From: Escherichia coli | GTDB taxonomy: Bacteria; Pseudomonadota; Gammaproteobacteria; Enterobacterales; Enterobacteriaceae | DNA length: 64,000 nt | Direction: 5' to 3' (one strand) | Assembly: GCF_044324875.1 (NCBI RefSeq) | Contig: NZ_CP172185.1 | Part shown: one piece after another, positions 1-64,000 of the stretch | Numbering within the stretch: position 1 is the first letter of the stretch | How the letters are laid out: each line of letters starts with the position of its first letter | Position numbers and translations under genes: made by a program | The notes under the pieces: generated by a model | Databases searched by the model: none | What the model saw: only the letters and a program-made list of their open reading frames with translations | What the model was told of the DNA's origin: nothing

Positions 1-2
1 TG

Positions 3-638
3 ATGTCGCTGCTGCTGATGGCAGTCAGCATTCCGGCGGGGGCGGCGCTGCATGATATCCCGGAGGGATACGTGCGTGTGGCGGAACAGCATGGTGTTCC
101 GGCAGAAGTACTCTATGCCGTCTCGCTGACCGAGACGGCCATGGTCCCCTCCGCCATTGGTGCTGTAATGAAAAAACGGAATGAGGATTACAGGGTACCA
201 GCAGTGGCACGTCCCTGGCCCTGGACCATCAATGTGGCGGGCCGGGGATACCGCTATGCCAGTCGACTGGAGGCCTGGCAGGCCCTCCAGGTTTTTCTGA
301 AACGATATCCGGCCCGACGGATTGATGTGGGGATAGCCCAGGTCAATCTGGGCTGGAACGGGCACCGTTTTGCGTCCACATGGGCGGCATTTGACCCGTA
401 CACCAGTCTGAACACGGCGGCGGTCATCCTGAGAGAATGTCGCCGTCGCCATCCTGACAGCTGGCTGCAGGCTGCCGGCTGTTATCACCATCCGGCAGGC
501 GGCGCACCCGCAGTACGCTACATCGCGCTGGTGAGGCGGCATATTGACCGCCTCCACCGTGATGCGGTCAGTACGTCAGGTGTGACTGCCATGAATCCCC
601 GTTATATCCGGACAGAACCCCGGGAGTTAACCCCATGA
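3..638 (+). CDS. SLT-domain lytic transglycosylase of ICE transfer module; 5' end may continue upstream of window
   Basis: ORF opens at window edge; SLT-like motifs (LTETAM, GIAQVNLGW); first gene of co-oriented overlapping operon. Confidence 0.5.
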   Translation: MSLLLMAVSIPAGAALHDIPEGYVRVAEQHGVPAEVLYAVSLTETAMVPSAIGAVMKKRNEDYRVPAVARPWPWTINVAGRGYRYASRLEAWQALQVFLKRYPARRIDVGIAQVNLGWNGHRFASTWAAFDPYTSLNTAAVILRECRRRHPDSWLQAAGCYHHPAGGAPAVRYIALVRRHIDRLHRDAVSTSGVTAMNPRYIRTEPRELTP

Positions 639-1162
639 AACGATTTAAACGATATGTCATGACGACCGCAACGGGTCTGTTGCTGTGCGCGGCTCAGGCC
701 GGCGCGGAGCTCAGGGTGATTGCTGACCTTGGTGGCAGTGATGCCGGCAGGTTTTATGAAGCAATAAACCGCCAGGCGGACAGCGGAACGTCGTCGCCTG
801 TCACGGCGCTGCTGCCGCAGGGGGAGAGTGCGATGCTGCCGGTGTCCACACCGGAAATGTCTCCCGGAGAGGTGACGCCGAGATCACTGCAGTTACCGGG
901 GCTGGGGGCACTGTTCCTCGTGGGGGATGATGCACTCTCCCGTCAGTGGCTGCAGACGAATGCGGCCGCGCTGCTTGAAAGGAAGGCTGCCGGTATGGTG
1001 GTGAGCGTGACGAATGAGAGCGGTCTGCAGGCGCTGCGGGCGCTGGCTCCCGGTGTGATGATGGTACCGGCTTCCGGTTCAGCACTGGCCCGCCGTCTGC
1101 AGCTTGACCACTGGCCGGTGCTGATAACGGACAGTGGTATCAGCAGTGTGGTGATGCCGTGA
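635..1162 (+). CDS. ICE-associated exported protein, function unknown
   Basis: N-terminal signal-like segment; start overlaps upstream stop (operon coupling). Confidence 0.45.
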   Translation: MKRFKRYVMTTATGLLLCAAQAGAELRVIADLGGSDAGRFYEAINRQADSGTSSPVTALLPQGESAMLPVSTPEMSPGEVTPRSLQLPGLGALFLVGDDALSRQWLQTNAAALLERKAAGMVVSVTNESGLQALRALAPGVMMVPASGSALARRLQLDHWPVLITDSGISSVVMP

Positions 1163-1752
1163 TGCAGAGACAACTGACGGACCTGTTACAGGAAGGCACG
1201 TGGCACGGCATTCTGCTGTGCGTACTGGTCGTGCTGTTTCTGTTTTTTCCGCTCCTGTGGGGGCGATGCAGACGTCGTGAACGCGCCAGTGAGCGTCGTC
1301 ACCGCCGTTACCGCGCTGCGGCTGAACGTGTGCTGACAAAGCTGCCGGAAGGTGGGGCGGGTGTGAAATACCTGCGAAAAATTAACCCGTATGTGTTTGA
1401 AGAACTGCTGCTTCTGGCGTTTGAACGCAGGGGGATGGCGGTCATCCGTAACACACGTTACAGCGGAGATGGTGGCCTGGATGGTCAGGTGCTGATTGAC
1501 GGCGAGCGGTGGCTGATTCAGGCCAAACGTTACGGACGGACCATCCGTCCGTCACATATTGATGATTTTGGTGACCTGCTGCGCCGTGAAGGCTGCCGTG
1601 GATTTTTTATTCACACCGGTCGTACGGGACCGGCCAGCCGGGCACGGCTGGCGCTGTGGCCGGATATTGAGCTGGTCAGCGGGCAGCGTCTGCTGAAACT
1701 GCTGAACGGGGCATTGCTGCCGGATGAACTTACCAGAGGAGCGCGGAGATGA
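1159..1752 (+). CDS. membrane-anchored restriction-endonuclease-fold (Mrr-like) protein of ICE transfer module
   Basis: N-terminal TM helix then segment resembling Mrr catalytic core (DG..D...QAKRY); overlaps neighbours. Confidence 0.45.
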   Translation: MMQRQLTDLLQEGTWHGILLCVLVVLFLFFPLLWGRCRRRERASERRHRRYRAAAERVLTKLPEGGAGVKYLRKINPYVFEELLLLAFERRGMAVIRNTRYSGDGGLDGQVLIDGERWLIQAKRYGRTIRPSHIDDFGDLLRREGCRGFFIHTGRTGPASRARLALWPDIELVSGQRLLKLLNGALLPDELTRGARR

Positions 1753-2261
1753 TGACGGTAAAACGGATGTTTATGTTTTTATTCAGAATAACGATTGTCT
1801 GGCCATCCATGCTGACAGGATGCGTGATGATGCTGTATTTCGCGGAGGTCGCCGGCGGTGGTGTGGCGGGACTGGAGCAGCGTTACGGGGTGGAATCCGC
1901 CCGCTGGCGTGATGCGCCGGAAGGGATGGTGATGACAGCGCAGTGCCCGTCGCGTCCCTTTATGGCGCCTGTGAGTGCCGGGGAGTGGCGTGCACTGGCT
2001 GCATCTGATGATGAATGCAGCCAGGTTCCGCGCTCTTTCAGAGAAGCTGCAGAGGGCGATGTGCAGTCGCTGCGCAGAGTGGCACTGACACTTCTGCTGG
2101 CATCCGTGGTTCTGGAAGCGCTTTCAGCCTGCATTCTGCGCCGGGTAACGGCATCCGTCCGGGTATCACCACACTGTGGATATGGCTGCGGACGTGGTGC
2201 GGTGGCGCACTGGCCAGAGAGTCGCGTTCACGCTGCACCGGAGAAAGGAGAGCGGGTGTGA
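1749..2261 (+). CDS. ICE-associated putative exported/lipoprotein
   Basis: hydrophobic N-terminus with LTGC lipobox-like motif; start overlaps upstream stop. Confidence 0.4.
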   Translation: MMTVKRMFMFLFRITIVWPSMLTGCVMMLYFAEVAGGGVAGLEQRYGVESARWRDAPEGMVMTAQCPSRPFMAPVSAGEWRALAASDDECSQVPRSFREAAEGDVQSLRRVALTLLLASVVLEALSACILRRVTASVRVSPHCGYGCGRGAVAHWPESRVHAAPEKGERV

Positions 2262-3043
2262 ACGTTTCATTTACTGAACAGGTGCAGAGGGATATGCCGC
2301 AATGGGCGAATGACCCGTTACTGGCATGGGATGCCACCGCGTTTGCGGCAATGTCGGATTTTATTACAGAGCACTACTGGACGGGACAGGGCAGCATCAA
2401 TGTGTTCCGCATTGTGGGAACTGACCATCCACAGTATGCCGGAATGACCTGGCTGGAGCTGCTGGAGCGCGGTAACCGTATGGACATCAATATCCCGTTA
2501 CTGGAAAAAAATCCGGGATACTACACGCAGGCAGAGCAACAGCATGCCGGGATGAGTTTTGTCAGCACGGATGGCGTTGACTGGTATGTCAGTACAGACG
2601 GCAATCACCGCAGTTGCCTGGCACGCTTTCTGTTTCACCTGCAGGGGGAGGAGCGCACACAGCTTCACAACGTGGCACAGAGTATTTATCACACAGACCG
2701 GGCGTTCTGGTCTGCCTGCCGGGAAATCCACAACCTGACTGACGCGCTGTCCCGGCATGGTGTATATATCCGTCTGCAGATCCGACGGCAGTGTGTTGCC
2801 CGCGAAGACCTGGCCTGCTGGAAAGTGGACCGTTTCAGCACAGAGGCGCAGCTGACAGTGGATGACGTGCGTGCCGGCGGACATGATATGCCTGCGGTGT
2901 ATAAGACGTTGCTGCTGAATGCGGCAGACGCATGGCGTGAGGTGATGGTATTACAGCGCAGACTGGAGGCGCTGTCTGCATCACCGGGGAACGATTTGCC
3001 ACGCACATGGTGGCGACGTCTTTTACGGAAGGGGGACATGTAA
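2258..3043 (+). CDS. ICE-associated hypothetical protein
   Basis: GTG start overlapping upstream stop (GTGA) after GGAGAAAGGAG; long ORF in operon frame; table ORF 2015-3043 trimmed. Confidence 0.4.
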   Translation: MNVSFTEQVQRDMPQWANDPLLAWDATAFAAMSDFITEHYWTGQGSINVFRIVGTDHPQYAGMTWLELLERGNRMDINIPLLEKNPGYYTQAEQQHAGMSFVSTDGVDWYVSTDGNHRSCLARFLFHLQGEERTQLHNVAQSIYHTDRAFWSACREIHNLTDALSRHGVYIRLQIRRQCVAREDLACWKVDRFSTEAQLTVDDVRAGGHDMPAVYKTLLLNAADAWREVMVLQRRLEALSASPGNDLPRTWWRRLLRKGDM

Positions 3044-5160
3044 TGAGCAACCGCTATGTCATTGAGGCATTGCTGAGACCGGCTGTGGAGTTCAATACGG
3101 CAGTGGTGGCAGCAACAGCAGCATGTATCTGTGTGACAGCCCCCTGGGCGGTGGCGCTGGCACCCACCGTCAGTTACGCCACTGCCGGTGGATTTGCCCT
3201 GCTGGCCGTGGTGCGTTTCCGGCAGGGGATGAACATCATCCGGTATCGCCGTAATCTGCGCCGGCTGCCCCGCTATGTGATGAGTACACGGCAGATCCCG
3301 CTCAGCCGTCAGCGGCTGTTTCTGGGGCGGGGATTTCGCTGGACCCAGAAGCATACCCAGCGTCTCCAGGATACGCTGCGACCGGAGGTGGCACACTATC
3401 TGCAGCCGGGCGGACTTTACCGGCTGGCGCGCTGGCTGGAAATGAAAACGGAACACCGTCTGCCCGCGCTGGGGAAACTGCTCCGGCATGAGTCGTCGCT
3501 GAATCCTGTGCGTCCTCTGCCGCCGGTGGGGGGAAATCCCGCCCTGCATGGTATTGAGCCGGATGAACAGGATGTGACGCTGGCTCTGGGGGAGCGTGTG
3601 GGGCATACCATTGTCTACGGCACCACCCGTGTCGGTAAAACCCGCCTGGCAGAACTGCTGGTCACTCAGGATATTCGCAGGGGAGAGGTGACCATTGTTT
3701 TTGATCCCAAAGGTGATGCTGATCTGCTGCTGCGTGTCTGGGCGGAAGCACACCGTGCCGGGCGGGGTGATGAACTGTATATTTTCCATCTGGGATGGCC
3801 GGAAATTTCGGCCCGATATAATGCGGTGGGACGCTTCGGGCGTGTTTCGGAAGTGGCTTCCCGTGTGGCCGGGCAGTTGTCCGGTGAAGGGAACTCGGCG
3901 GCTTTCCGCGAGTTCGCCTGGCGGTTCGTCAACATCATTTCCCGCGCCCTGGTGGCACTCGGTGAGCGCCCGGACTACCTGCTGATTGTGCGGTATGTGA
4001 ACAACATAGCCGATCTCTATATCCGCTATGCCGGAAAGGTGATCCGCGAGCGCATGCCGGAACTGGAGCAGGCGATTGCGAATAACCAGAATGTGATCAG
4101 CGAGGAGGATGTTCCCCGCACCATGCAGAACCAGCCGGATGCGGTACGTATCTGGTCCATCGAGATGGCCCTGAGCAGTGAGGAGGGTAAAAAAATTTAC
4201 GATCCGATCCTGGACGGGCTTCGCAGTGCGGTCCGCTATGACCGTACCTATTTTGACAAAATCGTGGCGTCCCTGCTGCCGCTGCTGGAAAAACTCACCA
4301 CGGGCAGGATCGCAGAGCTGCTGGCACCGGACTATCTGGACATGAACGATGCGCGACCGATTTTTGACTGGGAACAGGTGATCCGTAAAAAGGCGGTGGT
4401 CTATATCGGCCTGGATGCACTCAGCGACAGTGTGGTAGCCAGTGCTGTGGGGAATTCGATGTTTGCGGACCTGGTGAGCGTGGCGGGGCATATCTACAAG
4501 CACGGCATGCATGCCGGTCTGCCCGGTAAGGGGGAAGGCAAAAATGTGGTGAACCTGCACTGCGATGAGTTTAACGAACTGATGGGGGATGAGTTTATTC
4601 CGCTCATTAACAAGGGGGGCGGTGCCGGTATGCAGGTCACCGCGTACACCCAGACATCGTCAGATATTGAAGCGCGTATCGGTAATGCAGCCAAAACGGC
4701 GCAGGTTCAGGGAAACTTCAACAACATGATCATGCTGCGTGTCAGGGAGAACAGGACGGCAGAGCTGCTGACCACACAACTGCCTCAGGTGGAGATCTAC
4801 ACCAAGACGCTGGTCTCCGGTCACCAGGATACGGCGGACGTGTCTGCCGGTCAGGATTTCACGTCCAGCACCCAGGATCGTGTCGGCACGGTGAAGGTAC
4901 CTCTGCTGGAGCCGTCAGATATTGTCACCCTGCCCAAGGGACAGGCGTTTGCCCTGCTGGAAGGGGGGCAGCTGTGGAAAATCCGGATGCCGCTGCCGGC
5001 AGGGGATACGGATGACGTGCTGATGCCGGAGAACATTGCCCGGGTGGCAGAGGCGATGAGACAGAACTATCACACCGGTGAAGGATGGTGGAATGAGCCG
5101 CCGTCAGCGCAGGCCGCCGGAACAGATGAAGGAGGCGGATATGGCGGAAGCGCGTCGTGA
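3043..5160 (+). CDS. traD: conjugative coupling protein TraD (VirD4-like ATPase), ICE class
   Basis: 706 aa; N-terminal TM helices; Walker A GTTRVGKT; ATG 1 nt overlap with upstream stop, GGGGGA RBS. Confidence 0.8.
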   Translation: MSNRYVIEALLRPAVEFNTAVVAATAACICVTAPWAVALAPTVSYATAGGFALLAVVRFRQGMNIIRYRRNLRRLPRYVMSTRQIPLSRQRLFLGRGFRWTQKHTQRLQDTLRPEVAHYLQPGGLYRLARWLEMKTEHRLPALGKLLRHESSLNPVRPLPPVGGNPALHGIEPDEQDVTLALGERVGHTIVYGTTRVGKTRLAELLVTQDIRRGEVTIVFDPKGDADLLLRVWAEAHRAGRGDELYIFHLGWPEISARYNAVGRFGRVSEVASRVAGQLSGEGNSAAFREFAWRFVNIISRALVALGERPDYLLIVRYVNNIADLYIRYAGKVIRERMPELEQAIANNQNVISEEDVPRTMQNQPDAVRIWSIEMALSSEEGKKIYDPILDGLRSAVRYDRTYFDKIVASLLPLLEKLTTGRIAELLAPDYLDMNDARPIFDWEQVIRKKAVVYIGLDALSDSVVASAVGNSMFADLVSVAGHIYKHGMHAGLPGKGEGKNVVNLHCDEFNELMGDEFIPLINKGGGAGMQVTAYTQTSSDIEARIGNAAKTAQVQGNFNNMIMLRVRENRTAELLTTQLPQVEIYTKTLVSGHQDTADVSAGQDFTSSTQDRVGTVKVPLLEPSDIVTLPKGQAFALLEGGQLWKIRMPLPAGDTDDVLMPENIARVAEAMRQNYHTGEGWWNEPPSAQAAGTDEGGGYGGSAS

Positions 5161-5902
5161 TGCGGAACGCAGCCCGCAGTCCCGGGCGCCCCGTCAGCAT
5201 GGTCTGCTGTACAATCTGGTGTGGGGCTGGCCGTGGGCACTGGTGGGGCTGATTTTATCCTCCCTGCTGCTGAGTCTGTTGATTGAGTATGCCGGTATGA
5301 CGTTTTTCTGGAGTGAGGAGGGGGCGGCGCACAGCCGCGCTGTCATGAACACGGAGCTGGGCTGGCTGTCAACGGAGTTCACCCGCAGTCTGCTGCTTTC
5401 CGCGCCGGCAGAAACGGTGCCTGCGTGGATTTCCGCCGCGTATCAGTGGCTGTTTGTGGACAGTGGCATGCAGACATGGCTGCATGCACAGCAGGCGGGG
5501 ACGGCGGCAGGCAGAAGCGTGTCTGAATTCAGCAGTGAGCTGAGTCAGTGGCTGGCTTATCATCTTCATGACTACCTGCTGGCGACGGTGTATGTGACGG
5601 TGGTGACGATGGTCAGGGTGGTTATTCTCGTCCTGTCCGTTCCGTTGTTTGTGATGGTGGTTCTGGTGGCCGTTGTGGAGGGGCTGGGGCGCCGTGATTT
5701 GCGGCGTTACGGCGCGGCTTATGAGTCCAGCTTTGTCTATCATCATGCAAAAAAATCAGTCAGACCGGCGATTTATGTCCCCTGCATTATTTACCTTTCC
5801 TGGCCCGGCGCGGTATATCCGAACCTGCTGATATGGCCGGCGGCCATGCTGCTGGGACTGGCGGTTACCGTGACTGTGGCATCGTTCAAAAAATATCTCT
5901 GA
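5141..5902 (+). CDS. ICE-associated inner-membrane protein
   Basis: GGAGG RBS 7 nt upstream of ATG; several TM segments; start inside 3' end of traD. Confidence 0.5.
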   Translation: MAEARRDAERSPQSRAPRQHGLLYNLVWGWPWALVGLILSSLLLSLLIEYAGMTFFWSEEGAAHSRAVMNTELGWLSTEFTRSLLLSAPAETVPAWISAAYQWLFVDSGMQTWLHAQQAGTAAGRSVSEFSSELSQWLAYHLHDYLLATVYVTVVTMVRVVILVLSVPLFVMVVLVAVVEGLGRRDLRRYGAAYESSFVYHHAKKSVRPAIYVPCIIYLSWPGAVYPNLLIWPAAMLLGLAVTVTVASFKKYL

Positions 5903-6320
5903 TTCATGCGCCGGACACCCCGGTGCAAAACGTGTTTTGTGGCGGGGTGTCGGCAGACAAGCCACGTACTGACTGTCACAGCGCGTCAGCGTAAGAGCAC
6001 CGGCAGCAAGGGAATGACAACAATGGTGATGACGATGATGAGCAGGTTGATGCCCCTGATGACGTCATATAACCAGACAGGGCACTGTGGCTCTTCCCTG
6101 ACGATATATAACACAACAAAAAACCAGGTAAGACTGAACAGGGCCCGGTACGGAAGGGCGGTGAGGAGAAATTCCATGCTGATGTTTCCTCTTTACGGGG
6201 GGTCATTAGCGGGAAACTGTAGTGATGACCTGTTTCAGTAAACAGAAAAAATCATTAAAGATGGAATAAAATTGCGCCCCGGCGCGGGGATATGTTCCGG
6301 CATTCAGCCATGTCCGTTTT

Positions 6321-6341
6321 CCCTTAAAAATTTTCAGTTTT
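6321..6341 (+). promoter_or_regulatory. conserved upstream motif shared with 17145-17166
   Basis: see paired feature; lies in 520-bp noncoding gap before RAQPRD gene. Confidence 0.3.
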
Positions 6342-6420
6342 ACAAATAGAGTTTATCGCTGACCGGCACACCTGCCTTCTTCATGCTGTACGCACCCACA
6401 GATTCTTAACGGAGGTGCGT

Positions 6421-6762
6421 ATGTTTTCTCTTCCCGCATTTCCCCGGCGTGCCGCTGCCCTGGCAGGTACTACCGGGATGATGCTTCTTGCCATTGTGGC
6501 TGTGCCGGCTCAGGCCGCCGAAAAGGATGAGCTGGCAACGGCCATGCGTCAGCTTGACCAGGTACGGGAGGCGCTTGACCGTGCGAGAACGGTTTCCCTT
6601 CAGGCCACGCCTCATGACGGGCGTTATTTCTTCGACTACCCGCGTGCACAGGCTGACATTCAGACCATACAGGCGGGTATTGACCGTTATCTCACGCCGT
6701 CCCGTGCCCAGCCCCGAAACGGCAGTGCCGTGACCGGTGAATACCGGCGGGAGCGTCCCTGA
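6421..6762 (+). CDS. RAQPRD-motif ICE protein (exported)
   Basis: GGAGG RBS; signal peptide; motif PSRAQPRNG typical of RAQPRD family of ICE proteins. Confidence 0.55.
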   Translation: MFSLPAFPRRAAALAGTTGMMLLAIVAVPAQAAEKDELATAMRQLDQVREALDRARTVSLQATPHDGRYFFDYPRAQADIQTIQAGIDRYLTPSRAQPRNGSAVTGEYRRERP

Positions 6763-7004
6763 TGGCGCTGACGTCGGCACAGACCACGGCCTTTATGGCG
6801 GCATCCGGTGGCCTGGCAGTGAATGAGCTGCATCTGACCGCTGTGGGAATACTGGTTGCCGTTCTCTTTCTCTGGGCCGCCTGGGGACTGTCGGATGCAT
6901 GGTCCGGGTGGCGTAACGGTGACGTCAGGGAATCTTCGTTTATCTGGTTTACCGTCCGTACCGCACTGCTGCTTGTCAGCAGTATCTGGATGTTTGCGGG
7001 CTGA
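6762..7004 (+). CDS. small ICE membrane protein
   Basis: 80 aa, two hydrophobic helices, start overlaps upstream stop. Confidence 0.45.
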   Translation: MALTSAQTTAFMAASGGLAVNELHLTAVGILVAVLFLWAAWGLSDAWSGWRNGDVRESSFIWFTVRTALLLVSSIWMFAG

Positions 7005-7031
7005 TTTTCCGTTTTCTTTAAGGAGACATAC

Positions 7032-7397
7032 ATGTGTAAAAAGGTTTTTACTTTCCGTCACCTGCGTCTGGCGGGAATGGGACTGATTGCTTTTCTGCTG
7101 GGCAGTCTGACCCCGGCACTGGCCGATTTGCCCAAAATTGAGCCGCCATCATCCGGTGGGGGTGGTGGTTTTTTTAATCAACTCAAAGGCTATATCCAGG
7201 ATGGCATTGTGCTGTTTGGTCTGGTAGTTGCAGCGGCGGCCTTTGTGAAGGTGGCGGAGGCTGCCGTTACCACTTTTTCTGAGGTGCGTGACGGCAAGAC
7301 GGGCTGGGGACAGTTCGGGGCCATTATCGTGGTCGGGGTGGTGCTGCTGGTTGCGGTTATCTGGCTGCTCGGCAAATCCGCGAACATCATCCTGTAA
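7032..7397 (+). CDS. ICE membrane protein, possible conjugative pilin-like subunit
   Basis: signal-like N-terminus, Gly run (SSGGGGGFF), two C-terminal hydrophobic helices; AAGGAG RBS. Confidence 0.45.
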   Translation: MCKKVFTFRHLRLAGMGLIAFLLGSLTPALADLPKIEPPSSGGGGGFFNQLKGYIQDGIVLFGLVVAAAAFVKVAEAAVTTFSEVRDGKTGWGQFGAIIVVGVVLLVAVIWLLGKSANIIL

Positions 7398-7415
7398 TCC
7401 ACCAGAGGGCTGTTT

Positions 7416-7781
7416 ATGGAAACCATTCGTTTTCTGCCCGATCGTCTGAATGCCGAACCGACGGTGTTCCGGGGATTCACCACGCCAGAGCTGGGTCTGG
7501 CCGCACTGAGCGGTGTCTTTCTCGGTCTTCTCTGGACACTGCCACTGATACCGCTGTTCGGCTGGGTGATTATTCCCACCGGTGCCCTGCTCACTCCACT
7601 GCTTCTGGTCTGGACCGGCGGCGTGTGGATCACCCGGCTGAAACGGGGCAAACCGGATAACTGGCTCTGGCAGCGTATTGAAGAGAAAAAAGCGGCGCTG
7701 GGTGTGGGGCGCCCTGCATTTATCAGGGAAGCACAGGGCTGGTCCCTGCGTCGTTCCCGCGTCAGGGGAGGAAAAGGATGA
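7416..7781 (+). CDS. ICE membrane protein (transfer region)
   Basis: two TM helices; in-operon spacing. Confidence 0.45.
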   Translation: METIRFLPDRLNAEPTVFRGFTTPELGLAALSGVFLGLLWTLPLIPLFGWVIIPTGALLTPLLLVWTGGVWITRLKRGKPDNWLWQRIEEKKAALGVGRPAFIREAQGWSLRRSRVRGGKG

Positions 7782-8425
7782 GTCGTTTTCGTCATGCCCT
7801 GCAGGATCGTGACCAGCATATTTTGACGCTTCGTGTGTTCAGTGGTGTGCTGGCGGGGCTGCTTCTGATGGTCACCCTCGGCTGGATGTCTGCACCTGAC
7901 CGGCTGACCATCCATAATCCACCTGATTTACGTTCCGGCAGTACCCGTCCGTGGTGGGAGGTTCCGCCTTCCACTGTCTATTCCTTTGCGTATTACATTT
8001 TCCAGCAACTGAATGCCTGGCCGAAAAACGGTGAGGTGGATTATCCGGCAAAAATTCATGCCCTGTCGGCCTATCTGACACCGTCGTGCCGGGAAATCCT
8101 TGAAACGGATGCACGACGCCGTAAGGACGCGGGGGAACTGCTGGATCGTGTTCGTGTGGTGTATGAGATCCCTGAGCACGGTTACGGCGGACGTTACAAC
8201 CGTAATCCGGTCACGGTGGAAGGCCGGGACAACTGGCAGGTTCGTCTCGACTTAGTGGTGGATGAGTATTTTCATGCTGAGCCGGTCAAACGGGCGCTGG
8301 TCCGCTATCCGATGAAGGTGGTGCGTATGGAGGGCGATCCGGAACTTAATCCGTTTGCTCTGGCGCTGGACTGTTACAGCTCCACGCCGCAGCGTCTGGA
8401 AGCCGTGAAGGGAGGTGGTGAATGA
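7778..8425 (+). CDS. ICE mating-pair formation protein (VirB8/TraE-like candidate)
   Basis: single N-terminal TM helix then periplasmic domain; overlapping start/stop. Confidence 0.45.
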   Translation: MSRFRHALQDRDQHILTLRVFSGVLAGLLLMVTLGWMSAPDRLTIHNPPDLRSGSTRPWWEVPPSTVYSFAYYIFQQLNAWPKNGEVDYPAKIHALSAYLTPSCREILETDARRRKDAGELLDRVRVVYEIPEHGYGGRYNRNPVTVEGRDNWQVRLDLVVDEYFHAEPVKRALVRYPMKVVRMEGDPELNPFALALDCYSSTPQRLEAVKGGGE

Positions 8426-9342
8426 GAACCTGTGTACTGCGCAACCTGCTGCGTCCTGCCGCTGTGATGTTGTCGCTGTCAGTGATGTCCCTGACGGCGC
8501 AGGCAGATGAACTGATGAAGTGGGAGCGTATTCCGCTGGATGTCCCGCTGATGGTGGGGCAGGAGCGGGTCATTTTTGCCGATAAAAACGTGAGGGTGGG
8601 CTTTCCGCCTGCACTGAACGGCAGGCTGCGGGTGCAGAGCACCGGCGGTGCCGTCTACCTGAAAGCGGACAGCGCCTTTCCGAAAACGCGGGTTCAGCTG
8701 CAGGATGTGGAAAGCGGGGAGATGATCCTGCTGGATGTGACGGCCGCAGAAAAGGGGCCCACTGAGCCTGTCCGGATTGTGTATGACGGGGAGGTGAACA
8801 CGGTGAGCCGTGCCGGCGGCAGCGCTCCGGAGAGCGCGAAGGCGGGCAGCAGTGACGGACGTCCCGGGAAAGTCGGTGCGGATGACGGCACGCAGGCCCG
8901 CCGGACCGCCCCCCGTTATGACGAGCCCTTGCCGGTTCTGCTGACCCGGTATGCGGCACAGTCCCTGTATGCTCCGCTGCGCACCCTTGAACCGGTTGCG
9001 GGGATCAGACCGGTGGTGCCACCTCTTCCCCGGCAAATCACCACGCTTTACCCGTCTGAACCCCTGACGGTATCCCCGGTGGCGGCATGGTCCGCCGGCG
9101 GACGAACCGTGGTGGCCCTGAAACTCACCAGTACGGTGAGCCGGCGTATTGTGCTTGATCCGCGAGCCCTGCAGGGCCGTTTTGTGGCGGCCACCTTCCA
9201 GCACCGCTGGCTGGGTGCTGCCGGGACACCGGAAGACACCACAATGCTGTATGTGGTGACGGCAGGCCGCCCGGAGAAGGCCTTTGTGGCAGAGCCTGTG
9301 GCACCGCGCAGGACGGGCGGGGAGGTGAAACATGCAGATTAA
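8422..9342 (+). CDS. ICE mating-pair formation protein (VirB9/TraK-like candidate), exported
   Basis: signal peptide; operon coupling. Confidence 0.45.
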   Translation: MRTCVLRNLLRPAAVMLSLSVMSLTAQADELMKWERIPLDVPLMVGQERVIFADKNVRVGFPPALNGRLRVQSTGGAVYLKADSAFPKTRVQLQDVESGEMILLDVTAAEKGPTEPVRIVYDGEVNTVSRAGGSAPESAKAGSSDGRPGKVGADDGTQARRTAPRYDEPLPVLLTRYAAQSLYAPLRTLEPVAGIRPVVPPLPRQITTLYPSEPLTVSPVAAWSAGGRTVVALKLTSTVSRRIVLDPRALQGRFVAATFQHRWLGAAGTPEDTTMLYVVTAGRPEKAFVAEPVAPRRTGGEVKHAD

Positions 9343-10810
9343 GTCCAATACCCTGGTGAAATTTGTGGTACCTGCTGTGGTACTGGCGGGGCTGGTGATC
9401 ACGATGAAAAGCTGCAGCACACCGGAGAGCGGGAGTGAGAGTACAGCACAGAGCGGTGCGCTGGCCGGATTATCGTCAGAAGAGCTGCGTGCGCTGGGCG
9501 TGGAAGGGGACACGCCGGAGGATACCCTGCGGACCCTGGTTGCCCGCCTGAACCAGGTCAGGGATAACCAGAAAACGCTGGAGAGCCAGAATGCGCAGTT
9601 GCTGAAGGACAACGAACAACTGCGTCGCCGGGGGACGGATGTGTCCGGCCAGGTCAGTGAAGCCGTGGCGGGAATGCAGAAAACCTACGATCAGAAGCAG
9701 CGTGAACTGCAGGAGCAGCAGCGCTCCCTGATGTCGCAGATTGATGTGCTGCGGGGGCAACTGAGTGACCAGCTGACGGGAAGTCACACGAAGCTCAGCG
9801 ATATTCCTGACGGGCTGGGACTGGATTCAGGCAGTGGTTCCGGGTCGTTGATCTCGCAGGGGGCGGACGGGCTGATGTGGGTGAGTCCGGCCGATCAGTC
9901 ACAGGATGATCCGCTGAGCAGCGGCGGAAAGAGCGGTCCGCGTTTTCCGACCTCCTTCCTTGAAGATAACCCCCTGACCCGGCAGAAAGCAGCCTATGAG
10001 CAGCAGGTGAAGGGGTACAGCAATGAGCAGCAGGCGGCCACCACGCAGGCCGTGTACACCCTGCCGGAGAACTCAACCCTGACGGGCAGCCGTGCCATGA
10101 CGGCCCTGCTGGGCAGGGTGCCGGTAAACGGCACGGTGACCGATCCGTATCCGTTCAAGATCCTCGTGGGGCGCGATAACCTCACGGCAAACGGCATTGA
10201 ACTGCCGGATGTGGAGGGGGCTGTGGTGTCAGGGACGGCCAGCGGTGACTGGACGCTTTCCTGTGTGCGCGGACAGGTGAACAGCATCACCTTTGTGTTT
10301 GCTGACGGCACGGTACGCACGCTGCCACAGGCGGATGTGAACGGTACCACCAACAGCAATCAGCAGGCGAAAAACGGGAATAACGCAGGCGGGATTGGCT
10401 GGATTTCGGATGAGGATGGGATCCCGTGTATCAGCGGCACCCGTAAATCCAATGCGTCAACCTACCTGCCGACGATATTCGGGCTGGCCGCAGCCGGCGC
10501 GGCAGGGGATGCCCTGAGTGAGGGGCAGTACACCTCGCAGAACAATGTCAACGGTATAACCTCGACGCTGACCGGCAGTGCCGGTGAAGCGGCGCTGGGT
10601 AAGGCCCTTTCCGGCGGGATGAATGAGACCGCGGACTGGGTAAGACAGCGTTACGGGCAGACCTTTGATGCCATTTATGTGCCGCCGGGAAAAACGCTGG
10701 CCGTTCACATTACCCGTCAGCTGGCGATTGATTATGAAGAGCGTGGACGTCGTGTGCGTTATGACTTCACCCTGCCGGGAGAAGCGGGCGACCGGGGCGG
10801 CCTTGACTGA
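9332..10810 (+). CDS. ICE mating-pair formation protein (VirB10/TraB-like candidate)
   Basis: N-terminal TM anchor, coiled-coil region, Gly/Ser-rich linker, C-terminal domain. Confidence 0.5.
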   Translation: MQIKSNTLVKFVVPAVVLAGLVITMKSCSTPESGSESTAQSGALAGLSSEELRALGVEGDTPEDTLRTLVARLNQVRDNQKTLESQNAQLLKDNEQLRRRGTDVSGQVSEAVAGMQKTYDQKQRELQEQQRSLMSQIDVLRGQLSDQLTGSHTKLSDIPDGLGLDSGSGSGSLISQGADGLMWVSPADQSQDDPLSSGGKSGPRFPTSFLEDNPLTRQKAAYEQQVKGYSNEQQAATTQAVYTLPENSTLTGSRAMTALLGRVPVNGTVTDPYPFKILVGRDNLTANGIELPDVEGAVVSGTASGDWTLSCVRGQVNSITFVFADGTVRTLPQADVNGTTNSNQQAKNGNNAGGIGWISDEDGIPCISGTRKSNASTYLPTIFGLAAAGAAGDALSEGQYTSQNNVNGITSTLTGSAGEAALGKALSGGMNETADWVRQRYGQTFDAIYVPPGKTLAVHITRQLAIDYEERGRRVRYDFTLPGEAGDRGGLD

Positions 10811-10827
10811 ACAGGGAGAATGAGTCC

Positions 10828-11232
10828 GTGAAACGATTACTGTTCGTGATGAGTGTGGCACTGGTGCTGTCGGGCTGTGCCACCTCTAAAGAAGAGCTGC
10901 TGCCTGCCGGAGAGCAGACGATGCTGGAGCTCTGGCAGGGTAAAACCGCAGGTGGCGGTCAGCGGCATGCGCTGGCCGCCCGGGAAACGTTGCGCCGTCC
11001 CCTTACGGTAACGGAGCAGCAGGGGATGAACGCGGAGGCGTACAGCTACAGCCGGACGCAGGAAAGCGAAATCAGCCAGCAGTTTCCGCGTCTGCCGAAT
11101 CCCGACATGGTGATGTATGTGTTTCCGCATCTGGCCGGCGGTACGTCGCCGGTTCCGGGCTACAGCACGGTATTTCCTTTTTACAGCAGGACGCAGTATG
11201 CGCTGCCAGGTGAGCGTACGGAGGCTCTGTAA
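10828..11232 (+). CDS. conjugal transfer lipoprotein (TraV-like)
   Basis: lipobox LSGC at residues 15-18. Confidence 0.55.
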   Translation: MKRLLFVMSVALVLSGCATSKEELLPAGEQTMLELWQGKTAGGGQRHALAARETLRRPLTVTEQQGMNAEAYSYSRTQESEISQQFPRLPNPDMVMYVFPHLAGGTSPVPGYSTVFPFYSRTQYALPGERTEAL

Positions 11233-14081
11233 TGACATTCTCGCTTTTCAGACGCCGTGAGGAAAAAGGTACAGCAGAGACCAGGGAACGACCGGAAGCA
11301 GAAGCGGGGGCATCTTCATCGGCCTTTGTTCCGCCCTGTCCTCCGGGGGCACAGCCCCTGCGACGTCCGGGACAGATGACCCGTGATGCTGAGGCGGCGG
11401 TTTATCATGCCGGTCCGTCGGTTATTGATTTTCTGCCATGGGTGGAATATCTGGATGAGGAGCAGTGTCTGCTGCTTGACGACGGGGTGTCGGTGGGAGC
11501 GGTCTATTCGGTGACGCCGGCCGCAACGGAAGGGCGTACGGAAGAGCGCCTGGCGCAAATCAGGGACATGGTGGAGGATGCCCTGCAGGACAGTTTTGAT
11601 GAGTACGACACGCATCCCTGGGTGGTGCAGTTCTACTGTCAGGATGAAAATGATGTGGATGCGTACCTGGACTATCTGAAGGGGTATGTGAAACCCCACG
11701 CGCAGGGAACGGCATTCACGGAGGCCTGGCTGGGTGAAATGGCCCGCCATCTCAGGGGGATTGCCCGTCCTGAGGGACTGTTTACGGACACCCTGGTCAC
11801 CGGTCAGCCCTGGCGGGGACAGCAGCGACGAACCCGGATGGTGGTTTACCGTCGTATCGGGAAGAACAATAACGATCCGATGTCGCCGGTGGCGATGCTG
11901 AACCAGGTCTGCGACCGCGTGGTGTCCGCACTGGGTGGAGCCGGTATCCGCTGTACCCGGATGAACGGTCAGCAGGTGCACAGCTGGCTGCTGCGGTTAT
12001 TTAATCCGGCACCGGACTGGATTGCCCGTGAAGAGCTGTACCGGATGGCCTCACGGGTTGATCCGCGTGAGCGTGGTGATGATGTGATGCCGGTGATGAC
12101 GGATTTTGCCGAGAGCCTGTGGTTTAACCCGCCGTATTCCGATCCGGAGAACGGGGTGTGGTGGCTGGACGCCATGCCGCACTGTGCCGTGGTGGTGGAA
12201 AAGCTGCGTACGCCGCCGGAGCCGGGGACCATCACCGGAGAGATGCCCCGTGGGGAAAAAACGGTGAATGCGCTGATGGACACCTTTCCGGAGGGAACGG
12301 TGATGTGCATGACCATCGTGGTGCAGCCCCAGGACACCCTGGAGGACCGTTTCACCCGGCTGTCGAAAAATGCGGTGGGTGAGAACACGGAATCCATCCG
12401 GGCGCGTCAGGACGTGAAGGTGGTGAAGGAGCTGCTGGGGAACCGGCACAAGCTGTACCGGGCAGGGCTCACCTTTCTTCTGCGGGCAGAGGATATGGAC
12501 AGCCTGAAACGCCGGCGTGTGGAGCTGACCACGGTGCTTCTGGGGGCTGGTCTGCAGCCGGTGCGGCCTGAGTTTGACGTGGGGCCGCTGAACAGCTGGC
12601 TGCGGGCGCTGCCGATGTGTTTTGATCCGGATACGGACAAAAAGCAGTGGTACACGCGTCTGATGTGGGTACAGCACATGGCAGGATTGTTGCCGGTGAC
12701 CGGCCGGGATACGGGGACCGGACATCCGGGGTTCAGTTTTTTTAACCGGGGTGGTGATGTGCTGACTTTCGATCCGCTGAACAAGCTGGACCGTACCCAG
12801 AACGCGCATCTGCTGCTGTTCGGACCAACGGGGGCCGGTAAATCGGCCACGCTGTGTGCTTCACTGTCGCAGGTGATGGCAGTACACCGTCCCCGCCTGT
12901 TCATTGCCGAAGCGGGGAACTCGTTTGGTCTGCTGGCCGATTATTTTGAGAGTCTCGGGCTGTCGGTGAACAAAATCAGCGTCAGACCGGGAACCGGTGT
13001 GACCCTGCCGCCGTTTGCAGATGCGCATAAACTGGTTGAGGAAGGGCAGGATCTGCAGTGCGTGGATGAGCACTCACTGCCTGATATTGAGGATGAAGCC
13101 GGGGATGAAGGGGAGGATAAACGAGACATTCTGGGCGAGATGGAAATCTCAGCCAGGATGATGATCACCGGGGGGGACCCGAAAGAAGAGGCCGCGCTGA
13201 AGCGTGCGGACAGGGCGATGATCCGCGAGGCGCTGCTGATGGCCACACACCGGACATACCGTGAGGGGCGGCAGATGCTGCCGGAGGATTTGCAGTCCGC
13301 CCTGTGGGAGATCTCCCGTGACAGCAGCCGTAACGATGTGCGCAATGCAAAGGCGGCGGAGATGGCGGAGTCTCTGGGGATGTTCACCCAGAAGGGGAGT
13401 TTTGAGGCGGAGTTGTTCAACCGTGAGGGCGAACTGTGGCCGGAAGCGGATGTGACGCTGATTGACCTGGGGCATCTGGCCCGTGAGGGGTATGAGGCAC
13501 AGATGGCGCTGACCATGGTGTCGATGACCAACATGATCAATAACATTGCCGAACGTGATCAGTATCTGGGGCGTGACATCGTGTTTGCGGTGGATGAGGC
13601 GCATATCGTGACGGTCAATCCGCTGCTTTCGCCGTACATGACGAAGGTTGTGAAGATGTGGCGTAAGCTGGGAGCGTGGCTGTGGCTGGCGACACAGAAC
13701 CTGAAGGATTATCCGGATGTGTCGGAGAAGATGCTGAATATGGCGGAATGGTGGGTGTGTCTGACGATGCCACCGGAGGAAGTGAACAACATTGCACGCT
13801 TTAAATCACTGACGGAAGAGCAGAAAGCGGTGCTGATGTCGGCGAGTAAGCTGTCCGGCTGTTATACCGAAGGCGTGGTGCTGGCGAAACAGATTGAGGC
13901 GCTGTTTCGTGCGGTGCCGCCAAGTCTCTATCTGGCGCTGGGCATGACGGAGAAAGAAGAGAAGGCTGAGCGGCGCATGCTGATGAAGGAACATAACTGC
14001 AGCGAACTGGAGGCGGCGTTCCATGTGGCGCGTAAGCTGGACAGGCTGCGTGGTCTGTCGGCCATGGAGGCGGATGTATGA
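11232..14081 (+). CDS. traC: conjugative transfer ATPase (VirB4/TraC-like), ICE class
   Basis: 949 aa; Walker A GPTGAGKS; Walker B-like FAVDEAH. Confidence 0.8.
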   Translation: MTFSLFRRREEKGTAETRERPEAEAGASSSAFVPPCPPGAQPLRRPGQMTRDAEAAVYHAGPSVIDFLPWVEYLDEEQCLLLDDGVSVGAVYSVTPAATEGRTEERLAQIRDMVEDALQDSFDEYDTHPWVVQFYCQDENDVDAYLDYLKGYVKPHAQGTAFTEAWLGEMARHLRGIARPEGLFTDTLVTGQPWRGQQRRTRMVVYRRIGKNNNDPMSPVAMLNQVCDRVVSALGGAGIRCTRMNGQQVHSWLLRLFNPAPDWIAREELYRMASRVDPRERGDDVMPVMTDFAESLWFNPPYSDPENGVWWLDAMPHCAVVVEKLRTPPEPGTITGEMPRGEKTVNALMDTFPEGTVMCMTIVVQPQDTLEDRFTRLSKNAVGENTESIRARQDVKVVKELLGNRHKLYRAGLTFLLRAEDMDSLKRRRVELTTVLLGAGLQPVRPEFDVGPLNSWLRALPMCFDPDTDKKQWYTRLMWVQHMAGLLPVTGRDTGTGHPGFSFFNRGGDVLTFDPLNKLDRTQNAHLLLFGPTGAGKSATLCASLSQVMAVHRPRLFIAEAGNSFGLLADYFESLGLSVNKISVRPGTGVTLPPFADAHKLVEEGQDLQCVDEHSLPDIEDEAGDEGEDKRDILGEMEISARMMITGGDPKEEAALKRADRAMIREALLMATHRTYREGRQMLPEDLQSALWEISRDSSRNDVRNAKAAEMAESLGMFTQKGSFEAELFNREGELWPEADVTLIDLGHLAREGYEAQMALTMVSMTNMINNIAERDQYLGRDIVFAVDEAHIVTVNPLLSPYMTKVVKMWRKLGAWLWLATQNLKDYPDVSEKMLNMAEWWVCLTMPPEEVNNIARFKSLTEEQKAVLMSASKLSGCYTEGVVLAKQIEALFRAVPPSLYLALGMTEKEEKAERRMLMKEHNCSELEAAFHVARKLDRLRGLSAMEADV

Positions 14082-14464
14082 TGTGTCTGAAATACCCGAA
14101 ACCGGAGGTGATGACAGAGGTCATGCCCGGGGGCAGCGTGTTTTTTCTGCCGCCGCAGGGAAAACCGGGTGTTGCGGATCTGGCGCAACCGCATCTGCAG
14201 CGCCTGCGGTCACAGCTTGAACGCAGGCTGGGTACGCTGCATCGTGTGGTGTGTCAGCCCCAGCGGGTGGGGCAGAGCAGCAGTGTGGCCGTGACAGCAG
14301 AAGGGGCGTGTGGCGAGGTGCATCTTCTGCTGACAGTAGGGGGGCATGAGAGCTGGCCCTCTGAAGAGGAATACCGGCATCCGCGCTGGTATATCCAGGT
14401 GGTGGATGCGGCCGATCTGTTCTACCTGCTGCTCTGGCTGTGTGATGGCGGGCAGGAAGCGTGA
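14078..14464 (+). CDS. ICE hypothetical protein; last 62 bp duplicated downstream of iha
   Basis: start overlaps traC stop; C-terminus VVDAADLFYLLLWLCDGGQEA repeated at 16806-16870. Confidence 0.4.
   Translation: MMCLKYPKPEVMTEVMPGGSVFFLPPQGKPGVADLAQPHLQRLRSQLERRLGTLHRVVCQPQRVGQSSSVAVTAEGACGEVHLLLTVGGHESWPSEEEYRHPRWYIQVVDAADLFYLLLWLCDGGQEA
14399..14460. repeat. direct repeat copy 1 (62 bp) flanking iha insertion
   Basis: 59/62 nt identical to 16806-16867. Confidence 0.8.
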
Positions 14465-14553
14465 AGTAAAAATACTTCCACTGGCAAACTGCTCCAGTGG
14501 AAGTGTATGTAATGTTTTGTTGTTTATTTTAATTTCTTGTAAAACACAAACAC

Positions 14554-14570
14554 TAATTATTCTCATTATT
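14554..14570 (+). promoter_or_regulatory. candidate Fur box upstream of iha
   Basis: TAATTATTCTCATTATT matches about 13/17 of the core of consensus GATAATGATAATCATTATC; 50 bp upstream of ATG. Confidence 0.35.
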
Positions 14571-14619
14571 GTTTAGATTTGTGTATCTTTCGCCCGATTA
14601 ATATAATCGGAGAGAAGAT

Positions 14620-16707
14620 ATGCGAATAACCACTCTGGCTTCAGTAGCCATCCCTTGTCTCGGATTTTCAGTCAGCAGCATGGCTGCGGAAGATGTGATG
14701 ATAGTCACCGCATCCGGCTATGAAAAAAAATTAACCAGTGCAGCTGCGAGTGTTTCGGTGATCAGTCAGGAGGACTTGCGATCCAGCCAGTATCATGATC
14801 TTGGGGAGGCACTGAGATCCGTAGAGGGGGTGGATGTTGAAAGCGGTACGGGTAAAACCGGTGGACTGGAAATCAGCATCCGTGGAATGCCTGCCAGTTA
14901 TACGCTGATACTGATTGATGGTGTCCGTCAGGGCGGGAGCAGAGACGTAACCCCGAACGGTTTTTCTGCCATGAACACGGGGTTTATGCCACCTCTGGCC
15001 GCCATCGAACGTATTGAGATTATCAGGGGCCCCATGTCCACTCTGTACGGCTCTGATGCCATGGGGGGCGTGGTGAATATCATCACCAAAAAGAATGCAG
15101 ACAAATGGCATTCTTCAGTTAATGCCGGGCTGAACCTGCAGGAAAGTAACAAATGGGGGAACAGCAGCCAGTTTAATTTCTGGAGCAGCGGCCCCCTGGT
15201 GGATAATTCTCTCAGCCTGCAGGTACGTGGCAGCACGCAGCAGCGACAGGGCTCATCGGTCACATCACTGAGCGGCACCTCAGCCACGCGCATCCCTTAT
15301 CCAACAGAGTCACAGAATTATAATGCAGGTGCTCGTCTTGACTGGAAAGCAACGGACAAGGATATGTTCTGGCTTGATATGGATACTGCACGACAGCGTT
15401 ATGATAACCGGGACGGCCAGCTGGGCAGCCTTACTGGCGGTTATGATCGTACCCTGCGCTATGAACGTAATAAAATTTCGGCAGGTTATGATCATGCATT
15501 CACCTTCGGAACCTGGAAGTCATCCCTGAACTGGAATGAGACGGAAAATAAAGGCCGTCAGCTTGTACGCAGCGTACTGAAGCGTGATAAATGGGGACTT
15601 GCCGGCCAGCCGAGGGAGCTTAAGGAGTCGAATTTTATCCTGAATTCCTTACTGCTTGCACCTGTGGGTGAATCTCACCTGGTTACTGTCGGTGGTGAGT
15701 ACCAGAACTCATCCATGAAAGACGGGGTTGTTCTCACCAGTACAGGCGAAACCTTCCGGCAGAAAAGCTGGTCGGCATTTGTTGAGGATGAGTGGCATAT
15801 CACGGATGCGGTTGCACTGACTGTGGGCAGTCGTTATGAACATCATGAGGTGTTCGGAGGACACCTCAGTCCGCGGGCATATATGGTCTGGGATGTGGCT
15901 GATGAGTGGACGCTGAAAGGTGGGGTGACCACGGGATATAAGGCACCCGGCATGGGGCAGTTACATAAGGGGATCAGCGGTGTGTCCGGTCAGGGGCGTA
16001 CGAATCTTCTCGGTAACCCGGACCTGAAGCCGGAGGAGAGTGTCAGCTATGAAGCGGGCGTGTATTACGATAATCATGCCGGTCTGAACGCCAATATCAC
16101 GGGCTTTATGACAGAGTTCTCCAACAAGATCGTATCTTATTCTATTGATGATAATACCCGCAGCTATACAAACAGCGGAAAGGCCAGGACTCAGGGTGTG
16201 GAGTTTGCCGGCACACTGCCTCTGTGGTCAGAGGATGTGACGCTGTCTCTGAATTATACCTGGACGCAGAGTGAACAACGGGATGGGGATAATAAAGGTG
16301 CACCACTGAGTTACACCCCTGAGCATATGGTGAATGCGAAACTGAACTGGCAGATTACTGAAGATGTGTCATCATGGCTGGGTGCCCGTTACCGCGGGAA
16401 AACGCCACGTTTCACCCAGAATTATTCGTCACTCTCAGCTGTACAGAAGAAAGTGTATGATGAGAAAGGTGAATATCTGAAAGCCTGGACGGTACTGGAT
16501 GCGGGCATGTCGTGGAAAGTGACGGATGCACTGACGCTGAATGCAGCGGTGAATAATGTGCTTAACAAGGATTACAGTGACGTAAGTCTGTATCGTGCCG
16601 GCAGTGGTACGCTTTATGCGGGTGATTACTTCCAGACGGGGGCATCGACAACAGGTTATGTGATACCGGAGAGAAATTACTGGATGTCGCTGAGCTATCA
16701 GTTCTGA
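14620..16707 (+). CDS. iha: TonB-dependent outer-membrane siderophore receptor/adhesin, Iha/IrgA-like
   Basis: 695 aa; signal peptide; TonB box EDVMIVTAS; plug motif IEIIRGPMSTLYGSDAMGGVVNIITKK; C-terminal YQF; N-terminus matches recalled Iha sequence. Confidence 0.75.
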   Translation: MRITTLASVAIPCLGFSVSSMAAEDVMIVTASGYEKKLTSAAASVSVISQEDLRSSQYHDLGEALRSVEGVDVESGTGKTGGLEISIRGMPASYTLILIDGVRQGGSRDVTPNGFSAMNTGFMPPLAAIERIEIIRGPMSTLYGSDAMGGVVNIITKKNADKWHSSVNAGLNLQESNKWGNSSQFNFWSSGPLVDNSLSLQVRGSTQQRQGSSVTSLSGTSATRIPYPTESQNYNAGARLDWKATDKDMFWLDMDTARQRYDNRDGQLGSLTGGYDRTLRYERNKISAGYDHAFTFGTWKSSLNWNETENKGRQLVRSVLKRDKWGLAGQPRELKESNFILNSLLLAPVGESHLVTVGGEYQNSSMKDGVVLTSTGETFRQKSWSAFVEDEWHITDAVALTVGSRYEHHEVFGGHLSPRAYMVWDVADEWTLKGGVTTGYKAPGMGQLHKGISGVSGQGRTNLLGNPDLKPEESVSYEAGVYYDNHAGLNANITGFMTEFSNKIVSYSIDDNTRSYTNSGKARTQGVEFAGTLPLWSEDVTLSLNYTWTQSEQRDGDNKGAPLSYTPEHMVNAKLNWQITEDVSSWLGARYRGKTPRFTQNYSSLSAVQKKVYDEKGEYLKAWTVLDAGMSWKVTDALTLNAAVNNVLNKDYSDVSLYRAGSGTLYAGDYFQTGASTTGYVIPERNYWMSLSYQF

Positions 16708-16805
16708 TAACAACAAAACCGATATAACGCACAGTAAAATGTAAACATGCTGCTGCTGTCACTGCAGGCAGTGGCAGCAGCGTATAACCGCAGATGTTTG
16801 TCCAT

Positions 16806-16867
16806 GTGGTGGATGCGGTCGATCTGTTCTGTCTGCTGCTCTGGCTGTGTGATGGCGGGCAGGAAGC
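16806..16867. repeat. direct repeat copy 2 (62 bp) flanking iha insertion
   Basis: re-encodes VVDAVDLFCLLLWLCDGGQEA plus stop. Confidence 0.8.
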
Positions 16868-17144
16868 CTGAAAAAACTGCCGCTACTGGCAACTGTGTCG
16901 TGGTGGCATGTTACTGGCAGGTGGTTTACGGAGTATGGGCCCAATTCTGGCCTGCCGGAACATGCCCTTATAACCTTTAACACAGCGGTTACATAAAAAA
17001 CAATGTCTTTTGTGCACAGCAGTATTGTGGCTGAAAGTGAAATAAAAGCGCGATATTATACTGCTTCGCGTCCGGTTGTCATTATCATGGATAGTGCGTT
17101 ATGTTTATAAAGGCGTGACGGACGCTTAATTCTCACGCAACGCA

Positions 17145-17166
17145 CCCCTCTTAAATTTTCAGTTTC
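17145..17166 (+). promoter_or_regulatory. conserved upstream motif shared with 6321-6341
   Basis: CCCCTCTTAAATTTTCAGTTTC vs CCCTTAAAAATTTTCAGTTTT, each 80-100 bp upstream of an ICE operon start. Confidence 0.3.
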
Positions 17167-17244
17167 CGGTTTTGAATTTATTGCTGCTATTGGTGCTGCT
17201 TATGCGCACGCTGTAAGTCGGATATTGTCTGACGGAGGCGTACA

Positions 17245-17640
17245 ATGTACCGGATTTTCTGTTCCCTGTTTTTCCTGCCGCTGGCAGCGTCTGCCGGCAC
17301 AACAATTTATACCGATTCTCAGCACCTCCCCGTTAATCCTCCCGATGGTGTCAGGGTGGTTCTGCTGGATGCACCGGAGCAGCTTCAGACCCGCTTTTTT
17401 GGCACGTTGCCTGCTGATGCGGATAAGGCTGAAGCGGTGGTCAGGGCACGTATGCAGTCTCCCGAATGGCAGATGATGCAGGCGGAACTGGCTGCTCATT
17501 ACCGCGATGTGGCACATGCCTGGTCGCTGGGCGTGAAGAAATATCCTGCCGTGGTGTTTGATGACAGTGAGGTGGTTTACGGCATCACGGATGTGGTGGT
17601 GGCCGGGAAACTCCGTACTGAGGGAGGAGTTCAGCCATGA
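17245..17640 (+). CDS. ICE exported protein, function unknown
   Basis: signal peptide; GGAGG RBS. Confidence 0.45.
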   Translation: MYRIFCSLFFLPLAASAGTTIYTDSQHLPVNPPDGVRVVLLDAPEQLQTRFFGTLPADADKAEAVVRARMQSPEWQMMQAELAAHYRDVAHAWSLGVKKYPAVVFDDSEVVYGITDVVVAGKLRTEGGVQP

Positions 17641-18611
17641 TGACCCTGAAAAGTCGTCTGCGTGCCTGCGTACTGTTACTGAGTGTGGCATCACTGCCTC
17701 TGGCGTCTGCGTCACTGAATACTGCCAGCATTATCGCCAGTGCGGCGGCACCGGACTGTATCAGCTGGCGTGTCAGCGGGATTTGTTACTGGCTTTACTG
17801 CAGCGCGTCTGGCTGTACGGTCAGAACTTCCGTGAAGGTGACACATTTCATCCCGGAAGTGGTTATTTCCACCTATACGGCACCGGGTGGTAATCCCTGG
17901 AAAGAGATGTCGCTGGTCAGCCGGACCGCAGGTGGCCCGGAGAATGCCATCACTGACGGCCTGTCCGGGCTGAGTGCCGGCGGGGGAAATCCGGCGGATA
18001 TGAAAATACAGGGGAAGCGCCGTTCAGCCATTCGTTTCAAATACGCAGATGCGCTGGGTCATCCGGCCACACAGCTTATCGGCGGGATGGTACCCGGATT
18101 CAGCTGTGATTCACCGGTGACACCGGCCATGCCCTATTTCCTCAGTACCCTGGACAGCATCGTCTGGCGAACGGGATTACCTGAATCCCTGTATCCAGAG
18201 GCACAGGTTCCCGGCAAACGCGAGATTGGCACCCAGGCCGATAAAAACATGTGGGGGAGCGTTTATCCCCGGAGTGGTTTTGTGATGCAGACCGATGATG
18301 ACCGGGCAGCGGCGGTGGTGGCCCAGCGGGTGGCCGACATTATCACGCGGACGGGGGAGCCGCATGTCTACAGGGAGGTTAAGGGCGTGAAACGTGACGG
18401 CTACTGGCCCCCGGAGGCGGTGGAGGAAAACACCGGCACCCGAAATCACAAATGGCAGCGACTGACGCCGTCAGTGTCGCGTTCCTGTGCCGTTTTCCCG
18501 GATGGTGAACATCAGGCAGCGGAGAACGGTAATGCCGCCTTTTCACTGTGGCAGCCCTATAGCTGCTGTAAAAAGCGCGGGCAGCGATTTCTTGGCAGTA
18601 CGAATTTTTAA
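17637..18611 (+). CDS. TraU-like conjugal transfer protein
   Basis: signal peptide; Cys-rich periplasmic protein about 320 aa at expected operon position. Confidence 0.5.
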   Translation: MMTLKSRLRACVLLLSVASLPLASASLNTASIIASAAAPDCISWRVSGICYWLYCSASGCTVRTSVKVTHFIPEVVISTYTAPGGNPWKEMSLVSRTAGGPENAITDGLSGLSAGGGNPADMKIQGKRRSAIRFKYADALGHPATQLIGGMVPGFSCDSPVTPAMPYFLSTLDSIVWRTGLPESLYPEAQVPGKREIGTQADKNMWGSVYPRSGFVMQTDDDRAAAVVAQRVADIITRTGEPHVYREVKGVKRDGYWPPEAVEENTGTRNHKWQRLTPSVSRSCAVFPDGEHQAAENGNAAFSLWQPYSCCKKRGQRFLGSTNF

Positions 18612-18617
18612 GGAACC

Positions 18618-20039
18618 ATGATGATGAAGATGAAAACAGGTGTGGTGGCACTGAGTGTGATGCTGTGCTGCAGTACTCCGGTGATGGCTGATCTTCTTTC
18701 TCTGCCGAAACTGAATGACAGCACGTTCGGTTACGGGAAATCCGTTGATGGCGCCGTATCCGACAAACTGTTCTATACGCTGGGTGGCGGCTCGGTGATC
18801 TCACAGCCGGCCACGCGCAGCAACATGCAGAAGCTGGGTATGGACCTGGGCTGGAGCAGCGATCTGATGTGCGGCAACTTTGACCTGAAGACCACGGTGG
18901 GTAATCAGCTTAACGGCGTGACTGAAGGCTTTAAAAATCTGATGGGGGATGTGATTCAGGGGGCGACCGGCGCCGTTGCCAGTCTGCCGGCGATGGTGAT
19001 ACAGCGTGCCAATCCAGGCCTGTACGACATGATCACCAACGGTGTGCTGCAGGCGAATGTGGCTTTCGACAAGGCGCAACTGAACTGCCAGAACATGGCA
19101 AAACGGATGATGGACTTTTCTGATCGCAGCAAATGGACGCAGGCTGCGATGCTGGAAGAGTACAAGAAGGTGGTGAACAGCGGTGACGGTGATGCGGTGA
19201 AAGGGGATGAGGCCGGGCGTCAGGCCACCGGGAAGGAGGGTAAGAAATGGATTGGCGGACAGCAGCGCGGCGGGGCAGGTCAGCCCGCCATCCGGCCGGT
19301 GCATGATCTGACAGCGGCCGGGTTTAACATGATGAACAGTCTGCCCGTGACCAGTAGGGCCAGCGTCAGTGCCGGTAACTGTAACGGCAGCGCCTGTGAG
19401 ATGTTCCGGAATGCAGAAGAGGCCGCTAAGGCGGTGGTAAAGGTGCTGGGTGATCGTACCATGCGCACCTGTACGGATGCGAAGGCCTGTACCAGCGGGG
19501 ATAATGAACAGCAACAGGGAACCGTTGCAGGAACGGGGTTTGCGCCGGTGCTGGAAGAGGCGACTAGGGTGAACACGGAACAATTGGTCCGTCTGGTGAA
19601 TGGTCAGGAAAAACCCACTGCAGAGAATCTGGCAAAACTGAAAACCGGCAGTCTGGCTGTATCTGCAGGGGTGATCCATGCCCTGCGTCGTGACCCGGAC
19701 AATATGTCCCTGACGTCACGGCTGGCGGGAGAACTGGCGATGGCGCATACCGTGGAAACGGCTCTGGTGATGCGCAGAATGCTGCTCACCGGGATGTCTG
19801 AGCCGTACGCGGCCGCAGAAGATGCCGCGATTCAGGAAGGCGACCGGCGTATCGCTGCACTGGACAGGGAAATCATGGCGCTGAAGAACGAGATGGAGCT
19901 GAAACGCGATCTGGCACGTAACAGCGTGCTGACCATCATTGAACGCGACAATGAGCGCGTGGGCAGCAACCCGATGATCCAGCCTGCAGACAATACTGAC
20001 AGTCGTGTCCGGGCACTGGACATTCCGGACGGGGAGTAA
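18618..20039 (+). CDS. ICE exported transfer protein
   Basis: signal peptide, 473 aa, C-terminal coiled coil. Confidence 0.45.
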   Translation: MMMKMKTGVVALSVMLCCSTPVMADLLSLPKLNDSTFGYGKSVDGAVSDKLFYTLGGGSVISQPATRSNMQKLGMDLGWSSDLMCGNFDLKTTVGNQLNGVTEGFKNLMGDVIQGATGAVASLPAMVIQRANPGLYDMITNGVLQANVAFDKAQLNCQNMAKRMMDFSDRSKWTQAAMLEEYKKVVNSGDGDAVKGDEAGRQATGKEGKKWIGGQQRGGAGQPAIRPVHDLTAAGFNMMNSLPVTSRASVSAGNCNGSACEMFRNAEEAAKAVVKVLGDRTMRTCTDAKACTSGDNEQQQGTVAGTGFAPVLEEATRVNTEQLVRLVNGQEKPTAENLAKLKTGSLAVSAGVIHALRRDPDNMSLTSRLAGELAMAHTVETALVMRRMLLTGMSEPYAAAEDAAIQEGDRRIAALDREIMALKNEMELKRDLARNSVLTIIERDNERVGSNPMIQPADNTDSRVRALDIPDGE

Positions 20040-20043
20040 GCGT

Positions 20044-20403
20044 ATGGCGATGACTCAGGGGACAAAAGCGGGGCTGGTTCTGAAGGGCGTTAAGGTGGCC
20101 GGCATGTGGCTGTCGGGCCTTATTGCCATGATGATTCTGGCCCTCCTGGTGGCTGATACGGGCATGCGGAATACGCAGGAAGTGGAAGCATTACGGCTCT
20201 GGCTCCACGAGACACGTTTCGGATGGCTGGGGTGGCGGGTGTGCCTCTACGGTGCGCTGGCATGGGGATGCCGGAAAACCTGGCGTGCGCCGGGGTTCAG
20301 ACCGGAATACCGCCGTCCCTTTGCGCGGATTTGTCTGGTCAGTGCCCTGTTTGCGTTACTTTGCGAGTACAGCATTTTTTTCGGACCGGGGGTTGAACTG
20401 TGA
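20044..20403 (+). CDS. small ICE membrane protein
   Basis: GGGGAG RBS; TM helices; table ORF 20005 trimmed to ATG 20044. Confidence 0.4.
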   Translation: MAMTQGTKAGLVLKGVKVAGMWLSGLIAMMILALLVADTGMRNTQEVEALRLWLHETRFGWLGWRVCLYGALAWGCRKTWRAPGFRPEYRRPFARICLVSALFALLCEYSIFFGPGVEL

Positions 20404-21923
20404 CCACGAATAACTATCTGGAACACTTTCTGACCCTGCTGGGCTGGCTGGTGAATAATGGCCTGTGGGATCTGCTGACGGGGACGGGGCTGTTTGCCCT
20501 GCCACTGGCCTTCAGGGTTATCGGGATCTGGCTGAAAGTGCGGGAAGAGGGGGCGGATGAGGGAAATAAAGGGATGCTCTCACTGCCCCGCATTGAGCAT
20601 GCCCTGTATGGTGCATTTTTTGTGATGGTGGCCTGTTGTGTGCCGCTGGTACAGGTGACGCTGGACACGCTGAAATTTGATCGCAGCCGTGCCCAGACCT
20701 GCGGTGTGTGGACACCGAAAGCACCCGGTGATACCGGGTACAGCGGGGTGATCAGCAGCCTGGGTGACAGGACAGCGGCCGCCCCGGTGTGGTGGGTGGT
20801 GGTGCATAAACTCTCCAAAGGTGTGACGCAGGCTGCTGTGGCTTCCATTCCCTGCCGGCCGGATATACGGCAACTGCGTTTTGAGGTGCAGCGGACATTC
20901 ATTGCGAACCGGGCGCTGGCCGACGAGCTGCAGGATTTCACCAACGACTGTTACTCGCTGGCGCTATATCAGTGGAAGCAGCGTGACCAGGGGATGACGA
21001 AGGACAGGAAGCTGCTTTCGGATATCAGCTGGATTGGCAGCAGTACGTTCATGCAGGGTGACTACGGAACACTGCAGTCGAAAATGCCACGTGCGGCATT
21101 CCCGTGGAATAGCGCCCGTGACAGCGGCCGTCCGGATACGGGACGGGGTGGTTATCCCACATGCCGTGAATGGTGGAGTGACAGTAGTGTCGGGCTGAAG
21201 AAGCGGGTGACAGGGGAAGTCGATGAAGGACTGTGGTTGCGTATTTCGGCGGCAATGAAAATGCTGGGGAACGCGCAGGCGAACTACCAGGAGGAAATCA
21301 TCAAACGTCTGGTGAGTCCGGCGAACCTGACCCTGTCACAGGGTGGTGAGGTGTACCGCGGCTATGGCGGTAATGCAGATATGACGGCGGCGAATGCGGT
21401 CACGCGTGCAGCAGGCACGGCGGGGTCTGCCGTTGCGAGTCTGGCAGCGTTTCCGGCGTTTGATGCGATGCGGCAGGCGCTGCCGATGGTGCAGAGTATT
21501 CTGCTGATGGCGGTGTATATCATGCTTCCGTTGATTCTGGCGTTTGCGGCGTATGAATTCAGCACGCTGATCACACTGACGTTTGTGGTGTTTGCGCTGA
21601 ACTTCCTGACGTTCTGGTGGGAGCTGGCGCGGTGGCTTGACAGCTGGATGCTGACGGCCTTGTACAGTTCGGACACGCATTCCCGAGTGAACATGATGGG
21701 GCTGCAGAACACGTCGGATGATATCATCATGAATTTTGTGATGGGCACGATGTTTATTATATTGCCAGCGGTGTGGCTTGGGGCTTTATCCTGGGCGGGT
21801 ATTAGCGCAGGTGTTGCTATTGCTAATGCAGCCAGAGATGGAACAAGTGCAGCACATCAAGCAGCTTCAAAGGCAGGAGATCTTGTTGGGAAAGTAGGAA
21901 ATTCTTTAGGTAAAAATCAATAA
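20400..21923 (+). CDS. TraG_N-like mating-pair stabilisation membrane protein; C-terminal tail AT-rich
   Basis: GTG start overlapping upstream stop; multiple TM helices; composition shifts near 21760. Confidence 0.55.
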   Translation: MTTNNYLEHFLTLLGWLVNNGLWDLLTGTGLFALPLAFRVIGIWLKVREEGADEGNKGMLSLPRIEHALYGAFFVMVACCVPLVQVTLDTLKFDRSRAQTCGVWTPKAPGDTGYSGVISSLGDRTAAAPVWWVVVHKLSKGVTQAAVASIPCRPDIRQLRFEVQRTFIANRALADELQDFTNDCYSLALYQWKQRDQGMTKDRKLLSDISWIGSSTFMQGDYGTLQSKMPRAAFPWNSARDSGRPDTGRGGYPTCREWWSDSSVGLKKRVTGEVDEGLWLRISAAMKMLGNAQANYQEEIIKRLVSPANLTLSQGGEVYRGYGGNADMTAANAVTRAAGTAGSAVASLAAFPAFDAMRQALPMVQSILLMAVYIMLPLILAFAAYEFSTLITLTFVVFALNFLTFWWELARWLDSWMLTALYSSDTHSRVNMMGLQNTSDDIIMNFVMGTMFIILPAVWLGALSWAGISAGVAIANAARDGTSAAHQAASKAGDLVGKVGNSLGKNQ

Positions 21924-21970
21924 ATGGAAAAGAAAATAGCGTTTGTCGGAGTACAAACGCTATTAAAATT

Positions 21971-22177
21971 TTATTTTTGTTCTTCCCATTGTTGATATTC
22001 CCAATAGGGGCGAGAGTCTAAAAAGGCAGGTAATTCATCATTTTTTTCTGGTGAATTTGTCAATTTTATGGAATTTGACAACTCAACAGCCAAAAGTTTT
22101 TTCAGCAGAGAGCTGAAAGTCCATGGGGTATCAGATGTTTTGCAACTCCACATTGCTTTTTCTGTTTCATTGTTCAT
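21971..22177 (-). CDS. small hypothetical protein
   Basis: AGGAGG RBS 7 nt upstream of ATG; AT-rich. Confidence 0.3.
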   Translation of the reverse strand: MNNETEKAMWSCKTSDTPWTFSSLLKKLLAVELSNSIKLTNSPEKNDELPAFLDSRPYWEYQQWEEQK

Positions 22178-22474
22178 CTCGTGCCTCCTGTAAGTGGATA
22201 ATCATCCTGGTACTATCATACGTGTTGTATGATAAATATTCAATGCTTGCAAATCCAGGTGTAATTGTCTGATTTTACTCTTCTTGCTGTACAGCCTGTG
22301 ATGTGGGCCAGGACGTGGCACTGCATGTCACAATAGCTCCAGGAGCTTCAGTCTCAGCCCTGCTGAACATTGTGTGATTAATTTTTAAAAATGCGAAAAG
22401 AATAATCTCTCTTTTTAGTCGTCCGGCTATGCCTTAATTCTCCCTGAGTCAAAACCTGTATCAGGAGAAGCTGA

Positions 22475-23047
22475 ATGAAAATATCAAAACTGGTTGTTAT
22501 GGCTACAGTATGTTCCACGTTGAGTGCATGCTCTGTGGAAGAGATGGCTGCTGTGAACAAGAAAATCAGTGACGGTGCATTTGCTGTGACGAAAGCGCTC
22601 AACGGGGGAACGGGCTACGCGGATAATGGTATGCCGATCCTTAACAAGCAATTGCCGCCGGAGCAGGATAAACGCGAAAATATTATTGATGTCCCTGTTG
22701 ATGTGGATACCGCAGCAGGCCGACTGAAACGCTATTACAAGTTTTACTCAAATGATGAGGTGAATGCGATACGCAATAACGGCACAACTGACGGAAAATG
22801 GCAGGCAAGTGCGATTATTGACAATGGACATATCTGGGATGCGATGCCGGGCAGTTACTACAAAATGGGAGGAAACTGGCGTAAAAGCAGCTTTGATGAT
22901 CACCTGACGATTGAGGTGGAAAAGAACGGTAAGGGAAGCCGGGTCTATATCACCTATGCTTCAGCTTCTCAGGCGCATTTGCAGGCAAGTTCTCTTGAGC
23001 CTCTGTTTAAGCGAGTGAAGGATGTGGCTGAAGGAAAGGTTCGTTGA
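22475..23047 (+). CDS. hypothetical lipoprotein
   Basis: lipobox LSAC; AGGAGAAG RBS. Confidence 0.5.
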   Translation: MKISKLVVMATVCSTLSACSVEEMAAVNKKISDGAFAVTKALNGGTGYADNGMPILNKQLPPEQDKRENIIDVPVDVDTAAGRLKRYYKFYSNDEVNAIRNNGTTDGKWQASAIIDNGHIWDAMPGSYYKMGGNWRKSSFDDHLTIEVEKNGKGSRVYITYASASQAHLQASSLEPLFKRVKDVAEGKVR

Positions 23048-23270
23048 TGAGCACATCACGGGCAAGCCCTTATGGCTAAAGGAGAGGGAGATTGCCCGTG
23101 GCGGCCCACTTTTTTAATCATTTTTTTACCATGTTGTCCAGTATTTTTACATAAGTGAAACATCTGGTGTTGTTTTCTGTTCATCGTGCTGGAAGTTACA
23201 GGGCTTGTAATTGAACGGGGAGAGATGTAATTTACGTGCGCAAAAATTTTACTCAAGGGGGAGAAAACCG

Positions 23271-23534
23271 ATGAAACCGAATATCCATCCTGAATACCGT
23301 ACTGTGGTGTTCCACGATACCAGTATCGATGAGTACTATAAAATTGGTTCGACCATCAAGACTGAACGTGTGATTGAGCTTGATGGTGTCACCTATCCGT
23401 ACGTAACTATTGACGTTTCCTCTAAGTCGCATCCTTTCTACACCGGCAAACTGAGAACTGTTGCTTCAGAAGGTAACGTGGCGCGCTTTAACCAGCGTTT
23501 CGGGCGTTTTGTTGACACCAAAAAAGGTGCCTGA
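23271..23534 (+). CDS. rpmE2: 50S ribosomal protein L31 type B (zinc-independent paralog)
   Basis: 87 aa [18 protein letters not shown]... lacking the Cys zinc motif; near-identical to recalled YkgM. Confidence 0.8.
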
Positions 23535-23575
23535 CCAGAAATTGATCACAGGCGCGCTTGATACGCAAAAGTATT
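23468..23575. repeat. direct repeat copy 1 (about 108 bp; 3' end of rpmE2 plus downstream)
   Basis: about 90 percent identical to 26863-26970. Confidence 0.75.
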
Positions 23576-23640
23576 ATTTGTATTATTTCTGATATTTTAT
23601 TTCAAAGGCGGTATTTACCGCCTTAATTAGTTTTATCCGT

Positions 23641-24813
23641 TTATTTATTTCCTTTTGAACGATTATGCGTAACGCAAAGCATTTCGCAATTATCAGGCTT
23701 ACTTTCACCCCCCTTACTCCATGCGGAAACATGGTCGGCTTCCATTTCTTTCAAAGCCCAGATTTTTGTTTTATTGGCATTATCTGAACTGGCGCAAAGG
23801 GGGCAGTTTGAAATACCTTGTTGCTCCGCTTTATCTGTTTGCCTTTTGTAGGCTTGTTTTTTAATTTTTTCATCAAAAAAGCGAATGTTTAATAAACGTT
23901 TATCAGATTGACCACCTAACACATATTCCCAGATGCCTTTAATGTTTTTTACACTATCATCCTGATATAATTTATTGATTTGCGTGGCTAATTCACCTGG
24001 ATTGTATGGTTTGTCTTTATAGGTTTCGTATAAACGCCCCCATTCCAGTCCGCACATTTCTTTTTTTACCTCGGTAAATGTGGTGTTAACCCAGTCAATC
24101 ACGCTATTGAAATAGGTTTTTAATTCCTTGATATTGTCATCATTACGATGGGCATTCATGTATTCGCTGATATTTCCTTTACTGACCCAGTTTAACGCAC
24201 ATTCTAAAATTTCCTGGCGTTTAACATTACCTTTGATGTAAGCACTCCATTTTTGCACATTTGAATTAGCAGAATTACTGAATTCTGCTTTTGCCAGTGT
24301 AACAAATTTGCCCGAATACACCGCATTCAATAATTCTTGTTCATTTAAAGGGACGCCAGTAATATTAATCGTTTTAAACCATTCTTTAATTTCGCTTTCT
24401 GTACCCTTACATTTGTAAATCAGCAAAGTGGTTTGTTTGATTTTCTCTTGTTGGTCTTGCGGTAAACTATGGAAATAGTATGGCGTGCCTTTATCATCTA
24501 TAATGGCGAATTTTCCGGTAACAAACCGCCCAATACTGGTAATGCGCTGCTGACCATCCAGTACTTCAAATGTATCTTCTGTATCTTTGTCAGGTTGATT
24601 AAAATAAATCAAACCGAGCGGATAACCTTTTAATACTGACTGGATAACTGCCACATCTTTCTTACCGTCTGCATAAATATAATTGCGTTGATATTCGGGC
24701 TGAATGGTAAGCTTTCCTGATAAACCAAACAAGCCTTTTCCCTCCAGTTCATTATAAACAAATCCATCGCACAATTGTTCAACGGTGATTGATGTATCTA
24801 ATTGTGTTTTCAT
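23641..24813 (-). CDS. DUF262 (ParB-like, DGQQR) plus C-terminal HNH nuclease
   Basis: motifs QPEYQR and DGQQR near N-terminus; HNH-like HVSAWSKGG...[10 protein letters not shown] at C-terminus; 15 bp after methyltransferase stop. Confidence 0.6.
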
Positions 24814-24828
24814 TTTTCACTTTTCCTT

Positions 24829-25983
24829 TTATTTATTTTGTGGATTGATGTGTTTAATAAGAATGCGTCCATAAGTACGTTTGCCGTTAATAACTGTACA
24901 CCCACCCCTATCTTCAGAATGTTGAGAATAATTTAAAATCTCCAGTATCTCTTCGGGAGTTGATGCTCGTGTATTACCACTTGCTTGCCAAATAATTTCA
25001 AACTGTTCAGGACAATATTTATCCAAAAAGCTAATTGGCACGCCCATAACTCCTGCATAATCGCTAGGAATACCGTTAGTTCTGGGCACTTCAATAGCAT
25101 CATAATTGTCATATGCCTGATAAGCGTTAGGGTCATTGATAATTTGTTTGTTGTATTTTAAATTATCCGCCATAGACATTAGCTGTAAAGATTGATGCCG
25201 TCTGCCGTGTTCAATATTGGTAAACCAACAAGAGTTACCCAAACGAGTATAATCACCTATATATCCTAGACGCTCCGCTTTTTTCTTATCAGCTTCCCTC
25301 ACATCAGCACCTTGTGGTACAGCAAAAACCATATCATTACCATTCCCAGTAGCACCCAACCAAATTTTATTTCCTTTGATAAGTGGAAAAATCTCTTTAT
25401 AAGTAATAGCATTCATATTACCGATAACGGCAAACTGCTTTTTACCTTCCATAATCCATGCCATAAATTCGCGAAACAGCGAAAAAGGCGGATTGGTGAT
25501 AATTATGTCGCTTTCATCGCGTAGAGCTTTGATTTCATCACTACGAAAATCGCCATCACCCTGCAGGTATTGCCATTTAATATCTTTAAAATCAATTACA
25601 CCATCGTGATTACTGTCTTCGGTTAGCGTGTAAATTTTGCCATGTTTCTGGCTTTTATCACTGTCGTATTGTTCACTTTCGCTTTCAAATAATGATGGCT
25701 GATAAGCTGTGTTTAACTGTTTGGATTGATGAGCGTAGCTGGTACTGATGAGCTTCTTTAATCCAAGTCGTTCAAAGTTTTGTGCAAAATAAAGTGTGAA
25801 ATTGCTCCACTCGGGGTCATCACATGGTAAGAGAATGGTTTTGCCACGAAATACGTCTTTATTGAAATCAAGATAGGCATTCATCTCTTTTTCAATATCA
25901 TGGTATTGGGTGTAAAATTCGTCATTTTTGGCTTTTTTTGCAGCAGAAAGATTACTGTTTTTGGCAGAAATATTCTTTGACAT
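24829..25983 (-). CDS. N6-adenine DNA methyltransferase (NPPF motif)
   Basis: catalytic motif IITNPPF; GGAGG RBS 7 nt upstream. Confidence 0.6.
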   Translation of the reverse strand: MSKNISAKNSNLSAAKKAKNDEFYTQYHDIEKEMNAYLDFNKDVFRGKTILLPCDDPEWSNFTLYFAQNFERLGLKKLISTSYAHQSKQLNTAYQPSLFESESEQYDSDKSQKHGKIYTLTEDSNHDGVIDFKDIKWQYLQGDGDFRSDEIKALRDESDIIITNPPFSLFREFMAWIMEGKKQFAVIGNMNAITYKEIFPLIKGNKIWLGATGNGNDMVFAVPQGADVREADKKKAERLGYIGDYTRLGNSCWFTNIEHGRRHQSLQLMSMADNLKYNKQIINDPNAYQAYDNYDAIEVPRTNGIPSDYAGVMGVPISFLDKYCPEQFEIIWQASGNTRASTPEEILEILNYSQHSEDRGGCTVINGKRTYGRILIKHINPQNK

Positions 25984-26033
25984 TTCAAACCTCCAAAACA
26001 GTATTGAAGGTTTGAAAAAACGGGGTTACATTA

Positions 26034-26152
26034 TGCTTGTTGCTTGTTGCTTGTTGCTTGTTGCTTGTTGCTTGTTGCTTGTTGCTTGTTGCTTGTTGCT
26101 TGTTGCTTGTTGCTTGTTGCTTGTTGCTTGTTGCTTGTTGCTTGTTGCTTGT
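26034..26152. repeat. heptanucleotide microsatellite (TGCTTGT)x17
   Basis: 17 perfect tandem units, 119 bp, beginning 50 bp upstream of the methyltransferase ATG. Confidence 0.9.
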
Positions 26153-26211
26153 ATTAGCATTGGATTTTCCCTTTTACTTGTCAAGTATTTTCTTTTGGAT
26201 TCTGAAGTTTT

Positions 26212-26538
26212 TCACGTATTCGTAACGATGGCATCAAGTGCAGCGATAATTTCATTTCTGGATGAAGAAATATTACATATAAAATCTTTGCTGTTTATTT
26301 TTTTTGCATCCAGGAACGTGAGCGCCGGGGTGAACACATAGAAATCCGATGTCTCTATTTTAACTAATGGCGTTATCCTTTTCTTTTTAAGCTCAATATC
26401 ATTTTTTGATACCAGAGGCACGACTATCCTTGTGGTTAAATCGTCAAAATAATCATTCTGGAGAATAAGGTAGAACGGCCAGAGTTTATTCGTTCTGACC
26501 GATGGATTGCGGTATACATCAAATTGCTTTGGCATCAC
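26212..26538 (-). CDS. CcdB-like toxin candidate
   Basis: 108 aa; QFDVYRN...FYLILQNDYF...PL pattern resembles CcdB; 4-nt overlap with upstream antitoxin-like ORF. Confidence 0.4.
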   Translation of the reverse strand: MMPKQFDVYRNPSVRTNKLWPFYLILQNDYFDDLTTRIVVPLVSKNDIELKKKRITPLVKIETSDFYVFTPALTFLDAKKINSKDFICNISSSRNEIIAALDAIVTNT

Positions 26539-26783
26539 AGACTCCCAAAGAAATCGTCATCCGTCAACATTCCTGCTTTTGCCATAAATTTATTCATAGT
26601 GTGCATATCCTGTTTTTCTTCTTCCCGCTCTACAGTTTTGGCCTCGATAGCCTGTGCCAGAAGGTTATCCAGTGTTGCCGACAGGTTCATGTCCATACTC
26701 CGGGCTTTATCAACCAGTGAGGCCGTCAGGTAAACGTTGGTGCTTCTTTTGTTGCTGTTACGAGTGGTGGCAACTGTATTCAT
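26535..26783 (-). CDS. CcdA-like antitoxin candidate
   Basis: 82 aa from ATG 26783 (AGGAG RBS); table ORF 26535-26879 trimmed. Confidence 0.4.
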   Translation of the reverse strand: MNTVATTRNSNKRSTNVYLTASLVDKARSMDMNLSATLDNLLAQAIEAKTVEREEEKQDMHTMNKFMAKAGMLTDDDFFGSL

Positions 26784-26862
26784 TATGCTTGCTCCTGTGC
26801 GCAGATGTATGCGCATAATTATGATGGGGGAAGGATAAACAATCAAGTGTGATCCTTCCGTT

Positions 26863-26970
26863 AGAAGGTAATGTGGCATGCTTTAACCAGCGTTTCGGGT
26901 GTTTTGTTGACACCAAAAAAGGTGCCTGATCAGAAATCGATCACAGGCGCTATTGATATGCAAAAGTATT
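26863..26970. repeat. direct repeat copy 2 (about 108 bp)
   Basis: re-encodes ...[21 protein letters not shown] plus stop and downstream flank. Confidence 0.75.
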
Positions 26971-27053
26971 GCTTGAGTGTCTGAGGTCGGTTATTTTATG
27001 TTTCACAAGTAAAGAAGCATTTAAAAAGAAACTCACAGTCCATATTCCTTCAT

Positions 27054-27077
27054 CCCCGGTTACGGGGATTTTTTTTA
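27054..27077 (+). terminator. rho-independent terminator
   Basis: CCCCG GTTA CGGGG hairpin followed by T8; downstream of repeat copy 2. Confidence 0.45.
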
Positions 27078-27190
27078 GCTGCTGTCTGGTGAGGAGGAAA
27101 GGGGCTGTGTCGGGCAGGGCGCTGTAAGGCTGCGATTGTCCGGGTGATGTCTGAACATGCGGTATGTTTGTGTTAAACAAGGGGGGAGTA

Positions 27191-27378
27191 TGTGGATACT
27201 GATTTTCTGGCTTTCAACACCATATTCAGTGTCATCCAGCGTTGCCAGACAACCAACGCTTGCTGTTCATTCTCAGGAGTTCGCCAGCGAAAGGGCCTGC
27301 AGGAATGCGCTGGCTGAGATGAAGAAGGTGAATGTCGGAGAACTGACCCTGAGGGGTATCTGTGTCTCAAAAGAATAG
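27191..27378 (+). CDS. small exported protein, hypothetical
   Basis: G-rich RBS; signal-like N-terminus; 62 aa. Confidence 0.3.
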
Positions 27379-28121
27379 TGGGGGAGAGGGAGCGAACCAG
27401 GCAGTTTTATCAGGAATGTGATTCCGGCGAACCCGCTCGCCGCAGTCCGGCGACCGAACGTCAGTGAGTAAGCGGACGAGGAAGCGGAATGTCACCGTTC
27501 TTTCATAATGCACGAACGCTGTGTGGTTACATGGGGAAAGGATGAATGTCACCATTCTGTATCTGTTTCTGAAAAACAGTTCCGCTTGTTACCCTGTAAT
27601 TGCCGACTGGCGTTAGCATACAGAGGCGGTATTATCCCCTGTGATATCAGGGGTTATTTTGTTTTGCTCTGTAAGACCTGGCCAGCTATTATGCTGGCCT
27701 TTTTGTGGTTTATTGTTCGCAGTCCAGCATTGCAAATAATTTTCGTTTCTGTTCCTTCACATACTCAACATCAACAGTACAATCCAGATAACTTAACTCA
27801 TCTTCTGTCCAGGCATTGATGGATTCTTTTATTCGGTGTGTCACATCAGGTGTGAGTATGTCGCGCATTTCTCAATGGTATCCCGGCTTATTTCTCCTCG
27901 TGGAGATTCAAGCAGAGGAATTACGGCCTGATCTCCCGGAGGGAGTATAAGACGTAATTCATATTTAAGCGTTTCGTTGAGTAAACTACAGAAAGCACTG
28001 TATTTCTCTTTCCGGGTACTGTTCATCGTTTTATTCCTTCTAATTACTGTGCATGGGGTAAGATTAAAGTGTTTTGCAAAAAATGTACAAGTTGTTTTTA
28101 TCCTGATTTAATTTGATGTCA

Positions 28122-28802
28122 TCACTTTTCTTTTGTGTCAGTGGGTACTGCATTGTTTATTAGCCACGGCAATTGTTGATTATCCTGTATTTTTCGGATG
28201 TAGTTATCAATAATATCTTTTGTTTCATCAATATTATTATAAAAAGATTCAAGTGTGCATATAAAATCATCATTTAATGTAGGTAGCAGGATTATGTTTT
28301 TTACTGTGAACCGGATATGACGATTACTCAGTGTTTTTAAATAAAGTTTCTTTCCAATAACAGGATTTACATTGAAAATATTGTAACAGATTTCCACTGT
28401 GTTTTCTGAAGGTGCGTATAATACGTATACCGGATATTTTTTATGAAGTTTTATCAAGCAACTTATAAAATCTAAGTAATTTGTTTGTTTTGCTTTTTCT
28501 CGCATCTTATTTACGTGCTGCGAAAAGAAATATGCTTTTGTAAATATAAAAAGAAAAATAAACGCAGTGTTTAACAGAAATGTGATGACAATTGTTGTAA
28601 ATAACCATTTGCCTGAACCTGTATTAAAAATATGGGATGAAAGATACCCACCTGTCAGCAACAAAAATATAAATAATAATGACTGCATTTTTTCCTGGTT
28701 GTTTATTGATGATTTCAGACACAGAAATATAACAACACATGAAAAGGTCCAGAAAAATATAACAGCAAAATCCATATTATCACCTTTTGTCTGACAGTTC
28801 AT
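28122..28802 (-). CDS. polytopic membrane protein, hypothetical
   Basis: 226 aa, several hydrophobic helices, strongly AT-rich. Confidence 0.4.
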   Translation of the reverse strand: MNCQTKGDNMDFAVIFFWTFSCVVIFLCLKSSINNQEKMQSLLFIFLLLTGGYLSSHIFNTGSGKWLFTTIVITFLLNTAFIFLFIFTKAYFFSQHVNKMREKAKQTNYLDFISCLIKLHKKYPVYVLYAPSENTVEICYNIFNVNPVIGKKLYLKTLSNRHIRFTVKNIILLPTLNDDFICTLESFYNNIDETKDIIDNYIRKIQDNQQLPWLINNAVPTDTKEK

Positions 28803-28944
28803 TTGTTGATGCTATCACGATATTCGCGATGCGGTAAATATATCAATATGTTGGTTTATTTGTGTAATACATTATTTCCCATACGCCATAAATCAGTCTG
28901 TTGACGATAGCTTTTTTCTTTTGTTATTCTGTACCCGCTTTAAC

Positions 28945-29187
28945 TGTCGCTTCGGCGACCACCAATGTTCCATGAGGCCTGTGAGGAACGCCTTCGGGTG
29001 GCCCACGTCGCTCCGGCGACCACCAATGCTCCATCTGACCTGTGAGGAGCGCCTTCGGGTGGTCAGTTTTACACCTCCGTAGCCTGAAAGGAGCTGTGCG
29101 TGCTGATGGGATATGTTCCCGGAAGTACGGGTAAATCTGCACACCTTTGCGAGCAGATGTCACCACGGTTTACGTGATGATGAAGGC
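28945..29187. repeat. 244-bp direct repeat copy A with internal 48-bp tandem sub-repeat
   Basis: about 95 percent identical to 31740-31983. Confidence 0.8.
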
Positions 29188-29921
29188 ATTCCGGATTTCG
29201 TCCGGTACTTTTACTTTTTCTCAGCAGACTTTCATAAAAATGCTTTATGGATCTGCTTCTTAAGATGTTTTCTGGCTTTCCGCATAAGCTTCTTATGACT
29301 GTGCGCACGGCATAAGGCCATTTGAAATTTGGCCGCTTGCGTGTGTACGTGGATTTTGAAGCCTTGCGGCGTCACTTGAGTGCGACCGTAGGGAACACCA
29401 AGTGACGCCACAACAATCTGCCCTGAAAGCAGCATCACGTAAGGCCAGCCAGAAAATCGTCGCTCGTGACCAGCGTTCTGATGACCGTTTCGTCTGTCTG
29501 ACAGCGTCTTTCAGTAACGTGTCCATGCCTTTCCGGCGCGTCCGTTTTCACGGACGGCCACGCCGGAATGTCTTTTTAAACTTCATAATACATGAGAGGT
29601 AAGTGTATTAACTTGTTGAAAAAAGGAATAAATATGAAAAATCGTTCTGAAGTCGGAAGGCGTCATCGTAAGATGACGGGGAGTAAAAAATCGCCCTGGT
29701 GCACAGGTAGCGAACTCCTGTAAAAACTCAACATGTGCAAGCTCTGCTACATCGACATCAAACGAGCCAGGAAGGCGAGCAACCGCGTTACAGAGCCGTC
29801 CGTGATGACGAAAAACTAACAATATCAACGATCTGGTCTGTTTATCGGAAGGGCATCTCATGCAGTTGAACTTTCAGAACGGATGGTTTTCTGCATCTTT
29901 TTTAACAGGGGGATTGACGTT

Positions 29922-30839
29922 ATGTCCCGTAAATCGTCACGTTCCAAAGTTGAAGTCTTTCGCAAGTCATTCATCTCACTTGCCCGTGATTGTGGTGGCA
30001 GCTACGCAACAACCGCTGACAGAATGCGAATTGCCAGATACTTTTTGAATTATTTGCAAGTAAACGGTATCAAACTTCGTCAGACGGGCAGTATTAAGAC
30101 GAGGCATATTTCTGGTTATCTTCTCAGCAGGAAAGAGCAGGGGATCTCTCACCGCACAATTCAGAATGAACGGGCAGTTATGCGCGCAATTCTAGAGAAA
30201 GATGGTCGCCTTAAAATAGCGGATCCGTCCAATCCTTTATTGAGCAATGAAGCTCTTGGACTCAGGGATACATGCCGTGATGGTAAAAAGATACCACTCT
30301 CACAGGATGAGTTTAATAAAGCCTTCAGTAAGGTTGAAAAAAATAATCCCGGTGTTGCTGCAGTAATGCAAATTTCTTATGTTCTTGGACTGAGGACAAA
30401 AGAAGCTGTTCAGTCTTGTAAATCAGTTAACTCGTGGCTACGTGAACTTGATTCAGGGCATGATTCTCTTCTCGTTGTTTTTGGGACGAAAGGTGGAAGG
30501 CCCAGAGATACAACGATCATTAATCGTGATGCAGTGAAACATGCGCTCATTTATGCAAAAAACATTATGGATAAACAGAATGGTAAACTTATCGATTGCC
30601 CCAATATTAAACAGGCTATAAACGTATATCGTTACCATGTAAGAAAAGCTGGTTTATCTGGAGTGAAGGCACCACATAGTATGCGTTATCATTTTTCGCA
30701 GGAAGCAAGGCAGTTTTATCGAAAAAGTGGATATGGAGATAAAGAAATTTACGCAAGGGTTTCCATGGACCTTGGTCATGGTGACGGAAGAGGGCGTTAT
30801 GTAAAACAGGTCTACTTTAAAGGCGATGATGAGAGCTGA
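29922..30839 (+). CDS. tyrosine-recombinase-like protein (integrase family)
   Basis: C-terminal HSMRYHFS...LGHGDGRGRY resembles Box II HxLRH...LGH...Y; AGGGGG RBS. Confidence 0.45.
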   Translation: MSRKSSRSKVEVFRKSFISLARDCGGSYATTADRMRIARYFLNYLQVNGIKLRQTGSIKTRHISGYLLSRKEQGISHRTIQNERAVMRAILEKDGRLKIADPSNPLLSNEALGLRDTCRDGKKIPLSQDEFNKAFSKVEKNNPGVAAVMQISYVLGLRTKEAVQSCKSVNSWLRELDSGHDSLLVVFGTKGGRPRDTTIINRDAVKHALIYAKNIMDKQNGKLIDCPNIKQAINVYRYHVRKAGLSGVKAPHSMRYHFSQEARQFYRKSGYGDKEIYARVSMDLGHGDGRGRYVKQVYFKGDDES

Positions 30840-30842
30840 TAT

Positions 30843-31583
30843 TTAAAATGAATCCGGAGGATATGTGTTTTTCGCGAACTTATTAATTTCTGTAATAAGA
30901 ATTTCTGATGCACGATTACACATGCTCTCATTAAAGTATCCTATATGGCATTCATGGATGCGGCAATTTAGTTTTCTGGATAGCCATCTGTTTGCCTCGT
31001 TACGGGATATATTTGTTTTTTGCTGATAGCTGTCAAAAAGTTTACGCACTTGTGCTCTGAGTATTCTCAAATTTTCTTTAGCTGGAGTACCTAATGGTCT
31101 CCCTGAATTTTTATGACATCCAACCCATGCATTGCATGGGCTGCAAATCCAGTAATATTTGTTTTCTGTAGTGGGTGTCGTGGAAAATGGCATAAGTGCA
31201 CCTTTTCTGAGTTGTGCCTTATTACCACAGTAAGTGCAGATTACAATTGGACGAACATCTGCAATATTCAGTGCTGCATAAGTAAGACGTTCATTTTTCA
31301 TCATGTTTCGTTTTCCACAGTCAGTGAGAATATGCTTTATTGTGTCTAATTCTTCTCGGAGTATTTTTGAACGGACGCCAGTTCGATAACGCTGTTGAAA
31401 GTAGAGCTCAATATGGCGTAGTTTTATACTATTTATTGATTTTATCTGTATATTGGATTCTTTAAGAAATGAAGCAAATCTTCTGGCTCTCCCCATATAT
31501 ACCAGTATGTCTTCTGGTGTCGGGGCGCATGCTTTAGCTATTTTGATTAGCTCATCTTTTAATTTTTTGTATTTCGATTTCAT
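30843..31583 (-). CDS. integrase-N-terminal-like domain plus Cys-rich zinc-ribbon protein
   Basis: CTYCGN...CSPCNAWVGCH and CRIHECH clusters; convergent with 29922-30839. Confidence 0.4.
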   Translation of the reverse strand: MKSKYKKLKDELIKIAKACAPTPEDILVYMGRARRFASFLKESNIQIKSINSIKLRHIELYFQQRYRTGVRSKILREELDTIKHILTDCGKRNMMKNERLTYAALNIADVRPIVICTYCGNKAQLRKGALMPFSTTPTTENKYYWICSPCNAWVGCHKNSGRPLGTPAKENLRILRAQVRKLFDSYQQKTNISRNEANRWLSRKLNCRIHECHIGYFNESMCNRASEILITEINKFAKNTYPPDSF

Positions 31584-31739
31584 CCTGATATCTCTCTTTA
31601 AGGTTCATTAAGAGTGTTACTGAGTAAAAAAATATCAAATTAAGTATTTATTGTCATTCAGTTGTAGCTTCTCAGCCGCTCCACGACAATAACAACTTGA
31701 AGTTTTATGCAGTTTGTGCTTACAATTTAAACGCTAACT

Positions 31740-31983
31740 TGTCGCTTCGGCGACCACCAATGTTCCATGTGGCCTGTGAGGAACGCCTTCGGGTGGCCCA
31801 CGTCGCTCCGGCGACCACCAATGCTTCATCTGACCTGTGAGGAGCGCCTTCGGGTGGTCAGTTTTACACCTCCTGAGCCTGAAAGGAGCTGTGCGTGCTG
31901 AAGGGATATGTTCCCGGAAGTACGGGCAAATCTGCGCACCTTTGAGAGCAGATGTCACTGCGGTTTTCCGTGATGATGAAGGC
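31740..31983. repeat. 244-bp direct repeat copy B
   Basis: pairs with 28945-29187. Confidence 0.8.
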
Positions 31984-32112
31984 TTTTTTATCACTGTATG
32001 ACCTGAGTTATCTCTGGTCTTTAAGCGCATCGTGTTATCGCGTTGATGTGTTCACCTGACGGATTTTCCAGTCCGTCAGGGCGGAACGTCCGTCTTTTAT
32101 CCGGAGGTTCCG

Positions 32113-32514
32113 ATGTTTATTCCACTTCTGTTTCGCGCAGAGATGCGCCTGACACCTTTCTTTCAGCGACTCAGACAACGTCTGTGTTATCCGGTGAGTC
32201 GTGTTCATACACAACATCCCTGGTCTTCTCCACAGTTGCGGCACCTTTACTGCACGCCGTGGTTTGTTAACGCCACCGGCAATCTGGCAGTCCGTGCCTG
32301 CATTGTTTCCATTGACGGTTCTTTGCGACACTGCTTTGAGTTCCGTGAAGGCTCTCACAGCCGTGAATACCGTTTCTGGTTTGAGGCGCTTCCTTTGTCG
32401 GTACTGCGTTTTAACGCTTTTACCGGTCGAATATCCGATCGCCGTACACTCTCTGCTGCCTCCCGTATGGCCGCGCAGCTTACTTCCTTTCGCTATCGCT
32501 TCGGTTTGCGCTGA
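32113..32514 (+). CDS. hypothetical basic protein
   Basis: GGAGG RBS 7 nt upstream; Arg-rich. Confidence 0.3.
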   Translation: MFIPLLFRAEMRLTPFFQRLRQRLCYPVSRVHTQHPWSSPQLRHLYCTPWFVNATGNLAVRACIVSIDGSLRHCFEFREGSHSREYRFWFEALPLSVLRFNAFTGRISDRRTLSAASRMAAQLTSFRYRFGLR

Positions 32515-32666
32515 AGCTGTTTGAGGTCGTTATGACCGTCATTTTCTCTACGAGCAGCGTTGTCTGATCGCGCCATTCAGAACGCGATGACAAAGCTGAT
32601 TTTTCCTTAACCCGTCCGGGAGCGCTTCCGTTCGGGGAACGGTCTCTCTGTTTCTGGAGATTGTTT

Positions 32667-33053
32667 ATGGGACTCGATATTTTTTTCCTTGGGCGTGATC
32701 GTGTTTGTGTTACCGACGCAGTGGTATCGGTACCGGAAACGCGGGAAGTGGGGTACTTTCGCAAGGTTAACCCACTGATTGCCTGGTTTGAGAAGCATTG
32801 TGGACCGCTTGAAAATGCCGTGGAGCGTCCGGTTTCCAGAACGAAACTGGAGGCACTACTGAGCGATCTTGAATGCCTTACGCCGGAGAACTGCCGGGAA
32901 TTCTTCCCCACAACAGAAGGATTCTTTTTTGGCTCTCAGGAGTATGACCAGTATTACTGGAAGGATGTTGAGGACGTGAAGTCGTGGGTCAGACGCACGC
33001 TTGATTCGTTTGATTTTGAACGAAAAATACTGTTGCTCTGGGCATGGTGGTAA
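32667..33053 (+). CDS. hypothetical protein
   Basis: GGAGA RBS; 128 aa. Confidence 0.35.
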   Translation: MGLDIFFLGRDRVCVTDAVVSVPETREVGYFRKVNPLIAWFEKHCGPLENAVERPVSRTKLEALLSDLECLTPENCREFFPTTEGFFFGSQEYDQYYWKDVEDVKSWVRRTLDSFDFERKILLLWAWW

Positions 33054-33139
33054 CTATTTCTCAGTCCTTATTTTTAACCATGTGATTATTCGCAGAGGCC
33101 CGACAGCTCTGGCCTGCTTTTATTCCGGAGAATGAGATT

Positions 33140-33331
33140 ATGCAAATAAGTGCAGAAACTCGCGCTGTTTTACGTCACTACAGACAGATCATTAACGCCA
33201 GACGGCGTGAAGATGGCATGAAAGCTCTCAGCACGCCGCAAATCGTTGATGAGATCTGTGAGTTTATGCTCAGCCAGCCAGCAGTGTATCTGGGGGGGCA
33301 GTTCATCATGCAGAAGGCCAGAACAAGATAG
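33140..33331 (+). CDS. small hypothetical protein
   Basis: GGAGA RBS; 63 aa. Confidence 0.3.
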   Translation: MQISAETRAVLRHYRQIINARRREDGMKALSTPQIVDEICEFMLSQPAVYLGGQFIMQKARTR

Positions 33332-33884
33332 CTGTCTTTGTTCATGGCTTTTCAACAGACCGTTATGCTTTCGCCACCACATGGTAAGGCGGGTCTGATT
33401 TTACTGTTAACCGTACGGTTCACTCTCATACCGTACGGTGGGAGTGAACCCTTTTCATTAAGGACACTCTCATGAAAACGAAAACTTCTGCACCTGCTGT
33501 ATATGTTGGTACCTGGGCTAAATACAACAATGGCAGCATAGAAGGATGCTGGTTTAATGATTTAACCGTTTTTGAAACTGAAAGCGATTTTTTATCTGCG
33601 GCCCGTAAGTTTCATCAGGATGAAAAAGATCCTGAATTTATGTACCAGGATTATGAAAACTTTCCTTCGGGAATGGCTTCAGTGCAAAATGGCATCTGAA
33701 TCGATCGCAGTTTGGCATTCGAATCGATCATGATTTGGCATCCATCTCCGATCACAGTTTGGCATCACAATCGATCACGATTTGGCATGCTTCCGATCAT
33801 TGATTGGCATCCTGCCAGTCACTCCGGGAATTAACTCTTTTCACCACAGTCTCCATTGCCGTGTTTAAACCAGTGGAGACGTCA

Positions 33885-35450
33885 ATGTCCAGAAAGAGAA
33901 AATCCAGGAGCACTATGGAAACCTGTTTTAAGATCCTTCAGCTCAAGTTCGACAAGAAGCTGACTAACCGTTGTATCGGACTGACGTTACACATCAGCGC
34001 CTCAACCGTTTTTGAGGTTCTTGCCCGCTTCAAAGCCTCTTCTCTGTCATGGCCATTACCTGCTGATATATCCCATGACACGCTGGAGAAACTCATTTTT
34101 CCGCCCAAAGACACCTTTGCATCAGAGCTTGTAATGCCTGACATGTTGTACTTCGATACGGAAATGAGAAAACCAGGTGTGACGCGGCAACTGTTGTGGA
34201 TGGAATACAAGGCACAGGCGGGTAACAAAGCGATGGGATACTCGCACTTCTGCCGTTGCTACCGGGAGTGGAAAAAAACGCGACGTCTCTCCATGCGCCA
34301 GGAGCATCGTGCCGGCGAAAAGCTTTTTATCGACTTCTGTGGTCCTACGGTTCCTGTTATTAATCCGGACACCGGTGAGATACGCCGCGTGGCAATCTTC
34401 GTGGCCGTAATGGGGGCGTCCAACTATACCTACGTTGAAGCGTGCGAAGGTCAGGACATGATGTCATGGTTAAATGCCCACAGCCGTTGCCTGACCTTCC
34501 TGGGCGGCGTACCGAAGCTGCTCATCCCCGATAACCTCAGAAGCGCAGTGAAAAAGGCCGATCGATATGAGCCTGTCATCAACGACAGTTATCAGGCACT
34601 GGCTGAGCACTATGGCACGGTTATCATCCCGGCCCGACCACGCAAACCTAAAGATAAACCAAAAGCAGAAAACGGCGTCCTCATCGTTGAACGATGGCTT
34701 CTTGCCCGCATCCGTAATGAAACCTTCCACACGCTCAGGGCGCTGAATGCGCGCCTTAGGGAGTTACTGACAGACATGAATAACCGGCCAATGAAGGGGT
34801 ACGGCAATCAAACCCGTGCAGAACGCTTCCGCATACTGGATGCGCCAGCACTCTCTCCGCTGCCTCTGGCACCTTATGAATACACGGAATACAAAGCTGT
34901 GAAGGTTGGCCCTGACTACCACGTTGAATATGCCCGTCACTGGTACTCCGTTCCACACGAACTGGTCGGTCAGCGTCTGTCACTGAAGGCGGGGCAGTCG
35001 GTGGTACAGCTCTGGCACAAGGGGCAGTGTGTGGCGCAACATCCGCGCAGCACACATGAATATAAACACACAACCAATCCGCTTCACATGCCAGAGCGCC
35101 ACCGGCAGCACGGGACATGGACACCGGAACGCCTGATCGAGCAGGGAAAACGTACGGGCCCGTCCACAGGCCGGGTGGTTGAATCCATGCTGAAGGCAAA
35201 ACCCCATCCGGAACTGGCTTATCGTGCAGTTCTGGGGCTGCTGGCACTTCAGAAAAAATACGGCCCGGAACGGCTGGAAAAGGCCTGTTACGTTGCCCTG
35301 CACTATAACGCCCCTGACAGACGCTTTATCGACAATCTGCTGCGTCACCATCGGGAGAACCTGGAGCTTCCATTATCCCGCCAGGGCGAACAACATCCGG
35401 CATATGCTTCAGAGCATGAAAACCTGCGTGGTCCGGGCTACTACCACTGA
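33885..35450 (+). CDS. istA: IS21-family transposase IstA
   Basis: 521 aa, N-terminal HTH and DDE-like core; GGAGA RBS. Confidence 0.7.
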   Translation: MSRKRKSRSTMETCFKILQLKFDKKLTNRCIGLTLHISASTVFEVLARFKASSLSWPLPADISHDTLEKLIFPPKDTFASELVMPDMLYFDTEMRKPGVTRQLLWMEYKAQAGNKAMGYSHFCRCYREWKKTRRLSMRQEHRAGEKLFIDFCGPTVPVINPDTGEIRRVAIFVAVMGASNYTYVEACEGQDMMSWLNAHSRCLTFLGGVPKLLIPDNLRSAVKKADRYEPVINDSYQALAEHYGTVIIPARPRKPKDKPKAENGVLIVERWLLARIRNETFHTLRALNARLRELLTDMNNRPMKGYGNQTRAERFRILDAPALSPLPLAPYEYTEYKAVKVGPDYHVEYARHWYSVPHELVGQRLSLKAGQSVVQLWHKGQCVAQHPRSTHEYKHTTNPLHMPERHRQHGTWTPERLIEQGKRTGPSTGRVVESMLKAKPHPELAYRAVLGLLALQKKYGPERLEKACYVALHYNAPDRRFIDNLLRHHRENLELPLSRQGEQHPAYASEHENLRGPGYYH

Positions 35451-35466
35451 CAGAAGGAACAACAGT

Positions 35467-36222
35467 ATGAGTGATAACCTGTTAAACAAACTGACCCAAC
35501 TGAAACTCCCGGCGATGGCCGGGAGCCTGATACGGCAGCGGGAAACGCCTCAGACCTACGACGAACTGTCGTTCGAGGAAAGGCTGACGCTGCTGGTTGA
35601 TGACGAGCTTCTGAGCAGGGAAAACAGCCGTGTGGCACGGTTGAGAAAAAATGCCGGCCTGAAATACCAGGCAACACCGGAAGGGCTGCGCTATCCGGCC
35701 TCAAGAGGTCTGCGGGCTGAACAGATGAGAGAACTGCTGAACGGCCACTACATAACCCACAGGAAAAACCTGCTGATAACCGGTCCGACAGGATGTGGCA
35801 AGAGCTGGATAGCCAATGCGCTGGGCGAACAGGCATGTCGACAGAAACACAGCGTCCGGTACTGTAGAACCGGGCGATTACTGGAACAACTGGCTCAGGG
35901 ACGTGTTGATGGCAGCTGGCTGAAATATCTGAAACAGTTGCAAAAAATACAGGTTCTAATCCTGGACGATCTGGGGCTGGAACAGTTAAGTAACGCCCAG
36001 TGTAATGACCTTCTGGAGCTCATAGAGGATCGTTACGGACAAAGCAGCACGATAGTGGTAAGCCAGTTCCCGGTAGATAAATGGCATGGTCTGATGGAGA
36101 ACCCAACAACAGCAGATGCCATCCTGGACAGACTGGTACATAACTCACACCGAGTGGTCCTTCAGGGAGAGTCACTGAGGAAAAATCCCCCGGTAGTGGA
36201 AAGCAGCGAAAAAACGCGTTAA
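35467..36222 (+). CDS. istB: IS21-family helper ATPase IstB
   Basis: Walker A GPTGCGKS, Walker B ILDDLG. Confidence 0.75.
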   Translation: MSDNLLNKLTQLKLPAMAGSLIRQRETPQTYDELSFEERLTLLVDDELLSRENSRVARLRKNAGLKYQATPEGLRYPASRGLRAEQMRELLNGHYITHRKNLLITGPTGCGKSWIANALGEQACRQKHSVRYCRTGRLLEQLAQGRVDGSWLKYLKQLQKIQVLILDDLGLEQLSNAQCNDLLELIEDRYGQSSTIVVSQFPVDKWHGLMENPTTADAILDRLVHNSHRVVLQGESLRKNPPVVESSEKTR

Positions 36223-36823
36223 AAAGCGGTAGAAAAAGTTAAGTTCCCGGTTGATCGAATGGATGCGAATCGCTGATCGGACTTCGATGCCAATCCGTGA
36301 TCGAATAGAGCGGAATACGCAGCTTCAGAATATGGTTTCAACTGGGCTTATGTTGAAGGTTATCGTCTTGCCCGTGAAGAAGGCTGTGAAGATGCATGGT
36401 ATGCATGGGTTTCTAATACCGGTGATACCTGTTTCGAACAGTTCAGGGAGGCGTGGCTTGGTGGTCCTTATGACAGTGAACTCGAGTTCGCCGCGCAGTA
36501 CGTGGATGAATGCGGTTTTCTGTCAGAGGTACCTGATACTGTTGCACGCTATTTTGATTATGAGGCTTTTGCGCGCGATTTGTTCATGGAACTGGATTTT
36601 GTCGACGGACACGTTTTCCATCGGTAACTCACAGCCATGAGGGCGCATATAAGCCGTGTACTGGCGGATGTGATTTCAGCATACATTCTGCTGGTTTTTT
36701 TACCGTTGTTGACAATTTTAATCATCGCGGATGAACAACCTGAACTCTGTTGTTCACCGCCCGGAGGCATCGTTCCTTCGGACGGTGTGCTCTTTCATCA
36801 GAAAGAATCAGACAGGGGGTTTT

Positions 36824-37183
36824 ATGTATTCGCGTTTTATTACTGGTTACTGGCATCTTCAGACGCAGTCCGCTTTGCTGGCACATCTCTGTCAGCTTGA
36901 AGGTGAACTGACGATACTTCGCGCCTGGCAACGTCTCGGAATTACCCCGGTGCCGGAGGATGAAGATGAGCCTTCACCACTTTACTCAATTTTGTGGGAT
37001 GTTGGTGAGGCTCTGGGCTGGTTGCTGTATGACCTGGAGATGGAAAATGTTCCTGCACCGGGAACGATTTTCCACGAGGTATTCGACAGGGTTATATCTC
37101 TGGGGTATGAGACTGAGCCCGGTATCTGGGCTGAAAGTATCAGTACCGGAAAGCGCTACGCTGCAATGCCTGACGAATTTTAA
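36824..37183 (+). CDS. hypothetical protein (gene 1 of 4-gene cluster)
   Basis: GGGGG RBS; acidic 119 aa. Confidence 0.35.
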   Translation: MYSRFITGYWHLQTQSALLAHLCQLEGELTILRAWQRLGITPVPEDEDEPSPLYSILWDVGEALGWLLYDLEMENVPAPGTIFHEVFDRVISLGYETEPGIWAESISTGKRYAAMPDEF

Positions 37184-37250
37184 TGTTTTCCACATTCCCA
37201 CAGGGACTCATCCCTGTGGGACGGGTCCCGGCTTTTTCAGGAGAAATTTC

Positions 37251-37589
37251 ATGAGACCCGATTTGAATACTTTACCCGGAGATTCCGGCTGCAGCGTCTG
37301 GTTCTATGACGGAATGTCTCAACCGCGTCTGCTGGCGGGCAGTATTGCCGGGTTACTGACGGATGTTACGATCACATCGAATTACCGTGGTGACGTCACA
37401 TCTGAAATTCATGACGTGGTGCAGGAGTGGCTTGCGACCGGCAGGGGTAACCTGGCGGATTTAAAGGAAGAACTCTGGTACTACAACCTCTACATAAATC
37501 CGTCGGCAGACGAACTTATGAATGCCAACAGGCGGTATGGCCTCGGACATACCACCAGGCTGAAAGGCTTTATCAATAACGCGGCGTGA
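37251..37589 (+). CDS. hypothetical protein (gene 2)
   Basis: AGGAG RBS; 112 aa. Confidence 0.35.
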   Translation: MRPDLNTLPGDSGCSVWFYDGMSQPRLLAGSIAGLLTDVTITSNYRGDVTSEIHDVVQEWLATGRGNLADLKEELWYYNLYINPSADELMNANRRYGLGHTTRLKGFINNAA

Positions 37590-37664
37590 CACACCGCCAT
37601 CCCGTGAGGGCTCAGCTCCTCACGGGGCTGTTCCCTCGGTGATTTTCATACAGAGAGGAGCAGA

Positions 37665-38102
37665 ATGATGAACGTTAAGTCTGTGACTGAGGTTGACGAC
37701 GCTGTGGTTGCCCGTGTCAGTGAAGTTCTGGAATTCGCATTTCCGGGGCAGAAATTTGAAGTGCTGAAGGTATGCGATTCCGGCGTTTACAACATGATTA
37801 ATGTGTACTGGCTGGACGGCCCGACACAGGCTGAAGTGCGGTTTATCACCCGTGCGTTTGAAGGCAAAAACGGGCTGAGGTTTGTGCACGAATCCCGCGA
37901 ATTCAGTAATGAATTTGTGCAGGAGTGCATTGACCGGCTTCGCCAGAAGTACGGGCATCGCAACGTTCCGCCAGAGGTGACCGTGGAGCGTTACTGGAAA
38001 AACGATCTGTGGAAGATTAAAACAGATCGTTTCCCGGGCACTATTGAGGTTGCCATCAACGAAATGGGGATGGAAACCAGTAAATACCGGAAGGTTGTAT
38101 AA
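37665..38102 (+). CDS. hypothetical protein (gene 3)
   Basis: GAGAGGAG RBS; 145 aa. Confidence 0.35.
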   Translation: MMNVKSVTEVDDAVVARVSEVLEFAFPGQKFEVLKVCDSGVYNMINVYWLDGPTQAEVRFITRAFEGKNGLRFVHESREFSNEFVQECIDRLRQKYGHRNVPPEVTVERYWKNDLWKIKTDRFPGTIEVAINEMGMETSKYRKVV

Positions 38103-38209
38103 CCGGCTGGACTTTTGACGATGGCGGAATGTGACAATTCCGCTTTTCCCGTGAGGGCATTGTTCCTCACGGGACAATGCCCTCTTCATTTACCAGAGGA
38201 GCATTGATT

Positions 38210-39187
38210 ATGGCTGAATGGTGCAGAAATCGTTTTGAAATCACCGGTAAGTCAGTCTGTCTTGACGTACTGATTCAGTGGATTGAAGGGAATGATGCCC
38301 CCCGGTACCGTCATGCGATCCAGCAGAGCATACTGCTGTTTCTTGCAGGCTGTGCGGGGATACTGAAACCGGTAAGAACGGTGTCATATCCGCCTTATCC
38401 CGGGCTGGTCAGTCACGGTGCCGGCTCAACAACTGTAGCCAGTCAGGCGTTTGAACAATGGCTGGGATTACTGACCAGGGATGCCTTCCTTGATCACGAG
38501 ACGGTGAAGACAATAGATCGTCTTTATCATCAGACAGGGACAGGCGCTATCCGGTGGAGTAATCTGCCTGATACGGCGAAGGAGATAATCGGTGGTGTGC
38601 TTGCACAACAATATGCTGACTGGTTTGGCGTGGCGGATGTGTATGAACGCCCTGATAACGCCTTTCTCTGGGAGTCGTTGTTAACATTTGCGGAGTATTC
38701 GCAACCCTGTGATATGCTGCAGGTGATGCCAACACGACTGGCCACGGAGCTGAACGGAAGTGGTGGTTTGCTGAAAGGCACCGGAACGACCCGCAGTTTT
38801 TACTGCCGCCAGTTTGGTATGGAGTACCCACTGGGGCAGAATGTCCGGTGGAAACGAACCGGGCTGAGTACGTTGATACTGGAGTTTGATACCATCTGGT
38901 GTCCGCCTTCAGGTGTACTGGTGGGGGAGATTTCGGCAGTGTTTGACTGTGAGGTCCGTCACTGGTACAGCGAGCCGAAGAACGGAATCAGAGGCTATGA
39001 CTGTTATGATGGTGGTGAACATACGGACAGCAATATGGAAGCCGAATGGCCACACTCTGACGATGAGGGGGAGGTCGCGGAGCATGAGCAGCCACAACTC
39101 TGTCTGATCAGGGACACGCAGCCAGGTGAACGCGTCATGGCATTAGCATCAGTCGAGTCCCCGGGGCCAGTAGTAAAAATAGTGTAA
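38210..39187 (+). CDS. hypothetical protein (gene 4)
   Basis: AGGAG RBS; 325 aa, acidic C-terminus. Confidence 0.35.
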   Translation: MAEWCRNRFEITGKSVCLDVLIQWIEGNDAPRYRHAIQQSILLFLAGCAGILKPVRTVSYPPYPGLVSHGAGSTTVASQAFEQWLGLLTRDAFLDHETVKTIDRLYHQTGTGAIRWSNLPDTAKEIIGGVLAQQYADWFGVADVYERPDNAFLWESLLTFAEYSQPCDMLQVMPTRLATELNGSGGLLKGTGTTRSFYCRQFGMEYPLGQNVRWKRTGLSTLILEFDTIWCPPSGVLVGEISAVFDCEVRHWYSEPKNGIRGYDCYDGGEHTDSNMEAEWPHSDDEGEVAEHEQPQLCLIRDTQPGERVMALASVESPGPVVKIV

Positions 39188-39196
39188 TGAAACAAT

Positions 39197-39221
39197 GCGC
39201 CACATTTTGTGGCGCTTTTTT
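39197..39221 (+). terminator. rho-independent terminator
   Basis: GCGCCACA tttt GTGGCGC followed by T6. Confidence 0.55.
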
Positions 39222-39268
39222 AATAAATCAGTGATGGCAGAGTTGTTATTGTAAATAACTCTCCGTGT

Positions 39269-42184
39269 TTACTGAGTCAGTTTTTTTATCAGGTCGTGAA
39301 TTTTATCACCTGAAAACTGGGTCATGAAAGTTATCTTTATGGATTTACTGATTTGTTCGAAGAGTTTCTGTGCATGTTTTATTTTATCGCGTTCTTCATG
39401 TCTGAGTTCACGTTTGCCATCAACATTTTTGGTTTCAATAATAAGGTTCAGATAATCACCCTTTGACGTGTTTACAACATAAGCGAAGTCAGGGGAGTAA
39501 GTGTATCCTCCCGCTACAGGAATTTTTATTGAATTTTTGGGGATCTTTGTGAAGACAATGACTGACCTGACCTCACCCTCTGTCATATTGAGTTTTTCAA
39601 GTTCTGAATCATAAAATACTTCTTCAAAAAGATAAGAGTCCAGTGGAGGGCTTGTATTATCCTGTAAAACGCCAAGATCACTTGACAATACATCAGCAAG
39701 ATAACCGCCGTCTGCATTGGTGAATTTCGTGGGATGGACAGTTCCTGATATTACATTATACCCAAGGCTGAATTTACTGAACGAGTTATTAAGCAAATAC
39801 TTGCTGAAACCAGATTTAATTTTTCTGATTGTCTGAATGTTAAGGTATTCAGTTATATTTATGATGTCTTTTATATCACAAAAAACCTTATGCATGGTGT
39901 CATGTTTGACAAAAATAGTCTGTGATAATTTATCAAGGAATTCACGATAGCTCATTGTGTTTATTTTGTGAAAATTATCCTCATCAACACTGAGAATGCT
40001 TTTCGACATTGCCGTATCATTATGGATATAAATTCTTTCAATACGAGTATGAGCACCGGATTTGGTAAATCTGTCTGCTTCTTCCAGCATAAACGCTCTG
40101 AAAAGGGATAAAAACTCACGTTCACTTTTTATTTTATACTCAATCACGACCTTTTGATTGATCAAGTCCCATAGTTCTTTCAGCTCACTGAACTTACCAA
40201 CACGCATTTTAGTGCGTCTTTTTCCATCAGAGGCTTTTTTTATTTTGCCTGGTTTCACTCCTGCAGGAAATGCTGCCGGATATCTGGCTTTTAAGCGGCT
40301 ATAGGCATCTGAATCTTTGAAGTTATCATTATCATCAATGATCTCATCATCAAAAATTTCATTCAAGAGTGTTCTGGAGGAAAGCTCCGGATATTGAGAC
40401 AGGATTTTATCCTTAAGTTCCTGAGTAAACTTACCTGGAACAGTCTCTTTGAAAGAACTATCGTTGATCTCTTTGACAAGAGAATCGACAAAATCTTTTT
40501 CTGTAAAATCAACATAATAGTTGAGGGTAAAATTGCGGTCTTTCACACGACACATGTATTCATTCACCGGAAGACGTAAACCACGCCCTACTTCCTGAAG
40601 TTTAGATGTGGTGCTACCGCTCGAACGGAGCTTACAAATCTGAAAGACATTTGGGTTATCCCATCCCTCACGCAACGTCCATTTAGAGAAAATGAAACGG
40701 CGAGGATTTTCTAAAGACAATAGAAGCTCTTTATCATGAAGGATTTCGTTGATTTCCTGCTCAATTTTATCATCTTTATCACTATTATCTTTTGAAAAAT
40801 AACCACCATGAACAGAAGATATATCCTTAACAGTTTTTTCAAGGTAGTTTCTGTAAAACTCATCTTTTTCTGTTTTTAACAGTTCATTTGCTTCTGCCAA
40901 AACGTATTCTTCGAACTTAGTTTTCAGGCTTCCTGCAATATCATTACCATCACGATAGCCTTCAATGTCATCAATGAAGAAAAGAGTAAGAGGTTTTATG
41001 CGTGGCCTTTGTGTCAGATACTCTTTTTCTAACTTAAAGTGTTCTTTGACAGCTTTACGTATCATGTTATCAGCAAGTGTCTGATCGTAAGAATAGGGGT
41101 TTATCGAACTACCAATTTTTAGCTCAATACCATTACTCAACACTGCTGTATTCTTATTTAAAGCATCAAGAGTTAAATCATGGATCGCACTATGCGTCTT
41201 AGATAGTGATTCACCTTTGGCTAACTTAAAAATTTTTTTATTATTATTTTCGTTCAGTTCAAATGTAGCTTCTTTTCCGTCAGATTTGACCAACTTGAGG
41301 TTGGCATTACCATCACCAACTATATCCTCAATGTATGCATCAATACCTTTAACAAGATCTTCATTGAAGGCATCTACGGCTGTAAGACGATAAACTAAGT
41401 TCTTATATCCTTCACTAAAGGTTGCACCATAGCGGATGATATATTGGGCATTAAATTTTTGAATATGTTCCCATGTCTTTTTACCAGTAGGAAATTTATG
41501 AGGCTCATCAATGATAATGAATGGTTTTATCGCACTAAGTGCAGAAAATGGGGTATCAAACTGATTATTAAGCAAGCCAACATCATAAGTGTCAGTTAAA
41601 GACTTAGAGTTAATCATCCCTGAATTGATCACAAGAATGTGTATATATTTCTTATTGAAATTACTTGCTTCAACAAAATCATGGATAGCTTGAGGCATAT
41701 ACGATTTTGTATTTTTACCCGAACGTTTCTGACTTTCAACAACGTAAGTCTTTAGTTCACGCTCGTAATCATCTCGAAAGTGTTCTTTTATAGCATCGCT
41801 TTTTAAAAAGTTAACGGTTCCGGCTTTGATCGATAGGGTAGGAACAATGATGATAAACTTGTTAATACCAAATGATTTGTTCAGGTCAAAAATTGTTTTG
41901 GTGTAAGTATAAGTTTTACCTGTACCTGTCTCCATAGAAACATCAATTACGTTGCTTTTAGCATCGTAATTATCTTTTGAGTGCTCAATACCATTGAACT
42001 CCTGAACATTTTTTATGTTGTTGTAGTATTGTTGTTCAGATAGATTCAGTTCTGGATTAGCTAACAGGCGAATTGCAACATGATCCGTCTGATGAGGTAT
42101 GGCGGATACAAAGACATTCATTACCGAATCAACGCCAGCCTTTTGATGAGGTAAATTTTTTTCGAATGTGAACCCTTTAGACAT
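39269..42184 (-). CDS. res: Type III restriction enzyme, Res subunit
   Basis: 971 aa; Walker A METGTGKT; DEAH-like IIIDEPH; immediately downstream of mod. Confidence 0.8.
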   Translation of the reverse strand: MSKGFTFEKNLPHQKAGVDSVMNVFVSAIPHQTDHVAIRLLANPELNLSEQQYYNNIKNVQEFNGIEHSKDNYDAKSNVIDVSMETGTGKTYTYTKTIFDLNKSFGINKFIIIVPTLSIKAGTVNFLKSDAIKEHFRDDYERELKTYVVESQKRSGKNTKSYMPQAIHDFVEASNFNKKYIHILVINSGMINSKSLTDTYDVGLLNNQFDTPFSALSAIKPFIIIDEPHKFPTGKKTWEHIQKFNAQYIIRYGATFSEGYKNLVYRLTAVDAFNEDLVKGIDAYIEDIVGDGNANLKLVKSDGKEATFELNENNNKKIFKLAKGESLSKTHSAIHDLTLDALNKNTAVLSNGIELKIGSSINPYSYDQTLADNMIRKAVKEHFKLEKEYLTQRPRIKPLTLFFIDDIEGYRDGNDIAGSLKTKFEEYVLAEANELLKTEKDEFYRNYLEKTVKDISSVHGGYFSKDNSDKDDKIEQEINEILHDKELLLSLENPRRFIFSKWTLREGWDNPNVFQICKLRSSGSTTSKLQEVGRGLRLPVNEYMCRVKDRNFTLNYYVDFTEKDFVDSLVKEINDSSFKETVPGKFTQELKDKILSQYPELSSRTLLNEIFDDEIIDDNDNFKDSDAYSRLKARYPAAFPAGVKPGKIKKASDGKRRTKMRVGKFSELKELWDLINQKVVIEYKIKSEREFLSLFRAFMLEEADRFTKSGAHTRIERIYIHNDTAMSKSILSVDEDNFHKINTMSYREFLDKLSQTIFVKHDTMHKVFCDIKDIINITEYLNIQTIRKIKSGFSKYLLNNSFSKFSLGYNVISGTVHPTKFTNADGGYLADVLSSDLGVLQDNTSPPLDSYLFEEVFYDSELEKLNMTEGEVRSVIVFTKIPKNSIKIPVAGGYTYSPDFAYVVNTSKGDYLNLIIETKNVDGKRELRHEERDKIKHAQKLFEQISKSIKITFMTQFSGDKIHDLIKKLTQ

Positions 42185-42186
42185 GA

Positions 42187-44223
42187 TTAGTTTCTTACCA
42201 CCAAATCTAAATCAATAGATTTTTTATTAGCATAACTTTTTAGTGCTTCATTGAGTTCCATCTGTTTCGCACTTTCGAAGTTGCTGCCATAAAATACAAC
42301 TTTGTTAGGGGCAAAGTCTTTGTCTGCATCCAGCTTTTGAAGTAAAGCTTTCAAAGCCTCACTTGTGAAATTAGGCGCAATTAGATATAGCCGACCATCG
42401 CACAAGTGTGCTTTGTAGCCATTAAGGTCAATATCTTCAATTGGTGTTGTTAGCAAGCTGCCATCATACACGCACCATGTCGTCAATAGAGTGTCATACT
42501 GCTCTGGTGTCAATACAGCATCGTCAAAGAAACTAAGATTAGAAAGCGTAAGTTCAGACTCATCTTTCACTCGAAAATTATGAACTGTTTCAAATATTTT
42601 AAATCCCAAATCTCCATTATAATTAGGATTATCTTTTTTCAGCTTTTTTCCTGCCTTAATAATTCTGTCTTTTGTTATATTGAAGATGGATTTATACCCT
42701 TCTTTATAGGCTTGTTTCTTTTTATCTGTTTCTTCATCTAATTGAACACAGATGAAGTTTCTTTTCCTGCCGTCTTCAATATTTAACTCCAGAATACCAT
42801 GAGCTGTAGTTCCAGAGCCAGCAAAAAAGTCAAGATAAATGTCTTTATCTTCGGTTTTTACTGAACCAAATAGTGTTTTTATTAAACTTGTTGGCTTCGG
42901 GTAGGAGAAATATCCTTTCCCACCAAAAAGATTTTCAACCTCAACACCACCATCACTTTTAGTTGAAATAATTGATCTTAGTAAAAACTCTTCAACTTCA
43001 TCTAAAAATTTAACCGAACTGGGTTGGGTGTTTTCTGTACTGGCAAACCAAATTCCACCACAAATAACGCTACCATCATGTAGTTTTTTGATATCTGCAT
43101 ACTTTCCATCTATTCTTTTTGCAATATGATTAAAAGTGCCTTCTTTCCAACGCCAGCCTCTGTCTGGGATTTTGACAGGGTTATTAGTCAAAGGGTGCAA
43201 TACTTCATACGTGGGTCCAAATGAATCTGCATTAGGCCAGCTCATATTAATTTTACCCCATGGCCTATAATCTTCGTTCAAACAGTTGTAAAGAGTAATT
43301 CCACGATCATATCCGTTGGAGCTGTAGAATTTTTTGAGTTGCTGCTCTGCTTTATCTAATGGCACCTTCTCCTTTTTTAACTTTTCAATAAACTGATATA
43401 CATCATCAATACCATCTTTCCGCATTAAAAATTCTTTACTTATTTCGTTATTCTTCGCATAAGCAAGGATGTACTCATGGATATTACCAATACCCTTATC
43501 ATTTTTAGGGATACGTTTATTCCATACAATATTTTCTATGAAATTTGCTTCGCCAAAAATTTCATCACAAATAGTTTTAAGTTGATTTAATTCATTTTCG
43601 TCAATCGAAATAAATATCACACCATCTTCACGTAGAAGCTCACGAGCAATATATAAACGAGGATAAATGAACGTTAACCATGCGCTATGGCTGCTTGAAC
43701 CATTCGTGGTAAATTCAAGTATACGTTTAGCCTCATCAAGATCGATACCTGCCAGATCAGAAAGCTGTTCAGGTGTAAACTTGCGATCATCGTTATAGGC
43801 GAATCCATCCTTACCTGTATTGTATGGTGGATCAATGTAAATCATCTTCACCTTTTCAGAGTAAGCATTAACCATATGCTTCAATACTTCGAGGTTATCC
43901 CCTTTGATTAACAGATTCTGACTGTTTTTGTTCTCTTCACGTTGGTTATGGTCTTTATCTTCGGAGAGTAATGTCTTCGGCGGCAAGTTAGCTAACAGAC
44001 GGGCATAGGATTTACCAAGCCAGTTCAGGCTGTATGATTCTTTGGAGAGTTCAACATCCGATGATTTGACGATTTCAAGCAATTTTTCCTGAATGAACGC
44101 TCCATTTTTATCAAAACACTGTGGAAAGTTAGCCTTTAAAATCGCAAGCTGTTTACTGTTTGTGGTTTCAGTTTCAGAGAAAAGAGTTTCTTTTTTCAGT
44201 TGAAATTGGGGTTGTGTATTCAT
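42187..44223 (-). CDS. mod: Type III restriction-modification methyltransferase, Mod subunit
   Basis: 678 aa; DPPY motif (IYIDPPYNTG); AdoMet motif FFAGSGTT; GGAGG RBS. Confidence 0.8.
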   Translation of the reverse strand: MNTQPQFQLKKETLFSETETTNSKQLAILKANFPQCFDKNGAFIQEKLLEIVKSSDVELSKESYSLNWLGKSYARLLANLPPKTLLSEDKDHNQREENKNSQNLLIKGDNLEVLKHMVNAYSEKVKMIYIDPPYNTGKDGFAYNDDRKFTPEQLSDLAGIDLDEAKRILEFTTNGSSSHSAWLTFIYPRLYIARELLREDGVIFISIDENELNQLKTICDEIFGEANFIENIVWNKRIPKNDKGIGNIHEYILAYAKNNEISKEFLMRKDGIDDVYQFIEKLKKEKVPLDKAEQQLKKFYSSNGYDRGITLYNCLNEDYRPWGKINMSWPNADSFGPTYEVLHPLTNNPVKIPDRGWRWKEGTFNHIAKRIDGKYADIKKLHDGSVICGGIWFASTENTQPSSVKFLDEVEEFLLRSIISTKSDGGVEVENLFGGKGYFSYPKPTSLIKTLFGSVKTEDKDIYLDFFAGSGTTAHGILELNIEDGRKRNFICVQLDEETDKKKQAYKEGYKSIFNITKDRIIKAGKKLKKDNPNYNGDLGFKIFETVHNFRVKDESELTLSNLSFFDDAVLTPEQYDTLLTTWCVYDGSLLTTPIEDIDLNGYKAHLCDGRLYLIAPNFTSEALKALLQKLDADKDFAPNKVVFYGSNFESAKQMELNEALKSYANKKSIDLDLVVRN

Positions 44224-44432
44224 AACGCACCTCCAGAATGCACGGAGGTACTTGACGCGGAATTTTTATACAGGCATATTGTTGCGTTGCGTTGCGTTGC
44301 GTTGCGTTGCGTTGCGTTGCGTTTCGTTGCGTTGCGTTGCGTTGCGTTGCGTTGCGTTGCGTTGCGTTGCGTTGCGTTGCGTTGCGTTGCGTTGCGTTGC
44401 GTTGCGTTGCGTTGCGTTGCGTTGCGTTTCAT
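44220..44432 (-). CDS. repeat-encoded leader ORF (QRNAT)n overlapping mod start
   Basis: ATG at 44432 followed by the 5-mer tract; TGA overlaps mod ATG as ATGA. Confidence 0.35.
   Translation of the reverse strand: MKRNATQRNATQRNATQRNATQRNATQRNATQRNATKRNATQRNATQRNATICLYKNSASSTSVHSGGAL
44281..44425. repeat. pentanucleotide microsatellite (GTTGC)x29; GCAAC on mod strand
   Basis: 29 tandem units with one GTTTC variant. Confidence 0.9.
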
Positions 44433-44514
44433 TAAATAGCCTCGAGTTTCGTTTTACAGGTTTTTATTCTAACCTGAATTGTTGATTTTCTGAATAAGTC
44501 TGACGTCAGTTGTT

Positions 44515-44680
44515 ACGGGAAGGTATCAGAGTGGCTAGATGCACTGTGGCACGTCTCATGGCGGTTATGGGGCTTGCCGGCGTTCTCCGGGGGGTAAAGC
44601 TCCGTGCTACTGTCACCTGGAACGCCGTTGCCGCAGGCGACCGCGTAAACCGTCTGTACCGCCCGGGCCCAATATTAAGA
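44515..44680 (+). pseudogene. IS3-family (IS629-like) transposase OrfB N-terminal fragment
   Basis: GIRVARCTVARLMAVMGLAGVLRG... resembles IS3-family OrfB; no start or DDE core. Confidence 0.35.
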
Positions 44681-44709
44681 ACTAACGTCATACCAGGGAC
44701 GTTGTCTGA

Positions 44710-45723
44710 ATGGATGAGAAGCTAAAACATGCGGATTTATCGTCTTTGCCAGAGCAGGTGAGGGTTGCCGCTAGGGAGCTTGTTGACCTGAAGTTTCGTA
44801 TCGATATGGCAGCAAGAGGCGGTACGTCAGGGATACCACTTGACCTGCATGGGAGGATGACAGGAGGAGAATGGGGGCCGCATTGCGGGCTGGAATTTTT
44901 CTGCAGCATCATTCCTTTTTTCCCGCGAGATTTTGAAACCTGTTCAGTAACTGAAATGTTGGTTCCTACCTTACATACCTTCGGCTGCAACTGGCGTTGG
45001 TGGCCCGATCGTTATTGTAGCGACAAAGATGAACACTATATACGGCGTCACATTTTTTCTGATTACGGGCTGAAAAGTACGAGCTATACCTTCATTCCTC
45101 AGTTGGGATTGTTCTGCCCGAGTGAAGGTAAAAATCGTGTTAACTTCTGCCGCCATCACGGTATCGAATATATCCCCGCACAGGTTTATTCCCATGATTA
45201 CCCAGAAGCAAATCGAATCTCTGTGTACGTTCAGGATACTGCCGGAGGGCTGGATGTGTGGGCCGTTCTTGATAATCGCTATGTTCAGAAGGTTACTCAC
45301 TATGCCTTTGCGCTCCCACTTTTGTGCGCTTATGGGGTAGAGTTCCCAGGTAAGTGGCCAGCAGGATGGCCATCGATATCGGACCTCCTGGCTAATCAAC
45401 TGTGTTGCACTGATGACACAACCTTTCATAAACCCGTGATCGATATGCAAGCTGTCAGGGATACGCTGGATCGTGATGAGAACAGCAGAGAGGATGGGGA
45501 GATGTATGTCAAAACCAATGTGGTTGAGCTGCCGCTGGCCGGGCTGGTTCGCTTCATTCTGATCGCAATGTTACTGAGTTTAGGTGCGTTGTTCATCCAC
45601 GAGGTACTGGATGAGGGAAGCCTGTCCAGGATTGCACTGGGAATAAGCACTTTCACGGCTGGCGTGGTTGCTTCGTTTTTTATCCCAGCGTTCCGTATCA
45701 AGAAAAAATATCTTCGCAAATAG
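44710..45723 (+). CDS. hypothetical protein with C-terminal membrane anchor
   Basis: 337 aa, Cys/Trp/His-rich domain then two hydrophobic helices. Confidence 0.4.
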   Translation: MDEKLKHADLSSLPEQVRVAARELVDLKFRIDMAARGGTSGIPLDLHGRMTGGEWGPHCGLEFFCSIIPFFPRDFETCSVTEMLVPTLHTFGCNWRWWPDRYCSDKDEHYIRRHIFSDYGLKSTSYTFIPQLGLFCPSEGKNRVNFCRHHGIEYIPAQVYSHDYPEANRISVYVQDTAGGLDVWAVLDNRYVQKVTHYAFALPLLCAYGVEFPGKWPAGWPSISDLLANQLCCTDDTTFHKPVIDMQAVRDTLDRDENSREDGEMYVKTNVVELPLAGLVRFILIAMLLSLGALFIHEVLDEGSLSRIALGISTFTAGVVASFFIPAFRIKKKYLRK

Positions 45724-45739
45724 TTGTGGCATTTCTTGA

Positions 45740-45993
45740 ACACTTTTTCGAGACAGGTTCAACCGCAGGCATTCAGGCCAAACATGCGGTTAAACTACGT
45801 ATTCAATTAACTGCCCTAAATATGGCTAAGCGCCCGGACGATATGTCTGTCTGCACCTAGGTGGAAATTACACCCTCTAAAGGGAGCTGATCTTAGAGGT
45901 CATTGGGAAATATCAGTAAACTCTAACTGGCGAATTACCTTTCGATTTGAAGGCGAAGACGCAATTCTGGTTGACTATCAGGATTATCATTGA
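45740..45993 (+). pseudogene. HigB-like (RelE/killer family) toxin gene, frameshifted
   Basis: C-terminus KLHPLKGADLRGHWEISVNSNWRITFRFEGEDAILVDYQDYH; N-part in another frame ending TAG near 45858. Confidence 0.45.
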
Positions 45994-46001
45994 GGGATAA
46001 C

Positions 46002-46746
46002 TGAACCGCCCCGGGAATCCTGGAGACTAAACTCCCTGATAAAGAGGTAAACAGAATGACTAAAAATACTCGTTTTTCCCCCGAAGTCCGTCAGAGGGCG
46101 ATTCGTATGGTTCTGGAAAGTCAGGGCGAATATGACTCACAGTGGGCGGCAATTTGTTCCATTGCCCCAAAGATTGGCTGTACACCGGAGACTCTGCGTG
46201 TCTGGGTACGCCAGCATGAGCGGGATACCGGAGGCGGTGATGGCGGGCTCACCACCGCTGAACGTCAGCGTCTGAAAGAGCTGGAACGTGAAAATCGTGA
46301 ACTGCGCCGCATCGTCTATGGAAACGACATTCGTGCTGGATGCTCTGGAGCAGGCGTTATGGGCCCGTCGACCGTCCGGCACAGTCCATCACAGTGATAA
46401 AGGTTCTCAGTATGTATCGCTGGCCTACACACAGCGGCTTAAGGAAGCCGGATTACTGGCATCAACAGGAAGTACTGGTGACTCGTATGACAACGCGATG
46501 GCGGAGAGCATCAATGGCCTTTACAAAGCGGAGGTAATACACCGTAAGAGCTGGAAAAACCGGACAGAAGTGGAGCTGGCCACACTCACGTGGGTGGACT
46601 GGTATAACAATCGACGATTGCTGGAAAGGCTGGGCCATATCCCACCGGCAGAAGCAGAAAAAGCTTATTATGCTTCCATCGGAAACGATGATCTGGCAGC
46701 CTGAGTTCACAGATAAAACACTCTCCAGGAAACCCGGGGCGGTTCA
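46002..46746 (+). mobile_element. IS629-like (IS3 family) element with internal deletion
   Basis: terminal inverted repeats TGAACCGCCCCGGG...; OrfA 46056-46380 joined to OrfB C-terminus (to 46704); flanked by AAC/AAC. Confidence 0.6.
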
Positions 46747-46750
46747 AACT

Positions 46751-46959
46751 ATGAGTCGTATTCATAATCCCGCCACTCAGGCGCGGTTCTTCGTGAAGAT
46801 CTGGGAGATATGTCAGTCACAGACGCTGCCACCGCATTGGGCATTACTCGCACGGCGCTTTCCCGGATTCTGAACGAAAAAGCGGGTATTTCTGCGGATA
46901 TGGCGCTCCGTCTGGAATCAGCACTCGGAACCAGCGCCGAAATGTGGACAGGTATGTAA
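46751..46959 (+). pseudogene. HigA-like HTH antitoxin gene, frameshifted
   Basis: MSRIHNP... then frame switch to ...ALGITRTALSRILNEKAGISADMALRLESALGTSAEMW. Confidence 0.4.
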
Positions 46960-47159
46960 TCACAGTATGAGCTTTGGGTTGCTTCGCAAACTGCTCGCCC
47001 AAACATTCGCCCATTATTTCACCATGCCTGACATGCATTCCCCAACATTGGACGGGGAGCCGTCATGGAGGGGGCTACGCAGGAACCGCCGAAAGCACGC
47101 TGTTTTATATTTGTTTTATTGAATATAAGAGGAGGCCATAAAACGGCCCCCTTGTTTTT

Positions 47160-47480
47160 ATCAGAAAGAGTAACGGAAGCTGGCGTTCACCGCGTTATCC
47201 ACGTTGTACTTACCAAATGCCGATTTCTCAAACTCCAGACCAAAGCGGAGATTATCGCGAATTTCTGCATTCAGACCAACATTCATGAGCATACGTCCGT
47301 CTTTCTCGCCTTTGATGCGTTTTTCACCAGAGGCATCGCGCGGAACGGTTTCACTGTTTGCCAGAATGTCAAACTGGTAACCGAGGCCGGCACGGGCAGT
47401 GACTTTCCAGTCCTTACCAGAGAAGGTTTTACCGACATCGATACCGGTACGGCCAATCAGCGGGTTGAAGTCCTTTCTGG
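47160..47480 (-). pseudogene. outer-membrane beta-barrel protein gene fragment
   Basis: minus-strand reading ends ...NASFRYSF stop; no intact ORF. Confidence 0.3.
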
Positions 47481-47640
47481 TGTGAGAACCTTAAGGAAAT
47501 CGTCCGCAGCCCCATTACCGTCTTATATCACTGGCGCTGACATGTATTATCCGGGGAGTTAAGTCTGTCGATGTCCGACAGACTTTTGATAATGGAAACA
47601 ACATGCAGCGATAATGTGCATGCTGTTTTGCAGGTGGAAC

Positions 47641-48843
47641 TCAGAAGGTGAACTGCAACTGTGCGACCGCACCGTAAGTGTTGTCCGTGCCGATCAGGCC
47701 TGCCACATCAAGGTGAACCACATCAAACGGTGAGATACCAACCCCGGCCGTGAATGCACTGCCGTTGTTGCTGGCCAGATTCTGGCGGTAACCGGTACGT
47801 AACTGTGCCCATTTCCAGGCATTAAACTCAGCACCAACGGCGGCAAACTGACGTTTGCTGTCTGATGTGAAGCCGCTGGCCGGGGTCAGATCCACATCCA
47901 GTGCCGTGGTGAACATGTCGTTGTGCCATGATACGCCGGTCGTTACCTGCGGACGGATCCTGAAGGTTTCAGTGACACCATGTACCTCTTTGGTCTCAAT
48001 GCTGCGTGGGATCAGGTTTTGTGCGACCAGACCCAGCGTCCAGTTGTCATCCAGGTCCATGCTGGCACCGATATCAGCGTTAATACCGTTTTGGGTGTTG
48101 TGGTAACGGTTACCTTTGAATGCGCTGCTGTCATAGTTTTTGATCAGCGTATTGTAGTTAAACAGGTCAACACGCTGGAATTTTGGTGTGAAGCCCAGTG
48201 ACCATTTTTGTCCGGCCGTTTCCAGTTCAGTGGCCAGCGCAACGCCCACATCGGTGATCAGTGCGGCACGGGCAAAAGCCTGTGAGGTCAGTCTGTTTTT
48301 ATCCACATCCTGGCTGCCACTGTCTGCAATGCTTTCCAGATAGTTCAGGTCGGCATCGCTGACTTTACCGTCGACGCTGACAGTCCCGAACGTTTTCAGC
48401 ATCAGTGCAGCAGCGAGGGTATCACCGGGAAGGGCCGCCACAGCAGATACCCCGGCCTGTGCGCTGGCATGGGTGTTCCGGAAGTCCTGCAGTCTCTCTT
48501 TCAGGCGGGCCGCTGTCTGCGGTACCCCGGAGTGGCTGTCGACGGCACGGTCGAAGGCTTTCCAGTCATCGCTGATTTTGTCGGCGTTGTCGGCGATATT
48601 ACCCGGATCGGACAGCTGCGCACCCACGGACGGAAGCAGAAGACTGAAGTCATCTTTTGCACCGGATTTTGTCAGCAGTGCCGGGTTTGCCAGTGGGGCC
48701 ACACCATAGTGAGAGGAGGCAACCCCCGTTCCTCCCATCGCATCATTGCGGGCTTCAAAATATGACGTTGCTGCAGTCGAATTAAAGGAAAATAAAACGG
48801 CAGACGCGATGAGAGTACGGGTAATATGCTTTTTCATCATCAT
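47641..48843 (-). CDS. outer-membrane beta-barrel protein
   Basis: signal peptide; 400 aa; C-terminal ...QLQFTF aromatic terminus. Confidence 0.45.
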   Translation of the reverse strand: MMMKKHITRTLIASAVLFSFNSTAATSYFEARNDAMGGTGVASSHYGVAPLANPALLTKSGAKDDFSLLLPSVGAQLSDPGNIADNADKISDDWKAFDRAVDSHSGVPQTAARLKERLQDFRNTHASAQAGVSAVAALPGDTLAAALMLKTFGTVSVDGKVSDADLNYLESIADSGSQDVDKNRLTSQAFARAALITDVGVALATELETAGQKWSLGFTPKFQRVDLFNYNTLIKNYDSSAFKGNRYHNTQNGINADIGASMDLDDNWTLGLVAQNLIPRSIETKEVHGVTETFRIRPQVTTGVSWHNDMFTTALDVDLTPASGFTSDSKRQFAAVGAEFNAWKWAQLRTGYRQNLASNNGSAFTAGVGISPFDVVHLDVAGLIGTDNTYGAVAQLQFTF

Positions 48844-48944
48844 TTCAGTTTCCTGTATTGAGGTATTTTGGGTATAACAACAGAGGGCACGGCTGTGCCA
48901 TTAAAAATAGTTGGTGTATTATTCCGGTTTGTTGCTCAGTATTA

Positions 48945-49766
48945 TTACCAGGGGGATAACGGAACCCTGAATAACGCAGTGGGTAATATTTTTCCTGTTA
49001 TCAGATATTCTGCCTGTGCCGGAGTGAGTGTTACGGCGCGAACAGGGATATCCGGAGATATTTTTCGGGCCATCTGAAACCAGCCTTCTTTTTCTATATC
49101 CATTCTGACCGGATATAACGAAAGTACCGGATAAATAATGGTGTTATTAATTTCTTTTTTCTGCCTGAGCAGAACGCCGCAATATTCTCCGGAATGCGTT
49201 CCGGCAAACGGAAAACCATGCCAGAGAATAATGTCCATATTCTCGCGGGCTGAAATAATCCTGCAGAATATCTCCTGTGTGGCTGGCCAGTCTCCCGGAC
49301 GATACAGTGGATAATGCACCCTGCCGTTCAGCCATTCCGGACTGAGATAAAACCAGTCAGCCAGTGCTGCAAGAATCTCCCCGCTCAGATAGTCAGTGAG
49401 TCTGTCCGGCTCCCGGAAGACGGCAGGGCGGATATTCCAGGGGGCCAGTAATGCAGCCATCGTTGTTGCGCTGATATCATGTGCCTGCATGATGTGCTCC
49501 ATCCTGCTGAGAAGACGGCGGACGATGTTATCTGCAGGAAGAAACATTTCACTTAACGCGTCTTCGACCAGGATACGCGTCAGGTCAGAGACGGAAAGAG
49601 AAAGCTGTTCGCTCATGATACCAAGGGCATCCCTGACTCCCTGCGGATAACGAACCTGCAGGGGTGTGGACTGCAGCTGGCGATGACTGAGCAGGCATTC
49701 GCAAATTCGCTCCCTGTCCAGGGAGAGCATCATACGGGCGGCAATACCTGTGCTGTCAGTTTTCAT
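48945..49766 (-). CDS. hypothetical protein
   Basis: 273 aa ORF between OMP gene and rci. Confidence 0.35.
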   Translation of the reverse strand: MKTDSTGIAARMMLSLDRERICECLLSHRQLQSTPLQVRYPQGVRDALGIMSEQLSLSVSDLTRILVEDALSEMFLPADNIVRRLLSRMEHIMQAHDISATTMAALLAPWNIRPAVFREPDRLTDYLSGEILAALADWFYLSPEWLNGRVHYPLYRPGDWPATQEIFCRIISARENMDIILWHGFPFAGTHSGEYCGVLLRQKKEINNTIIYPVLSLYPVRMDIEKEGWFQMARKISPDIPVRAVTLTPAQAEYLITGKILPTALFRVPLSPW

Positions 49767-49978
49767 TTCACCTCCATGCGGGTCAGCGTGTTTTGTTCAT
49801 AAATTGAGTCTAAAGAGAGTGTTTTTTAAACGGAAGCGAGTTATTTCGATCGTTATGATCGAGTGTGTTTCAAGAGTGTTTGCAACTCTGTTTTAAGGGC
49901 GAATGAAAAGGATTCGGACAGGATGACCGTGATTAATTTAACCCGGAAGCAAAAGTTGATTTTCATTCTGATATGCCT

Positions 49979-51103
49979 TCAGTTTGTTAACGGACAAATC
50001 ATGACCCGTTCATCAATGTTTGCGGGTAGCTCGCCTGGCGTGGGAACGCGTTCACCCCGCTGAGCAGCCTGTGCCAGTGTGCGCAGCAACAATACGCTGG
50101 CATGAGATATAGCCAGTTCCCGGGTTTCTGCACGGGTTTCAAGGTCGAAATCGTGCAGTGTCACGACAAACAGCCCGTTTCTGCACCCGACAGTTGCAGG
50201 GTAGGGAACAAAATAAGGTGAAATTTTGCTGGTCTGTTTACGCCTTGCATCGAGTTTGCTGACCAGCTGATATGCCCGGAGATGCGTGTACCGTTTTAAC
50301 ATGTTCAGGGAGCGGTGGCCTGAAATAGCGGCAACTTCAATGACATTCAATGTACCAAGTTCGAAAAATCGGCTGATGGCTTCATGACGGAGATCGTGAA
50401 AATGCAGATTTTCTATTTTCAGGTCCAGAAGTGCGGTACGCCAGGCGCTTTTGAAACCGGATGAGGTGTAACTGAACACATTGCCGTTTATCTGTTGTGG
50501 CAGAATTTGCAGGTAGTTGCGAGCTTTCCGGGAGAGTGGGACATCGCGTGGTAAACCATTTTTCGTTTCAGGAAGATGCGCCACTCCGTGCTGCAAATCG
50601 AGGTGTTCCCAGCGTAATGTGAGAATTTCCCCCTGTCGCATTGCTGTTTCCAGGGCCAGATGGAAGATAACGTAGAGCTGCTGATTTTTATCTCTGAAAT
50701 AGCGGGAGAGTCGGCGTTCTTCGCCAGAAGTCAGGCGACGCTCTCGCCCATTACTGATTTTGGGTTTTCGGACCAGTTCAACAGGATTCATACGGCATGT
50801 CCCCCATTCCACACGGGCGATATTGAATAATGATGATAAAAGAGCAAGTTCAAGACGGACGGTGTTTCCGGTGATTTGACGCCCAGTTCGTGGGTTAATT
50901 TGAGCCAAACGCTGATCCCGGTAACTGGCGATATCAACGGTCGTGATTTCATCCATATAGCGATCGGCCACAGGGTGACGTTTAATCACATTGACGCGAT
51001 AAACCTCCTGCAGATGCCCTTTTTTATGGACGGAAACGGTTTTCAGGTATTTGTCCAGCGCCCGGTTGAGAGTCATTTTGCGAATTTTGATTTTTCGAAA
51101 CAT
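49979..51103 (-). CDS. rci: shufflon-specific tyrosine recombinase Rci
   Basis: 375 aa from ATG 51103 ([23 protein letters not shown]...); [11 protein letters not shown] and RYTHLRAY motifs; table ORF start inside shufflon repeat region trimmed. Confidence 0.75.
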
Positions 51104-51165
51104 ATCGGCCTTCCACGATAAAAACGGGGAAGGTAGGAATAGTGAAACGGAAATGCAATATCGCC

Positions 51166-51184
51166 GTGCCAATCCGGTTTGTGG
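51166..51184 (+). repeat. shufflon crossover repeat R1
   Basis: GTGCCAATCCGGTTTGTGG. Confidence 0.7.
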
Positions 51185-51673
51185 CTTGGAGGCAATAAAG
51201 TGAACTATTCTGCCTGTAAATGGTATGAAGCGACCTCCGCACATTTTATCGGTGGCAGAAGCGGAGGCTCTATTTATTACAAGCCGATTCAGTGCCCTGC
51301 CGGGTACGTCATGACAGGTACAAGAATGTACGGCATCGGAGATGGTGTTGATGAAGAGCACGTCGATGCTTACTGTTGCCCTTTTGGTTAGATTCCGAGG
51401 GCCGGTATTTAATTTTCTCCCGTTGGCTTATTTCTCACAGATTGCTATAGCCTGGAAACAACTCAGGGAGCCAGAGCCAGTAGCAATCCACCGATTGTTT
51501 TTGTAATCAGGGTAACTACCATCTGGTGAGTTGTATCCGTTATGGACCCACTGGGATAACCTGTAGCCGCCGGAGACCAACTTACTCCCCGATGGGCATA
51601 CCGCGTAAGACGATGTCTGAAAGCACCCATTCCCGCCGGATACTGTGAAACGCTCTTTTTTGTCACTGTTTTG

Positions 51674-51692
51674 CCACACACCGGATTGGCAC
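51674..51692 (-). repeat. shufflon crossover repeat R2
   Basis: reverse complement of GTGCCAATCCGGTGTGTGG. Confidence 0.7.
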
Positions 51693-51700
51693 TGGCCTCC

Positions 51701-51719
51701 GTGCCAATCCGGTGTGTGG
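51701..51719 (+). repeat. shufflon crossover repeat R3
   Basis: GTGCCAATCCGGTGTGTGG, 8 bp from R2. Confidence 0.7.
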
Positions 51720-52095
51720 ATTGGCTTTGAATCCTACCCTGTGGGAAGCCCTATCCCATGGCCATCTGCCACTCCTCCACAAGGCTATCTGTTGATGAAC
51801 GGCCAGTCGTTTTCCTGTTCCCGGTATCCTCAGCTTGCCCGTGCTTATCCTGGCTGTAAATTGCCCGATCTGCGCGGTGTTTTTATCCGTGGCTGGGATA
51901 ACGGGAAGGGACTTGATGGTGATCGGAACAGACAACTCCTGAGTTATCAGGCCGATCAATCAGGCGTCTATCACGAACGTGGCGGATGGCTGAAAGGGCA
52001 TCATAGTGGTATGCCATACTGGGCACAGGGGAGTACCACAGAAATGCGTCCCAAAAATATTGCATTCAACTACATTGTTAAAGCCAGCTAGGGAC

Positions 52096-53385
52096 TCACA
52101 TCTGATAGGCATACACAGAGAAAACACCGTTACCACAGGCGTAATTTTGTGGTGGTCTGGAGATGATTTGATATGACGCTCCCACTGGCACGGCAAATGA
52201 AATAAATGCTGTCTTTCCGTAGGAGGGGTTATTGCTGGCATTCATACCAATGAAAGCGCCGTTCACATAGCCCTGAAGATTTGATGTGTTGGCGCAATCA
52301 CCGCCACCGGCACCATTTCCACCGGAAGCGTACACAAACAAAGTTCCTCTGCCGTTATTTCTCCCGTTAAATGTTCCCCGGTGAGAACCCAGATTGCTGT
52401 AACTTCCGTCAGGTGCACCAATCGTTCGCCACACACCGGATTGGCACGAAAGTATTGCCCCTTTACTGTCGCGGCCTACAAGTCCGTCCGGTGAGCAGGA
52501 AGTACCTGCGGTGGCTGTTTTTTCCAGCTGTAAATACTCACCCGTGGAAAGACGCCCCTCAGACCGGACAGTTCCACCACTGACTTTTCCTCCTTTGAGC
52601 TCTCCTTCGGTTGTGATCCCTTTGTTGTTAACAGCACGTATCCATTGGCTGTCCGTCATGGTGAAGCCGCCACCATTTGGATGTAACCAACGATTTGATG
52701 TGACATCGCCTGAAAATCTGGCGTTTTTACCACTGGCTTCATTGATATTGGTGATGCTGTTATTATTCATATCAATGCCAGTATGCATTCTGTTTAAATC
52801 GGGTCTTCCCTGAACGCTGTAGCGGTAAAGCCGATCGCTTTCCTCCAGATCTTTTCCAGCCATTCGCATGGCGATATGCCCCTTGTTGCAGGTAATCTGA
52901 TAATTACTTCCCAGATCGGTCCAGCCGCCAAAGGCACCTGTAACGGAATTATTCTGGAGCATAAAACCACCGAGTCCATTAATCTGGCCCGCTATGCGAC
53001 GTAACCCATCTTCTTTAATATCCTGTCCTCCGGTTGTGCAGGTAAGTGCTTCCAGACGACCGGATAAATTATTTTTTCTGATACCGGTAATATAGCTGTG
53101 TCCAAAGGGGGAGCGGGAAAAACCGTTGTTCAGATATCCCTGCTGAATTAATTCATTTACCGTGATGGTTTTACTGGAAAGTGAGCTGGTTTTATCAGCC
53201 ACATAATTCTTTATTGCATTATTATATTCATCAGCATGTAAAGCCGCACTTTGATAAAGTTGTTCATTCAGCCAGTCTTCAATTTCTGAATAAATCATTG
53301 GCGTGGCGATACCAATTACTATCAGGCCTGCCAGAATTTCAAGCAGAATAAAACCTTTATCGTCATCGTGTCTGAATTTTTTCAC
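52096..53385 (-). CDS. pilV: type IVB minor pilin/adhesin PilV (current shufflon configuration)
   Basis: prepilin-like N-terminus GFILLEILAGLIVIG; C-terminal segment starts at R4. Confidence 0.7.
   Translation of the reverse strand: MKKFRHDDDKGFILLEILAGLIVIGIATPMIYSEIEDWLNEQLYQSAALHADEYNNAIKNYVADKTSSLSSKTITVNELIQQGYLNNGFSRSPFGHSYITGIRKNNLSGRLEALTCTTGGQDIKEDGLRRIAGQINGLGGFMLQNNSVTGAFGGWTDLGSNYQITCNKGHIAMRMAGKDLEESDRLYRYSVQGRPDLNRMHTGIDMNNNSITNINEASGKNARFSGDVTSNRWLHPNGGGFTMTDSQWIRAVNNKGITTEGELKGGKVSGGTVRSEGRLSTGEYLQLEKTATAGTSCSPDGLVGRDSKGAILSCQSGVWRTIGAPDGSYSNLGSHRGTFNGRNNGRGTLFVYASGGNGAGGGDCANTSNLQGYVNGAFIGMNASNNPSYGKTAFISFAVPVGASYQIISRPPQNYACGNGVFSVYAYQM
52429..52447 (-). repeat. shufflon crossover repeat R4, inside pilV
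   Basis: reverse complement of GTGCCAATCCGGTGTGTGG at constant/variable junction. Confidence 0.7.
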
Positions 53386-54032
53386 GTGAATATCTCCGAT
53401 GTGTGGATAACGGAATCAGGGAAGAGGGTCAGCACATACAGGGACCCGCAGAGAAACGGGGCAAACGGCAGCGCCAGCTGGCGTCTGCGACGGCAGAAAA
53501 TGAGGATAAACAGAAATGCTCCGGAGGCTGCGGCGGTGATTATGAGTGGAGTGTGTTGCGGTTGCGTCCACATTGCGATCCCCGCAATCAGGAACACATC
53601 ACCAAGGCCGAGCGCTTCCGTCCCTTTCGCTGCCAGAAAAATGCGTCGTAACAGGTATATCATGCCGAACCACAGTGACGCGTTGAGCAGGGCATGAGCC
53701 AGTGAGTCCTGGCTGTATCTGAACGCTGCGCCCAGAATAATAAGAGAAAGCGTGAATATCCGGGGAAGCCGACAGACAGCAATATCCGTCAGCGTCATTA
53801 CAGTTAATAATCCCGTCAGAATGGAAAGGAATAACAGTCCTGTCGCGTCAACACCATATGCACCGTTGAGGCAAATGCTCAGGACAGCCAGAAGACAACA
53901 GATGCACACCGCAGCGTTGTGTGGGCGGGTATTGTGTACTTCTGATAAATATACTGTGGCGGCGCTGTATGAAAGATACAGAATTGCCGCAAGGACAATC
54001 AGGATAATGCATATCGGGAGTAATTCAGACAC
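53382..54032 (-). CDS. pilU: prepilin peptidase PilU
   Basis: polytopic membrane protein, GLGDV motif. Confidence 0.65.
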   Translation of the reverse strand: MSELLPICIILIVLAAILYLSYSAATVYLSEVHNTRPHNAAVCICCLLAVLSICLNGAYGVDATGLLFLSILTGLLTVMTLTDIAVCRLPRIFTLSLIILGAAFRYSQDSLAHALLNASLWFGMIYLLRRIFLAAKGTEALGLGDVFLIAGIAMWTQPQHTPLIITAAASGAFLFILIFCRRRRQLALPFAPFLCGSLYVLTLFPDSVIHTSEIFT

Positions 54033-54044
54033 AGTTACCTCAGC

Positions 54045-54521
54045 TTAATCTTTTCTGAAATACCGGTTGTGGATTATTCGGGCATATATCATGCGCCGGG
54101 CTGTGTTATTTTTGCTGAATCCTGCGTTGTAACTGCCAAGGCATTCCCAGTTAACGCCGCAGCGTTGAAAATGGCGGGCCAGTATCCAGGCACCGGTATG
54201 AATATTCAGGCAGGGCTTTTTAAGCAGTTCATCCTTGTTTTTAATGACGCCCAGTTTTTTCAGTTCAGGAATATGCACTGAATTAATCTGCATTATTCCG
54301 TAATCCGTACTGATGATTTTTCCGGATTTGTTTTTATTGTGATTTATCGCAGTGGCGACCAGGCCGCTTTCCTGCTGTGCAATGGTTTTCAGAAGCTCAG
54401 GGGCAATCAGGTAACGTTTTCCGGCCTGAATAAAACAGGAATCGAGATGATTATTATTCATCACAGATGCGATTGATGTGTGACTGAATAAAAGCAGGAC
54501 AGAGAGATATAACCATTTCAT
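54045..54521 (-). CDS. pilT: lytic transglycosylase PilT
   Basis: signal peptide; SLT motifs ESG and GIMQIN. Confidence 0.6.
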   Translation of the reverse strand: MKWLYLSVLLLFSHTSIASVMNNNHLDSCFIQAGKRYLIAPELLKTIAQQESGLVATAINHNKNKSGKIISTDYGIMQINSVHIPELKKLGVIKNKDELLKKPCLNIHTGAWILARHFQRCGVNWECLGSYNAGFSKNNTARRMIYARIIHNRYFRKD

Positions 54522-54579
54522 TATGATAATCCCGGCAGTGACAGCATCCTCTGGTATTTAAGGATGCTGTCCGGAAACA

Positions 54580-55116
54580 TTAGCTGTTTGTTTCAAGGGT
54601 GATGTTATTTTTGTCGTTACTACATACTGTTACGGGATCCACAGTAGCCGGGGCGGTATTCATGATTTTGGTAAACATGGATGAACTGCGCAGGCTGTTA
54701 ATGAGTTCCACGCAATTTTCTTTCGGTACATTATTGCTGGTAATCGTATAACCATACTTATCTGCTGTTGCCTTAATGGTGACATCACCGCCCCAGGCAT
54801 TTTTGGCCTTGTTACCACCGGCGATCATATCGGCCGGCAGGGAACCACTCTGCGTCAGCGTTTTGATATAATCACTGCTGGTATATTGTCCCTGGAACTT
54901 GTACTGCTTCATTTTGGTTGCAATAGTCTGCAGGTTTTTCAGTTCGCGCTGGTTATCACTGGATGACATTGTGCTGGACATCTGACTTATTGCGAGAGCT
55001 ACCACAATACCGATGATAATCAGTGCACCGGCAATTTCCAGTAATGTTAAACCTTTATCCTCCTCTTTCTCTTTTTTTAAAGCAAAATAAGAATAAAGAC
55101 ATGATCTGAAGTTCAT
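54580..55116 (-). CDS. pilS: type IVB major pilin PilS
   Basis: prepilin leader then GLTLLEIAGALIIIGIV. Confidence 0.65.
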   Translation of the reverse strand: MNFRSCLYSYFALKKEKEEDKGLTLLEIAGALIIIGIVVALAISQMSSTMSSSDNQRELKNLQTIATKMKQYKFQGQYTSSDYIKTLTQSGSLPADMIAGGNKAKNAWGGDVTIKATADKYGYTITSNNVPKENCVELINSLRSSSMFTKIMNTAPATVDPVTVCSNDKNNITLETNS

Positions 55117-55165
55117 ATATCACTCCTGGTTTATGGGATGTTTCAGAAATATTCTGTATGCGGGA

Positions 55166-56266
55166 TTATTGTTTCAGCATGTCGCTGATACTGTAGATGG
55201 CAGATATCATGTTAAGAATAAAAAAGAAGACAAAACCTCCTGATATACCGGTAATAATTAATCCCATTCGTTTTACCCGTTTTTTTGCCTCTTCCAGCCA
55301 CTGATCGGCATAGAGTGCCATGGTTGCCACTCTGTCCTCCCTTTCGGAGTTCAGGAGCAGTTTATTGATGCATATTCTGGACGGAAAATCGTAACCGGAA
55401 TTTCGCATTGCTGTGGCCAGATTCTGACCGGATAATACATGTTTTCGTATTGCCTGAATTCTCTCCTTTAACCATTTATTCTTTTCTGCACCTTTTTCCA
55501 TTCGGAGCAGCGCCTGCGAAAGAGGAATATTAATCTGCAGCATGGATGAAATACTGAACAGATAATTCACCCCGTGTAAGGTCTGATACAGTGACCAGGG
55601 GGGAGCCTTGTCCAGCATCCTCCGGCCGGGGCCGGTATACCGGCTGAATGAAAAACGGATCAGAAGCGTCAGGGCGAAAATGGTCCCACAGAGCCAGAAT
55701 CCGTACCCGATGAAAAATTCCGACATGCCGGCAAGCAATTTCATCTGGAATGACCATTTATCTTCTGAAGCAAACGCACTGACGATGGGGATGATACGGG
55801 TATGGGCGTTGTACATATTCACCACACAGAGCGAAAGCAGCAGAAGGGGGTAGAGGCAGACGGCAATGAGGCTGGATGTCATTTCCCGCCGGGCTTTAAC
55901 GGTTCTGGCCACCTGGAAAAGGGCGTCGGCAATATTTCCGCGCTCTTCCCCGTTTCTGATTAACGTGGCTTCCTCCGGTGGCACCCAGGTTAACAGGGCA
56001 CCGGATAACATGCCGCTGGCTTTGATGGAATCGATGCATTCTTTTGCCAGAAAATACATGCCGGATGTGCCTTTCTTTTCACCAAAATCGGTTTCGATCT
56101 CGCAGAGAAATTCGAGTGCACGCAGGGACGGCGTTCCGTCACGTATCATGCCGCCCAGGGCTTCGTAGAACTCCACCCGGTTCAGGGCAAAGGTTTTTCT
56201 GGCTATCCAGACAGTCAGTGCTGTCAGCTCAATGTCGGTGTTGTTGAGTTTTTCCAGAAATCTCAT
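55166..56266 (-). CDS. pilR: pilus assembly inner-membrane platform protein PilR (GspF-like)
   Basis: about 366 aa with TM segments; ATG 56266 one nt after pilQ stop. Confidence 0.6.
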   Translation of the reverse strand: MRFLEKLNNTDIELTALTVWIARKTFALNRVEFYEALGGMIRDGTPSLRALEFLCEIETDFGEKKGTSGMYFLAKECIDSIKASGMLSGALLTWVPPEEATLIRNGEERGNIADALFQVARTVKARREMTSSLIAVCLYPLLLLSLCVVNMYNAHTRIIPIVSAFASEDKWSFQMKLLAGMSEFFIGYGFWLCGTIFALTLLIRFSFSRYTGPGRRMLDKAPPWSLYQTLHGVNYLFSISSMLQINIPLSQALLRMEKGAEKNKWLKERIQAIRKHVLSGQNLATAMRNSGYDFPSRICINKLLLNSEREDRVATMALYADQWLEEAKKRVKRMGLIITGISGGFVFFFILNMISAIYSISDMLKQ

Positions 56267-56267
56267 G

Positions 56268-57788
56268 TCAGTGCAGCAGCGTATAGCTGTCCTCGTCGAT
56301 GGGAGAGATGTAATGGGCCGCCAGCGGATCAACCTGCCCGCTGTTGATTTTTCCCAGCAGATGCTGATTTCGTGTCATGCCGCCCAGCTCCCGGTGCCAG
56401 TATGTTCTGGCCTCAATACGCCCCTTTTCCCGGTACAACTGGAAAAAACGGGCATCCGGGGAGATGACTTCTGCGATCACCGTTCGTCCTGTCACGCCAC
56501 GCCAGCAGTGCGGGCAGCCTTCATGATTTCGCAGATATACCTGGTCCGGGTTGCAGACGCTTTCCACCAGGCGCCGTTCATCATCCGTGCGCTCGGTAGC
56601 CACCTCATGCCAGGGGCGACGGCAGTGCGGACATATCAGCTGAACCAGACGCTGGCTCAGCAGGCCAATGAACAGTTGCGGGTCGGCAATCATCCTGGCC
56701 TGTACCCCCTCCATCTCAAGACGTTCGAGGATGTTAATCGGGTCGTTCGCATGGATGGTGGTCAGCATCAGATGCCCGGTCATGGCGGCTTTTATTGCCG
56801 TAATGGCGGAATCGTGGTCACGGATTTCGCCGTTCAGGATCCCGTCAGGGTCAAGACGCAGTGCTGATTTAATGGAGTCCACCCAGCCCTGTGCGGAATC
56901 CATGACGGCAGTCTGAATGGCACCGGGTATACGGCCCTCTGGCGGGGATTCAATGGTGAACAGCCTGCGACGGGGCAGAAGAATACCGCCGGTATTGTTG
57001 AAGCCGTACTGTTCAAGGTATGCCGCAGAGGCGGTTCTCAGCGTGGTGGATTTTCCTGAACCTGTTGGTCCTGAGAGCGTGATAATACCTTCAGGGCGCT
57101 GCAGAATACGGCGCAGGGTGCGCTCCTGCTCAGGGTGGTAGCCCAGCATGCTGAAGGTCGGGATTTGCTGACTGTCATCCTTGATCAGACGGAGCACAGC
57201 ATAGAGGCCGCCCACGCAGGGATAGTGGGAGTAGCGTGCACCAAACAGACCGGCCAGTTTCAGGTACTGCTCTGAAAGACGCGCATCCTGAGGCACCCCG
57301 GGATCAAACTGTGTGCCCTTGATGACGTCGGTCATGCCGGAATAGGTGGCCCCCAGTAATTCGAGGCCTTCTTCTTTCCGGAGGATATCGAGCACTTCCA
57401 GTTCGCCGTGAACCCGGGCTTCCACATAGGTGAAGTCCGTGTTGTCTCGTCCCGGGGTCATATGAAGGTCTGAGGCATCCAGTTGAGCGGCTTTTCTGAT
57501 GTAATCAAGAACTTTTCTTTGTACTGTGTTGATCCCTCCGTCGGATAAAACGCCCGGTGCACGTTCCGTATTATTGCTGTTCAGGGTTGCGATAACGTCA
57601 AGAGTGGTAAAATCGAATTTGCTGATTTTTCCCGGATAGCGGGAGCGTAAGAGCGTCAGGTAACGTTGTACAGAGGTGATGTGCTTCTTCGCCTCGACGA
57701 CTTTCACCCTGATTTTTCCGTCAGCGTCATGCTGAATTGCGACGAAATCACGAATATCTTCAGGAGGCAGTTCGATAGTCTCTGGCAT
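56268..57788 (-). CDS. pilQ: pilus assembly ATPase PilQ (GspE-like)
   Basis: Walker A SGPTGSGKST; C-terminal Cys tetrad CPHC...CPHC. Confidence 0.8.
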   Translation of the reverse strand: MPETIELPPEDIRDFVAIQHDADGKIRVKVVEAKKHITSVQRYLTLLRSRYPGKISKFDFTTLDVIATLNSNNTERAPGVLSDGGINTVQRKVLDYIRKAAQLDASDLHMTPGRDNTDFTYVEARVHGELEVLDILRKEEGLELLGATYSGMTDVIKGTQFDPGVPQDARLSEQYLKLAGLFGARYSHYPCVGGLYAVLRLIKDDSQQIPTFSMLGYHPEQERTLRRILQRPEGIITLSGPTGSGKSTTLRTASAAYLEQYGFNNTGGILLPRRRLFTIESPPEGRIPGAIQTAVMDSAQGWVDSIKSALRLDPDGILNGEIRDHDSAITAIKAAMTGHLMLTTIHANDPINILERLEMEGVQARMIADPQLFIGLLSQRLVQLICPHCRRPWHEVATERTDDERRLVESVCNPDQVYLRNHEGCPHCWRGVTGRTVIAEVISPDARFFQLYREKGRIEARTYWHRELGGMTRNQHLLGKINSGQVDPLAAHYISPIDEDSYTLLH

Positions 57789-57797
57789 GATGGCACC

Positions 57798-58259
57798 TCA
57801 CGGGAGTAGCGTCTGCCTGTTGCCGTTGTATTCCAGAATCACACTGTCCGGTGTGATTTGTTCCACCATGAACAGTGTACCGGGTAATGCCTGTCCGGCC
57901 CTGACATCAGTTTCAGTTCCTCCGGGGAGTATGACGCGTGCTGAAAGCTGTGGCTGAATACCAAAGATTTCTTTCAGACGGGGGGATGAAAATGCCTGTG
58001 AACCGGAGGAGGTGCCAGCCGCATTTTCCGGCTGATGTCCCGTGACAGAACCGGAAACCGGGGAGATACCCTGTTCCAGTGTCCGCAATTCATGACGAAT
58101 TTTTTCTCTTGCCAGCATCGCTTCATACAGGGCGGTTTCTTCCTGAATCTGCTCAATCTGCAGTTGTTTGTTCTGTGACGCGTCATTTTCGTTGCCGGCC
58201 ACTGCCATTGCCGGTAACAGCAGGGCTGCAATCAGCAGCGCTTTTGTTTTATCGTGCAT
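57798..58259 (-). CDS. pilP: pilus assembly protein PilP
   Basis: signal peptide MHDKTKALLIAALLLPAMAVA; table ORF trimmed. Confidence 0.45.
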   Translation of the reverse strand: MHDKTKALLIAALLLPAMAVAGNENDASQNKQLQIEQIQEETALYEAMLAREKIRHELRTLEQGISPVSGSVTGHQPENAAGTSSGSQAFSSPRLKEIFGIQPQLSARVILPGGTETDVRAGQALPGTLFMVEQITPDSVILEYNGNRQTLLP

Positions 58260-59547
58260 AATATTTACCTGTGAACTGATAACGGAAACGACCATTTTCC
58301 AGTTGTCTTGTGACAGAGAGAAAACGGACAGATGGCTCGCTGAAGCGCTCTGCCAGCTGGTTAGCCGGGAGTAGCGTCTGTATCTGCAGGTCATACTCTT
58401 TCCACGGTGGCTGGATGATGTTTCCGTTTTCATCAGTGAAGCTGTTATTGACTTCCTGCCAGTCAATCTGCAGTTGAACTGACTGTGCGAGCGTGGTCAG
58501 TCGTTCCTGCAGGTCTCGGGTTTCCGGAAGGGAATCAACCGGGACAGGATTATCCGGGAGCCGGAATGTGACCGGCAGTGCAACGCCGCCAGAGTTCCCT
58601 TCAGGCATAACAATAAACGGCCGGGTGTCTGTGAGTTCAGTGATGCGCCGGATGAAGGCTGTCACTGTCGTGCCTGCTGTATTGGTGTATGAAGAACGCA
58701 GATTACCGCTGTTACCGTCAGAAGAACATTCAGCCAGGGTATAACGCCATCCGGCAGCAGACAGTGGCGTCTGGTTCCATGTTGTGCTGCATTGCCGGAT
58801 AAATTCTCCGCTCTCAGGCTGCCTCGTCCATGGTGGCGTTATACGTGCTTCAGCTGCTTTCCGGGCGCTTTCTTCCCGTTCCGCTTTTTCCGCCTGCCAG
58901 ATTTCATAACGTTGCCAGCCGTACCACGATGCGCCAAGCAGCGTGATGATGAGTAAGGCTGTCATTAACTGTGGGCCTCTGGACACGGGGAGCAGACGCG
59001 CTTCTGCCGGATGCTTTCTGGTGCTGATCAGGTTTGACAGCGGTAGCGGGATACACCGACTGTCTGGTGAAAAACCGTCAGGTTCGTAGCGTACCCAGCC
59101 GTTTTCCGGTTCCGCATTGAGCATCAGGAACGTGTTGCGGGCTTCCGTGATTTCAGTCGGGGTACCGGTAACGTCGTTAACCAGAATGCCATTAATCACC
59201 GATACAAACGCACAGGTGAGTTCAGCGTCGTCGTTCTCGATGATGAAAATGGCATACCCACCTGATTTGAGTAGCGGGCGTATTAACATTGCCAGTGACA
59301 GGCACTGGCGAATGTTACGGGGGATATCTGCATCCTGACGACTGAGCAGGGCAATCATCATTTCATCACCGTTTTCACCGTCGTGGTTGTGGCAGGAAAG
59401 ATACAGTTCTGCGCCCTGTGACCGGGCAAACCGCCGGGCATTCCGGTAACCGGGAGGTATGCTCTTCCAGTCAAGGCCCGCAAGGAATGCCTGTTTACCC
59501 GATATCAGTGAAACCGGACGAATTTTTTTCTGCATTGACCCGTTCAA
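58249..59547 (-). CDS. pilO: pilus assembly protein PilO
   Basis: 432 aa, single internal TM helix; operon position. Confidence 0.45.
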   Translation of the reverse strand: MNGSMQKKIRPVSLISGKQAFLAGLDWKSIPPGYRNARRFARSQGAELYLSCHNHDGENGDEMMIALLSRQDADIPRNIRQCLSLAMLIRPLLKSGGYAIFIIENDDAELTCAFVSVINGILVNDVTGTPTEITEARNTFLMLNAEPENGWVRYEPDGFSPDSRCIPLPLSNLISTRKHPAEARLLPVSRGPQLMTALLIITLLGASWYGWQRYEIWQAEKAEREESARKAAEARITPPWTRQPESGEFIRQCSTTWNQTPLSAAGWRYTLAECSSDGNSGNLRSSYTNTAGTTVTAFIRRITELTDTRPFIVMPEGNSGGVALPVTFRLPDNPVPVDSLPETRDLQERLTTLAQSVQLQIDWQEVNNSFTDENGNIIQPPWKEYDLQIQTLLPANQLAERFSEPSVRFLSVTRQLENGRFRYQFTGKYYAR

Positions 59548-59558
59548 GGGAACCTCCG

Positions 59559-61184
59559 TCAGATTACGTGCGGTGTGATCAGCACAACCAGAATGGTGTC
59601 ATCGTCACCGCTGTCAGTGCCGCCACCCAGCCCGAAGAATGCCGGGCTGCCGACGCCCTGGCGCACGGATTTGCTGCCGGACTGCCGGAATCCGCTGAGA
59701 ATGACGGTCTGACCTGATTTCAGGTCGATGGTCTGGTTGATGGTTTTCAGGTCCACCGTGGGTACCTGTGCCCGGCTGCCGCCGCTCTCGAACACCTCAA
59801 AGGTGGGTTTGTCGGAGAGGTTCATGCTGAAGAGCAGCTGCAGGCTGCGCGCATCCGGCTGAATGAACGGCAGCAGGGTCATGTTGAAGCCGGTGGTGAT
59901 GGTGGCGGCGTTCAGGGAGGTGCTGGTCCCGACGTTGGCCGTGGTGTCGGTGGTGACACCTTCGATATAGCCCTGCTGGCTGGCCACCTGCATGGGCACC
60001 GGCGTCATGTTTTTGGTGACGGCGGAGTTCTGTGTGACCACGCTGACGGTGCCCTGACTGGAGAGCGCCTTCAGGAAGGCCTTCGAGCCGGTGAGCTTAC
60101 CGTCCACAATGGAGACGCCACTGGTGATGATGTCATCGGCGGCACTGCTGAATGCCCCTCCCAGCGTGAGGCCGAGACGTCCGTCGCTGAAGACGGCATT
60201 CCAGTCAATGCCGGCCTGGTCACGGCGGGTTTTTCTGACGCTGAGGACTTCCACGTTCAGCACCACCTGACGTCGCATCTCGCGGTTACGTGCCTCCACA
60301 AAACGGCTGACGGTGTCGAGGACCCGAGGGGTGTCGGTGACGGTGAGAAAGCCGGTGGCAAGCACCATCCGGCCGGTCCCGGGGGTCAGCATGGCACCGA
60401 CGGCATTTTTCAGGTCCTCATAGAGGGTGGACTTCATGTCGACCGTGGTGGTCTGGGTGTTGCTGGCCTCCCCGCTGAGGGTGCCGGCGTTACTGCCGGT
60501 ACTGCTGCCGGATGAGGAGGAGGCGGTGCCACTGACGACTCTGGCATTGTAGGCGACCTGGCTGTCCATGTAGGTGACCGGGAAGGTGCGTGTCTCCAGC
60601 CAGTAAAAGGTGATGGCGCGCCGGTCACTGTCGTAACGGTACGAGATACCGAGCCGGGAGGCGACGGTATCCAGCAGCTGCCGCAGCCCGGTGGCGCTGA
60701 GTTCCGGCAGGACGGCACCGCCGCCCGGGGGGATGACCTGTGCGCCACTGCCGACGGCGGCCAGCGGCACCATGCCGTTCGGGTCAGGTGCGGGGATTGC
60801 GCCTGTCAGCTGCTGTGTGGGGCCGGTGGTGGCCAGCGCCTGCCAGACGTCGGCGGTGATGGTCACGGGGATACCGCAGCTTCCGGTGATGCGCTGGGCT
60901 ATCTGCCGCAGGCTGATATCCCGGCGGGTGTTGATGATGATGGGGCAGCCCGGCAGGCTCTGGTGTGCGGGGCTGACGCTGACAGGAGAGGGGTTGATCC
61001 ACTGTCGCGTGGTCTCCGTGACCACCGGCCGGGATTTACGGAGTTCGCCCGCGTGCCGGCGCGCTTTCTCCAGTGTGGCGGTGGCGTCTTTTTCCGTGTT
61101 GCTGATACGTTCGGCCGTACCGCAGCCTGACAGCAGCAGGGCGACGGCAGTCAGTGGCAGGAGCATGTGTTGTCTTTTTTTCAT
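59559..61184 (-). CDS. pilN: secretin-like outer-membrane lipoprotein PilN
   Basis: lipobox LLSGC; large Gly/Ser/Thr-rich secretin-like body; table ORF trimmed. Confidence 0.6.
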   Translation of the reverse strand: MKKRQHMLLPLTAVALLLSGCGTAERISNTEKDATATLEKARRHAGELRKSRPVVTETTRQWINPSPVSVSPAHQSLPGCPIIINTRRDISLRQIAQRITGSCGIPVTITADVWQALATTGPTQQLTGAIPAPDPNGMVPLAAVGSGAQVIPPGGGAVLPELSATGLRQLLDTVASRLGISYRYDSDRRAITFYWLETRTFPVTYMDSQVAYNARVVSGTASSSSGSSTGSNAGTLSGEASNTQTTTVDMKSTLYEDLKNAVGAMLTPGTGRMVLATGFLTVTDTPRVLDTVSRFVEARNREMRRQVVLNVEVLSVRKTRRDQAGIDWNAVFSDGRLGLTLGGAFSSAADDIITSGVSIVDGKLTGSKAFLKALSSQGTVSVVTQNSAVTKNMTPVPMQVASQQGYIEGVTTDTTANVGTSTSLNAATITTGFNMTLLPFIQPDARSLQLLFSMNLSDKPTFEVFESGGSRAQVPTVDLKTINQTIDLKSGQTVILSGFRQSGSKSVRQGVGSPAFFGLGGGTDSGDDDTILVVLITPHVI

Positions 61185-61373
61185 GCAGAAATCCTTGTGT
61201 GAAACGTGAAAACAGTGAGCAGAGCAGGGAGGGCAGAAGCGCTTCGGGACTGAAGTCTGCGCGTGATGGCGATATATCCGCGGGACATGACCGCGGCCGG
61301 ATATGCAGACTTCAGTCCACAGGCTCCTCACACTGTGCGGGACAGCGAAGGTTAACGGTGCAGTGATGTCCCG

Positions 61374-61811
61374 CTAGTTGAAATAAACAAATGCGCTGTC
61401 AGGAATGACGGACGGCACGCTGATACCGGTGTCCTGACCTGTGGTGTTCAGCAGTCGCCGCCCCTTCACCCGGCCTGCCAGCGCGGTTTTGTGGGTGATG
61501 TCTGCCAGCGCACCTGCAAGCCCAGGGCGGTCATCCTGCCAGACAAAGACCCGCTGTCCGGCGATGATATGGCGGGTACCGTATACCGGGCGGAAACCCG
61601 TGGCGGTGACGGGGAGCGTGCCACCCCCCGTGCGCTCAGCCGGATGGGTGTACAGCCGGTCGTTAATGCCGTTCATGAGGCGGACCATCTCCCACGCACG
61701 TTCACGCATCTCCGCCTGCTCGCTGTACACGGTGACCCGGTGGGTACTGCTGTTGTGAAACCAGGTCAGCGCCACGGTCAGGGCCATGACCAGGGAGAGC
61801 GACCAGCCCAT
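61374..61811 (-). CDS. pilM: pilus assembly protein PilM
   Basis: 146 aa with N-terminal TM helix. Confidence 0.4.
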   Translation of the reverse strand: MGWSLSLVMALTVALTWFHNSSTHRVTVYSEQAEMRERAWEMVRLMNGINDRLYTHPAERTGGGTLPVTATGFRPVYGTRHIIAGQRVFVWQDDRPGLAGALADITHKTALAGRVKGRRLLNTTGQDTGISVPSVIPDSAFVYFN

Positions 61812-61813
61812 GG

Positions 61814-62539
61814 TCAGTCTCCCGGTCTGTCGCTGACGTGCACCACACACTGCGTGCTGTTGATGGCTGCATACAGCGGCGTCTGTGCGTCCTGATAGAG
61901 ACGGAAGAGTTCACTGAGCGCGTGGCGGAACTCGCCGGTGAAATGCAGCGGCGCATCGATGCTGTAATTGAGTCTGGGGTTCTGCCAGGCCAGCTGCCAG
62001 GTGCCACCGGCCTGACAGGGAACGGCGGCCACCCACTGCTCAAGACCGGCACGCAGCAGGGTTCCGCGGGCAAGAGTCCAGGTGGTCCGTGCATGCGCCG
62101 GTTGCGGCATGTTTGCTGATTTTTCCGCGGTTTTTTCCTGCAGACTGGTGGTGCCCGGGGTGGCCTGAGACGGACTGAACAGGGTGTTCCGCTCAATACG
62201 TACATGCTTCTTCTCCGTGTCGGTGATGGCGCGGAGCTGATATTTTTTCAGCATGCGTTCCGTAACGTAATTCCACTGGTCATTTCCCTTCCATGACACC
62301 GTGCGGGGCGGCCTGACATCCGGTGCAATGTCAAATGTCCATCCCGGCGGTATCAGTTGCTGCATGGCTTTTTTCAGTGATAACCCTTTACCGTCCCGGG
62401 GAATAAATTTCAGTGCTCCCGGAGCGCTGCTGACCGTGGACGATGAGGGTGCACTGACCTGAGAAGGTGACGGTGCAGCAAAAAGTGGAACAGAAAATGC
62501 CAGCAGCGGCACAATAAGAAGTGGTTTCAGTGGTGTCAT
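61814..62539 (-). CDS. pilL: pilus assembly protein PilL (exported)
   Basis: signal peptide; first large gene of minus-strand pil operon. Confidence 0.45.
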   Translation of the reverse strand: MTPLKPLLIVPLLAFSVPLFAAPSPSQVSAPSSSTVSSAPGALKFIPRDGKGLSLKKAMQQLIPPGWTFDIAPDVRPPRTVSWKGNDQWNYVTERMLKKYQLRAITDTEKKHVRIERNTLFSPSQATPGTTSLQEKTAEKSANMPQPAHARTTWTLARGTLLRAGLEQWVAAVPCQAGGTWQLAWQNPRLNYSIDAPLHFTGEFRHALSELFRLYQDAQTPLYAAINSTQCVVHVSDRPGD

Positions 62540-62591
62540 ATTATGGTCCTGTATCGCACATTTTTTGTGTTTCCTGAGCCTGTATCCGGTT

Positions 62592-62810
62592 TTATTCCGG
62601 CTGAACTCTGCTGCATGAGAATGCGGTGACGTTCACTTTCACACTGAACGATTTACCGGCCTCTTTTTCTTTTAAAAACAGCCTGACGCATTCAGGCTCA
62701 GTCATCGGTGTGTTCTGAAAACGCACCCAGGATACCGGTGCACCACCAGGCTTCAGGATGGTGGCTTCAATCCGGTATTTATGCGGTGTGGTGTCTGTTG
62801 TTGCTGTCAT
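62592..62810 (-). CDS. small hypothetical protein upstream of pilL
   Basis: 72 aa ORF. Confidence 0.3.
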   Translation of the reverse strand: MTATTDTTPHKYRIEATILKPGGAPVSWVRFQNTPMTEPECVRLFLKEKEAGKSFSVKVNVTAFSCSRVQPE

Positions 62811-63336
62811 TCATGGCTCCTGTTGCCGGTTTCCGGTCCCGGAAAAACAGGCGACATCAGCAACAAGGGGAAAAACGCGATGTCGCCTGAAAGGTACTGG
62901 TGCAGCGGTGCGTTGTACGGACGCAGGTCCGCACAACCGGAAATACACGGGATGATTCGGTCAGTGTATTTTCGTGTTGTGCGCCTGTACTGATACGGCA
63001 GGGTGTGATGAGTGTTACCTGTGGCTGCAGGCGCGGCACGTCACTCATAACGTAGCATTCTGTTTCCTCCTCAGCCCGGCTTCAGGGCGTTGCCGCAATA
63101 CCCGATTGTTAAAGAGCCTTACCGGCATGGTGTCCGGTGTCACCGCGCGGATAACGATACGGCGGTGTCTGAAGGGATGATGCTGCGGCGCTCTGCACAT
63201 GGCGACGATTAATTCTTTTTGTGTTTCTGAAAATTTATTGCCGGGAAATTTCTGGTGTGACAGGGTGAATTAATTCTGGTCAGCGACGCTCCTGAGAAGG
63301 CAGAGTGCGCTGACATTTCGTGAACGGAGGAATGCC

Positions 63337-64000
63337 ATGTCCCTGAATCCCACCGATGAACAGTCAGCCATCATTCACTGGCAGGGGGAAAAACTGGTGG
63401 TGAATGCCTTTGCCGGTACAGGCAAAACCAGCACACTGGTGCAGTTCGCCGCAGCCTGCCCTGAGAGCCGGATGCTGTATCTGGCCTATAACCGCGCGAT
63501 TCGTGATGAGGCGGAGCGCCGGTTTCCCTTTAATGTGGAGTGCAAAACCTCCCATCAGCTGGCGTATTCGCGGTTCGGAAAGCATTTCCGGCATCGTCTG
63601 GTGCCGGGGCTGTCAGTGACGGATGTAGCGAGAAAACTGAACACCCGCTACTGGACGCTTGCCCGTGTTGCCATGACCGCGCTGAATCAGTTCATCTGTT
63701 CGGCGGACGTGGCGCCCGGAATGCAGCATATGCCGCCTCCCGACGAGATGAAGGGCATGTCGCCACAGGATGCGCTGCGTGCCGTGCAGATCCTCTGGCA
63801 TGAAATGAGCAATCCGGATGGCAATTTTCCGGTCACTCACGACACCTATCTGAAGCTCTATCAGCTTTCCTCACCGGATCTGTCACGCAGGTGGGATACG
63901 ATCCTTTTTGATGAGGCCCAGGATGCGAATCCGGTGACGTCCGCACTGGTGCTGGGGCAGCGGTGCAGGGTGGTACTGGTTGGCGACCGTTACCAGCAGA
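63337..64000 (+). CDS. UvrD/Rep-family DNA helicase, 3' end beyond window
   Basis: GGAGG RBS; Walker A AGTGKTS; FDEAQD motif. Confidence 0.6.
   Translation, partial: MSLNPTDEQSAIIHWQGEKLVVNAFAGTGKTSTLVQFAAACPESRMLYLAYNRAIRDEAERRFPFNVECKTSHQLAYSRFGKHFRHRLVPGLSVTDVARKLNTRYWTLARVAMTALNQFICSADVAPGMQHMPPPDEMKGMSPQDALRAVQILWHEMSNPDGNFPVTHDTYLKLYQLSSPDLSRRWDTILFDEAQDANPVTSALVLGQRCRVVLVGDRYQQ

What the first reader, a model, noticed from the sequence alone, without database searches (positions are those of the whole stretch)
44220..44432. Pentanucleotide microsatellite (GCAAC)x29 inside a leader ORF whose stop overlaps the Type III mod start
On the minus strand an ATG at 44432 is followed directly by 29 tandem 5-nt units (plus strand GTTGC, 44281-44425, one variant). 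This gives a 70-codon ORF (MKRNATQRNATQ...) whose TGA overlaps the mod ATG as ATGA at 44220-44223. Because 5 is not a multiple of 3, each unit gained or lost moves the leader stop: in the mod frame a TAA lies 45 nt upstream of the mod ATG, and in the third frame the leader runs about 50 nt into mod. The tract therefore cannot extend Mod but could switch translational coupling on and off. This differs from the intragenic repeats described for Haemophilus and Neisseria mod genes. mod also has its own GGAGG, so the effect may be quantitative.
Basis: partly seen in the sequence, partly recalled or inferred. Interest (0 to 1): 0.8.

Follow-up and report, generated by a model that had tools for sequence, protein, structure and literature searches.

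The report
Repeat-tract switch upstream of E. coli mod
A highly unstable 5-base repeat sits in a short upstream reading frame before an E. coli Type III DNA methyltransferase gene, and its length probably decides whether ribosomes reach and unmask the methyltransferase start, a layout already seen but not explained in Moraxella and Bibersteinia.

Summary
On the minus strand an ATG preceded by a Shine-Dalgarno (SD) sequence (44432) runs into (GCAAC)n at 44281-44430. The 70-codon leader ends in a TGA that overlaps the mod ATG. The other two frames stop 45 nt before mod or 47 nt inside it.

The tract is hypermutable: 20 complete E. coli alleles carry 6-48 units, with 0-3 substitutions in 3.5 kb of flank. 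The mod SD is buried in a 9-bp hairpin that only the ATGA-frame ribosome would open.

The layout is not unprecedented. M. catarrhalis modO and B. trehalosi M.Btr192II have the same tract, orientation and leader. Published data for them fit a reading-frame switch: Bibersteinia is methylation-active at 15 copies (read-through frame) and inactive at 14 and 17 (early stop). That result excludes helical phasing.

A second methyltransferase in the same window carries a 7-base tract with the same logic.

Verdict: a new E. coli member of a known kind, an upstream-tract phase-variable mod. It most likely works by leader-frame translational coupling, which the papers I read do not propose. Nothing has been tested in E. 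coli, and the published Moraxella repeat numbers may conflict.

The parts
44466..44494 (-). Promoter-like site, TTCAGA-17-TAGAAT, upstream of the leader
   Evidence: 9 of 12 matches. Conserved in all E. coli loci. This is a consensus match only; the transcription start is not known.
44440..44443 (-). Leader Shine-Dalgarno GAGG, 7 nt before the leader ATG
   Evidence: Read. The same 7-nt spacing of an AGGA/GAGG motif is seen in M. catarrhalis, B. trehalosi and R. caecimuris.
44220..44432 (-). Leader ORF of 70 codons at the present tract length; its TGA overlaps the mod ATG (ATGA)
44281..44430 (-). (GCAAC)n tract. There are 30 units if the first GAAAC, which shares its G with the ATG, is counted. 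One internal variant unit lies at 44325-44321.
   Evidence: Related E. coli loci have 6-48 units.
44266..44268 (-). TAA that ends the leader when n mod 3 = 2. It lies in the mod frame, 45 nt before the mod ATG.
   Evidence: invariant in all loci.
44227..44251 (-). Hairpin of 9 bp, with arms GUACCUCCG (44251-44243) and UGGAGGUGC (44235-44227), that buries the mod SD GGAGG (44234-44230)
   Evidence: SD P(unpaired) is 0.000, and 0 of 300 shuffled-flank controls are as low. One natural variant (L009) turns a G-U pair into G-C.
44174..44176 (-). TGA that ends the leader when n mod 3 = 1, 47 nt inside mod
   Evidence: annotated as an overlapping hypothetical protein in L002 and L004.
42187..44223 (-). 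Type III mod (678 aa; the same protein as WP_021577922.1)
   Evidence: Pfam N6_N4_Mtase plus T3RM_EcoP15I_C on this exact protein. 45% identical to M. catarrhalis ModO.
39269..42184 (-). Type III res (971 aa), starting 2 nt after the mod stop (TAA TC ATG)
   Evidence: (NF012027, 1073.8 bits against a cut-off of 564).
25983..26186 (-). Second switch of the same design. Components, in order on the minus strand:
- TTGACA (26186-26181)
- SD AAGGGA
- leader ATG (26160-26158)
- (ACAAGCA)17 (26152-26034)
- a 14-bp hairpin (26017-26004 with 25996-25983) over the SD GGAGG (25994-25990)
- coupling-frame stop TGA (25987-25985)
- the ATG (25983) of an EcoRI-family adenine methyltransferase (24829..25983)

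Best explanation
This is a contingency (phase-variation) switch for a horizontally acquired Type III restriction-modification system.

How it most likely works:
1. Slipped-strand mispairing changes the number of GCAAC units. Loops of 5 nt largely escape mismatch repair (my own knowledge).
2. A transcript that starts upstream carries a short leader ORF. This ORF is always translated through the tract, because the tract has no stop codon in any frame.
3. The unit number modulo 3 sets where that ribosome stops.
4. In the ATGA frame (n mod 3 = 0, the state of this window), the ribosome melts the 9-bp hairpin that hides the mod SD and terminates on the mod start codon. Mod is then translated by coupling or re-initiation. 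This is the ON state.
5. In the mod frame (n mod 3 = 2), the ribosome stops at a TAA 45 nt upstream. The hairpin stays closed and mod is poorly translated. This is the OFF state.
6. In the third frame the ribosome overruns 47 nt into mod. The expected result is intermediate or low expression.
7. Untranslated mod-res RNA would then be lost through polarity, so the switch would also show up at the mRNA level.
8. Res needs Mod to act, so the OFF state silences restriction as well and is not lethal (my own knowledge).

Shown here: the anatomy, the hypermutability, the SD occlusion, the recurrence of the design, and agreement with published Bibersteinia phenotypes.

Inferred: that the leader is transcribed and translated, which frame is ON in E. 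coli, and the polarity step.
For: Hypermutability:
- 20 complete E. coli alleles have 6-48 units.
- The flanks differ by only 0-3 substitutions in 3,550 bp.
- The module is shared by mod alleles with different target-recognition regions (L009-L011).

Frame layout:
- In E. coli, M. catarrhalis, B. trehalosi and R. caecimuris exactly one frame reaches the mod start (+1, +1, +10, +10). The mod frame is always closed, and an SD-like motif lies 7 nt before each leader ATG.
- Among 16 leader-type GCAAC tracts in other genomes, 10 have such a frame, against an empirical null of 29% (p = 0.006). Six of those ten precede DNA methyltransferases.

Structure:
- The mod SD is fully paired; 0 of 300 controls are as low.
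- The second locus in the window repeats the design with a 7-nt unit and a 14-bp hairpin over its SD.

Published phenotypes:
- For B. trehalosi M.Btr192II (the same locus as L070, by the cloning primers), methylation is present with 15 copies and absent with 14 and 17. The MTase is identical, and the authors report no other difference in the ORF or 1 kb upstream.
- With L070 flanks, 15 copies gives the read-through frame and 14 and 17 give the early-stop frame.
- For M. catarrhalis modO, mRNA goes low/high/low for three consecutive repeat numbers. The qRT-PCR primers lie at the 3' end of the gene, so that result is compatible with polarity.
Against: - There are no expression, start-site or methylome data for E. 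coli.
- In M. catarrhalis, R. caecimuris, B. trehalosi and M. equi, a promoter-like TTGACA-16/18-TAnnnT directly abuts the tract. That would place the transcription start inside the tract and leave the leader ATG untranscribed.
- With the repeat numbers as published (9, 10, 11) and the 110-bp flank found in four M. catarrhalis strains, the high-expression variant (10) falls in an early-stop frame, not the ATGA frame. The model fits perfectly only if the true numbers are 10, 11 and 12. The published amplicons imply a 112-bp flank, so the register is uncertain.
- B. trehalosi strain 190 has 15 copies yet is inactive. It also has other upstream changes and a different target-recognition domain.
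- SD occlusion is not exceptional in the other three lineages.
- The 20 E. coli alleles show no significant frame bias: 11, 5 and 4 (my tally; chi-square about 4.3, p about 0.12, worked out by hand).
Confidence: 0.6

Rival explanations
1. The control is transcriptional, as proposed for modO. The tract lies in the promoter-proximal or initially transcribed region, and its length alters transcription initiation or elongation, for example through helical phasing of flanking sites. The leader ORF would then be incidental.
For: - A promoter-like TTGACA-17-TACCAT abuts the tract in M. catarrhalis, with similar arrangements in R. caecimuris, B. trehalosi and M. equi.
- M. equi has no leader ATG or SD, yet keeps about 44 heptamer units.
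- The modO switch was measured at the mRNA level.
- The low/high/low result for 9, 10 and 11 repeats also fits a 2-unit (10-bp) period.
Against: - In B. trehalosi, 15 copies are active and 17 inactive. These differ by exactly 10 bp, one helical turn, so phasing fails. The order 14 < 15 < 17 giving off/on/off excludes a monotonic length effect.
- Tracts of 30-240 bp are too long to act as a -35/-10 spacer.
- In E. coli the only promoter-like site on the coding strand lies upstream of the leader SD.
- Transcriptional control does not explain the conserved SD-7 nt-ATG motif, the enrichment of coupling frames, or the SD hairpins at both E. coli loci.
- The M. equi mod gene is disrupted by an insertion sequence.
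Confidence: 0.15
2. The tract is hypervariable but has no regulatory consequence in E. coli. It would be a passenger microsatellite imported with the cassette, and mod would be expressed from its own strong GGAGG whatever the tract length.
For: - All three frame classes occur among natural isolates without significant bias (11, 5 and 4; my tally).
- mod has a canonical SD 6 nt from its ATG.
- Several loci are decaying: IS1 inserted in mod in L008, mod frameshifted in L009, res frameshifted in L006.
Against: - That SD is fully base-paired.
- The tract stays long and 98-100% pure in every intact locus, and across different target-recognition alleles.
- The homologous loci in Moraxella and Bibersteinia change expression or methylation with tract length.
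Confidence: 0.12
3. The tract is a frame-dependent switch with the opposite polarity. Ribosomes that translate across or terminate on the mod ribosome-binding site block initiation, so the early-stop frame would be ON and the ATGA frame OFF.
For: - With the published repeat numbers and the common 110-bp flank, the high-expression modO variant (10) is the frame that stops 39 nt upstream.
- The early-stop class is the most common among E. coli isolates (11 of 20).
Against: - The B. trehalosi phenotypes map the other way: the read-through frame is active.
- An early stop would leave the SD hairpin closed.
- Overlapping ATGA and TGATG junctions normally promote downstream initiation rather than block it (my own knowledge).
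Confidence: 0.08

Closest known systems
M. catarrhalis modO (McaC031IP), Blakeway 2018 (PMC6241649) and Blakeway 2020 (PMC7302503)
   Same: - Type III mod, 45% identical over aa 9-643.
- The same tract, (CAACG)n = (GCAAC)n, on the sense strand upstream of the annotated ORF.
- The same leader layout, with an ATGA overlap in one frame and stops in the mod frame.
- 12-33 units among strains, target-recognition alleles modO1-6, and an experimentally shown 12- to 21-fold mRNA switch.
   Different: - The spacer is 42 nt rather than 57 nt and is unrelated in sequence.
- The hairpin encloses the AUG and is not exceptional against controls.
- A strong promoter-like site abuts the tract.
- The authors hypothesised transcriptional control. 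No leader ORF is mentioned in the passages of those papers that I read.
B. trehalosi M.Btr192II (PMC4996451)
   Same: - Type III mod with a (CGCAA)n tract ending 43 bp upstream of the ATG.
- A leader ORF with an SD, and one read-through frame (+10).
- Methylation is present or absent according to copy number: 15 against 14 and 17.
   Different: - No ATGA overlap and no exceptional SD hairpin.
- The authors left the role of the tract open ('warrants further study').
Classical phasevarion mod genes: modA, modB and modD of Haemophilus and Neisseria, modM and modN of Moraxella, modP and modQ of A. pleuropneumoniae
   Same: SSR-driven ON/OFF switching of a Type III Mod, with allelic target-recognition domains. 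Res depends on Mod.
   Different: Their repeats lie inside the mod ORF just after the start codon, so a frameshift truncates Mod itself. Here no frame can fuse the tract to Mod.
STEC M.Eco131I, with a CAGCGAC[n] tract (Atack 2018, PMC5909438)
   Same: A phase-variable Type III mod in E. coli, with inter-strain and within-culture variation in tract length.
   Different: It is a heptamer placed inside the annotated ORF. That survey searched only within mod ORFs, so a leader tract like this one would not have been found.
H. influenzae lex2A/lex2B (my own knowledge; only partly checked)
   Same: A small upstream ORF (lex2A) carries the repeat tract, while the enzyme is encoded by the next gene (lex2B).
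   Different: It involves a tetranucleotide repeat and a glycosyltransferase. I did not examine its sequence, and I could not verify the coupling mechanism in the library.

Membership tests
Type III restriction-modification system (EcoP15I-like) | Mod subunit with an N6/N4 methyltransferase domain and the EcoP15I-type C-terminal domain | tested here: met
   Pfam PF01555 and PF18273 are on record for this exact protein.
Type III restriction-modification system (EcoP15I-like) | Res subunit (helicase plus endonuclease) encoded immediately downstream of mod | tested here: met
   NF012027, 1073.8 bits against a cut-off of 564. res starts 2 nt after the mod stop.
SSR contingency (phase-variable) locus | Long, pure tract whose unit length is not a multiple of 3, placed where frame or spacing matters | tested here: met
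   29.6 copies of a 5-nt unit, 98% pure, between a leader ATG and the mod start.
SSR contingency (phase-variable) locus | Tract length varies between close relatives while the flanks stay constant | tested here: met
   6-48 units with 0-3 substitutions in 3.5 kb of flank.
SSR contingency (phase-variable) locus | Length heterogeneity within one culture, and expression that changes with length | not testable with these tools
   Shown only for homologues in the literature. No E. coli data were found.
modO / M.Btr192II-type upstream-tract mod | (CAACG)n on the sense strand upstream of the mod start, with no frame that fuses the tract to Mod | tested here: met
   The mod frame is closed by a TAA at -45.
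modO / M.Btr192II-type upstream-tract mod | Homologous Mod protein | tested here: met
   tblastn: 45% identity to ModO over 659 aligned positions; partial matches to the B. trehalosi and R. caecimuris Mods.
Phasevarion (Mod acting as an epigenetic regulator of a regulon) | Genome-wide methylation changes that alter expression of other genes | not testable with these tools
   Only the allelic target-recognition variation typical of such genes was seen (L009-L011).
Translationally coupled leader-ORF switch | Leader start codon with an SD; one frame terminates at the downstream start; the downstream SD is occluded by structure | tested here: met
   and for the second locus.
Translationally coupled leader-ORF switch | The leader is transcribed and translated, and downstream translation depends on it | not testable with these tools
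   Only a consensus promoter match exists upstream. In other lineages a rival promoter-like site abuts the tract.

The most novel reading that the evidence does not exclude
A third mechanistic class of repeat-driven phase variation may exist, distinct from promoter spacing and from in-gene frameshifts.

In this class the repeat sits in a short upstream ORF. Its length modulo 3 decides whether the leader ribosome reaches the start of the downstream gene and unmasks it.

The design would be a conserved, horizontally mobile cassette that controls DNA methyltransferases (Type III Mod and EcoRI-family enzymes) in Moraxellaceae, Pasteurellaceae and E. coli. It would explain the unexplained upstream tracts of modO and M.Btr192II. 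One E. coli island would carry two such switches.
Probability: 0.5. Interest if true: 0.75.

Novelty: new member of a known kind. Interest (0 to 1): 0.6.

Why it matters
- **Repeat-driven switching is thought rare in E. coli.** The only methyltransferase example I found in the literature is an in-gene heptamer in some STEC strains. Here a mobile island carries two repeat-controlled methyltransferases. The Mod protein is indexed in over a thousand blocks of the public assembly collection searched.
- **Phenotypic consequences if the switch works.** Clonal E. coli populations would be mixtures differing in restriction barrier and possibly in genome-wide methylation. That bears on phage resistance, plasmid uptake and methylome surveys.
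- **An open mechanistic question becomes testable.** The leader-frame model gives a concrete, testable answer to a question left open in two published systems. E. coli is the easiest organism in which to test it.
- **A gap in existing surveys.** Surveys that look for repeats only inside methyltransferase ORFs miss this class.

Tried and rejected
- **Leader-peptide homology search.** It gave only two hits, useful just as two extra alleles.
- **Frame and parity bias among E. coli alleles.** An early skew (8 of 12 in one frame, 10 of 12 even) faded to non-significance with 20 alleles. It says nothing about which frame is ON.
- **Mapping the published modO ON state (10 repeats) to a frame.**
  - The primers give a 110-bp flank in Z7574.
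  - L148 and L149 share the sequence from the forward primer to the tract and the 42-nt spacer, and L132 shares the spacer.
  - The published amplicon sizes imply a 112-bp flank.
  - No allele matching the reverse primer (MTLRTEHLFA) was found.
  - Strain 23246 could not be retrieved, so this test is unresolved.
- **SD occlusion as a general feature.** It is strong only in the two E. coli loci.
- **Rfam.** No relevant family.
- **NCBIfam.** No family for the second methyltransferase or its neighbour.
- **Intrinsic terminator in the spacer.** Rejected: the hairpin is not followed by a U run.
- **Promoter between the tract and mod.** Rejected: the scan finds none on the coding strand.
Full report
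**Observation**

The region was read on the minus strand.
- ATG 44432-44430 is followed by AAAC and 29 GCAAC units down to 44281, with one GAAAC variant at 44325-44321.
- TRF gives period 5, 29.6 copies, 98% matches and score 289.
- The ORF table lists the leader 44220..44432(-) at 70 aa, mod 42187..44223(-) at 678 aa, and res 39269..42184(-) at 971 aa.
- The leader TGA (44222-44220) overlaps the mod ATG (44223-44221).

**Identity and context**

- Res matches the NCBIfam Type III endonuclease equivalog far above its cut-off.
- Mod carries the N6_N4_Mtase and EcoP15I C-terminal Pfam domains.
- res starts 2 nt after the mod stop.
- The block has 36% GC, against roughly 50% for the surrounding DNA.
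- It lies in an E. coli chromosomal island with an integrase, TraF, ArdA, CcdAB and IS remnants.
- The locus is present in 11 of 5,426 complete E. coli genomes. The exact Mod protein is indexed in 1,222 blocks of the assembly collection.

**Hypermutability**

- I collected 20 alleles in which both conserved flanks are present.
- They carry 6, 8, 14, 15, 16, 20, 25, 26 (three times), 30, 31, 34, 35, 38 (twice), 41, 42 and 48 units, plus one 139-nt tract with a 1-nt deletion.
- Strains whose flanks differ from the window by 0-3 substitutions in 3,550 bp have 14 to 48 units.
- Loci with a different Mod target-recognition region (L009-L011) keep the same leader, tract and spacer.
- By frame, 11 alleles stop at the TAA, 5 are in the ATGA frame and 4 overrun. 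This is my own tally, and it is not significantly uneven.

**Anatomy that bears on mechanism**

- The leader ATG has GAGG 7 nt upstream. A promoter-like TTCAGA-17-TAGAAT lies further upstream. No promoter-like site lies between the tract and mod on the coding strand.
- The mod GGAGG is the 3' arm of a 9-bp hairpin. Its probability of being unpaired is 0.000, and none of 300 shuffled-flank controls is as low.
- The TAA of the early-stop frame lies about 15 nt before the 5' arm of the hairpin, so a ribosome stopping there should leave the hairpin closed.
- The ATGA-frame ribosome must pass through the hairpin.

**Relatives**

A scan of one genome per species for (GCAAC)6 returned 120 loci. Four of them encode Mod homologues next to the tract.
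- Acinetobacter has the classical in-ORF arrangement.
- M. catarrhalis Z7574, B. trehalosi and R. caecimuris have the leader arrangement.
- In each of those three, an AGGA-type motif lies 7 nt before a leader ATG, the mod frame is closed, and exactly one frame reaches the mod start, at +1 (ATGA), +10 and +10.

Further relatives show other variants.
- One has a (CACAG)3 leader ending in TGATG on the mod start (L138).
- M. equi has a heptamer tract, but the leader ATG is lost and mod is broken by an insertion sequence.

Among the 16 leader-type GCAAC tracts in the 120 loci, 10 have a non-gene frame that stops within -9..+12 of the downstream start. The empirical null from the same loci is 29% (p = 0.006). 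Six of the ten precede DNA methyltransferases (judged by eye and by homology to the window ORFs).

**Literature**

- The Type III survey of Atack 2018 looked only inside mod ORFs. It reports one E. coli case, an in-ORF CAGCGAC tract in STEC.
- M. catarrhalis modO has '(CAACG)n upstream of its annotated ORF', hypothesised to act transcriptionally. L124 is that locus.
- In strain 23246, 9, 10 and 11 repeats gave relative mRNA of 1.00, 20.66 and 1.75. The qRT-PCR primers lie at the 3' end of the gene.
- B. trehalosi M.Btr192II has (CGCAA)n ending 43 bp before the ATG. Methylation was seen with 15 copies and not with 17 or 14. The MTase is identical, and there is no other difference in the ORF or 1 kb upstream. 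Strain 190 has 15 copies, other upstream changes and a different target-recognition domain, and is inactive.
- The cloning primers show that L070 is this locus.
- None of the passages I read in these papers or in recent reviews proposes a leader ORF or translational coupling.

**Test of the frame model against those data**

- With L070 flanks, 15 copies is the read-through frame and 14 and 17 are the frame that stops at -24. The phenotypes therefore match.
- 15 and 17 copies differ by 10 bp, one helical turn, which excludes helical phasing. The off/on/off order for 14, 15 and 17 excludes a monotonic length effect.
- Two caveats apply:
  - I assume the leader of strains 188-192 equals that of DSM 23101.
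  - I assume the 'imperfect copy at the end' is included in the counts. The authors' statement that the lengths differ favours this.
- For modO the register is uncertain.
  - The flank between the primers is 110 bp in Z7574. L148 and L149 share the upstream flank and the 42-nt spacer, and L132 shares the spacer. The published sizes imply 112 bp.
  - With the numbers as published, the high variant falls in an early-stop frame.
  - If the true numbers are 10, 11 and 12, the ranking (stop at -39 gives 1.0; +1 gives 20.7; -28 gives 1.75) fits the model exactly.
  - I could not retrieve strain 23246.

**Rival reading**

- A promoter-like TTGACA-17-TACCAT abuts the M. catarrhalis tract. Similar arrangements occur in R. 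caecimuris, B. trehalosi and M. equi.
- If these are the promoters, the leader ATG is not transcribed there.
- Against this, the SD-like motif and the ATG are conserved while their neighbours vary.
- In E. coli, the only consensus promoter on the coding strand lies upstream of the leader.

**Second locus in the window**

- (ACAAGCA)17 at 26034-26152 lies in a leader (ATG 26160, SD AAGGGA 7 nt upstream) before an EcoRI-family adenine methyltransferase (24829..25983) and an HNH endonuclease family gene.
- Two frames stop at -45 and -50. The third passes through a 14-bp hairpin over the methyltransferase SD (P unpaired 0.001; 1% of controls as low) and stops at -4.
- Alleles have 17, 14, 12, 11, 9, 2 and 2 units.
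- Homologous methyltransferases in Spirabiliibacterium and another Pasteurellaceae bacterium have GCAAC leaders.
- Power 2009 noted a (CAAG)32 tract 58 bp upstream of an EcoRI-type methylase in H. influenzae.

**Conclusion**

- The locus is a new E. coli member of the published modO / M.Btr192II kind, not a new kind.
- What appears new is the mechanistic reading, leader-frame translational coupling with SD unmasking. It is supported by comparative design and by one published set of phenotypes, it is not yet tested, and one published data set may conflict with it.

Noticed in passing
window 25983-26186 (minus strand), with genes 24829..25983 and 23641..24813: A second repeat switch of the same design. 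(ACAAGCA)17 lies in a leader ORF upstream of an EcoRI-family adenine methyltransferase and an HNH endonuclease family gene. A 14-bp hairpin covers the methyltransferase SD, and one of the three frames ends at -4. Six other E. coli genomes carry 2-14 units.
   Followed up: yes
window 44252-44280 (+ strand): A promoter-like TTGACG-17-CATATT lies inside the spacer. It points antisense through the tract and leader. This is a consensus match only.
   Followed up: no
L157 705-843; P0002: Frame changes also arise outside unit slippage. One draft genome has a 1-nt deletion inside the tract (139 nt). One annotated leader peptide changes frame at the A5 run of the spacer (TATAAAAATT), which may be a second slippery site or a sequencing error.
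   Followed up: partly
L133 1141-1500 (Moraxella equi): About 44 copies of the heptamer TTCGCAA lie upstream of an IS630-disrupted mod, preceded by TTGACA-16-TACAAT. At the position of the M. catarrhalis leader ATG it has ATA, and there is no SD. This is relevant to the promoter-versus-leader question.
   Followed up: partly
L138 1-80: A Mod relative (77% identical to ModO over the N-terminal region) has only (CACAG)3 in a homologous leader. The leader stop overlaps the mod start as TGATG, so this is possibly a locked-ON allele.
   Followed up: partly
L008 3454-4151; L009 3440-5397; L006 5547-6831: Several E. coli copies are decaying: IS1 is inserted at the 5' end of mod (with the shortest tract, 8 units), mod is frameshifted, and res is frameshifted.
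   Followed up: no
window 28946-29062 and 31741-31857: Two near-identical arrays with a 61-bp period (1.9 copies each, the same consensus) lie about 2.8 kb apart.
   Followed up: no
window 33690-33811: Imperfect 23-bp and 47-bp tandem repeats (TGGCATC...CGATCACAATT), iteron-like in appearance.
   Followed up: no
L165 and L166, upstream of the heptamer tract: In two strains the TTGACA before the second leader reads CTGACA and the SD-ATG spacing is 6 nt, while the SD, the ATG and the hairpin are kept. The SD and ATG are thus better conserved than the -35-like hexamer.
   Followed up: partly

What the first reader, a model, noticed from the sequence alone, without database searches (positions are those of the whole stretch)
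44515..46959. Decayed higBA-like toxin-antitoxin pair separated by an internally deleted IS629-like element
The HigB-like gene is frameshifted near 45858 and the HigA-like gene near 46770. Between them lies an IS629-like element reduced to about 745 bp (OrfA joined to the OrfB C-terminus) with intact terminal inverted repeats and a 3-bp duplication (AAC/AAC). A separate diverged OrfB N-terminal fragment sits at 44515-44680. This suggests repeated IS3-family activity and rearrangement in this part of the cargo.
Basis: partly seen in the sequence, partly recalled or inferred. Interest (0 to 1): 0.4.

Follow-up and report, generated by a model that had tools for sequence, protein, structure and literature searches.

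The report
Dead higBA pair split by mini-IS629
A toxin-antitoxin gene pair on an E. coli conjugative island was already dead when a 745-bp crippled copy of insertion sequence IS629 landed between the two genes; the locus is ordinary, but the same crippled IS sits at several other sites, so it probably moves using transposase borrowed from full-length copies.

Summary
Window 45734-45993 is a higB pseudogene and 46751-47031 a higA pseudogene. A 745-bp IS629-group element (46002-46746; 25-nt inverted repeats; AAC/AAC duplication) lies in the spacer between them. A 162-bp relic of a different IS629 relative (86% identity) lies at 44496-44657.

Intact plasmid higBA pairs (93% identity) pinpoint the lesions:
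- higB has lost its promoter and codons 1-9 and carries a 4-bp TGTC tandem duplication.
- higA has a 1-bp deletion and a Q70 stop codon.

None of these sits in a homopolymer. All recur in 8 independent complete genomes, including 2 STEC genomes with the empty site. They are therefore real, and they predate the IS insertion.

The interpretation needs one correction. The 565-bp internal deletion was very probably not made here. The identical junction occurs in 113 E. coli records at five or more sites. Three of these, including this one, have clean 3-bp duplications, verified empty sites and no full-length occupant. The element is best read as a non-autonomous IS629 derivative moved in trans.

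NCBI's annotation pipeline already calls all four pseudogenes, so interest is low. The dispersed mini-IS629 is a modest addition.

The parts
44496..44657 (+). 162-bp relic of an IS629-related IS3-family orfB. It has neither IS end and is not part of the 745-bp element.
   Evidence: blastn to a full-length IS gives positions 586-747 at 86.4% identity with no gaps. PGAP annotates a partial IS3 family transposase here. The relic is also present in the empty-site allele L002.
44710..45723 (+). Intact conserved hypothetical gene of 337 aa with two predicted C-terminal hydrophobic helices. It abuts the truncated 5' end of higB.
   Evidence: ORF listed. It has 47 homologous clusters across Enterobacterales and Aeromonas and no Pfam or NCBIfam match. 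In IncI-like plasmids it follows nikA-nikB. Its C-terminus is conserved in other contexts.
45734..45993 (+). higB pseudogene. The promoter and codons 1-9 are missing. A +4 frameshift comes from a TGTC tandem duplication at 45844-45851. The stop codon is at 45991-45993.
   Evidence: Alignment to intact plasmid higBA pairs L003, L004 and L005. In-silico repair restores the full HigB C-terminal 84 aa. Pfam PF05015 matches at 1.8e-15. PGAP marks it as frameshifted.
45999..46001 (.). Left copy of the 3-bp target-site duplication (AAC).
   Evidence: The empty site in L002 has one AAC.
46002..46746 (+). 745-bp IS629-group deletion derivative (IS629 minus 565 bp). IRL is 46002-46026 and IRR is 46722-46746. 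The deletion junction is at 46309-46311. The OrfA' ORF runs 46056-46397 (85 aa of OrfA plus a 28-aa out-of-frame tail). The OrfB C-terminal remnant runs about 46312-46704.
   Evidence: It is 744/745 identical to full copy L007. The frameshift pseudoknot region (IS positions 336-452) and NF033516 model positions 74-253 are absent.
46747..46749 (.). Right copy of the 3-bp target-site duplication (AAC).
46751..47031 (+). higA pseudogene. It has a 1-bp deletion between 46773 and 46774 and a CAA-to-TAA nonsense codon at 46957-46959.
   Evidence: Alignment and repair. PGAP marks it as frameshifted with an internal stop.

Best explanation
The region is a non-functional remnant in the cargo of an integrative conjugative element. 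Four steps are proposed, and each is marked as shown or inferred.

Step 1 (shown). A plasmid-type higBA cassette was joined to an unrelated 337-aa gene. In the process it lost its promoter and the first nine higB codons.

Step 2 (shown). higB then gained a 4-bp duplication. higA gained a 1-bp deletion and a stop codon. No toxin or full antitoxin can be made.

Step 3 (inferred). In a poultry-associated sublineage of the island, a 745-bp element inserted into the 9-bp higB-higA spacer and duplicated AAC. This element keeps both IS629 ends and the first 85 codons of orfA. It lacks the programmed-frameshift site, the N-terminal half of OrfB and the first catalytic aspartate, so it cannot make transposase. 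It most likely arrived already deleted. The likely route is the copy-out-paste-in pathway of IS3-family elements, using OrfAB transposase from a full-length IS629-group copy elsewhere in the cell.

Step 4 (shown). The 162-bp fragment at 44496-44657 is an older, independent relic of a different IS629 relative.
For: Lesions and their order:
- Alignment to intact pairs and to the empty-site allele.
- The same lesions occur in 8 complete genomes.
- No promoter-like site lies in 45600-47150.

Anatomy of the element.

Arrival already deleted:
- A 60-bp probe across the deletion junction is contiguous in 113 E. coli records from 107 genomes, plus 4 Klebsiella plasmids.
- The complete 745-bp element lies in the ICE with TSD AAC.
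- It lies beside a nanE-like gene in 3 chromosomes with TSD CTC.
- It lies inside malS in strain 1517k with TSD TAC.
- It lies beside a nikB remnant on ColV-type plasmids (108 records) and on a 5.7-kb Mob plasmid.
- Reconstructed empty sites with one target copy are found intact at 100% identity in 5420 genomes (malS) and 144 genomes (nanE-adjacent).
- No full-length IS occupies the ICE, nanE or malS sites in 5426 genomes.

Transposase source and precedent:
- A full-length copy 744/745 identical, annotated with an intact programmed frameshift, is present in one of the carrier genomes.
- An IS629 derivative with its transposase gene replaced is acted on by transposase expressed from outside the element, according to bioRxiv 10.1101/2023.06.07.543989 summarising Kusumoto 2011.
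- That miniature inverted-repeat elements (MITEs) derive from ISs by internal deletion and are mobilised in trans is the standard view (PMC3189936).
Against: - Transposition in trans was not observed, only inferred from distribution.
- Each clean site is carried by few genomes (6, 3 and 1). The absence of a full-length occupant is therefore a small-sample argument.
- Two of the five sites, the ColV plasmid and pEC332_05, lack a clean duplication.
- Copies fall into two variants that differ at 7 positions, three of them clustered at 639-643. Mosaic copies also exist. Recombination or gene conversion among IS copies therefore does occur and could in principle spread the deletion.
- From my own knowledge, not tested here: IS3-family transposases such as that of IS911 act preferentially in cis, which would make trans-mobilisation inefficient.
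Confidence: 0.75

Rival explanations
1. A full-length IS629-group element inserted between higB and higA. It was later converted to the deleted form by homologous recombination or gene conversion with a deleted copy elsewhere, for example the ColV-plasmid copy in the same cell.
For: - Carrier strain TUM1886 holds both a chromosomal and a plasmid copy.
- The copies form two variants with a clustered 3-nt difference, and mosaic copies exist in metagenome contigs. Exchange between IS copies therefore happens.
Against: - This route needs two events per site at three or more sites, where transposition of the deleted element needs one.
- No full-length occupant is seen at the ICE, nanE-adjacent or malS sites in 5426 genomes.
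- The window copy (variant A) differs at 7 positions from the ColV-plasmid copy (variant B) in the same strain.
Confidence: 0.13
2. One reading: a full-length IS inserted here and then suffered the 565-bp internal deletion in situ, as part of local IS-driven rearrangement of the cargo.
For: - A 2-bp CA microhomology lies at the junction, which is compatible with slippage or illegitimate recombination.
- The neighbourhood holds other relics, namely the IS fragment and the truncated higB.
Against: - The identical junction occurs at four or more other sites in 107 genomes.
- Independent recurrence of the same 565-bp deletion on 2 bp of homology is very unlikely.
- This locus could be the place where the deletion first arose. 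However, its copy carries a private T at position 39, where the copies sampled at the four other E. coli sites (L010, L011, L013, L015, L017 and pEC332_05) and both full-length references compared have G. The one exception is a metagenome copy, L019, which is 100% identical to the window copy and sits in a different context without a duplication.
Confidence: 0.04
3. The frameshifts and the stop codon are sequencing or assembly errors, and the toxin-antitoxin pair is intact apart from the IS.
For: None found.
Against: - The lesions are identical in 8 complete genomes from different laboratories and hosts.
- None lies in a homopolymer.
- The loss of the higB 5' end is a structural junction with another gene.
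Confidence: 0.01

Closest known systems
Plasmid-borne higBA type II toxin-antitoxin pairs, e.g. WP_024166187.1/WP_001081196.1 on pCFSAN004181P and WP_059331045.1/WP_059331041.1 on E. coli AHB6 plasmid 3
   Same: - The toxin gene comes first and the antitoxin second, 8 bp apart.
- Nucleotide identity over the retained part is 93%.
- The repaired products match PF05015 and TIGR02607.
   Different: Here the promoter and nine codons of higB are gone, both genes are frameshifted, higA has a nonsense codon and an IS derivative splits the operon. The locus is a pseudogene pair, not a working module.
IS629 and its isoforms IS1203 and IS3411 (IS3 family, 1310 bp)
   Same: - The terminal inverted repeats are the same.
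- It makes a 3-bp target duplication.
- The retained 745 bp are 99.9% identical to a 1310-bp full-length copy. That copy is 95.5-95.9% identical to elements that depositors label IS629.
- IS1203 and IS3411 are treated as IS629 isoforms in PMC3271280.
   Different: It lacks IS positions about 309-875: the end of orfA, the slippery site and pseudoknot, and the N-terminal half of orfB. It therefore cannot make OrfAB transposase.
MITEs and other non-autonomous IS deletion derivatives
   Same: - Both ends are intact and there is no transposase.
- Copies lie at several sites with target duplications.
- The presumed dependence on the parental IS transposase is the same (PMC3189936).
   Different: - At 745 bp it is larger than the usual MITE of under 300 bp.
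- It still carries a truncated orfA with its helix-turn-helix region.
- Copy number is low, at 1-2 per genome.
- I found no prior description of this derivative in the searchable literature, but the search was limited and ISfinder was not available.
IS629 with an internal deletion in E. coli O55:H7 CB9615 (Rump et al. 2011, PMC3271280)
   Same: It is an internally deleted IS629 located in a chromosomal mobile region.
   Different: That deletion is 86 bp and was described as unique to one site. It is not the 565-bp deletion seen here.

Membership tests
HigB toxin (Pfam PF05015, RelE/ParE superfamily) | Sequence matches the family profile | tested here: met
   The repaired translation matches PF05015 at 1.8e-15 over model positions 7-91 of 91. 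It is 93% identical at the nucleotide level to intact annotated toxins.
HigB toxin (Pfam PF05015, RelE/ParE superfamily) | Complete open reading frame with a start codon | tested here: not met
   Codons 1-9 are absent and a 4-bp duplication at 45844-45851 shifts the frame. It is a pseudogene, not a member in working order.
HigB toxin (Pfam PF05015, RelE/ParE superfamily) | Ribosome-dependent mRNA cleavage activity | not testable with these tools
   This needs expression of the repaired gene and a toxicity or cleavage assay.
HigA antitoxin (NCBIfam TIGR02607) | Score above the curated cutoff | tested here: met
HigA antitoxin (NCBIfam TIGR02607) | Complete open reading frame | tested here: not met
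   A 1-bp deletion lies at 46773/46774 and a TAA at 46957-46959.
higBA operon | Toxin gene upstream of the antitoxin gene in one transcription unit | tested here: inconclusive
   The gene order is kept. However, the promoter region has been replaced, no promoter-like site was found, and 745 bp now separate the genes.
IS3 family, IS629 group | Terminal inverted repeats of the family (5'-TG...CA-3') and a 3-bp target duplication | tested here: met
IS3 family, IS629 group | At least 95% nucleotide identity to the named IS (the isoform convention quoted in PMC3189936) | tested here: inconclusive
   The near-identical full-length copy is 95.5-95.9% identical to elements that depositors label IS629. 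The ISfinder reference itself was not available, and some relatives are named IS1203 by PGAP.
IS3 family, IS629 group | orfA and orfB joined by a -1 programmed frameshift to give a DDE transposase | tested here: not met
   The deletion removes the pseudoknot region (IS positions 336-452) and NF033516 model positions 74-253. The element is a defective derivative.
Non-autonomous IS derivative (MITE-like) | Both ends intact, no transposase, copies at different sites with target duplications | tested here: met
   Five sites were found. Three, including this one, have perfect 3-bp duplications and verified empty sites.
Non-autonomous IS derivative (MITE-like) | Small size (under about 300 bp) and no coding capacity, i.e. 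a MITE in the strict sense | tested here: not met
   It is 745 bp and has a 113-codon OrfA' ORF.
Non-autonomous IS derivative (MITE-like) | Mobilisation by the parental transposase supplied in trans | not testable with these tools
   This is inferred from distribution only.

The most novel reading that the evidence does not exclude
The 745-bp IS629 deletion derivative is a currently active non-autonomous element in poultry-associated E. coli. It uses IS629/IS1203 transposase supplied in trans. Its retained OrfA' peptide (the helix-turn-helix part of OrfA) is expressed and modulates transposition of the full-length elements. Its copies on ColV plasmids and on the ICE serve as homology for plasmid-chromosome recombination.
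Probability: 0.15. Interest if true: 0.45.

Novelty: new member of a known kind. Interest (0 to 1): 0.22.

Why it matters
The locus itself matters little. It is one more decayed addiction module in island cargo, and the standard annotation pipeline already flags every piece.

Two points have some value.

First, the order of events is resolved. The pair died before the IS arrived, so this is not a case of an IS inactivating a toxin-antitoxin system.

Second, the 'IS remnant' is not a local scar. It is a defined 745-bp derivative found in about 2% of complete E. coli genomes, mostly at one conserved ColV-plasmid site. It has at least three clean independent insertions, one of which disrupts malS. 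If it really moves in trans, it would be a natural non-autonomous IS3-family element. That would be of interest because IS3-family transposases are thought to act mainly in cis. It would also be a useful marker for avian E. coli lineages and a possible recombination bridge between ColV plasmids and chromosomal islands.

Tried and rejected
- I considered that the 162-bp fragment at 44496-44657 might be the piece missing from the 745-bp element, because it maps inside the deleted interval (IS 586-747). I rejected this. It is only 86% identical, whereas the element is 99.9% identical to the same reference, and it is also present in the allele without the IS.
- A full-text search for the inverted-repeat sequence found no paper.
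- Four further literature searches found no description of the 565-bp derivative. They did find a different 86-bp-deleted IS629.
- The metagenome scan of the junction gave 5 contigs. Three are the ColV site. One is a 1.1-kb contig joining the ColV left flank to the higA right flank. One is an identical copy in an IS-rich context without a duplication. I did not use these as evidence because assembly chimeras across a repeat cannot be excluded.
- The ColV-plasmid copy (flanks TAC/TAT) and the pEC332_05 copy (flanks GTT/GTA) lack clean duplications. In pEC332_05 the record start lies inside the IS and there is one mismatch in IRL. I counted them as sites but not as clean insertions.
- The promoter scan of 45600-47150 found nothing.
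- Pfam and NCBIfam gave nothing for the 337-aa ORF.
- I did not pursue a possible 49-aa HigA' peptide (46810-46959, helix-turn-helix only). Its upstream GGGAG is only 2-3 nt from the ATG and no promoter was seen.
Full report
**Setting.** The window is E. coli chromosomal DNA. Region 44450-47150 is 100% identical over its whole length to five complete genomes: TUM1886, APEC E19035, GF43, CM2 and Br_112_kylling. It is 99.9% identical to a sixth, ECCNB12-2. Five of the six are recorded as from chicken or chicken meat. Annotation of the TUM1886 equivalent shows an integrative conjugative element. It carries TIGR037xx ICE genes, traD, a type IVb pilus with a pilV shufflon, iha, an intact ccdAB pair and a type III restriction-modification system. 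NCBI's pipeline already annotates the interval as follows:
- a partial IS3 transposase;
- a hypothetical protein;
- a frameshifted RelE/ParE toxin;
- a frameshifted integrase-core protein;
- a HigA antitoxin with a frameshift and an internal stop.

**The IS element.** The inverted repeats are at 46002-46026 and 46722-46746. They are 25 nt long and 92% complementary, with no matches expected by chance. AAC flanks both ends. Two STEC genomes, 2015C-3121 and STEC2018-553, carry the same locus without the element. There the sequence reads GGGATAACTATG with a single AAC. The duplication is therefore real, and the insertion lies in the 9-bp spacer between the higB stop codon and the higA start codon.

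A 1310-bp full-length copy from one of the carrier genomes (L007) matches 744 of the 745 bases. The element lacks IS positions 309/311-873/875. That is a 565-bp deletion with a 2-bp CA microhomology, and the junction is at window 46309-46311. The deletion removes four things:
- the last 23 codons of orfA;
- the annotated frameshift pseudoknot (IS positions 336-452);
- the N-terminal half of orfB;
- NF033516 model positions 74-253.

What remains is a 113-codon OrfA' ORF (85 OrfA residues plus an out-of-frame tail) and the C-terminal 130 residues of OrfB. The full-length relative is 95.5-95.9% identical to elements that depositors label IS629. IS1203 and IS3411 are regarded as IS629 isoforms, and IS629 subtypes differ by 4-5% (PMC3271280). 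'IS629-like' is therefore a fair name.

**The toxin-antitoxin pair.** A search with the IS-free allele found intact homologues on E. coli plasmids at 86-93% nucleotide identity. They are annotated as a RelE/ParE toxin followed by a HigA antitoxin. Alignment shows these changes:
- Homology to higB begins only at window 45734.
- A TGTC tandem duplication at 45844-45851 shifts the higB frame.
- A G is missing from higA between 46773 and 46774.
- higA codon 70 is TAA instead of CAA, at 46957-46959.
- One extra T lies in the spacer.

Removing the duplication restores ...KRPDDMSAPRWKLHPLKGADLRGHWEISVNSNWRITFRFEGEDAILVDYQDYH. Adding the G restores a 93-residue HigA, apart from the stop codon. The repaired proteins match PF05015 at 1.8e-15 and TIGR02607 at 90 bits against a 47.7-bit cutoff.

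Upstream of 45734 the DNA belongs to an intact 337-aa gene. Its C-terminus, FRIKKKYLRK, is conserved in homologues from unrelated contexts. The higB promoter and first nine codons were therefore lost at a junction between 45724 and 45734. No promoter-like site is present in 45600-47150.

All of these lesions are also present in the empty-site allele, so the pair was dead before the IS arrived. The lesions are not homopolymer errors, and they are identical in eight independently sequenced genomes.

**The older IS relic.** Window 44496-44657 aligns without gaps to IS positions 586-747 at 86.4% identity. It has no IS ends and is present in the empty-site allele. It maps within the interval deleted from the 745-bp element, but it is far too divergent to be the missing piece.

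**Where the interpretation changes.** A 60-bp probe centred on the deletion junction was searched at an E-value that excludes half-matches. It is contiguous in 113 E. coli records from 107 of 5426 genomes, and in 68 PLSDB plasmids that include 4 from Klebsiella. Retrieving examples showed the complete 745-bp element with the same junction at five sites:

| Site | Records | Flanks or duplication |
|---|---|---|
| ICE, higB-higA spacer | 6 chromosomes | AAC / AAC |
| Beside a nanE-like gene (IMT5155, DE17, VTB96815v) | 3 chromosomes | CTC / CTC |
| Inside malS in strain 1517k, splitting the gene | 1 chromosome | TAC / TAC |
| Beside a nikB remnant on ColV-type IncF plasmids, including pAPEC-O2-ColV and TUM1886's own plasmid | 108 records | TAC / TAT, not clean |
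| 5.7-kb Mob plasmid pEC332_05 | 1 plasmid | GTT / GTA, not clean |

The site counts add up to the chromosomal total from the junction probe: 6 + 3 + 1, plus 1 ColV-type site on a chromosome, makes 11.

Reconstructed empty sites carrying one copy of the target are found uninterrupted at 100% identity in 5420 genomes for malS and in 144 genomes for the nanE-adjacent site. No genome has a full-length IS at the ICE, nanE-adjacent or malS site.

The simplest reading is that the deletion happened once, elsewhere. The deleted element has since transposed using OrfAB from full-length IS629-group copies. One such copy is 744/745 identical and is annotated with an intact programmed frameshift in carrier genome ECCNB12-2. 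IS629 derivatives that lack their own transposase gene do respond to transposase expressed from outside the element. Derivation by internal deletion followed by trans-mobilisation is the textbook origin of miniature elements.

**Caveats.**
- The copies fall into two variants that differ at seven positions, three of them within five bases. Mosaic copies occur in metagenome contigs. Exchange between IS copies therefore happens. Gene conversion of a full-length insertion remains a live rival, to which I give about 0.13.
- Independent in-situ deletion at this site would require the same 565-bp deletion, on 2 bp of homology, to recur at several sites. I give this about 0.04.
- Trans-mobilisation was not observed directly.
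- The low copy number of one or two per genome fits the cis preference reported for IS3-family transposases. That point comes from my own knowledge and was not tested here.

**Verdict.** The locus is ordinary and already annotated. The only new element is that the 'remnant' is a dispersed, probably non-autonomous IS629 derivative, for which I found no prior description in a limited literature search.

Noticed in passing
window 44281-44428: A pentanucleotide tandem repeat, (GTTGC) x 29.6, lies 58-205 nt upstream of the start codon of the type III restriction-modification methyltransferase gene (42187-44223, minus strand). The STEC allele L002 has only 19.6 copies. The copy number therefore varies between strains, which suggests phase-variable or length-tuned mod expression. 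Unusually, the repeat lies upstream of the reading frame rather than inside it.
   Followed up: partly
window 44710-45723: An intact 337-aa gene of unknown function with no Pfam or NCBIfam match. It is Cys/Trp-rich and has two C-terminal hydrophobic segments. It is conserved at about 337 aa down to 38-45% identity across Enterobacter, Buttiauxella, Serratia, Yersinia, Salmonella, Erwinia and Aeromonas. In IncI-like plasmids it sits directly after the nikA-nikB relaxase genes.
   Followed up: partly
L022 (metagenome contig SKEW01028529.1, 1120 bp): This contig joins the ColV-plasmid left flank of the 745-bp element to the ICE/higA right flank. The element itself is a mosaic, with variant B on the left and variant A on the right. 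This is either homologous recombination between the plasmid and island copies (plasmid-chromosome fusion) or an assembly chimera across the repeat.
   Followed up: no
L019 12989-13733 (metagenome contig SKEZ01001235.1): A copy 100% identical to the window's element, including the otherwise private T at position 39. It lies in a different, IS-rich context, with a DEAD/DEAH helicase on one side and sequence from near the nanE-adjacent site on the other. There is no target duplication, which suggests rearrangement between copies.
   Followed up: partly
window 39269-42184: The type III restriction endonuclease (res) gene is an intact 971-codon ORF in the window. It is annotated as frameshifted in TUM1886, a genome otherwise identical across the finding. 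The window therefore comes from another carrier strain, and the state of res varies among near-identical islands.
   Followed up: partly
window about 47161-47475, minus strand: Immediately downstream of the higA remnant, PGAP annotates a C-terminal fragment of an autotransporter outer-membrane beta-barrel gene that lacks its N-terminus. This is another relic in the same stretch of cargo.
   Followed up: no
L008 28878-29449 (TUM1886 equivalent of the window, about 15 kb upstream of the finding): The same island carries an apparently intact ccdA-ccdB toxin-antitoxin pair. The island therefore keeps at least one addiction module while higBA has decayed.
   Followed up: no
L013 2222-2966 (E. coli 1517k chromosome): The 745-bp element interrupts malS, the periplasmic alpha-amylase gene, in a single avian isolate. 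It has a perfect TAC duplication and is the most recent-looking insertion of the derivative.
   Followed up: yes

Follow-up and report, generated by a model that had tools for sequence, protein, structure and literature searches.

A family of conjugative-element proteins combining a predicted ParB/sulfiredoxin-fold domain with a C-terminal membrane hairpin

The gene and its locus

The window, a stretch of 64,000 nucleotides of Escherichia coli DNA (contig NZ_CP172185.1), carries on its plus strand, at 44710..45723, a complete open reading frame that starts with ATG and encodes 337 amino acids before its stop codon, as supported by the ORF list, the RefSeq annotation and the family searches. 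The identical protein is entered in RefSeq as WP_000343645.1, a "hypothetical protein". Its N-terminal pattern MDE.LK.ADLS.L is kept in homologs, and the start codon is therefore assigned correctly. The gene lies in a 1,079-bp module (44655..45733, plus strand) which is 93.5% identical by blastn to a segment of the Enterobacter asburiae plasmid NZ_CP134640, where the module starts inside the 3′ end of a MOBP relaxase gene. Between the window gene and this plasmid copy the dN/dS ratio is 0.25, with 0.21 for the soluble domain and 0.39 for the transmembrane part. Judged by this ratio together with the representatives of 47 close and 236 distant clusters of homologs, the ORF is a real gene.

Upstream of the gene lies a Type III restriction-modification (R-M) locus on the minus strand, with mod at 42187-44223 and res at 39269-42184, and an IS3-family remnant (44504-44659) is located between the mod leader and the gene. 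Downstream are a frameshifted relE pseudogene (45708-45993), a second IS3 remnant (46003-46746), which, in comparison with strain 2015C-3121, separates relE from higA, and a frameshifted, decayed higA pseudogene (46751-47031), followed in the annotation by the remnant of an autotransporter, also a pseudogene. A preliminary description of this DNA had placed the gene between the mod leader region and a decayed toxin-antitoxin pair; the RefSeq annotation agrees, and adds the two IS3 remnants that had been missed.

The host element is an integrative and conjugative element (ICE) at tRNA-Phe, of the TIGR037xx/PFL_4xxx type (MPF-G), with type IV pilus genes, TraD, a TraI_2-type relaxase and an integrase adjoining tRNA-Phe. 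The slot occupied by the gene, between an ArdA/LPD29/DUF1281 array and traF, is a variable cargo hotspot, nearly empty in 5CRE51 and filled with other genes in 181.1. In SCU-171 the same Type III R-M system sits in the same slot and the 337-aa gene is absent, which places the gene outside the R-M system. Hence the adjacency to the Type III R-M locus recorded earlier is correct, whereas membership in that system is ruled out. Only 8 of 5,426 complete E. coli genomes carry the gene, as against 41-65 with a marker of the ICE backbone.

Is the copy in the window live? Homology with the plasmid begins 55 bp upstream of the ATG and abuts the IS3 remnant, at the point where the plasmid has the 3′ end of its relaxase gene. 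The scan for promoters and terminators around the gene gave nothing above chance, the upstream promoter region included, and the Shine-Dalgarno sequence is weak. The neighbours relE, higA and the autotransporter gene are all pseudogenes, the E. coli copies carry the substitution S94N whereas the 35 others among 36 close homologs all have serine at this position, and two E. coli copies differ by five nonsynonymous changes against one synonymous change. All this would fit a silent or decaying passenger, a cassette cut from a relaxase operon by IS3 activity with loss of its promoter. However, the ORF is intact in all eight E. coli carrier genomes, the dN/dS ratio to the plasmid copy is 0.25, and the gene could be transcribed by read-through out of the IS3 remnant or from a promoter that escaped recognition. 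We regard the silent-passenger reading as rather unlikely; the window copy may be poorly expressed.

Predicted fold, candidate active site and membrane topology

The preliminary description had recognised a soluble domain followed by two C-terminal hydrophobic helices, and both the hydropathy profile and the AlphaFold model agree with it. It had also called the soluble domain rich in cysteine, tryptophan and histidine, which is borne out by the composition (C 3.8%, W 2.7%, H 4.2%). Across the wide family, conservation of the cysteines and histidines is low (C147 13%, C93 39%, H150 17%), and W95, W97 and W216 are the only conserved residues among the three types. Since cysteine and histidine are unconserved family-wide, their abundance does not amount to a metal or redox motif, and a Cys/His metal or redox site is ruled out. 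The soluble domain of the window protein is acidic, with a pI of 5.5 (family median 5.9).

With 36 diverse homologs as its alignment, the AlphaFold model of the domain alone (residues 1-262) reached a pLDDT of 92.3 and a pTM of 0.89. In a Foldseek search against the PDB, proteins of the ParB/Srx fold made up nearly all of the top 30 matches, among them B. subtilis ParB-CDP, human sulfiredoxin, Noc, PadC, pNOB8 ParB-N, KorB, SerK, 1vk1 and Atu1540, with probabilities up to 0.96 and weak E-values of 0.03-0.4. The match falls on a core of residues ~76-165 (44935..45204, plus strand), in which strands 80-86, 125-129, 134-139 and 154-161 are combined with helices 105-115 and 141-149. Four strands, two helices and a conserved arginine are the elements by which the superfamily has been defined (PMC5512222). 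The superfamily arginine is expected where strand 3 leads into the next helix, in a G-x-x-R loop, and is present here as R143, with G140 as the glycine.

The core is flanked by two regions that belong to the family itself. The N-terminal region, residues 1-75 (44710..44934, plus strand), was delimited by the secondary structure of the model and by conservation; it contains a long helix (15-36) with the near-invariant K28 and D32, and then a loop with P69-F70. The C-terminal subdomain, residues 166-262 (45205..45495, plus strand), delimited by the model, conservation and pI, consists of a β-hairpin sheet and helices, is acidic (pI 4.5), and has Y164-P165, Y208-G209 and W216-P217 listed as its invariant residues. 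Structure prediction, which the preliminary description had named as a check, thus gave a ParB/Srx fold for the core, whereas Foldseek against the PDB found no structural match for residues 1-75 and no significant neighbour for residues 166-262.

Among 70 diverse members with a mean identity of 21%, the near-invariant residues are K28, D32, P69, F70, G92, L132, E139, G140, K141, N142, R143, V144, Y164, P165, L187, Y208, G209, W216, P217 and P221. The E139-G140-K141-N142-R143 motif (45124..45138, plus strand), picked out by conservation and by its alignment register with ParB and sulfiredoxin, has each of its five residues conserved in at least 90% of these members. It is a predicted nucleotide-phosphate loop, equivalent to G-E-R-R of ParB Box II and to G-C-H-R of sulfiredoxin. 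Together with K28 and D32 it would make up the candidate active site. The earlier statement that the protein has no recognisable motif is therefore superseded by the ParB/Srx fold and the G-x-x-R nucleotide-phosphate loop.

The alignment registers were obtained with hhalign, the sulfiredoxin and Spo0J comparison sequences having been checked against the PDB. Against sulfiredoxin, the family profile aligns at residues 83-162, covering the whole Srx fold over 76 columns (P = 0.03), and EGKNR falls on GGCHR. Against ParB, GKNR...GIEYIPAQV is placed on GERR...GLDTVPAIV of Box II (P = 0.014). Against R388 FiwA/Osa, DGMTR comes in the same register as EGKNR, without significance. These registers are individually weak, yet appear mutually consistent and consistent with the predicted structure. 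Sequence and profile searches of the PDB with the family returned nothing relevant, and none of the sequence-based methods reached significance against ParBc, Osa or a PDB chain. Taking the model and the registers together, the domain very probably has a ParB/Srx-superfamily fold.

The two transmembrane (TM) helices follow the soluble domain. The first covers residues ~277-299 (45538..45606, plus strand; AlphaFold helix 276-299) and the second residues ~307-328 (45628..45693, plus strand; AlphaFold helix 304-328), and in the AlphaFold model they form a helical hairpin. A lysine- and arginine-rich tail, RIKKKYLRK (45694-45720, plus strand), comes after the second helix and is predicted to be cytoplasmic. 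Of 139 full-length representatives of the family, at least 113 (at least 81%) have the hairpin, its loop is short (median 8 aa) and acidic throughout the family, and the C-terminal tail has a mean of 3.6 lysines or arginines among its first 15 residues. There is no N-terminal signal sequence. By the positive-inside rule, the short acidic loop and the K/R-rich tail place the N-terminal domain and the tail in the cytoplasm.

The TM sequence is poorly conserved, being the least conserved part of the protein, and homologs from Aeromonas keep the domain and lack the hairpin. Because it is both the least conserved part and dispensable in Aeromonas, the hairpin is read as an anchor; it would be an anchoring or localisation device and not a killing effector. 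Upstream of the TM-less Aeromonas members there is a soluble 213-aa ORF with sub-threshold matches only, to DUF6988 and DUF5677. A split architecture in Aeromonas was considered and rejected, as this upstream ORF has no TM segment.

Distribution and neighbourhoods of the family

The 337-aa protein matched nothing in Pfam, NCBIfam, PADLOC-DB 2.0.0 or PHROGs at E ≤ 1. A word-indexed search recovered 47 clusters of homologs, and an exhaustive profile search recovered 236 representatives of clusters at 50% identity, mostly 330-380 aa long and aligned through the C-terminal hairpin. A further profile search gave 112 clusters, all of them without Pfam domains and named "hypothetical". A scan of reference genomes with the alignment of close homologs found only 3 loci. 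When 70 members were compared with Pfam, only scattered chance matches appeared and nothing reached E ≤ 0.1. The family, of about 236 clusters at 50% identity, is thus one that has no Pfam, NCBIfam, PADLOC or PHROG model.

The named hosts are Gamma- and Betaproteobacteria. Among them are E. coli, Enterobacter, Serratia, Salmonella, Yersinia, Erwinia and Buttiauxella, and further Aeromonas, Vibrio, Pseudomonas, Halomonas, Stenotrophomonas, Burkholderia, Cupriavidus, Delftia, Vogesella and Azonexus. By tblastn, 78 plasmids carry a homolog, 52 of them conjugative, 9 mobilizable and 17 non-mobilizable; by genus, the carriers come from Pseudomonas (35), Aeromonas (15), Burkholderia (10), Serratia (7), Cupriavidus (4) and Vibrio (3). 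ICE-borne homologs occur in E. coli, Salmonella, B. pseudomallei and Delftia. No carrier was found by tblastn among 50,697 phage genomes, nor in the 2.9 M viral contigs of IMG/VR. Homology to a housekeeping or prophage structural family, which the preliminary description had left as an alternative, was found nowhere in PHROGs, NCBIfam, the phage genomes or IMG/VR (zero matches in each). The family is largely confined to plasmids, ICEs and genomic islands of Gamma- and Betaproteobacteria, with some chromosomal copies lacking an obvious mobile context. Such a copy in Stenotrophomonas rhizophila is species-conserved and lies beside thioredoxin-like and homogentisate-pathway genes. Species-conserved chromosomal copies and the non-mobilizable carrier plasmids count against a DNA role of the family like that of Osa, discussed below.

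The neighbourhoods of the homologs vary widely. On an Enterobacter IncI-like plasmid the homolog is 26 nt downstream of a MOBP relaxase gene and beside a gene for a PLD nuclease, and in Erwinia the same relaxase is found directly upstream. The homolog of a Salmonella ICE lies between a TraI_2 (MOBH) relaxase and anti-restriction genes of the ArdC/KlcA type, that of a B. pseudomallei ICE lies inside the MPF-G transfer cluster, and that of a Delftia ICE has a PAAR-pyocin DNase/immunity pair on one side and a GASH/DO-GTPase/caspase system on the other. On a Serratia plasmid only 5 nt separate the homolog from a SMODS-SLATT_6 pair upstream; in S. marcescens the SMODS-SLATT slot is taken by another gene while the homolog stays, and hence the homolog is independent of the pair. 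Other neighbours are Shedu, SIR2 and HNH on pMOL28 (Cupriavidus), Abi_2-like, CoiA nuclease and STAND NTPase genes in Vibrio UBA2441, AcrVA2-like genes, Fic/RhuM and GmrSD_N in Vibrio tasmaniensis, and H-NS, anti-restriction and integrase genes on a Burkholderia plasmid; caspase and Mrr genes are near another homolog.

Clustering of the ORFs within 5 kb at 18 loci revealed no recurring partner gene; only a tyrosine recombinase (3 loci) and a relaxase (2 loci) came up repeatedly. No R-M neighbour was seen at the sampled loci elsewhere. At most of the roughly 20 loci sampled, a gene for defence, anti-defence or a toxin is found within 5-8 kb, a frequency that comes from a small sample with no statistical control and is confounded by the cargo hotspots of plasmids and ICEs.

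Possible roles and comparison with known systems

[quoted passage not shown] What, then, would such a domain do at the inner membrane of a cell that carries a conjugative element? The reading that we favour, with roughly even confidence, is that the 337-aa protein is a stand-alone accessory protein of conjugative elements which acts as an NTP-dependent, membrane-tethered conflict factor, in a manner resembling either the fertility inhibition exerted by Osa or a defence system. In this proposal the two C-terminal helices, as a hairpin, would hold the ParB/sulfiredoxin-superfamily domain at the inner membrane, the N-terminus and the C-terminus both being cytoplasmic; the domain would bind an NTP (ATP or CTP) and hydrolyse it or transfer its phosphate at the membrane, and would thereby serve the carrier element against other invading DNA, be it rival conjugative elements or phages. 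The reading is favoured because the family is confined to conjugative plasmids and ICEs, is patchy, and occupies cargo hotspots in the company of genes for defence, anti-defence and toxins. The accessory status of the gene, with its few E. coli carriers set against the more numerous genomes that have the ICE backbone, counts in the same direction. The link to conjugative elements would point to plasmid-plasmid conflict at least as much as to phage defence.

A more specific form of this proposal, which we hold tentatively and with some doubt, is a new single-gene conflict system. It is possible to imagine that a ParB/Srx NTPase, tethered to the cytoplasmic face of the inner membrane, intercepts DNA or protein substrates where they enter or leave the cell, at T4SS coupling proteins or at phage injection sites, by a mechanism related to that of Osa and independently evolved. 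As a result, fertility would be inhibited, rival plasmids excluded or phages warded off.

Three other readings were weighed against the conflict factor. In abortive infection, the ParB/Srx domain would sense a nucleotide or infection cue, upon which the hairpin would oligomerise, permeabilise the inner membrane and kill the infected cell. A ligand-binding domain joined to a two-TM effector is common among defence architectures, the hairpin is retained in most full-length members, and the neighbourhoods with Shedu/SIR2, SMODS-SLATT, STAND NTPase, caspase, GTPase and R-M genes fit a role in abortive infection or defence, as does the homolog next to the SMODS-SLATT_6 pair on the Serratia plasmid. 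However, none of the curated defence models of PADLOC-DB 2.0.0 matched at E ≤ 1, the TM sequence is poorly conserved and missing from the Aeromonas members, the SMODS-SLATT pair is exchangeable in S. marcescens, and the family is absent from prophages and mostly tied to conjugative elements, so that we consider this mechanism improbable. A helper of the element's own transfer or establishment, that is, an accessory of the relaxosome or coupling protein, or an anti-defence or host-reprogramming factor like HerB/YfjB, appears to us distinctly improbable, in spite of several suggestive arrangements. In the plasmids of Enterobacter and Erwinia the gene follows the relaxase and is apparently transcribed together with it; it adjoins TraI_2 and ArdC in Salmonella, is embedded among the transfer genes in B. 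pseudomallei, occurs in AcrVA2-like arrays in Vibrio, and in the window has the same orientation as the ArdA/LPD29/DUF1281 array and STAXI motifs; ParB-like leading-region proteins offer a precedent in HerB/YfjB (PMC13370423). Against a helper role, most elements with the same backbone lack the gene, its position on the element is not fixed, Pfam finds no HTH DNA-binding domain, and homologs also occur on non-mobilizable plasmids and in chromosomes. On the IncI-like plasmid the homolog lies on the last-transferred side of oriT, and is therefore not an early zygotic gene there.

The least supported reading, and to our judgement a very improbable one, is a physiological kinase, in which the protein would be ordinary cargo working as a membrane phosphotransferase on a small molecule or protein, like the free-serine kinases SerK and SbnI or like sulfiredoxin. 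The acidic domain without a DNA-binding module would suit such an enzyme, and so would the genes beside the chromosomal copy in Stenotrophomonas. However, the catalytic cysteine of Srx aligns with Lys141 and no cysteine is conserved in the family, no metabolic operon partner recurs in the 18 loci, and the context of mobile elements and conflict genes is left unexplained.

Among characterised systems, the partition and transcription clamps of the ParB type (ParB/Spo0J, Noc, KorB; ParBc PF02195) share the fold of their N-terminal domain with the family and supply the top Foldseek matches, and the family residues GKNR and IPAQV fall on GERR of Box II and on VPAIV. Noc is also membrane-targeted. 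Unlike these clamps, the family has neither an HTH DNA-binding domain nor a ParB-type C-terminal dimerisation domain, is acidic, has no Pfam match in 70 members, and is linked to the membrane by a C-terminal TM hairpin. A partition ParB of a ParABS system is ruled out, with no HTH or ParBc match in Pfam and no recurring ParA among the 18 loci; the Serratia plasmid has a complete ParA/ParG system separate from its homolog. The minimal enzymes sulfiredoxin, SerK, SbnI and PadC are likewise nucleotide-binding proteins without a DNA-binding module, and the hhalign alignment spans the Srx fold. Different from them, the family replaces the Srx catalytic cysteine by Lys141, adds the 75-aa N-terminal region, the 97-aa C-terminal subdomain and the TM hairpin, and occurs in the context of mobile elements rather than of metabolism or redox repair. 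GmrS/DUF262, DndB and DdrB-like ParB are further members of the superfamily, with a place in conflict systems that act on nucleic acids (PMC5512222), but they carry the motifs DGQQR/DGQHR and come with HNH or Dnd components, either as fusions or as partners; the models for these defence ParB/Srx domains in Pfam and PADLOC do not match the family. Anti-plasmid sentinels of the Namtar/Attar type, which have five TM helices and no ParB domain, are also ruled out.

Osa/FiwA (PF22162) would be, by analogy, the closest functional precedent for the 337-aa protein. It is a ParB/Srx-fold ATPase/DNase of IncW plasmids (PMC5696584, PMC5512222), which blocks the transfer of T4SS substrates at the membrane-bound coupling protein and is directed against rival elements (PMC5696584). 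Like the family, it combines a ParB/Srx fold with the status of a solitary accessory gene of a conjugative element; it is encoded near ArdC and a nuclease gene in R388, as homologs of the 337-aa protein are near ArdC in the Salmonella ICE and near the PLD nuclease in Enterobacter; and its DGMTR loop aligns with EGKNR of the family. In contrast, Osa has only 189 aa and lacks the TM hairpin as well as the extra N- and C-terminal subdomains. Membership in the Osa/FiwA family was rejected, the hhalign probability being 0.09% for R388 FiwA and 0.14% for a 7-member profile, with no match to PF22162. The acidic charge of the domain argues against a DNA role like that of Osa, as it would disfavour non-specific DNA binding and DNase activity, and within our reading it is the point hardest to reconcile with a DNase mechanism of the Osa kind.

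The predicted fold, candidate active site and topology turn a blank ORF into a testable hypothesis. Should the protein block conjugation or phage infection, it would offer a compact tool consisting of a single gene, and would be one of the factors that determine how resistance plasmids spread in Enterobacterales, Pseudomonas, Burkholderia and Aeromonas. A part as CTP/ATP switches is emerging for ParB/Srx domains in partition, transcription control, plasmid host reprogramming and plasmid-plasmid conflict, and their presence in such systems is already known to specialists; what is new here is the unannotated family and its architecture. Compared with these systems, a ParB/Srx domain with a permanent membrane anchor, confined to conjugative plasmids and ICEs, would be an architecture new to the superfamily.

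Cargo slot and probable leading region of the ICE in E. coli

The interval between the DUF1281 gene and traF (window 38.2–47.6 kb) is a variable cargo hotspot of this family of tRNA-Phe integrative conjugative elements (ICEs) in E. coli, and its cargo differs among the ICE copies of strains 5CRE51, 181.1 and SCU-171 (L034, L035 and L036). The slot is almost empty in 5CRE51, is occupied by three unknown genes and a methyltransferase remnant in 181.1, and contains only the Type III restriction-modification (R-M) genes in SCU-171. Two IS3-family remnants lie within it in the window. One (44504–44659) adjoins the module of the target gene, which encodes the 337-residue protein. The other (46003–46746), consisting of orfA and a truncated orfB, is located between the relE and higA pseudogenes, and comparison with strain 2015C-3121 identifies it as an insertion that splits them. 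Between traF and the integrase, a conserved 273-residue ORF (48945–49766, minus strand) is named 'hypothetical' in every ICE copy seen, and a Pfam search with it gave no match.

A comparison with Rfam detected two STAXI motifs and one EFASI motif on the plus strand of the window (28945–29117, 29642–29764 and 31740–31911), upstream of ArdA and the target gene and in the same orientation as both. Motifs of these kinds form structured RNA or ssDNA and usually occur alongside ssb, anti-restriction and integrase genes; those in the window are probable markers of the ICE's leading region.

Variation in the Type III R-M genes and in the target gene

A perfect pentanucleotide (GTTGC) tract of 29.6 copies (44281–44428) lies upstream of the Type III mod gene, with 58 nt separating it from the mod ATG (44223, minus strand). 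The copy number is 25.6 in TUM1886 and 19.6 in 2015C-3121, two other strains with the same ICE; the tract is a hypervariable repeat in the promoter or leader of mod, and the methyltransferase may therefore be phase-variable. The res gene is an intact ORF for 971 residues in the window (39269–42184, minus strand) whereas that of TUM1886 is annotated as frameshifted, which indicates that some carriers are losing the restriction arm.

At codon 94 of the target gene (44989–44991), the E. coli ICE copies encode Asn, and the other close homologs (35/36) have Ser, within a GCSW motif. The exchange may weaken the protein of these E. coli copies.

The family gene on other mobile elements

A 276-residue version of the family protein without transmembrane helices is encoded on Aeromonas plasmids, pAsa4 among them, where its gene starts 11 nt downstream of an ORF for a soluble 213-residue protein (5348–5989 and 6001–6831 in L007; 8339–9822 in L025). 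The 213-residue protein has only sub-threshold matches, to DUF6988 and DUF5677. The C-terminal tail of the 276-residue version (KKKGYGTIYKLINFFLK) might form an amphipathic membrane-binding helix.

The cargo between a tyrosine recombinase gene and the family gene is not the same in related Serratia plasmids. In L027 (6066–7995) it is an SMODS+AGS_C nucleotidyltransferase with a SLATT_6 effector; in L016 (9051–9926) it is a 291-residue protein with a weak nucleoside 2-deoxyribosyltransferase-like match. This slot appears to be a small hotspot of defence genes, with the family gene and an Rpn nuclease on its flanks. On a Delftia ICE (L033, 6092–16125), two other systems are positioned on either side of the family gene: a PAAR-pyocin_S DNase toxin paired with an immunity gene, and a five-gene system composed of GASH, DO-GTPase2, DO-GTPase1, GAP1-N1 and EAD1-caspase.

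Follow-up and report, generated by a model that had tools for sequence, protein, structure and literature searches.

The window analysed here, a stretch of 64,000 nt from Escherichia coli (assembly GCF_044324875.1, contig NZ_CP172185.1), contains a recombinase gene, rci, and the gene for a pilus tip protein, pilV, separated by an interval that holds four short repeats. The repeat pattern GTGCCAATCCGGTKTGTGG was searched across the whole 64-kb window with up to three mismatches tolerated, and exactly four matches were obtained. Each was a perfect 19-bp copy of GTGCCAATCCGGT(T/G)TGTGG; shuffled sequences gave a mean of 0.06 matches, and none of 100 shuffles reached four. The copies, termed sfx sites, start at 51166 (+), 51674 (-), 51701 (+) and 52429 (-), and therefore lie in the alternating orientation, between rci and the constant region of pilV, that had been read from the DNA earlier. 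The first site, sfx1 (51166-51184, +), consists of a 7-bp core, GTGCCAA, and a 12-bp right arm, TCCGGTTTGTGG, which faces into the first of two segments; it is the sole copy with T at repeat position 14. The scan placed sfx2 at 51674-51692 (-), sfx3 at 51701-51719 (+) and sfx4, the pilV-proximal recombination site, at 52429-52447 (-). The core and right arm match all the sfx sites extracted from R64, R721 and the IncK2/Z plasmids, and the left arms of the four sites differ from one another. An 8-bp spacer, TGGCCTCC (51693-51700), separates sfx2 from sfx3; neighbouring sites in R64 are likewise 8 bp apart.

The rci gene (49979-51103, -) encodes an intact shufflon-specific tyrosine recombinase of 374 aa, recognised by the Pfam profile PF00589 Phage_integrase (E=1.4e-22); NCBIfam yielded only Xer-type matches below threshold, so that Pfam was the informative source. 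Across its full length, the protein shares 98% amino-acid identity with Rci of the IncK2/Z plasmid pBOKZ_020007, 95% with that of pZPK-H21, 90% with that of R721 and 75% with that of R64, and its catalytic-box motifs occupy invariant columns of the alignment. Next to it lie traF and traE (47641-49766, -), I-complex plasmid genes that travel with rci. A scan for promoters and terminators found fewer promoter-like sites than in shuffles and none positioned for rci or pilV, and was uninformative on rci expression. On the other side of the repeats, the pilV constant region (52448-53385, -) has a prepilin-like N-terminus and matches PF04917 Shufflon_N over residues 37-317. The remainder of the type IVB thin-pilus operon follows at 53382-62539 (-), with genes for the PilU peptidase, the PilT transglycosylase and the major pilin PilS, as well as pilR, pilQ, pilP, pilO, pilN, pilM and pilL. 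These operon annotations were transferred from a 99.7%-identical locus; the NCBIfam profile search gave no match for PilV, TraE or PilU.

The repeats bound two segments, X (489 bp) and Y (709 bp), each with a convergent pair of cassettes in frame with the constant 5' part of pilV. The four open reading frames named in the earlier note are all present, and each is open in the frame of its repeat when translated from it. They are promoterless 3' cassettes that start inside the repeat, where they encode CQSG(V/L)W and run on for a total of 74-129 codons, and are not independent genes. Within X, cassette C' (CQSGLW followed by 68 aa; 51167-51391, +) is identical to C' of pZPK-H21 and homologous to C' of R64 and R721. 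Its partner, which we call Xm (CQSGVW followed by 81 aa; 51428-51691, -), differs from the C cassette usually paired with C'. An identical Xm cassette (100%) was found on seven PLSDB plasmids, and the idea that segment X is specific to integrative and conjugative elements (ICEs) was rejected on this ground. Within Y, cassette A' (CQSGVW followed by 123 aa; 51702-52091, +) is phage tail-collar-like, with PF07484 Collar scored at E=3.3e-12 in its 442-aa PilV fusion, and cassette A (CQSGVW followed by 110 aa; 52096-52446, -) is homologous to R64 PilVA. The earlier note had taken 52096-52428 as the expressed cassette, and A is indeed the one currently joined to pilV, as a 429-aa frame at 52096-53385, while C', Xm and A' are silent in the present isomer. 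An open cassette at random window positions has a chance probability of 0.11-0.18 each, a very lenient estimate in a window so dense in genes, and we therefore relied on homology and on observed fusions instead.

Since the constant region comprises 312 codons plus 2 nt, every PilV fusion is in frame. The four alternative C-termini proposed for PilV were all recovered: each predicted full-length fusion occurs verbatim in public assemblies. The A fusion (429 aa) was found on 34 contigs, the tail-collar A' fusion (442 aa) on 165, the C' fusion (387 aa) on 104 and the Xm fusion (400 aa) on 169. The A' form is the expressed one in the avian pathogenic E. coli (APEC) strain E19035, the C' form in strain CM2 and the Xm form in strain GF43. 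Draft assemblies further contained 24 contigs with a truncated PilV of 312 aa; in each of the eight that were inspected, of up to 218 kb, the sequence breaks off 1-2 nt short of the pilV-proximal site. GCA_003887415.1 and GCA_013078745.1 are examples of assemblies with contigs that break off in this way.

An analysis of natural isomers was performed on six loci, namely the window and five complete chromosomes that are 99.8-100% identical to it. Five of the eight possible arrangements were found among them. Taking the window as X+Y+, TUM1886 is X-Y+, with X inverted alone; E19035 is X+Y-, with Y inverted alone; CM2 is Y-X-, with both segments inverted as a block; and GF43 is Y+X+, in swapped order. 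The rci gene of TUM1886 is annotated as frameshifted. All arrangements are exact cut-and-paste products of the 19-bp sites; inversion of the spacer is confined to those that call for a block inversion, and the spacer reads GGAGGCCA in GF43, the swapped-order isomer that was checked. In every arrangement, the T that sets one repeat apart from the others, with G, at position 14 remains attached to the C' end of X, and the crossover thus lies 5' of this position, which is consistent with the core. The suggestion that two segments invert and swap the PilV tip is hence seen directly among near-identical chromosomes. The rci-pilV interval was confirmed as a genuine DNA-inversion switch, or shufflon, with four alternative ends for the tip protein of a mating pilus. 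The anatomy and reading frames of the locus are established, as are past inversions of all three kinds among near-identical loci.

The shufflon is carried by a chromosomal conjugative island of E. coli and not by a plasmid. Positions 1-14491 of the window are 99.3% identical to a region of APEC E19035, and positions 16801-23575 are 96.6-97.5% identical; the matching region is annotated with TIGR037xx ICE proteins, TraD, a conjugative ATPase and TraG-N. In the E19035 genome, replication genes of the STY4528/STY4534 family lie just past the position of the left end of the window. At the GF43 locus (99.7-99.9% identical), an integrase gene and tRNA-Phe lie ~3.8 kb past its right end, so that near-identical copies of the island adjoin a tRNA gene. 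By these resemblances, the host is classed as an ICEEc2-like conjugative island of the PAGI-2/pKLC102/SPI-7 family with the MPF_G transfer type. ICEEc2 itself, from avian E. coli BEN374, is an ICE of the same family for which a type IV pilus has been implicated in transfer (PMC4458695, PMC6761156, PMC11537424), and it is located at a phe tRNA gene, as are the near-identical relatives of the window. Most of the closest relatives are chicken or APEC isolates. Among related islands, the number of segments ranges from one to four, with single-segment versions in two other E. coli ICE copies (L022 and L026). Literature searches on pheV-linked shufflons, on pheV islands encoding a type IV pilus and on chromosomal or ICE shufflons in E. 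coli turned up nothing specific to this locus.

Comparison with known systems places the shufflon module closest to plasmids of the B/O/K/Z group of the I-complex (pBOKZ_020007, pZPK-H21, pMbl536; pCT), in which the sfx sites are identical. The module is nearly identical to that of the IncK2/Z plasmids: the Rci proteins share 95-98% identity, and at the nucleotide level segment Y matches their segment A with 99.4-99.6% identity. The number of segments is two in pMbl536, three in pBOKZ and four in pZPK-H21, and one of the two segments in pMbl536 is the same [C'|Xm] segment. The present locus differs from these plasmids in lying on a chromosomal ICE with MPF_G, whereas they are of the MPF_I type, and of the I-type tra genes it has only traE and traF. 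For the 5' part of pilV and the downstream pil genes, identity is 87% with pZPK-H21 and far lower with pBOKZ. A native ICE pil cluster with only its shufflon derived from a plasmid was not supported as stated, because 47641-51396 (traF-traE-rci) is 96.9% identical in nucleotides to one IncK2/Z plasmid, pBOKZ_020007, and the stretch from pilV 5' to pilS is 87% identical to another.

The earlier note had placed the locus closer to R64 than to SPI-7. This holds in kind, although the nearest relatives are the IncK2/Z plasmids and not R64. Shared with R64, the IncI1 archetype, for which the record NC_005014 was used, are the 7-bp core, the right-arm consensus, the 8-bp spacers, the convergent cassette pairs and the position of rci immediately downstream, and the A and C' cassettes of the two are homologous. 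The archetype has four segments, seven sfx sites and seven cassettes, in contrast to two, four and four here; no relationship exists between its A' (73 aa) and the tail-collar cassette of 129 aa, and neither the latter nor Xm has a characterised R64 counterpart. The variable triplets of the sites also differ, being ACC, CGG, ACT and ACG in R64, and GTG and TTG here. The IncI2 shufflons of R721 and TP114 have the same sfx consensus, including GTG-type repeats, but consist of three or four segments with six to eight cassettes on MPF_T plasmids (PMC9045228). As described in the literature, the SPI-7 shufflon of Salmonella Typhi is likewise borne on an ICE of the same family; rci comes after a type IVB pil operon there, and the PilV C-terminus is switched through 19-bp inverted repeats (bioRxiv 10.1101/2025.10.13.681940). 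The same description gives it a single invertible segment and two PilV forms; by the account of Tam 2004 contained in that preprint, one segment and a pair of 19-bp repeats make up the Typhi system, compared with two segments and four repeats here, and the greater complexity proposed for the present locus is borne out to that extent.

Taken together, the locus is very probably a two-segment shufflon, in which clustered site-specific inversion acts at the 3' end of pilV within the type IVB thin-pilus operon of an ICEEc2-like island. By the R64-type mechanism (PMC9045228), the adjacent tyrosine recombinase would pair any two oppositely oriented sfx sites, and strand exchange within the core would invert X alone, Y alone or the X-spacer-Y block. 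Rci would then be the enzyme behind the observed inversions. The right arms lie within the segments and encode CQSG(V/L)W in frame, so that whichever cassette abuts the constant region (A, tail-collar A', C' or Xm) completes pilV. Eight DNA isomers would arise in this way, together with four forms of PilV with 429, 442, 387 and 400 aa.

PilV would act as the minor pilin and tip adhesin of the thin pilus, and, because the locus is carried by an ICE, the pilus would function in transfer of that element. PilV variants of R64 and TP114 fix recipient specificity through lipopolysaccharide (LPS) (PMC9045228, PMC12282955), and the PAPI-1 pilus binds recipient LPS (PMC5297154). By analogy, the four tips would bind different LPS structures on the recipient surface and bias the entry of the island, or of a co-resident plasmid, in liquid. 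The thin pili of SPI-7 are tied to self-association and host-cell adhesion rather than to mating, and the selected function could therefore differ here. An active shufflon might instead be selected in the gut or avian host for adhesion, self-aggregation, biofilm formation or evasion of pilus-specific phage, and not for the choice of recipients, a reading that we consider unlikely. In its favour, PilV switching in SPI-7 was linked to self-association in Tam 2004, as relayed in the preprint cited above (bioRxiv 10.1101/2025.10.13.681940), PMC3377399 discusses adhesion and biofilm roles for the thin pili of the I-complex, poultry isolates predominate among the closest relatives, and one cassette carries the tail-collar-like domain. 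The island nevertheless has a complete-looking MPF_G transfer apparatus, the part of PMC4458695 that cites Roche 2010 reports that the ICEEc2 pilus works in mating-pair formation and transfer, and these cassettes are shared with conjugative IncK2/Z plasmids, whose pilus is used for mating in liquid (PMC12282955). One role does not preclude the other.

The preferred reading, an inverting shufflon, was also weighed against a frozen one, intact-looking but no longer inverting in the source strain, with PilV fixed as the A variant. A single assembled sequence displays one arrangement only, and inactive shufflons are documented in Paratyphi C (bioRxiv 10.1101/2025.10.13.681940) and on pO113, pO26_vir and pSERB1 (PMC3377399). 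Some copies may indeed be frozen now, such as TUM1886 with its frameshift annotation. For the window itself this is very improbable: its rci is full length with conserved catalytic motifs, its four sites are perfect, all four fusions are common in databases and draft assemblies break at an sfx site. In principle, strains could differ in isomer because of old events that became fixed, but this is disfavoured because identity of at least 99.8% spans five arrangements. The locus is a real and recently active shufflon, and switching is probably ongoing within cultures. Nineteen base pairs is shorter than the length usually needed for efficient RecA recombination. That the isomers are assembly artefacts or products of RecA at short inverted repeats, and not of Rci, is hardly credible: assemblers are known to be confused by shufflons (Brouwer 2015, as cited in PMC12282955) and draft contigs break at the pilV-proximal site, but the five arrangements come from independent complete assemblies, exact at the 19-bp sites and with the spacer inverted solely as block inversion demands, and assembly trouble itself implies mixed templates.

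The shufflon described here is a small, ordinary example of a well-known system. Standard annotation already recognises such a locus, and the current understanding of shufflons is unchanged by it. Its value is mainly practical, in that it is a programmed source of structural heterogeneity that will break short-read assemblies and yield spurious differences between otherwise identical E. coli chromosomes, and the annotated pilV product depends on the isomer picked by the assembler. The I-complex plasmid shufflon module, including its cassettes, is also in circulation among chromosomal ICEs of E. coli from poultry and humans, where it has between one and four segments. A broader proposal, which we regard as distinctly unlikely, is that traF, traE, rci, the sfx cassettes and pil form a unit recently exchanged between IncK2/Z/I-type plasmids and ICEEc2-like islands. 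Since the two carry identical sfx sites, one Rci in a cell could then serve both replicons in trans, cassettes could pass from one to the other, and a pool of tips shared between replicons would result. ICEs of this kind can drive Hfr-like chromosome transfer (PMC13127887). If such a pool exists, the four tips would help to decide which E. coli lineages receive chromosomal DNA, and if the tips select recipients, they would influence the spread of islands able to mobilise it.

A search of both strands of the 64-kb window, allowing up to three mismatches, returned exactly four matches to GTGCCAATCCGGTKTGTGG, all of them exact, at 51166(+), 51674(-), 51701(+) and 52429(-), where the earlier note had placed its repeats. 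By chance, dinucleotide-preserving shuffles gave a mean of 0.06 matches and reached four in 0 of 100. The repeats (sfx1 to sfx4) were flanked by a 374-codon ORF (49979-51103, minus) and the 5' 938 nt of a 429-codon ORF (52096-53385, minus), and delimited segment X (51185-51673, 489 bp between repeats), an 8-bp inter-segment spacer (51693-51700, TGGCCTCC) and segment Y (51720-52428, 709 bp). Translation from the second base toward the repeat 3' end showed an open frame from every repeat, yielding CQSGLW+68 aa, CQSGVW+81 aa, CQSGVW+123 aa and CQSGVW+110 aa from 51166, 51674, 51701 and 52429, respectively. Frame arithmetic gave a constant part of 312 codons and 2 nt for the 429-codon ORF; the repeat therefore completes a Ser codon and brings any cassette into frame. 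The ORFs listed in the earlier note do exist, but as cassettes beginning within the repeat and not as independent genes. The left 12 bp beside each core differed at all four sites in the window, and R64 sfx sites display the same asymmetry, conserved to the right and unconserved to the left of the core (PMC9045228). The locus qualifies as a shufflon on every sequence-level criterion.

The stretch comprising sfx2, the spacer and sfx3 (51674-51719) forms a perfect hairpin with a 19-bp stem, which was flagged on the plus strand by a terminator scan and folded as pilV-sense RNA at -41.3 kcal/mol (z = -7.1). Because it is placed between pilV and rci whatever the isomer, it is a candidate attenuator of read-through into rci; it could also affect mRNA stability.

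The 374-aa protein contained the Phage_integrase catalytic domain (PF00589, E=1.4e-22) and aligned end to end with shufflon recombinases, its conserved box motifs falling in invariant columns. This Rci was 98% identical to that of pBOKZ_020007 (IncK2/Z), 95% to pZPK-H21, 90% to R721 and 75% to R64. The 429-codon ORF is PilV, with PF04917 ('bacterial shufflon protein, N-terminal constant region') covering residues 37-317, and beyond it come a prepilin peptidase gene, a lytic transglycosylase gene and the gene of the major type IVB pilin, then the remaining pil operon. Nucleotide identity between segment Y and segment A of IncK2/Z plasmids was 99.4-99.6%. Segment Y holds the currently expressed cassette A (minus, PilVA type) and A'-tf (plus), whose product resembles a phage tail collar (PF07484, E=3.3e-12) and has no relation to R64 A' (73 aa). 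Segment X holds C' (plus), identical to C' of pZPK-H21, and Xm (minus), which stands in place of the C cassette that C' usually has as partner; the nearest pZPK-H21 match to Xm was a different cassette at about 65% nucleotide identity. Segment X is therefore a mosaic. Copies of its Xm half at 100% identity in seven PLSDB plasmids ruled out a segment unique to the island, and one IncK2/Z plasmid, pMbl536, has this C'/Xm segment in a shufflon of two segments.

Copies of the 3.6-kb shufflon region at 99.8-100% identity were present in complete E. coli chromosomes, and their arrangements were read by splitting each near-identical copy at the sfx sites. Five of the eight possible arrangements were found in six loci, window included, bearing out the inversion proposed in the earlier note: X+ Y+ in the window, X- Y+ in TUM1886, X+ Y- in APEC E19035, Y- X- in CM2, where the entire shufflon was inverted as a block, and Y+ X+ in GF43, where the 8-bp spacer was inverted, corresponding to block inversion together with both single inversions. 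Among these near-identical loci, each of the three permitted event types occurred. The repeats differ at one position only (T or G at position 14, within the right arm), and this difference stayed with the C' end of X in every arrangement. The exchange point therefore lies 5' of position 14, where a crossover in the 7-bp core would put it. The four alternative PilV C-termini anticipated earlier were also recovered: the predicted full-length fusions, built and matched by exact sequence, occurred verbatim in public contigs, namely A (429 aa, 34 contigs), A'-tf (442 aa, 165), C' (387 aa, 104) and Xm (400 aa, 169). The annotation of TUM1886, a strain with X in the orientation opposite to that of the window, gives its rci a frameshift (L002 3080-4203); this copy has either frozen recently or contains a sequencing error.

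The protein cluster of the full-length fusions also included numerous 'partial' PilV entries, 311-312 aa long. One was traced to 24 contigs, and the eight independent draft contigs inspected (up to 218 kb; L009-L016) all ended 1-2 nt short of the pilV-proximal sfx (window 52447-52449), which accounts for these database entries. Shufflon heterogeneity breaks short-read assemblies in this way, according to Brouwer 2015 as cited in PMC12282955. The contig ends are consistent with within-culture mixing, though not proof of it.

The locus is best explained as a two-segment shufflon that works or did so until very recently. Rci would synapse oppositely oriented sfx and exchange strands in the 7-bp core, inverting X, Y or both and producing eight isomers with four PilV tips; switching is presumably Rci-dependent and probably ongoing in the window strain. 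As to function, mating-pair stabilisation with recipient choice is favoured by analogy, since in liquid matings of R64 and TP114 recipient specificity is set by PilV variants that bind distinct LPS core structures (PMC9045228, PMC12282955), LPS of the recipient is recognised by the PAPI-1 pilus (PMC5297154) and ICEEc2 transfer is reported to need its pilus (PMC4458695). A role in adhesion or aggregation, already proposed for SPI-7, is a live alternative and would not exclude the mating role. The intact rci, the perfect sfx sites and the observed isomers make a frozen shufflon unlikely. Assembly artefacts or RecA-mediated events do not fit rearrangements that are exact from site to site, spacer behaviour included.

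For comparison, all sfx-type sites were extracted from R64, R721 and two IncK2/Z plasmids. These share with the window the 7-bp core GTGCCAA, the right arm TCCGGTNNNTGG and the 8 bp between adjacent segments; R64 has seven sfx sites and four segments. The block from traF (47641) through traE and rci to the shufflon was 96.9% identical in nucleotides to one IncK2/Z plasmid, and pilV (5' part) through pilS was 87% identical to another and roughly 65-72% to R64. These identities point to a shufflon module of B/O/K/Z plasmid type, probably exchanged recently between plasmids and ICEs. The resemblance to R64 suggested earlier holds as to kind, though IncK2/Z plasmids are the closest relatives. The I-complex genes traF and traE (47641-49766) lie on an ICE without other I-type (MPF_I) tra genes and appear to have been transferred as one block with rci and the shufflon.

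The window is part of an MPF_G ICE of the PAGI-2/pKLC102/SPI-7 family and not a plasmid. Its first 23.5 kb showed 96.6-99.3% identity to an APEC E19035 region annotated with TIGR037xx 'integrating conjugative element' proteins, TraD coupling protein, conjugative ATPase and TraG-N, and STY4528/STY4534-family replication genes lie there just past the position of the window's left end. In the GF43 locus (99.7-99.9% identical), the pil operon is followed by helicase, TraI-domain and integrase genes and a tRNA-Phe beside yqgA-speC, which is the pheV site. This setting matches published descriptions of ICEEc2 of avian E. coli, a PAPI/pKLC102-family element at a phe-tRNA site whose type IV pilus functions in forming mating pairs and in transfer (PMC4458695, PMC6761156, PMC11537424).

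Several further features were observed on the island. A 695-aa TonB-dependent receptor (14620-16707, plus; NCBIfam PRK13486, 1539 bits against a 924-bit cut-off) lies among the ICE transfer genes in a region (14491-16801) missing there in APEC E19035, and represents cargo inserted into the T4SS module. The alignments to GF43 and APEC E19035 leave a gap at 33682-36322, in which an IS21-family element lies (33804-36222, IstA-like and IstB-like ORFs). A cargo/defence stretch at 36322-47641, read from the annotation of GF43 and E19035 at 99.9% identity, carries genes for the antirestriction protein ArdA and for LPD29 and DUF1281 proteins, an autotransporter fragment, a type III restriction-modification pair (39269-44223) and decayed RelE/HigA toxin-antitoxin genes, and adjoins the plasmid-like traF on its right.

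Chromosomal shufflons had one segment in SW070917 and TUM9803, two in SCU-106 (canonical C'/C plus A'-tf/A), three in SCU-171, FDN-4, Br_112, AR_0085, SF-088 and FDAARGOS_1287, and four in EC17CM6; the window's two-segment form is one point along this continuum. With two segments it falls outside the single-segment SPI-7 type and is, as had been claimed, more complex. Among 5,426 complete E. coli genomes, 10 had the full X segment. Some ICE shufflons have reassorted or decayed cassettes: FDAARGOS_1287 (L027) has a hybrid segment with ends C' and an A-type cassette as well as a second C' copy, and the four-segment array of EC17CM6 (L020) includes truncated cassettes of 8, 31 and 96 codons.

In a 2025 plasmid-mobility review, I1, I2 and B/O/K/Z plasmids are the only ones listed with shufflons (PMC12282955); the ICE-borne precedent is SPI-7. 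No description of E. coli ICE shufflons was found in the searchable literature, a coverage outside which the key ICEEc2 paper falls; the PGAP label in related genomes already reads 'shufflon system ... pilus tip adhesin PilV'. The window shufflon would not surprise a specialist; its practical yield is a catalogue of isomers, along with evidence that plasmids and ICEs draw on one pool of cassettes.
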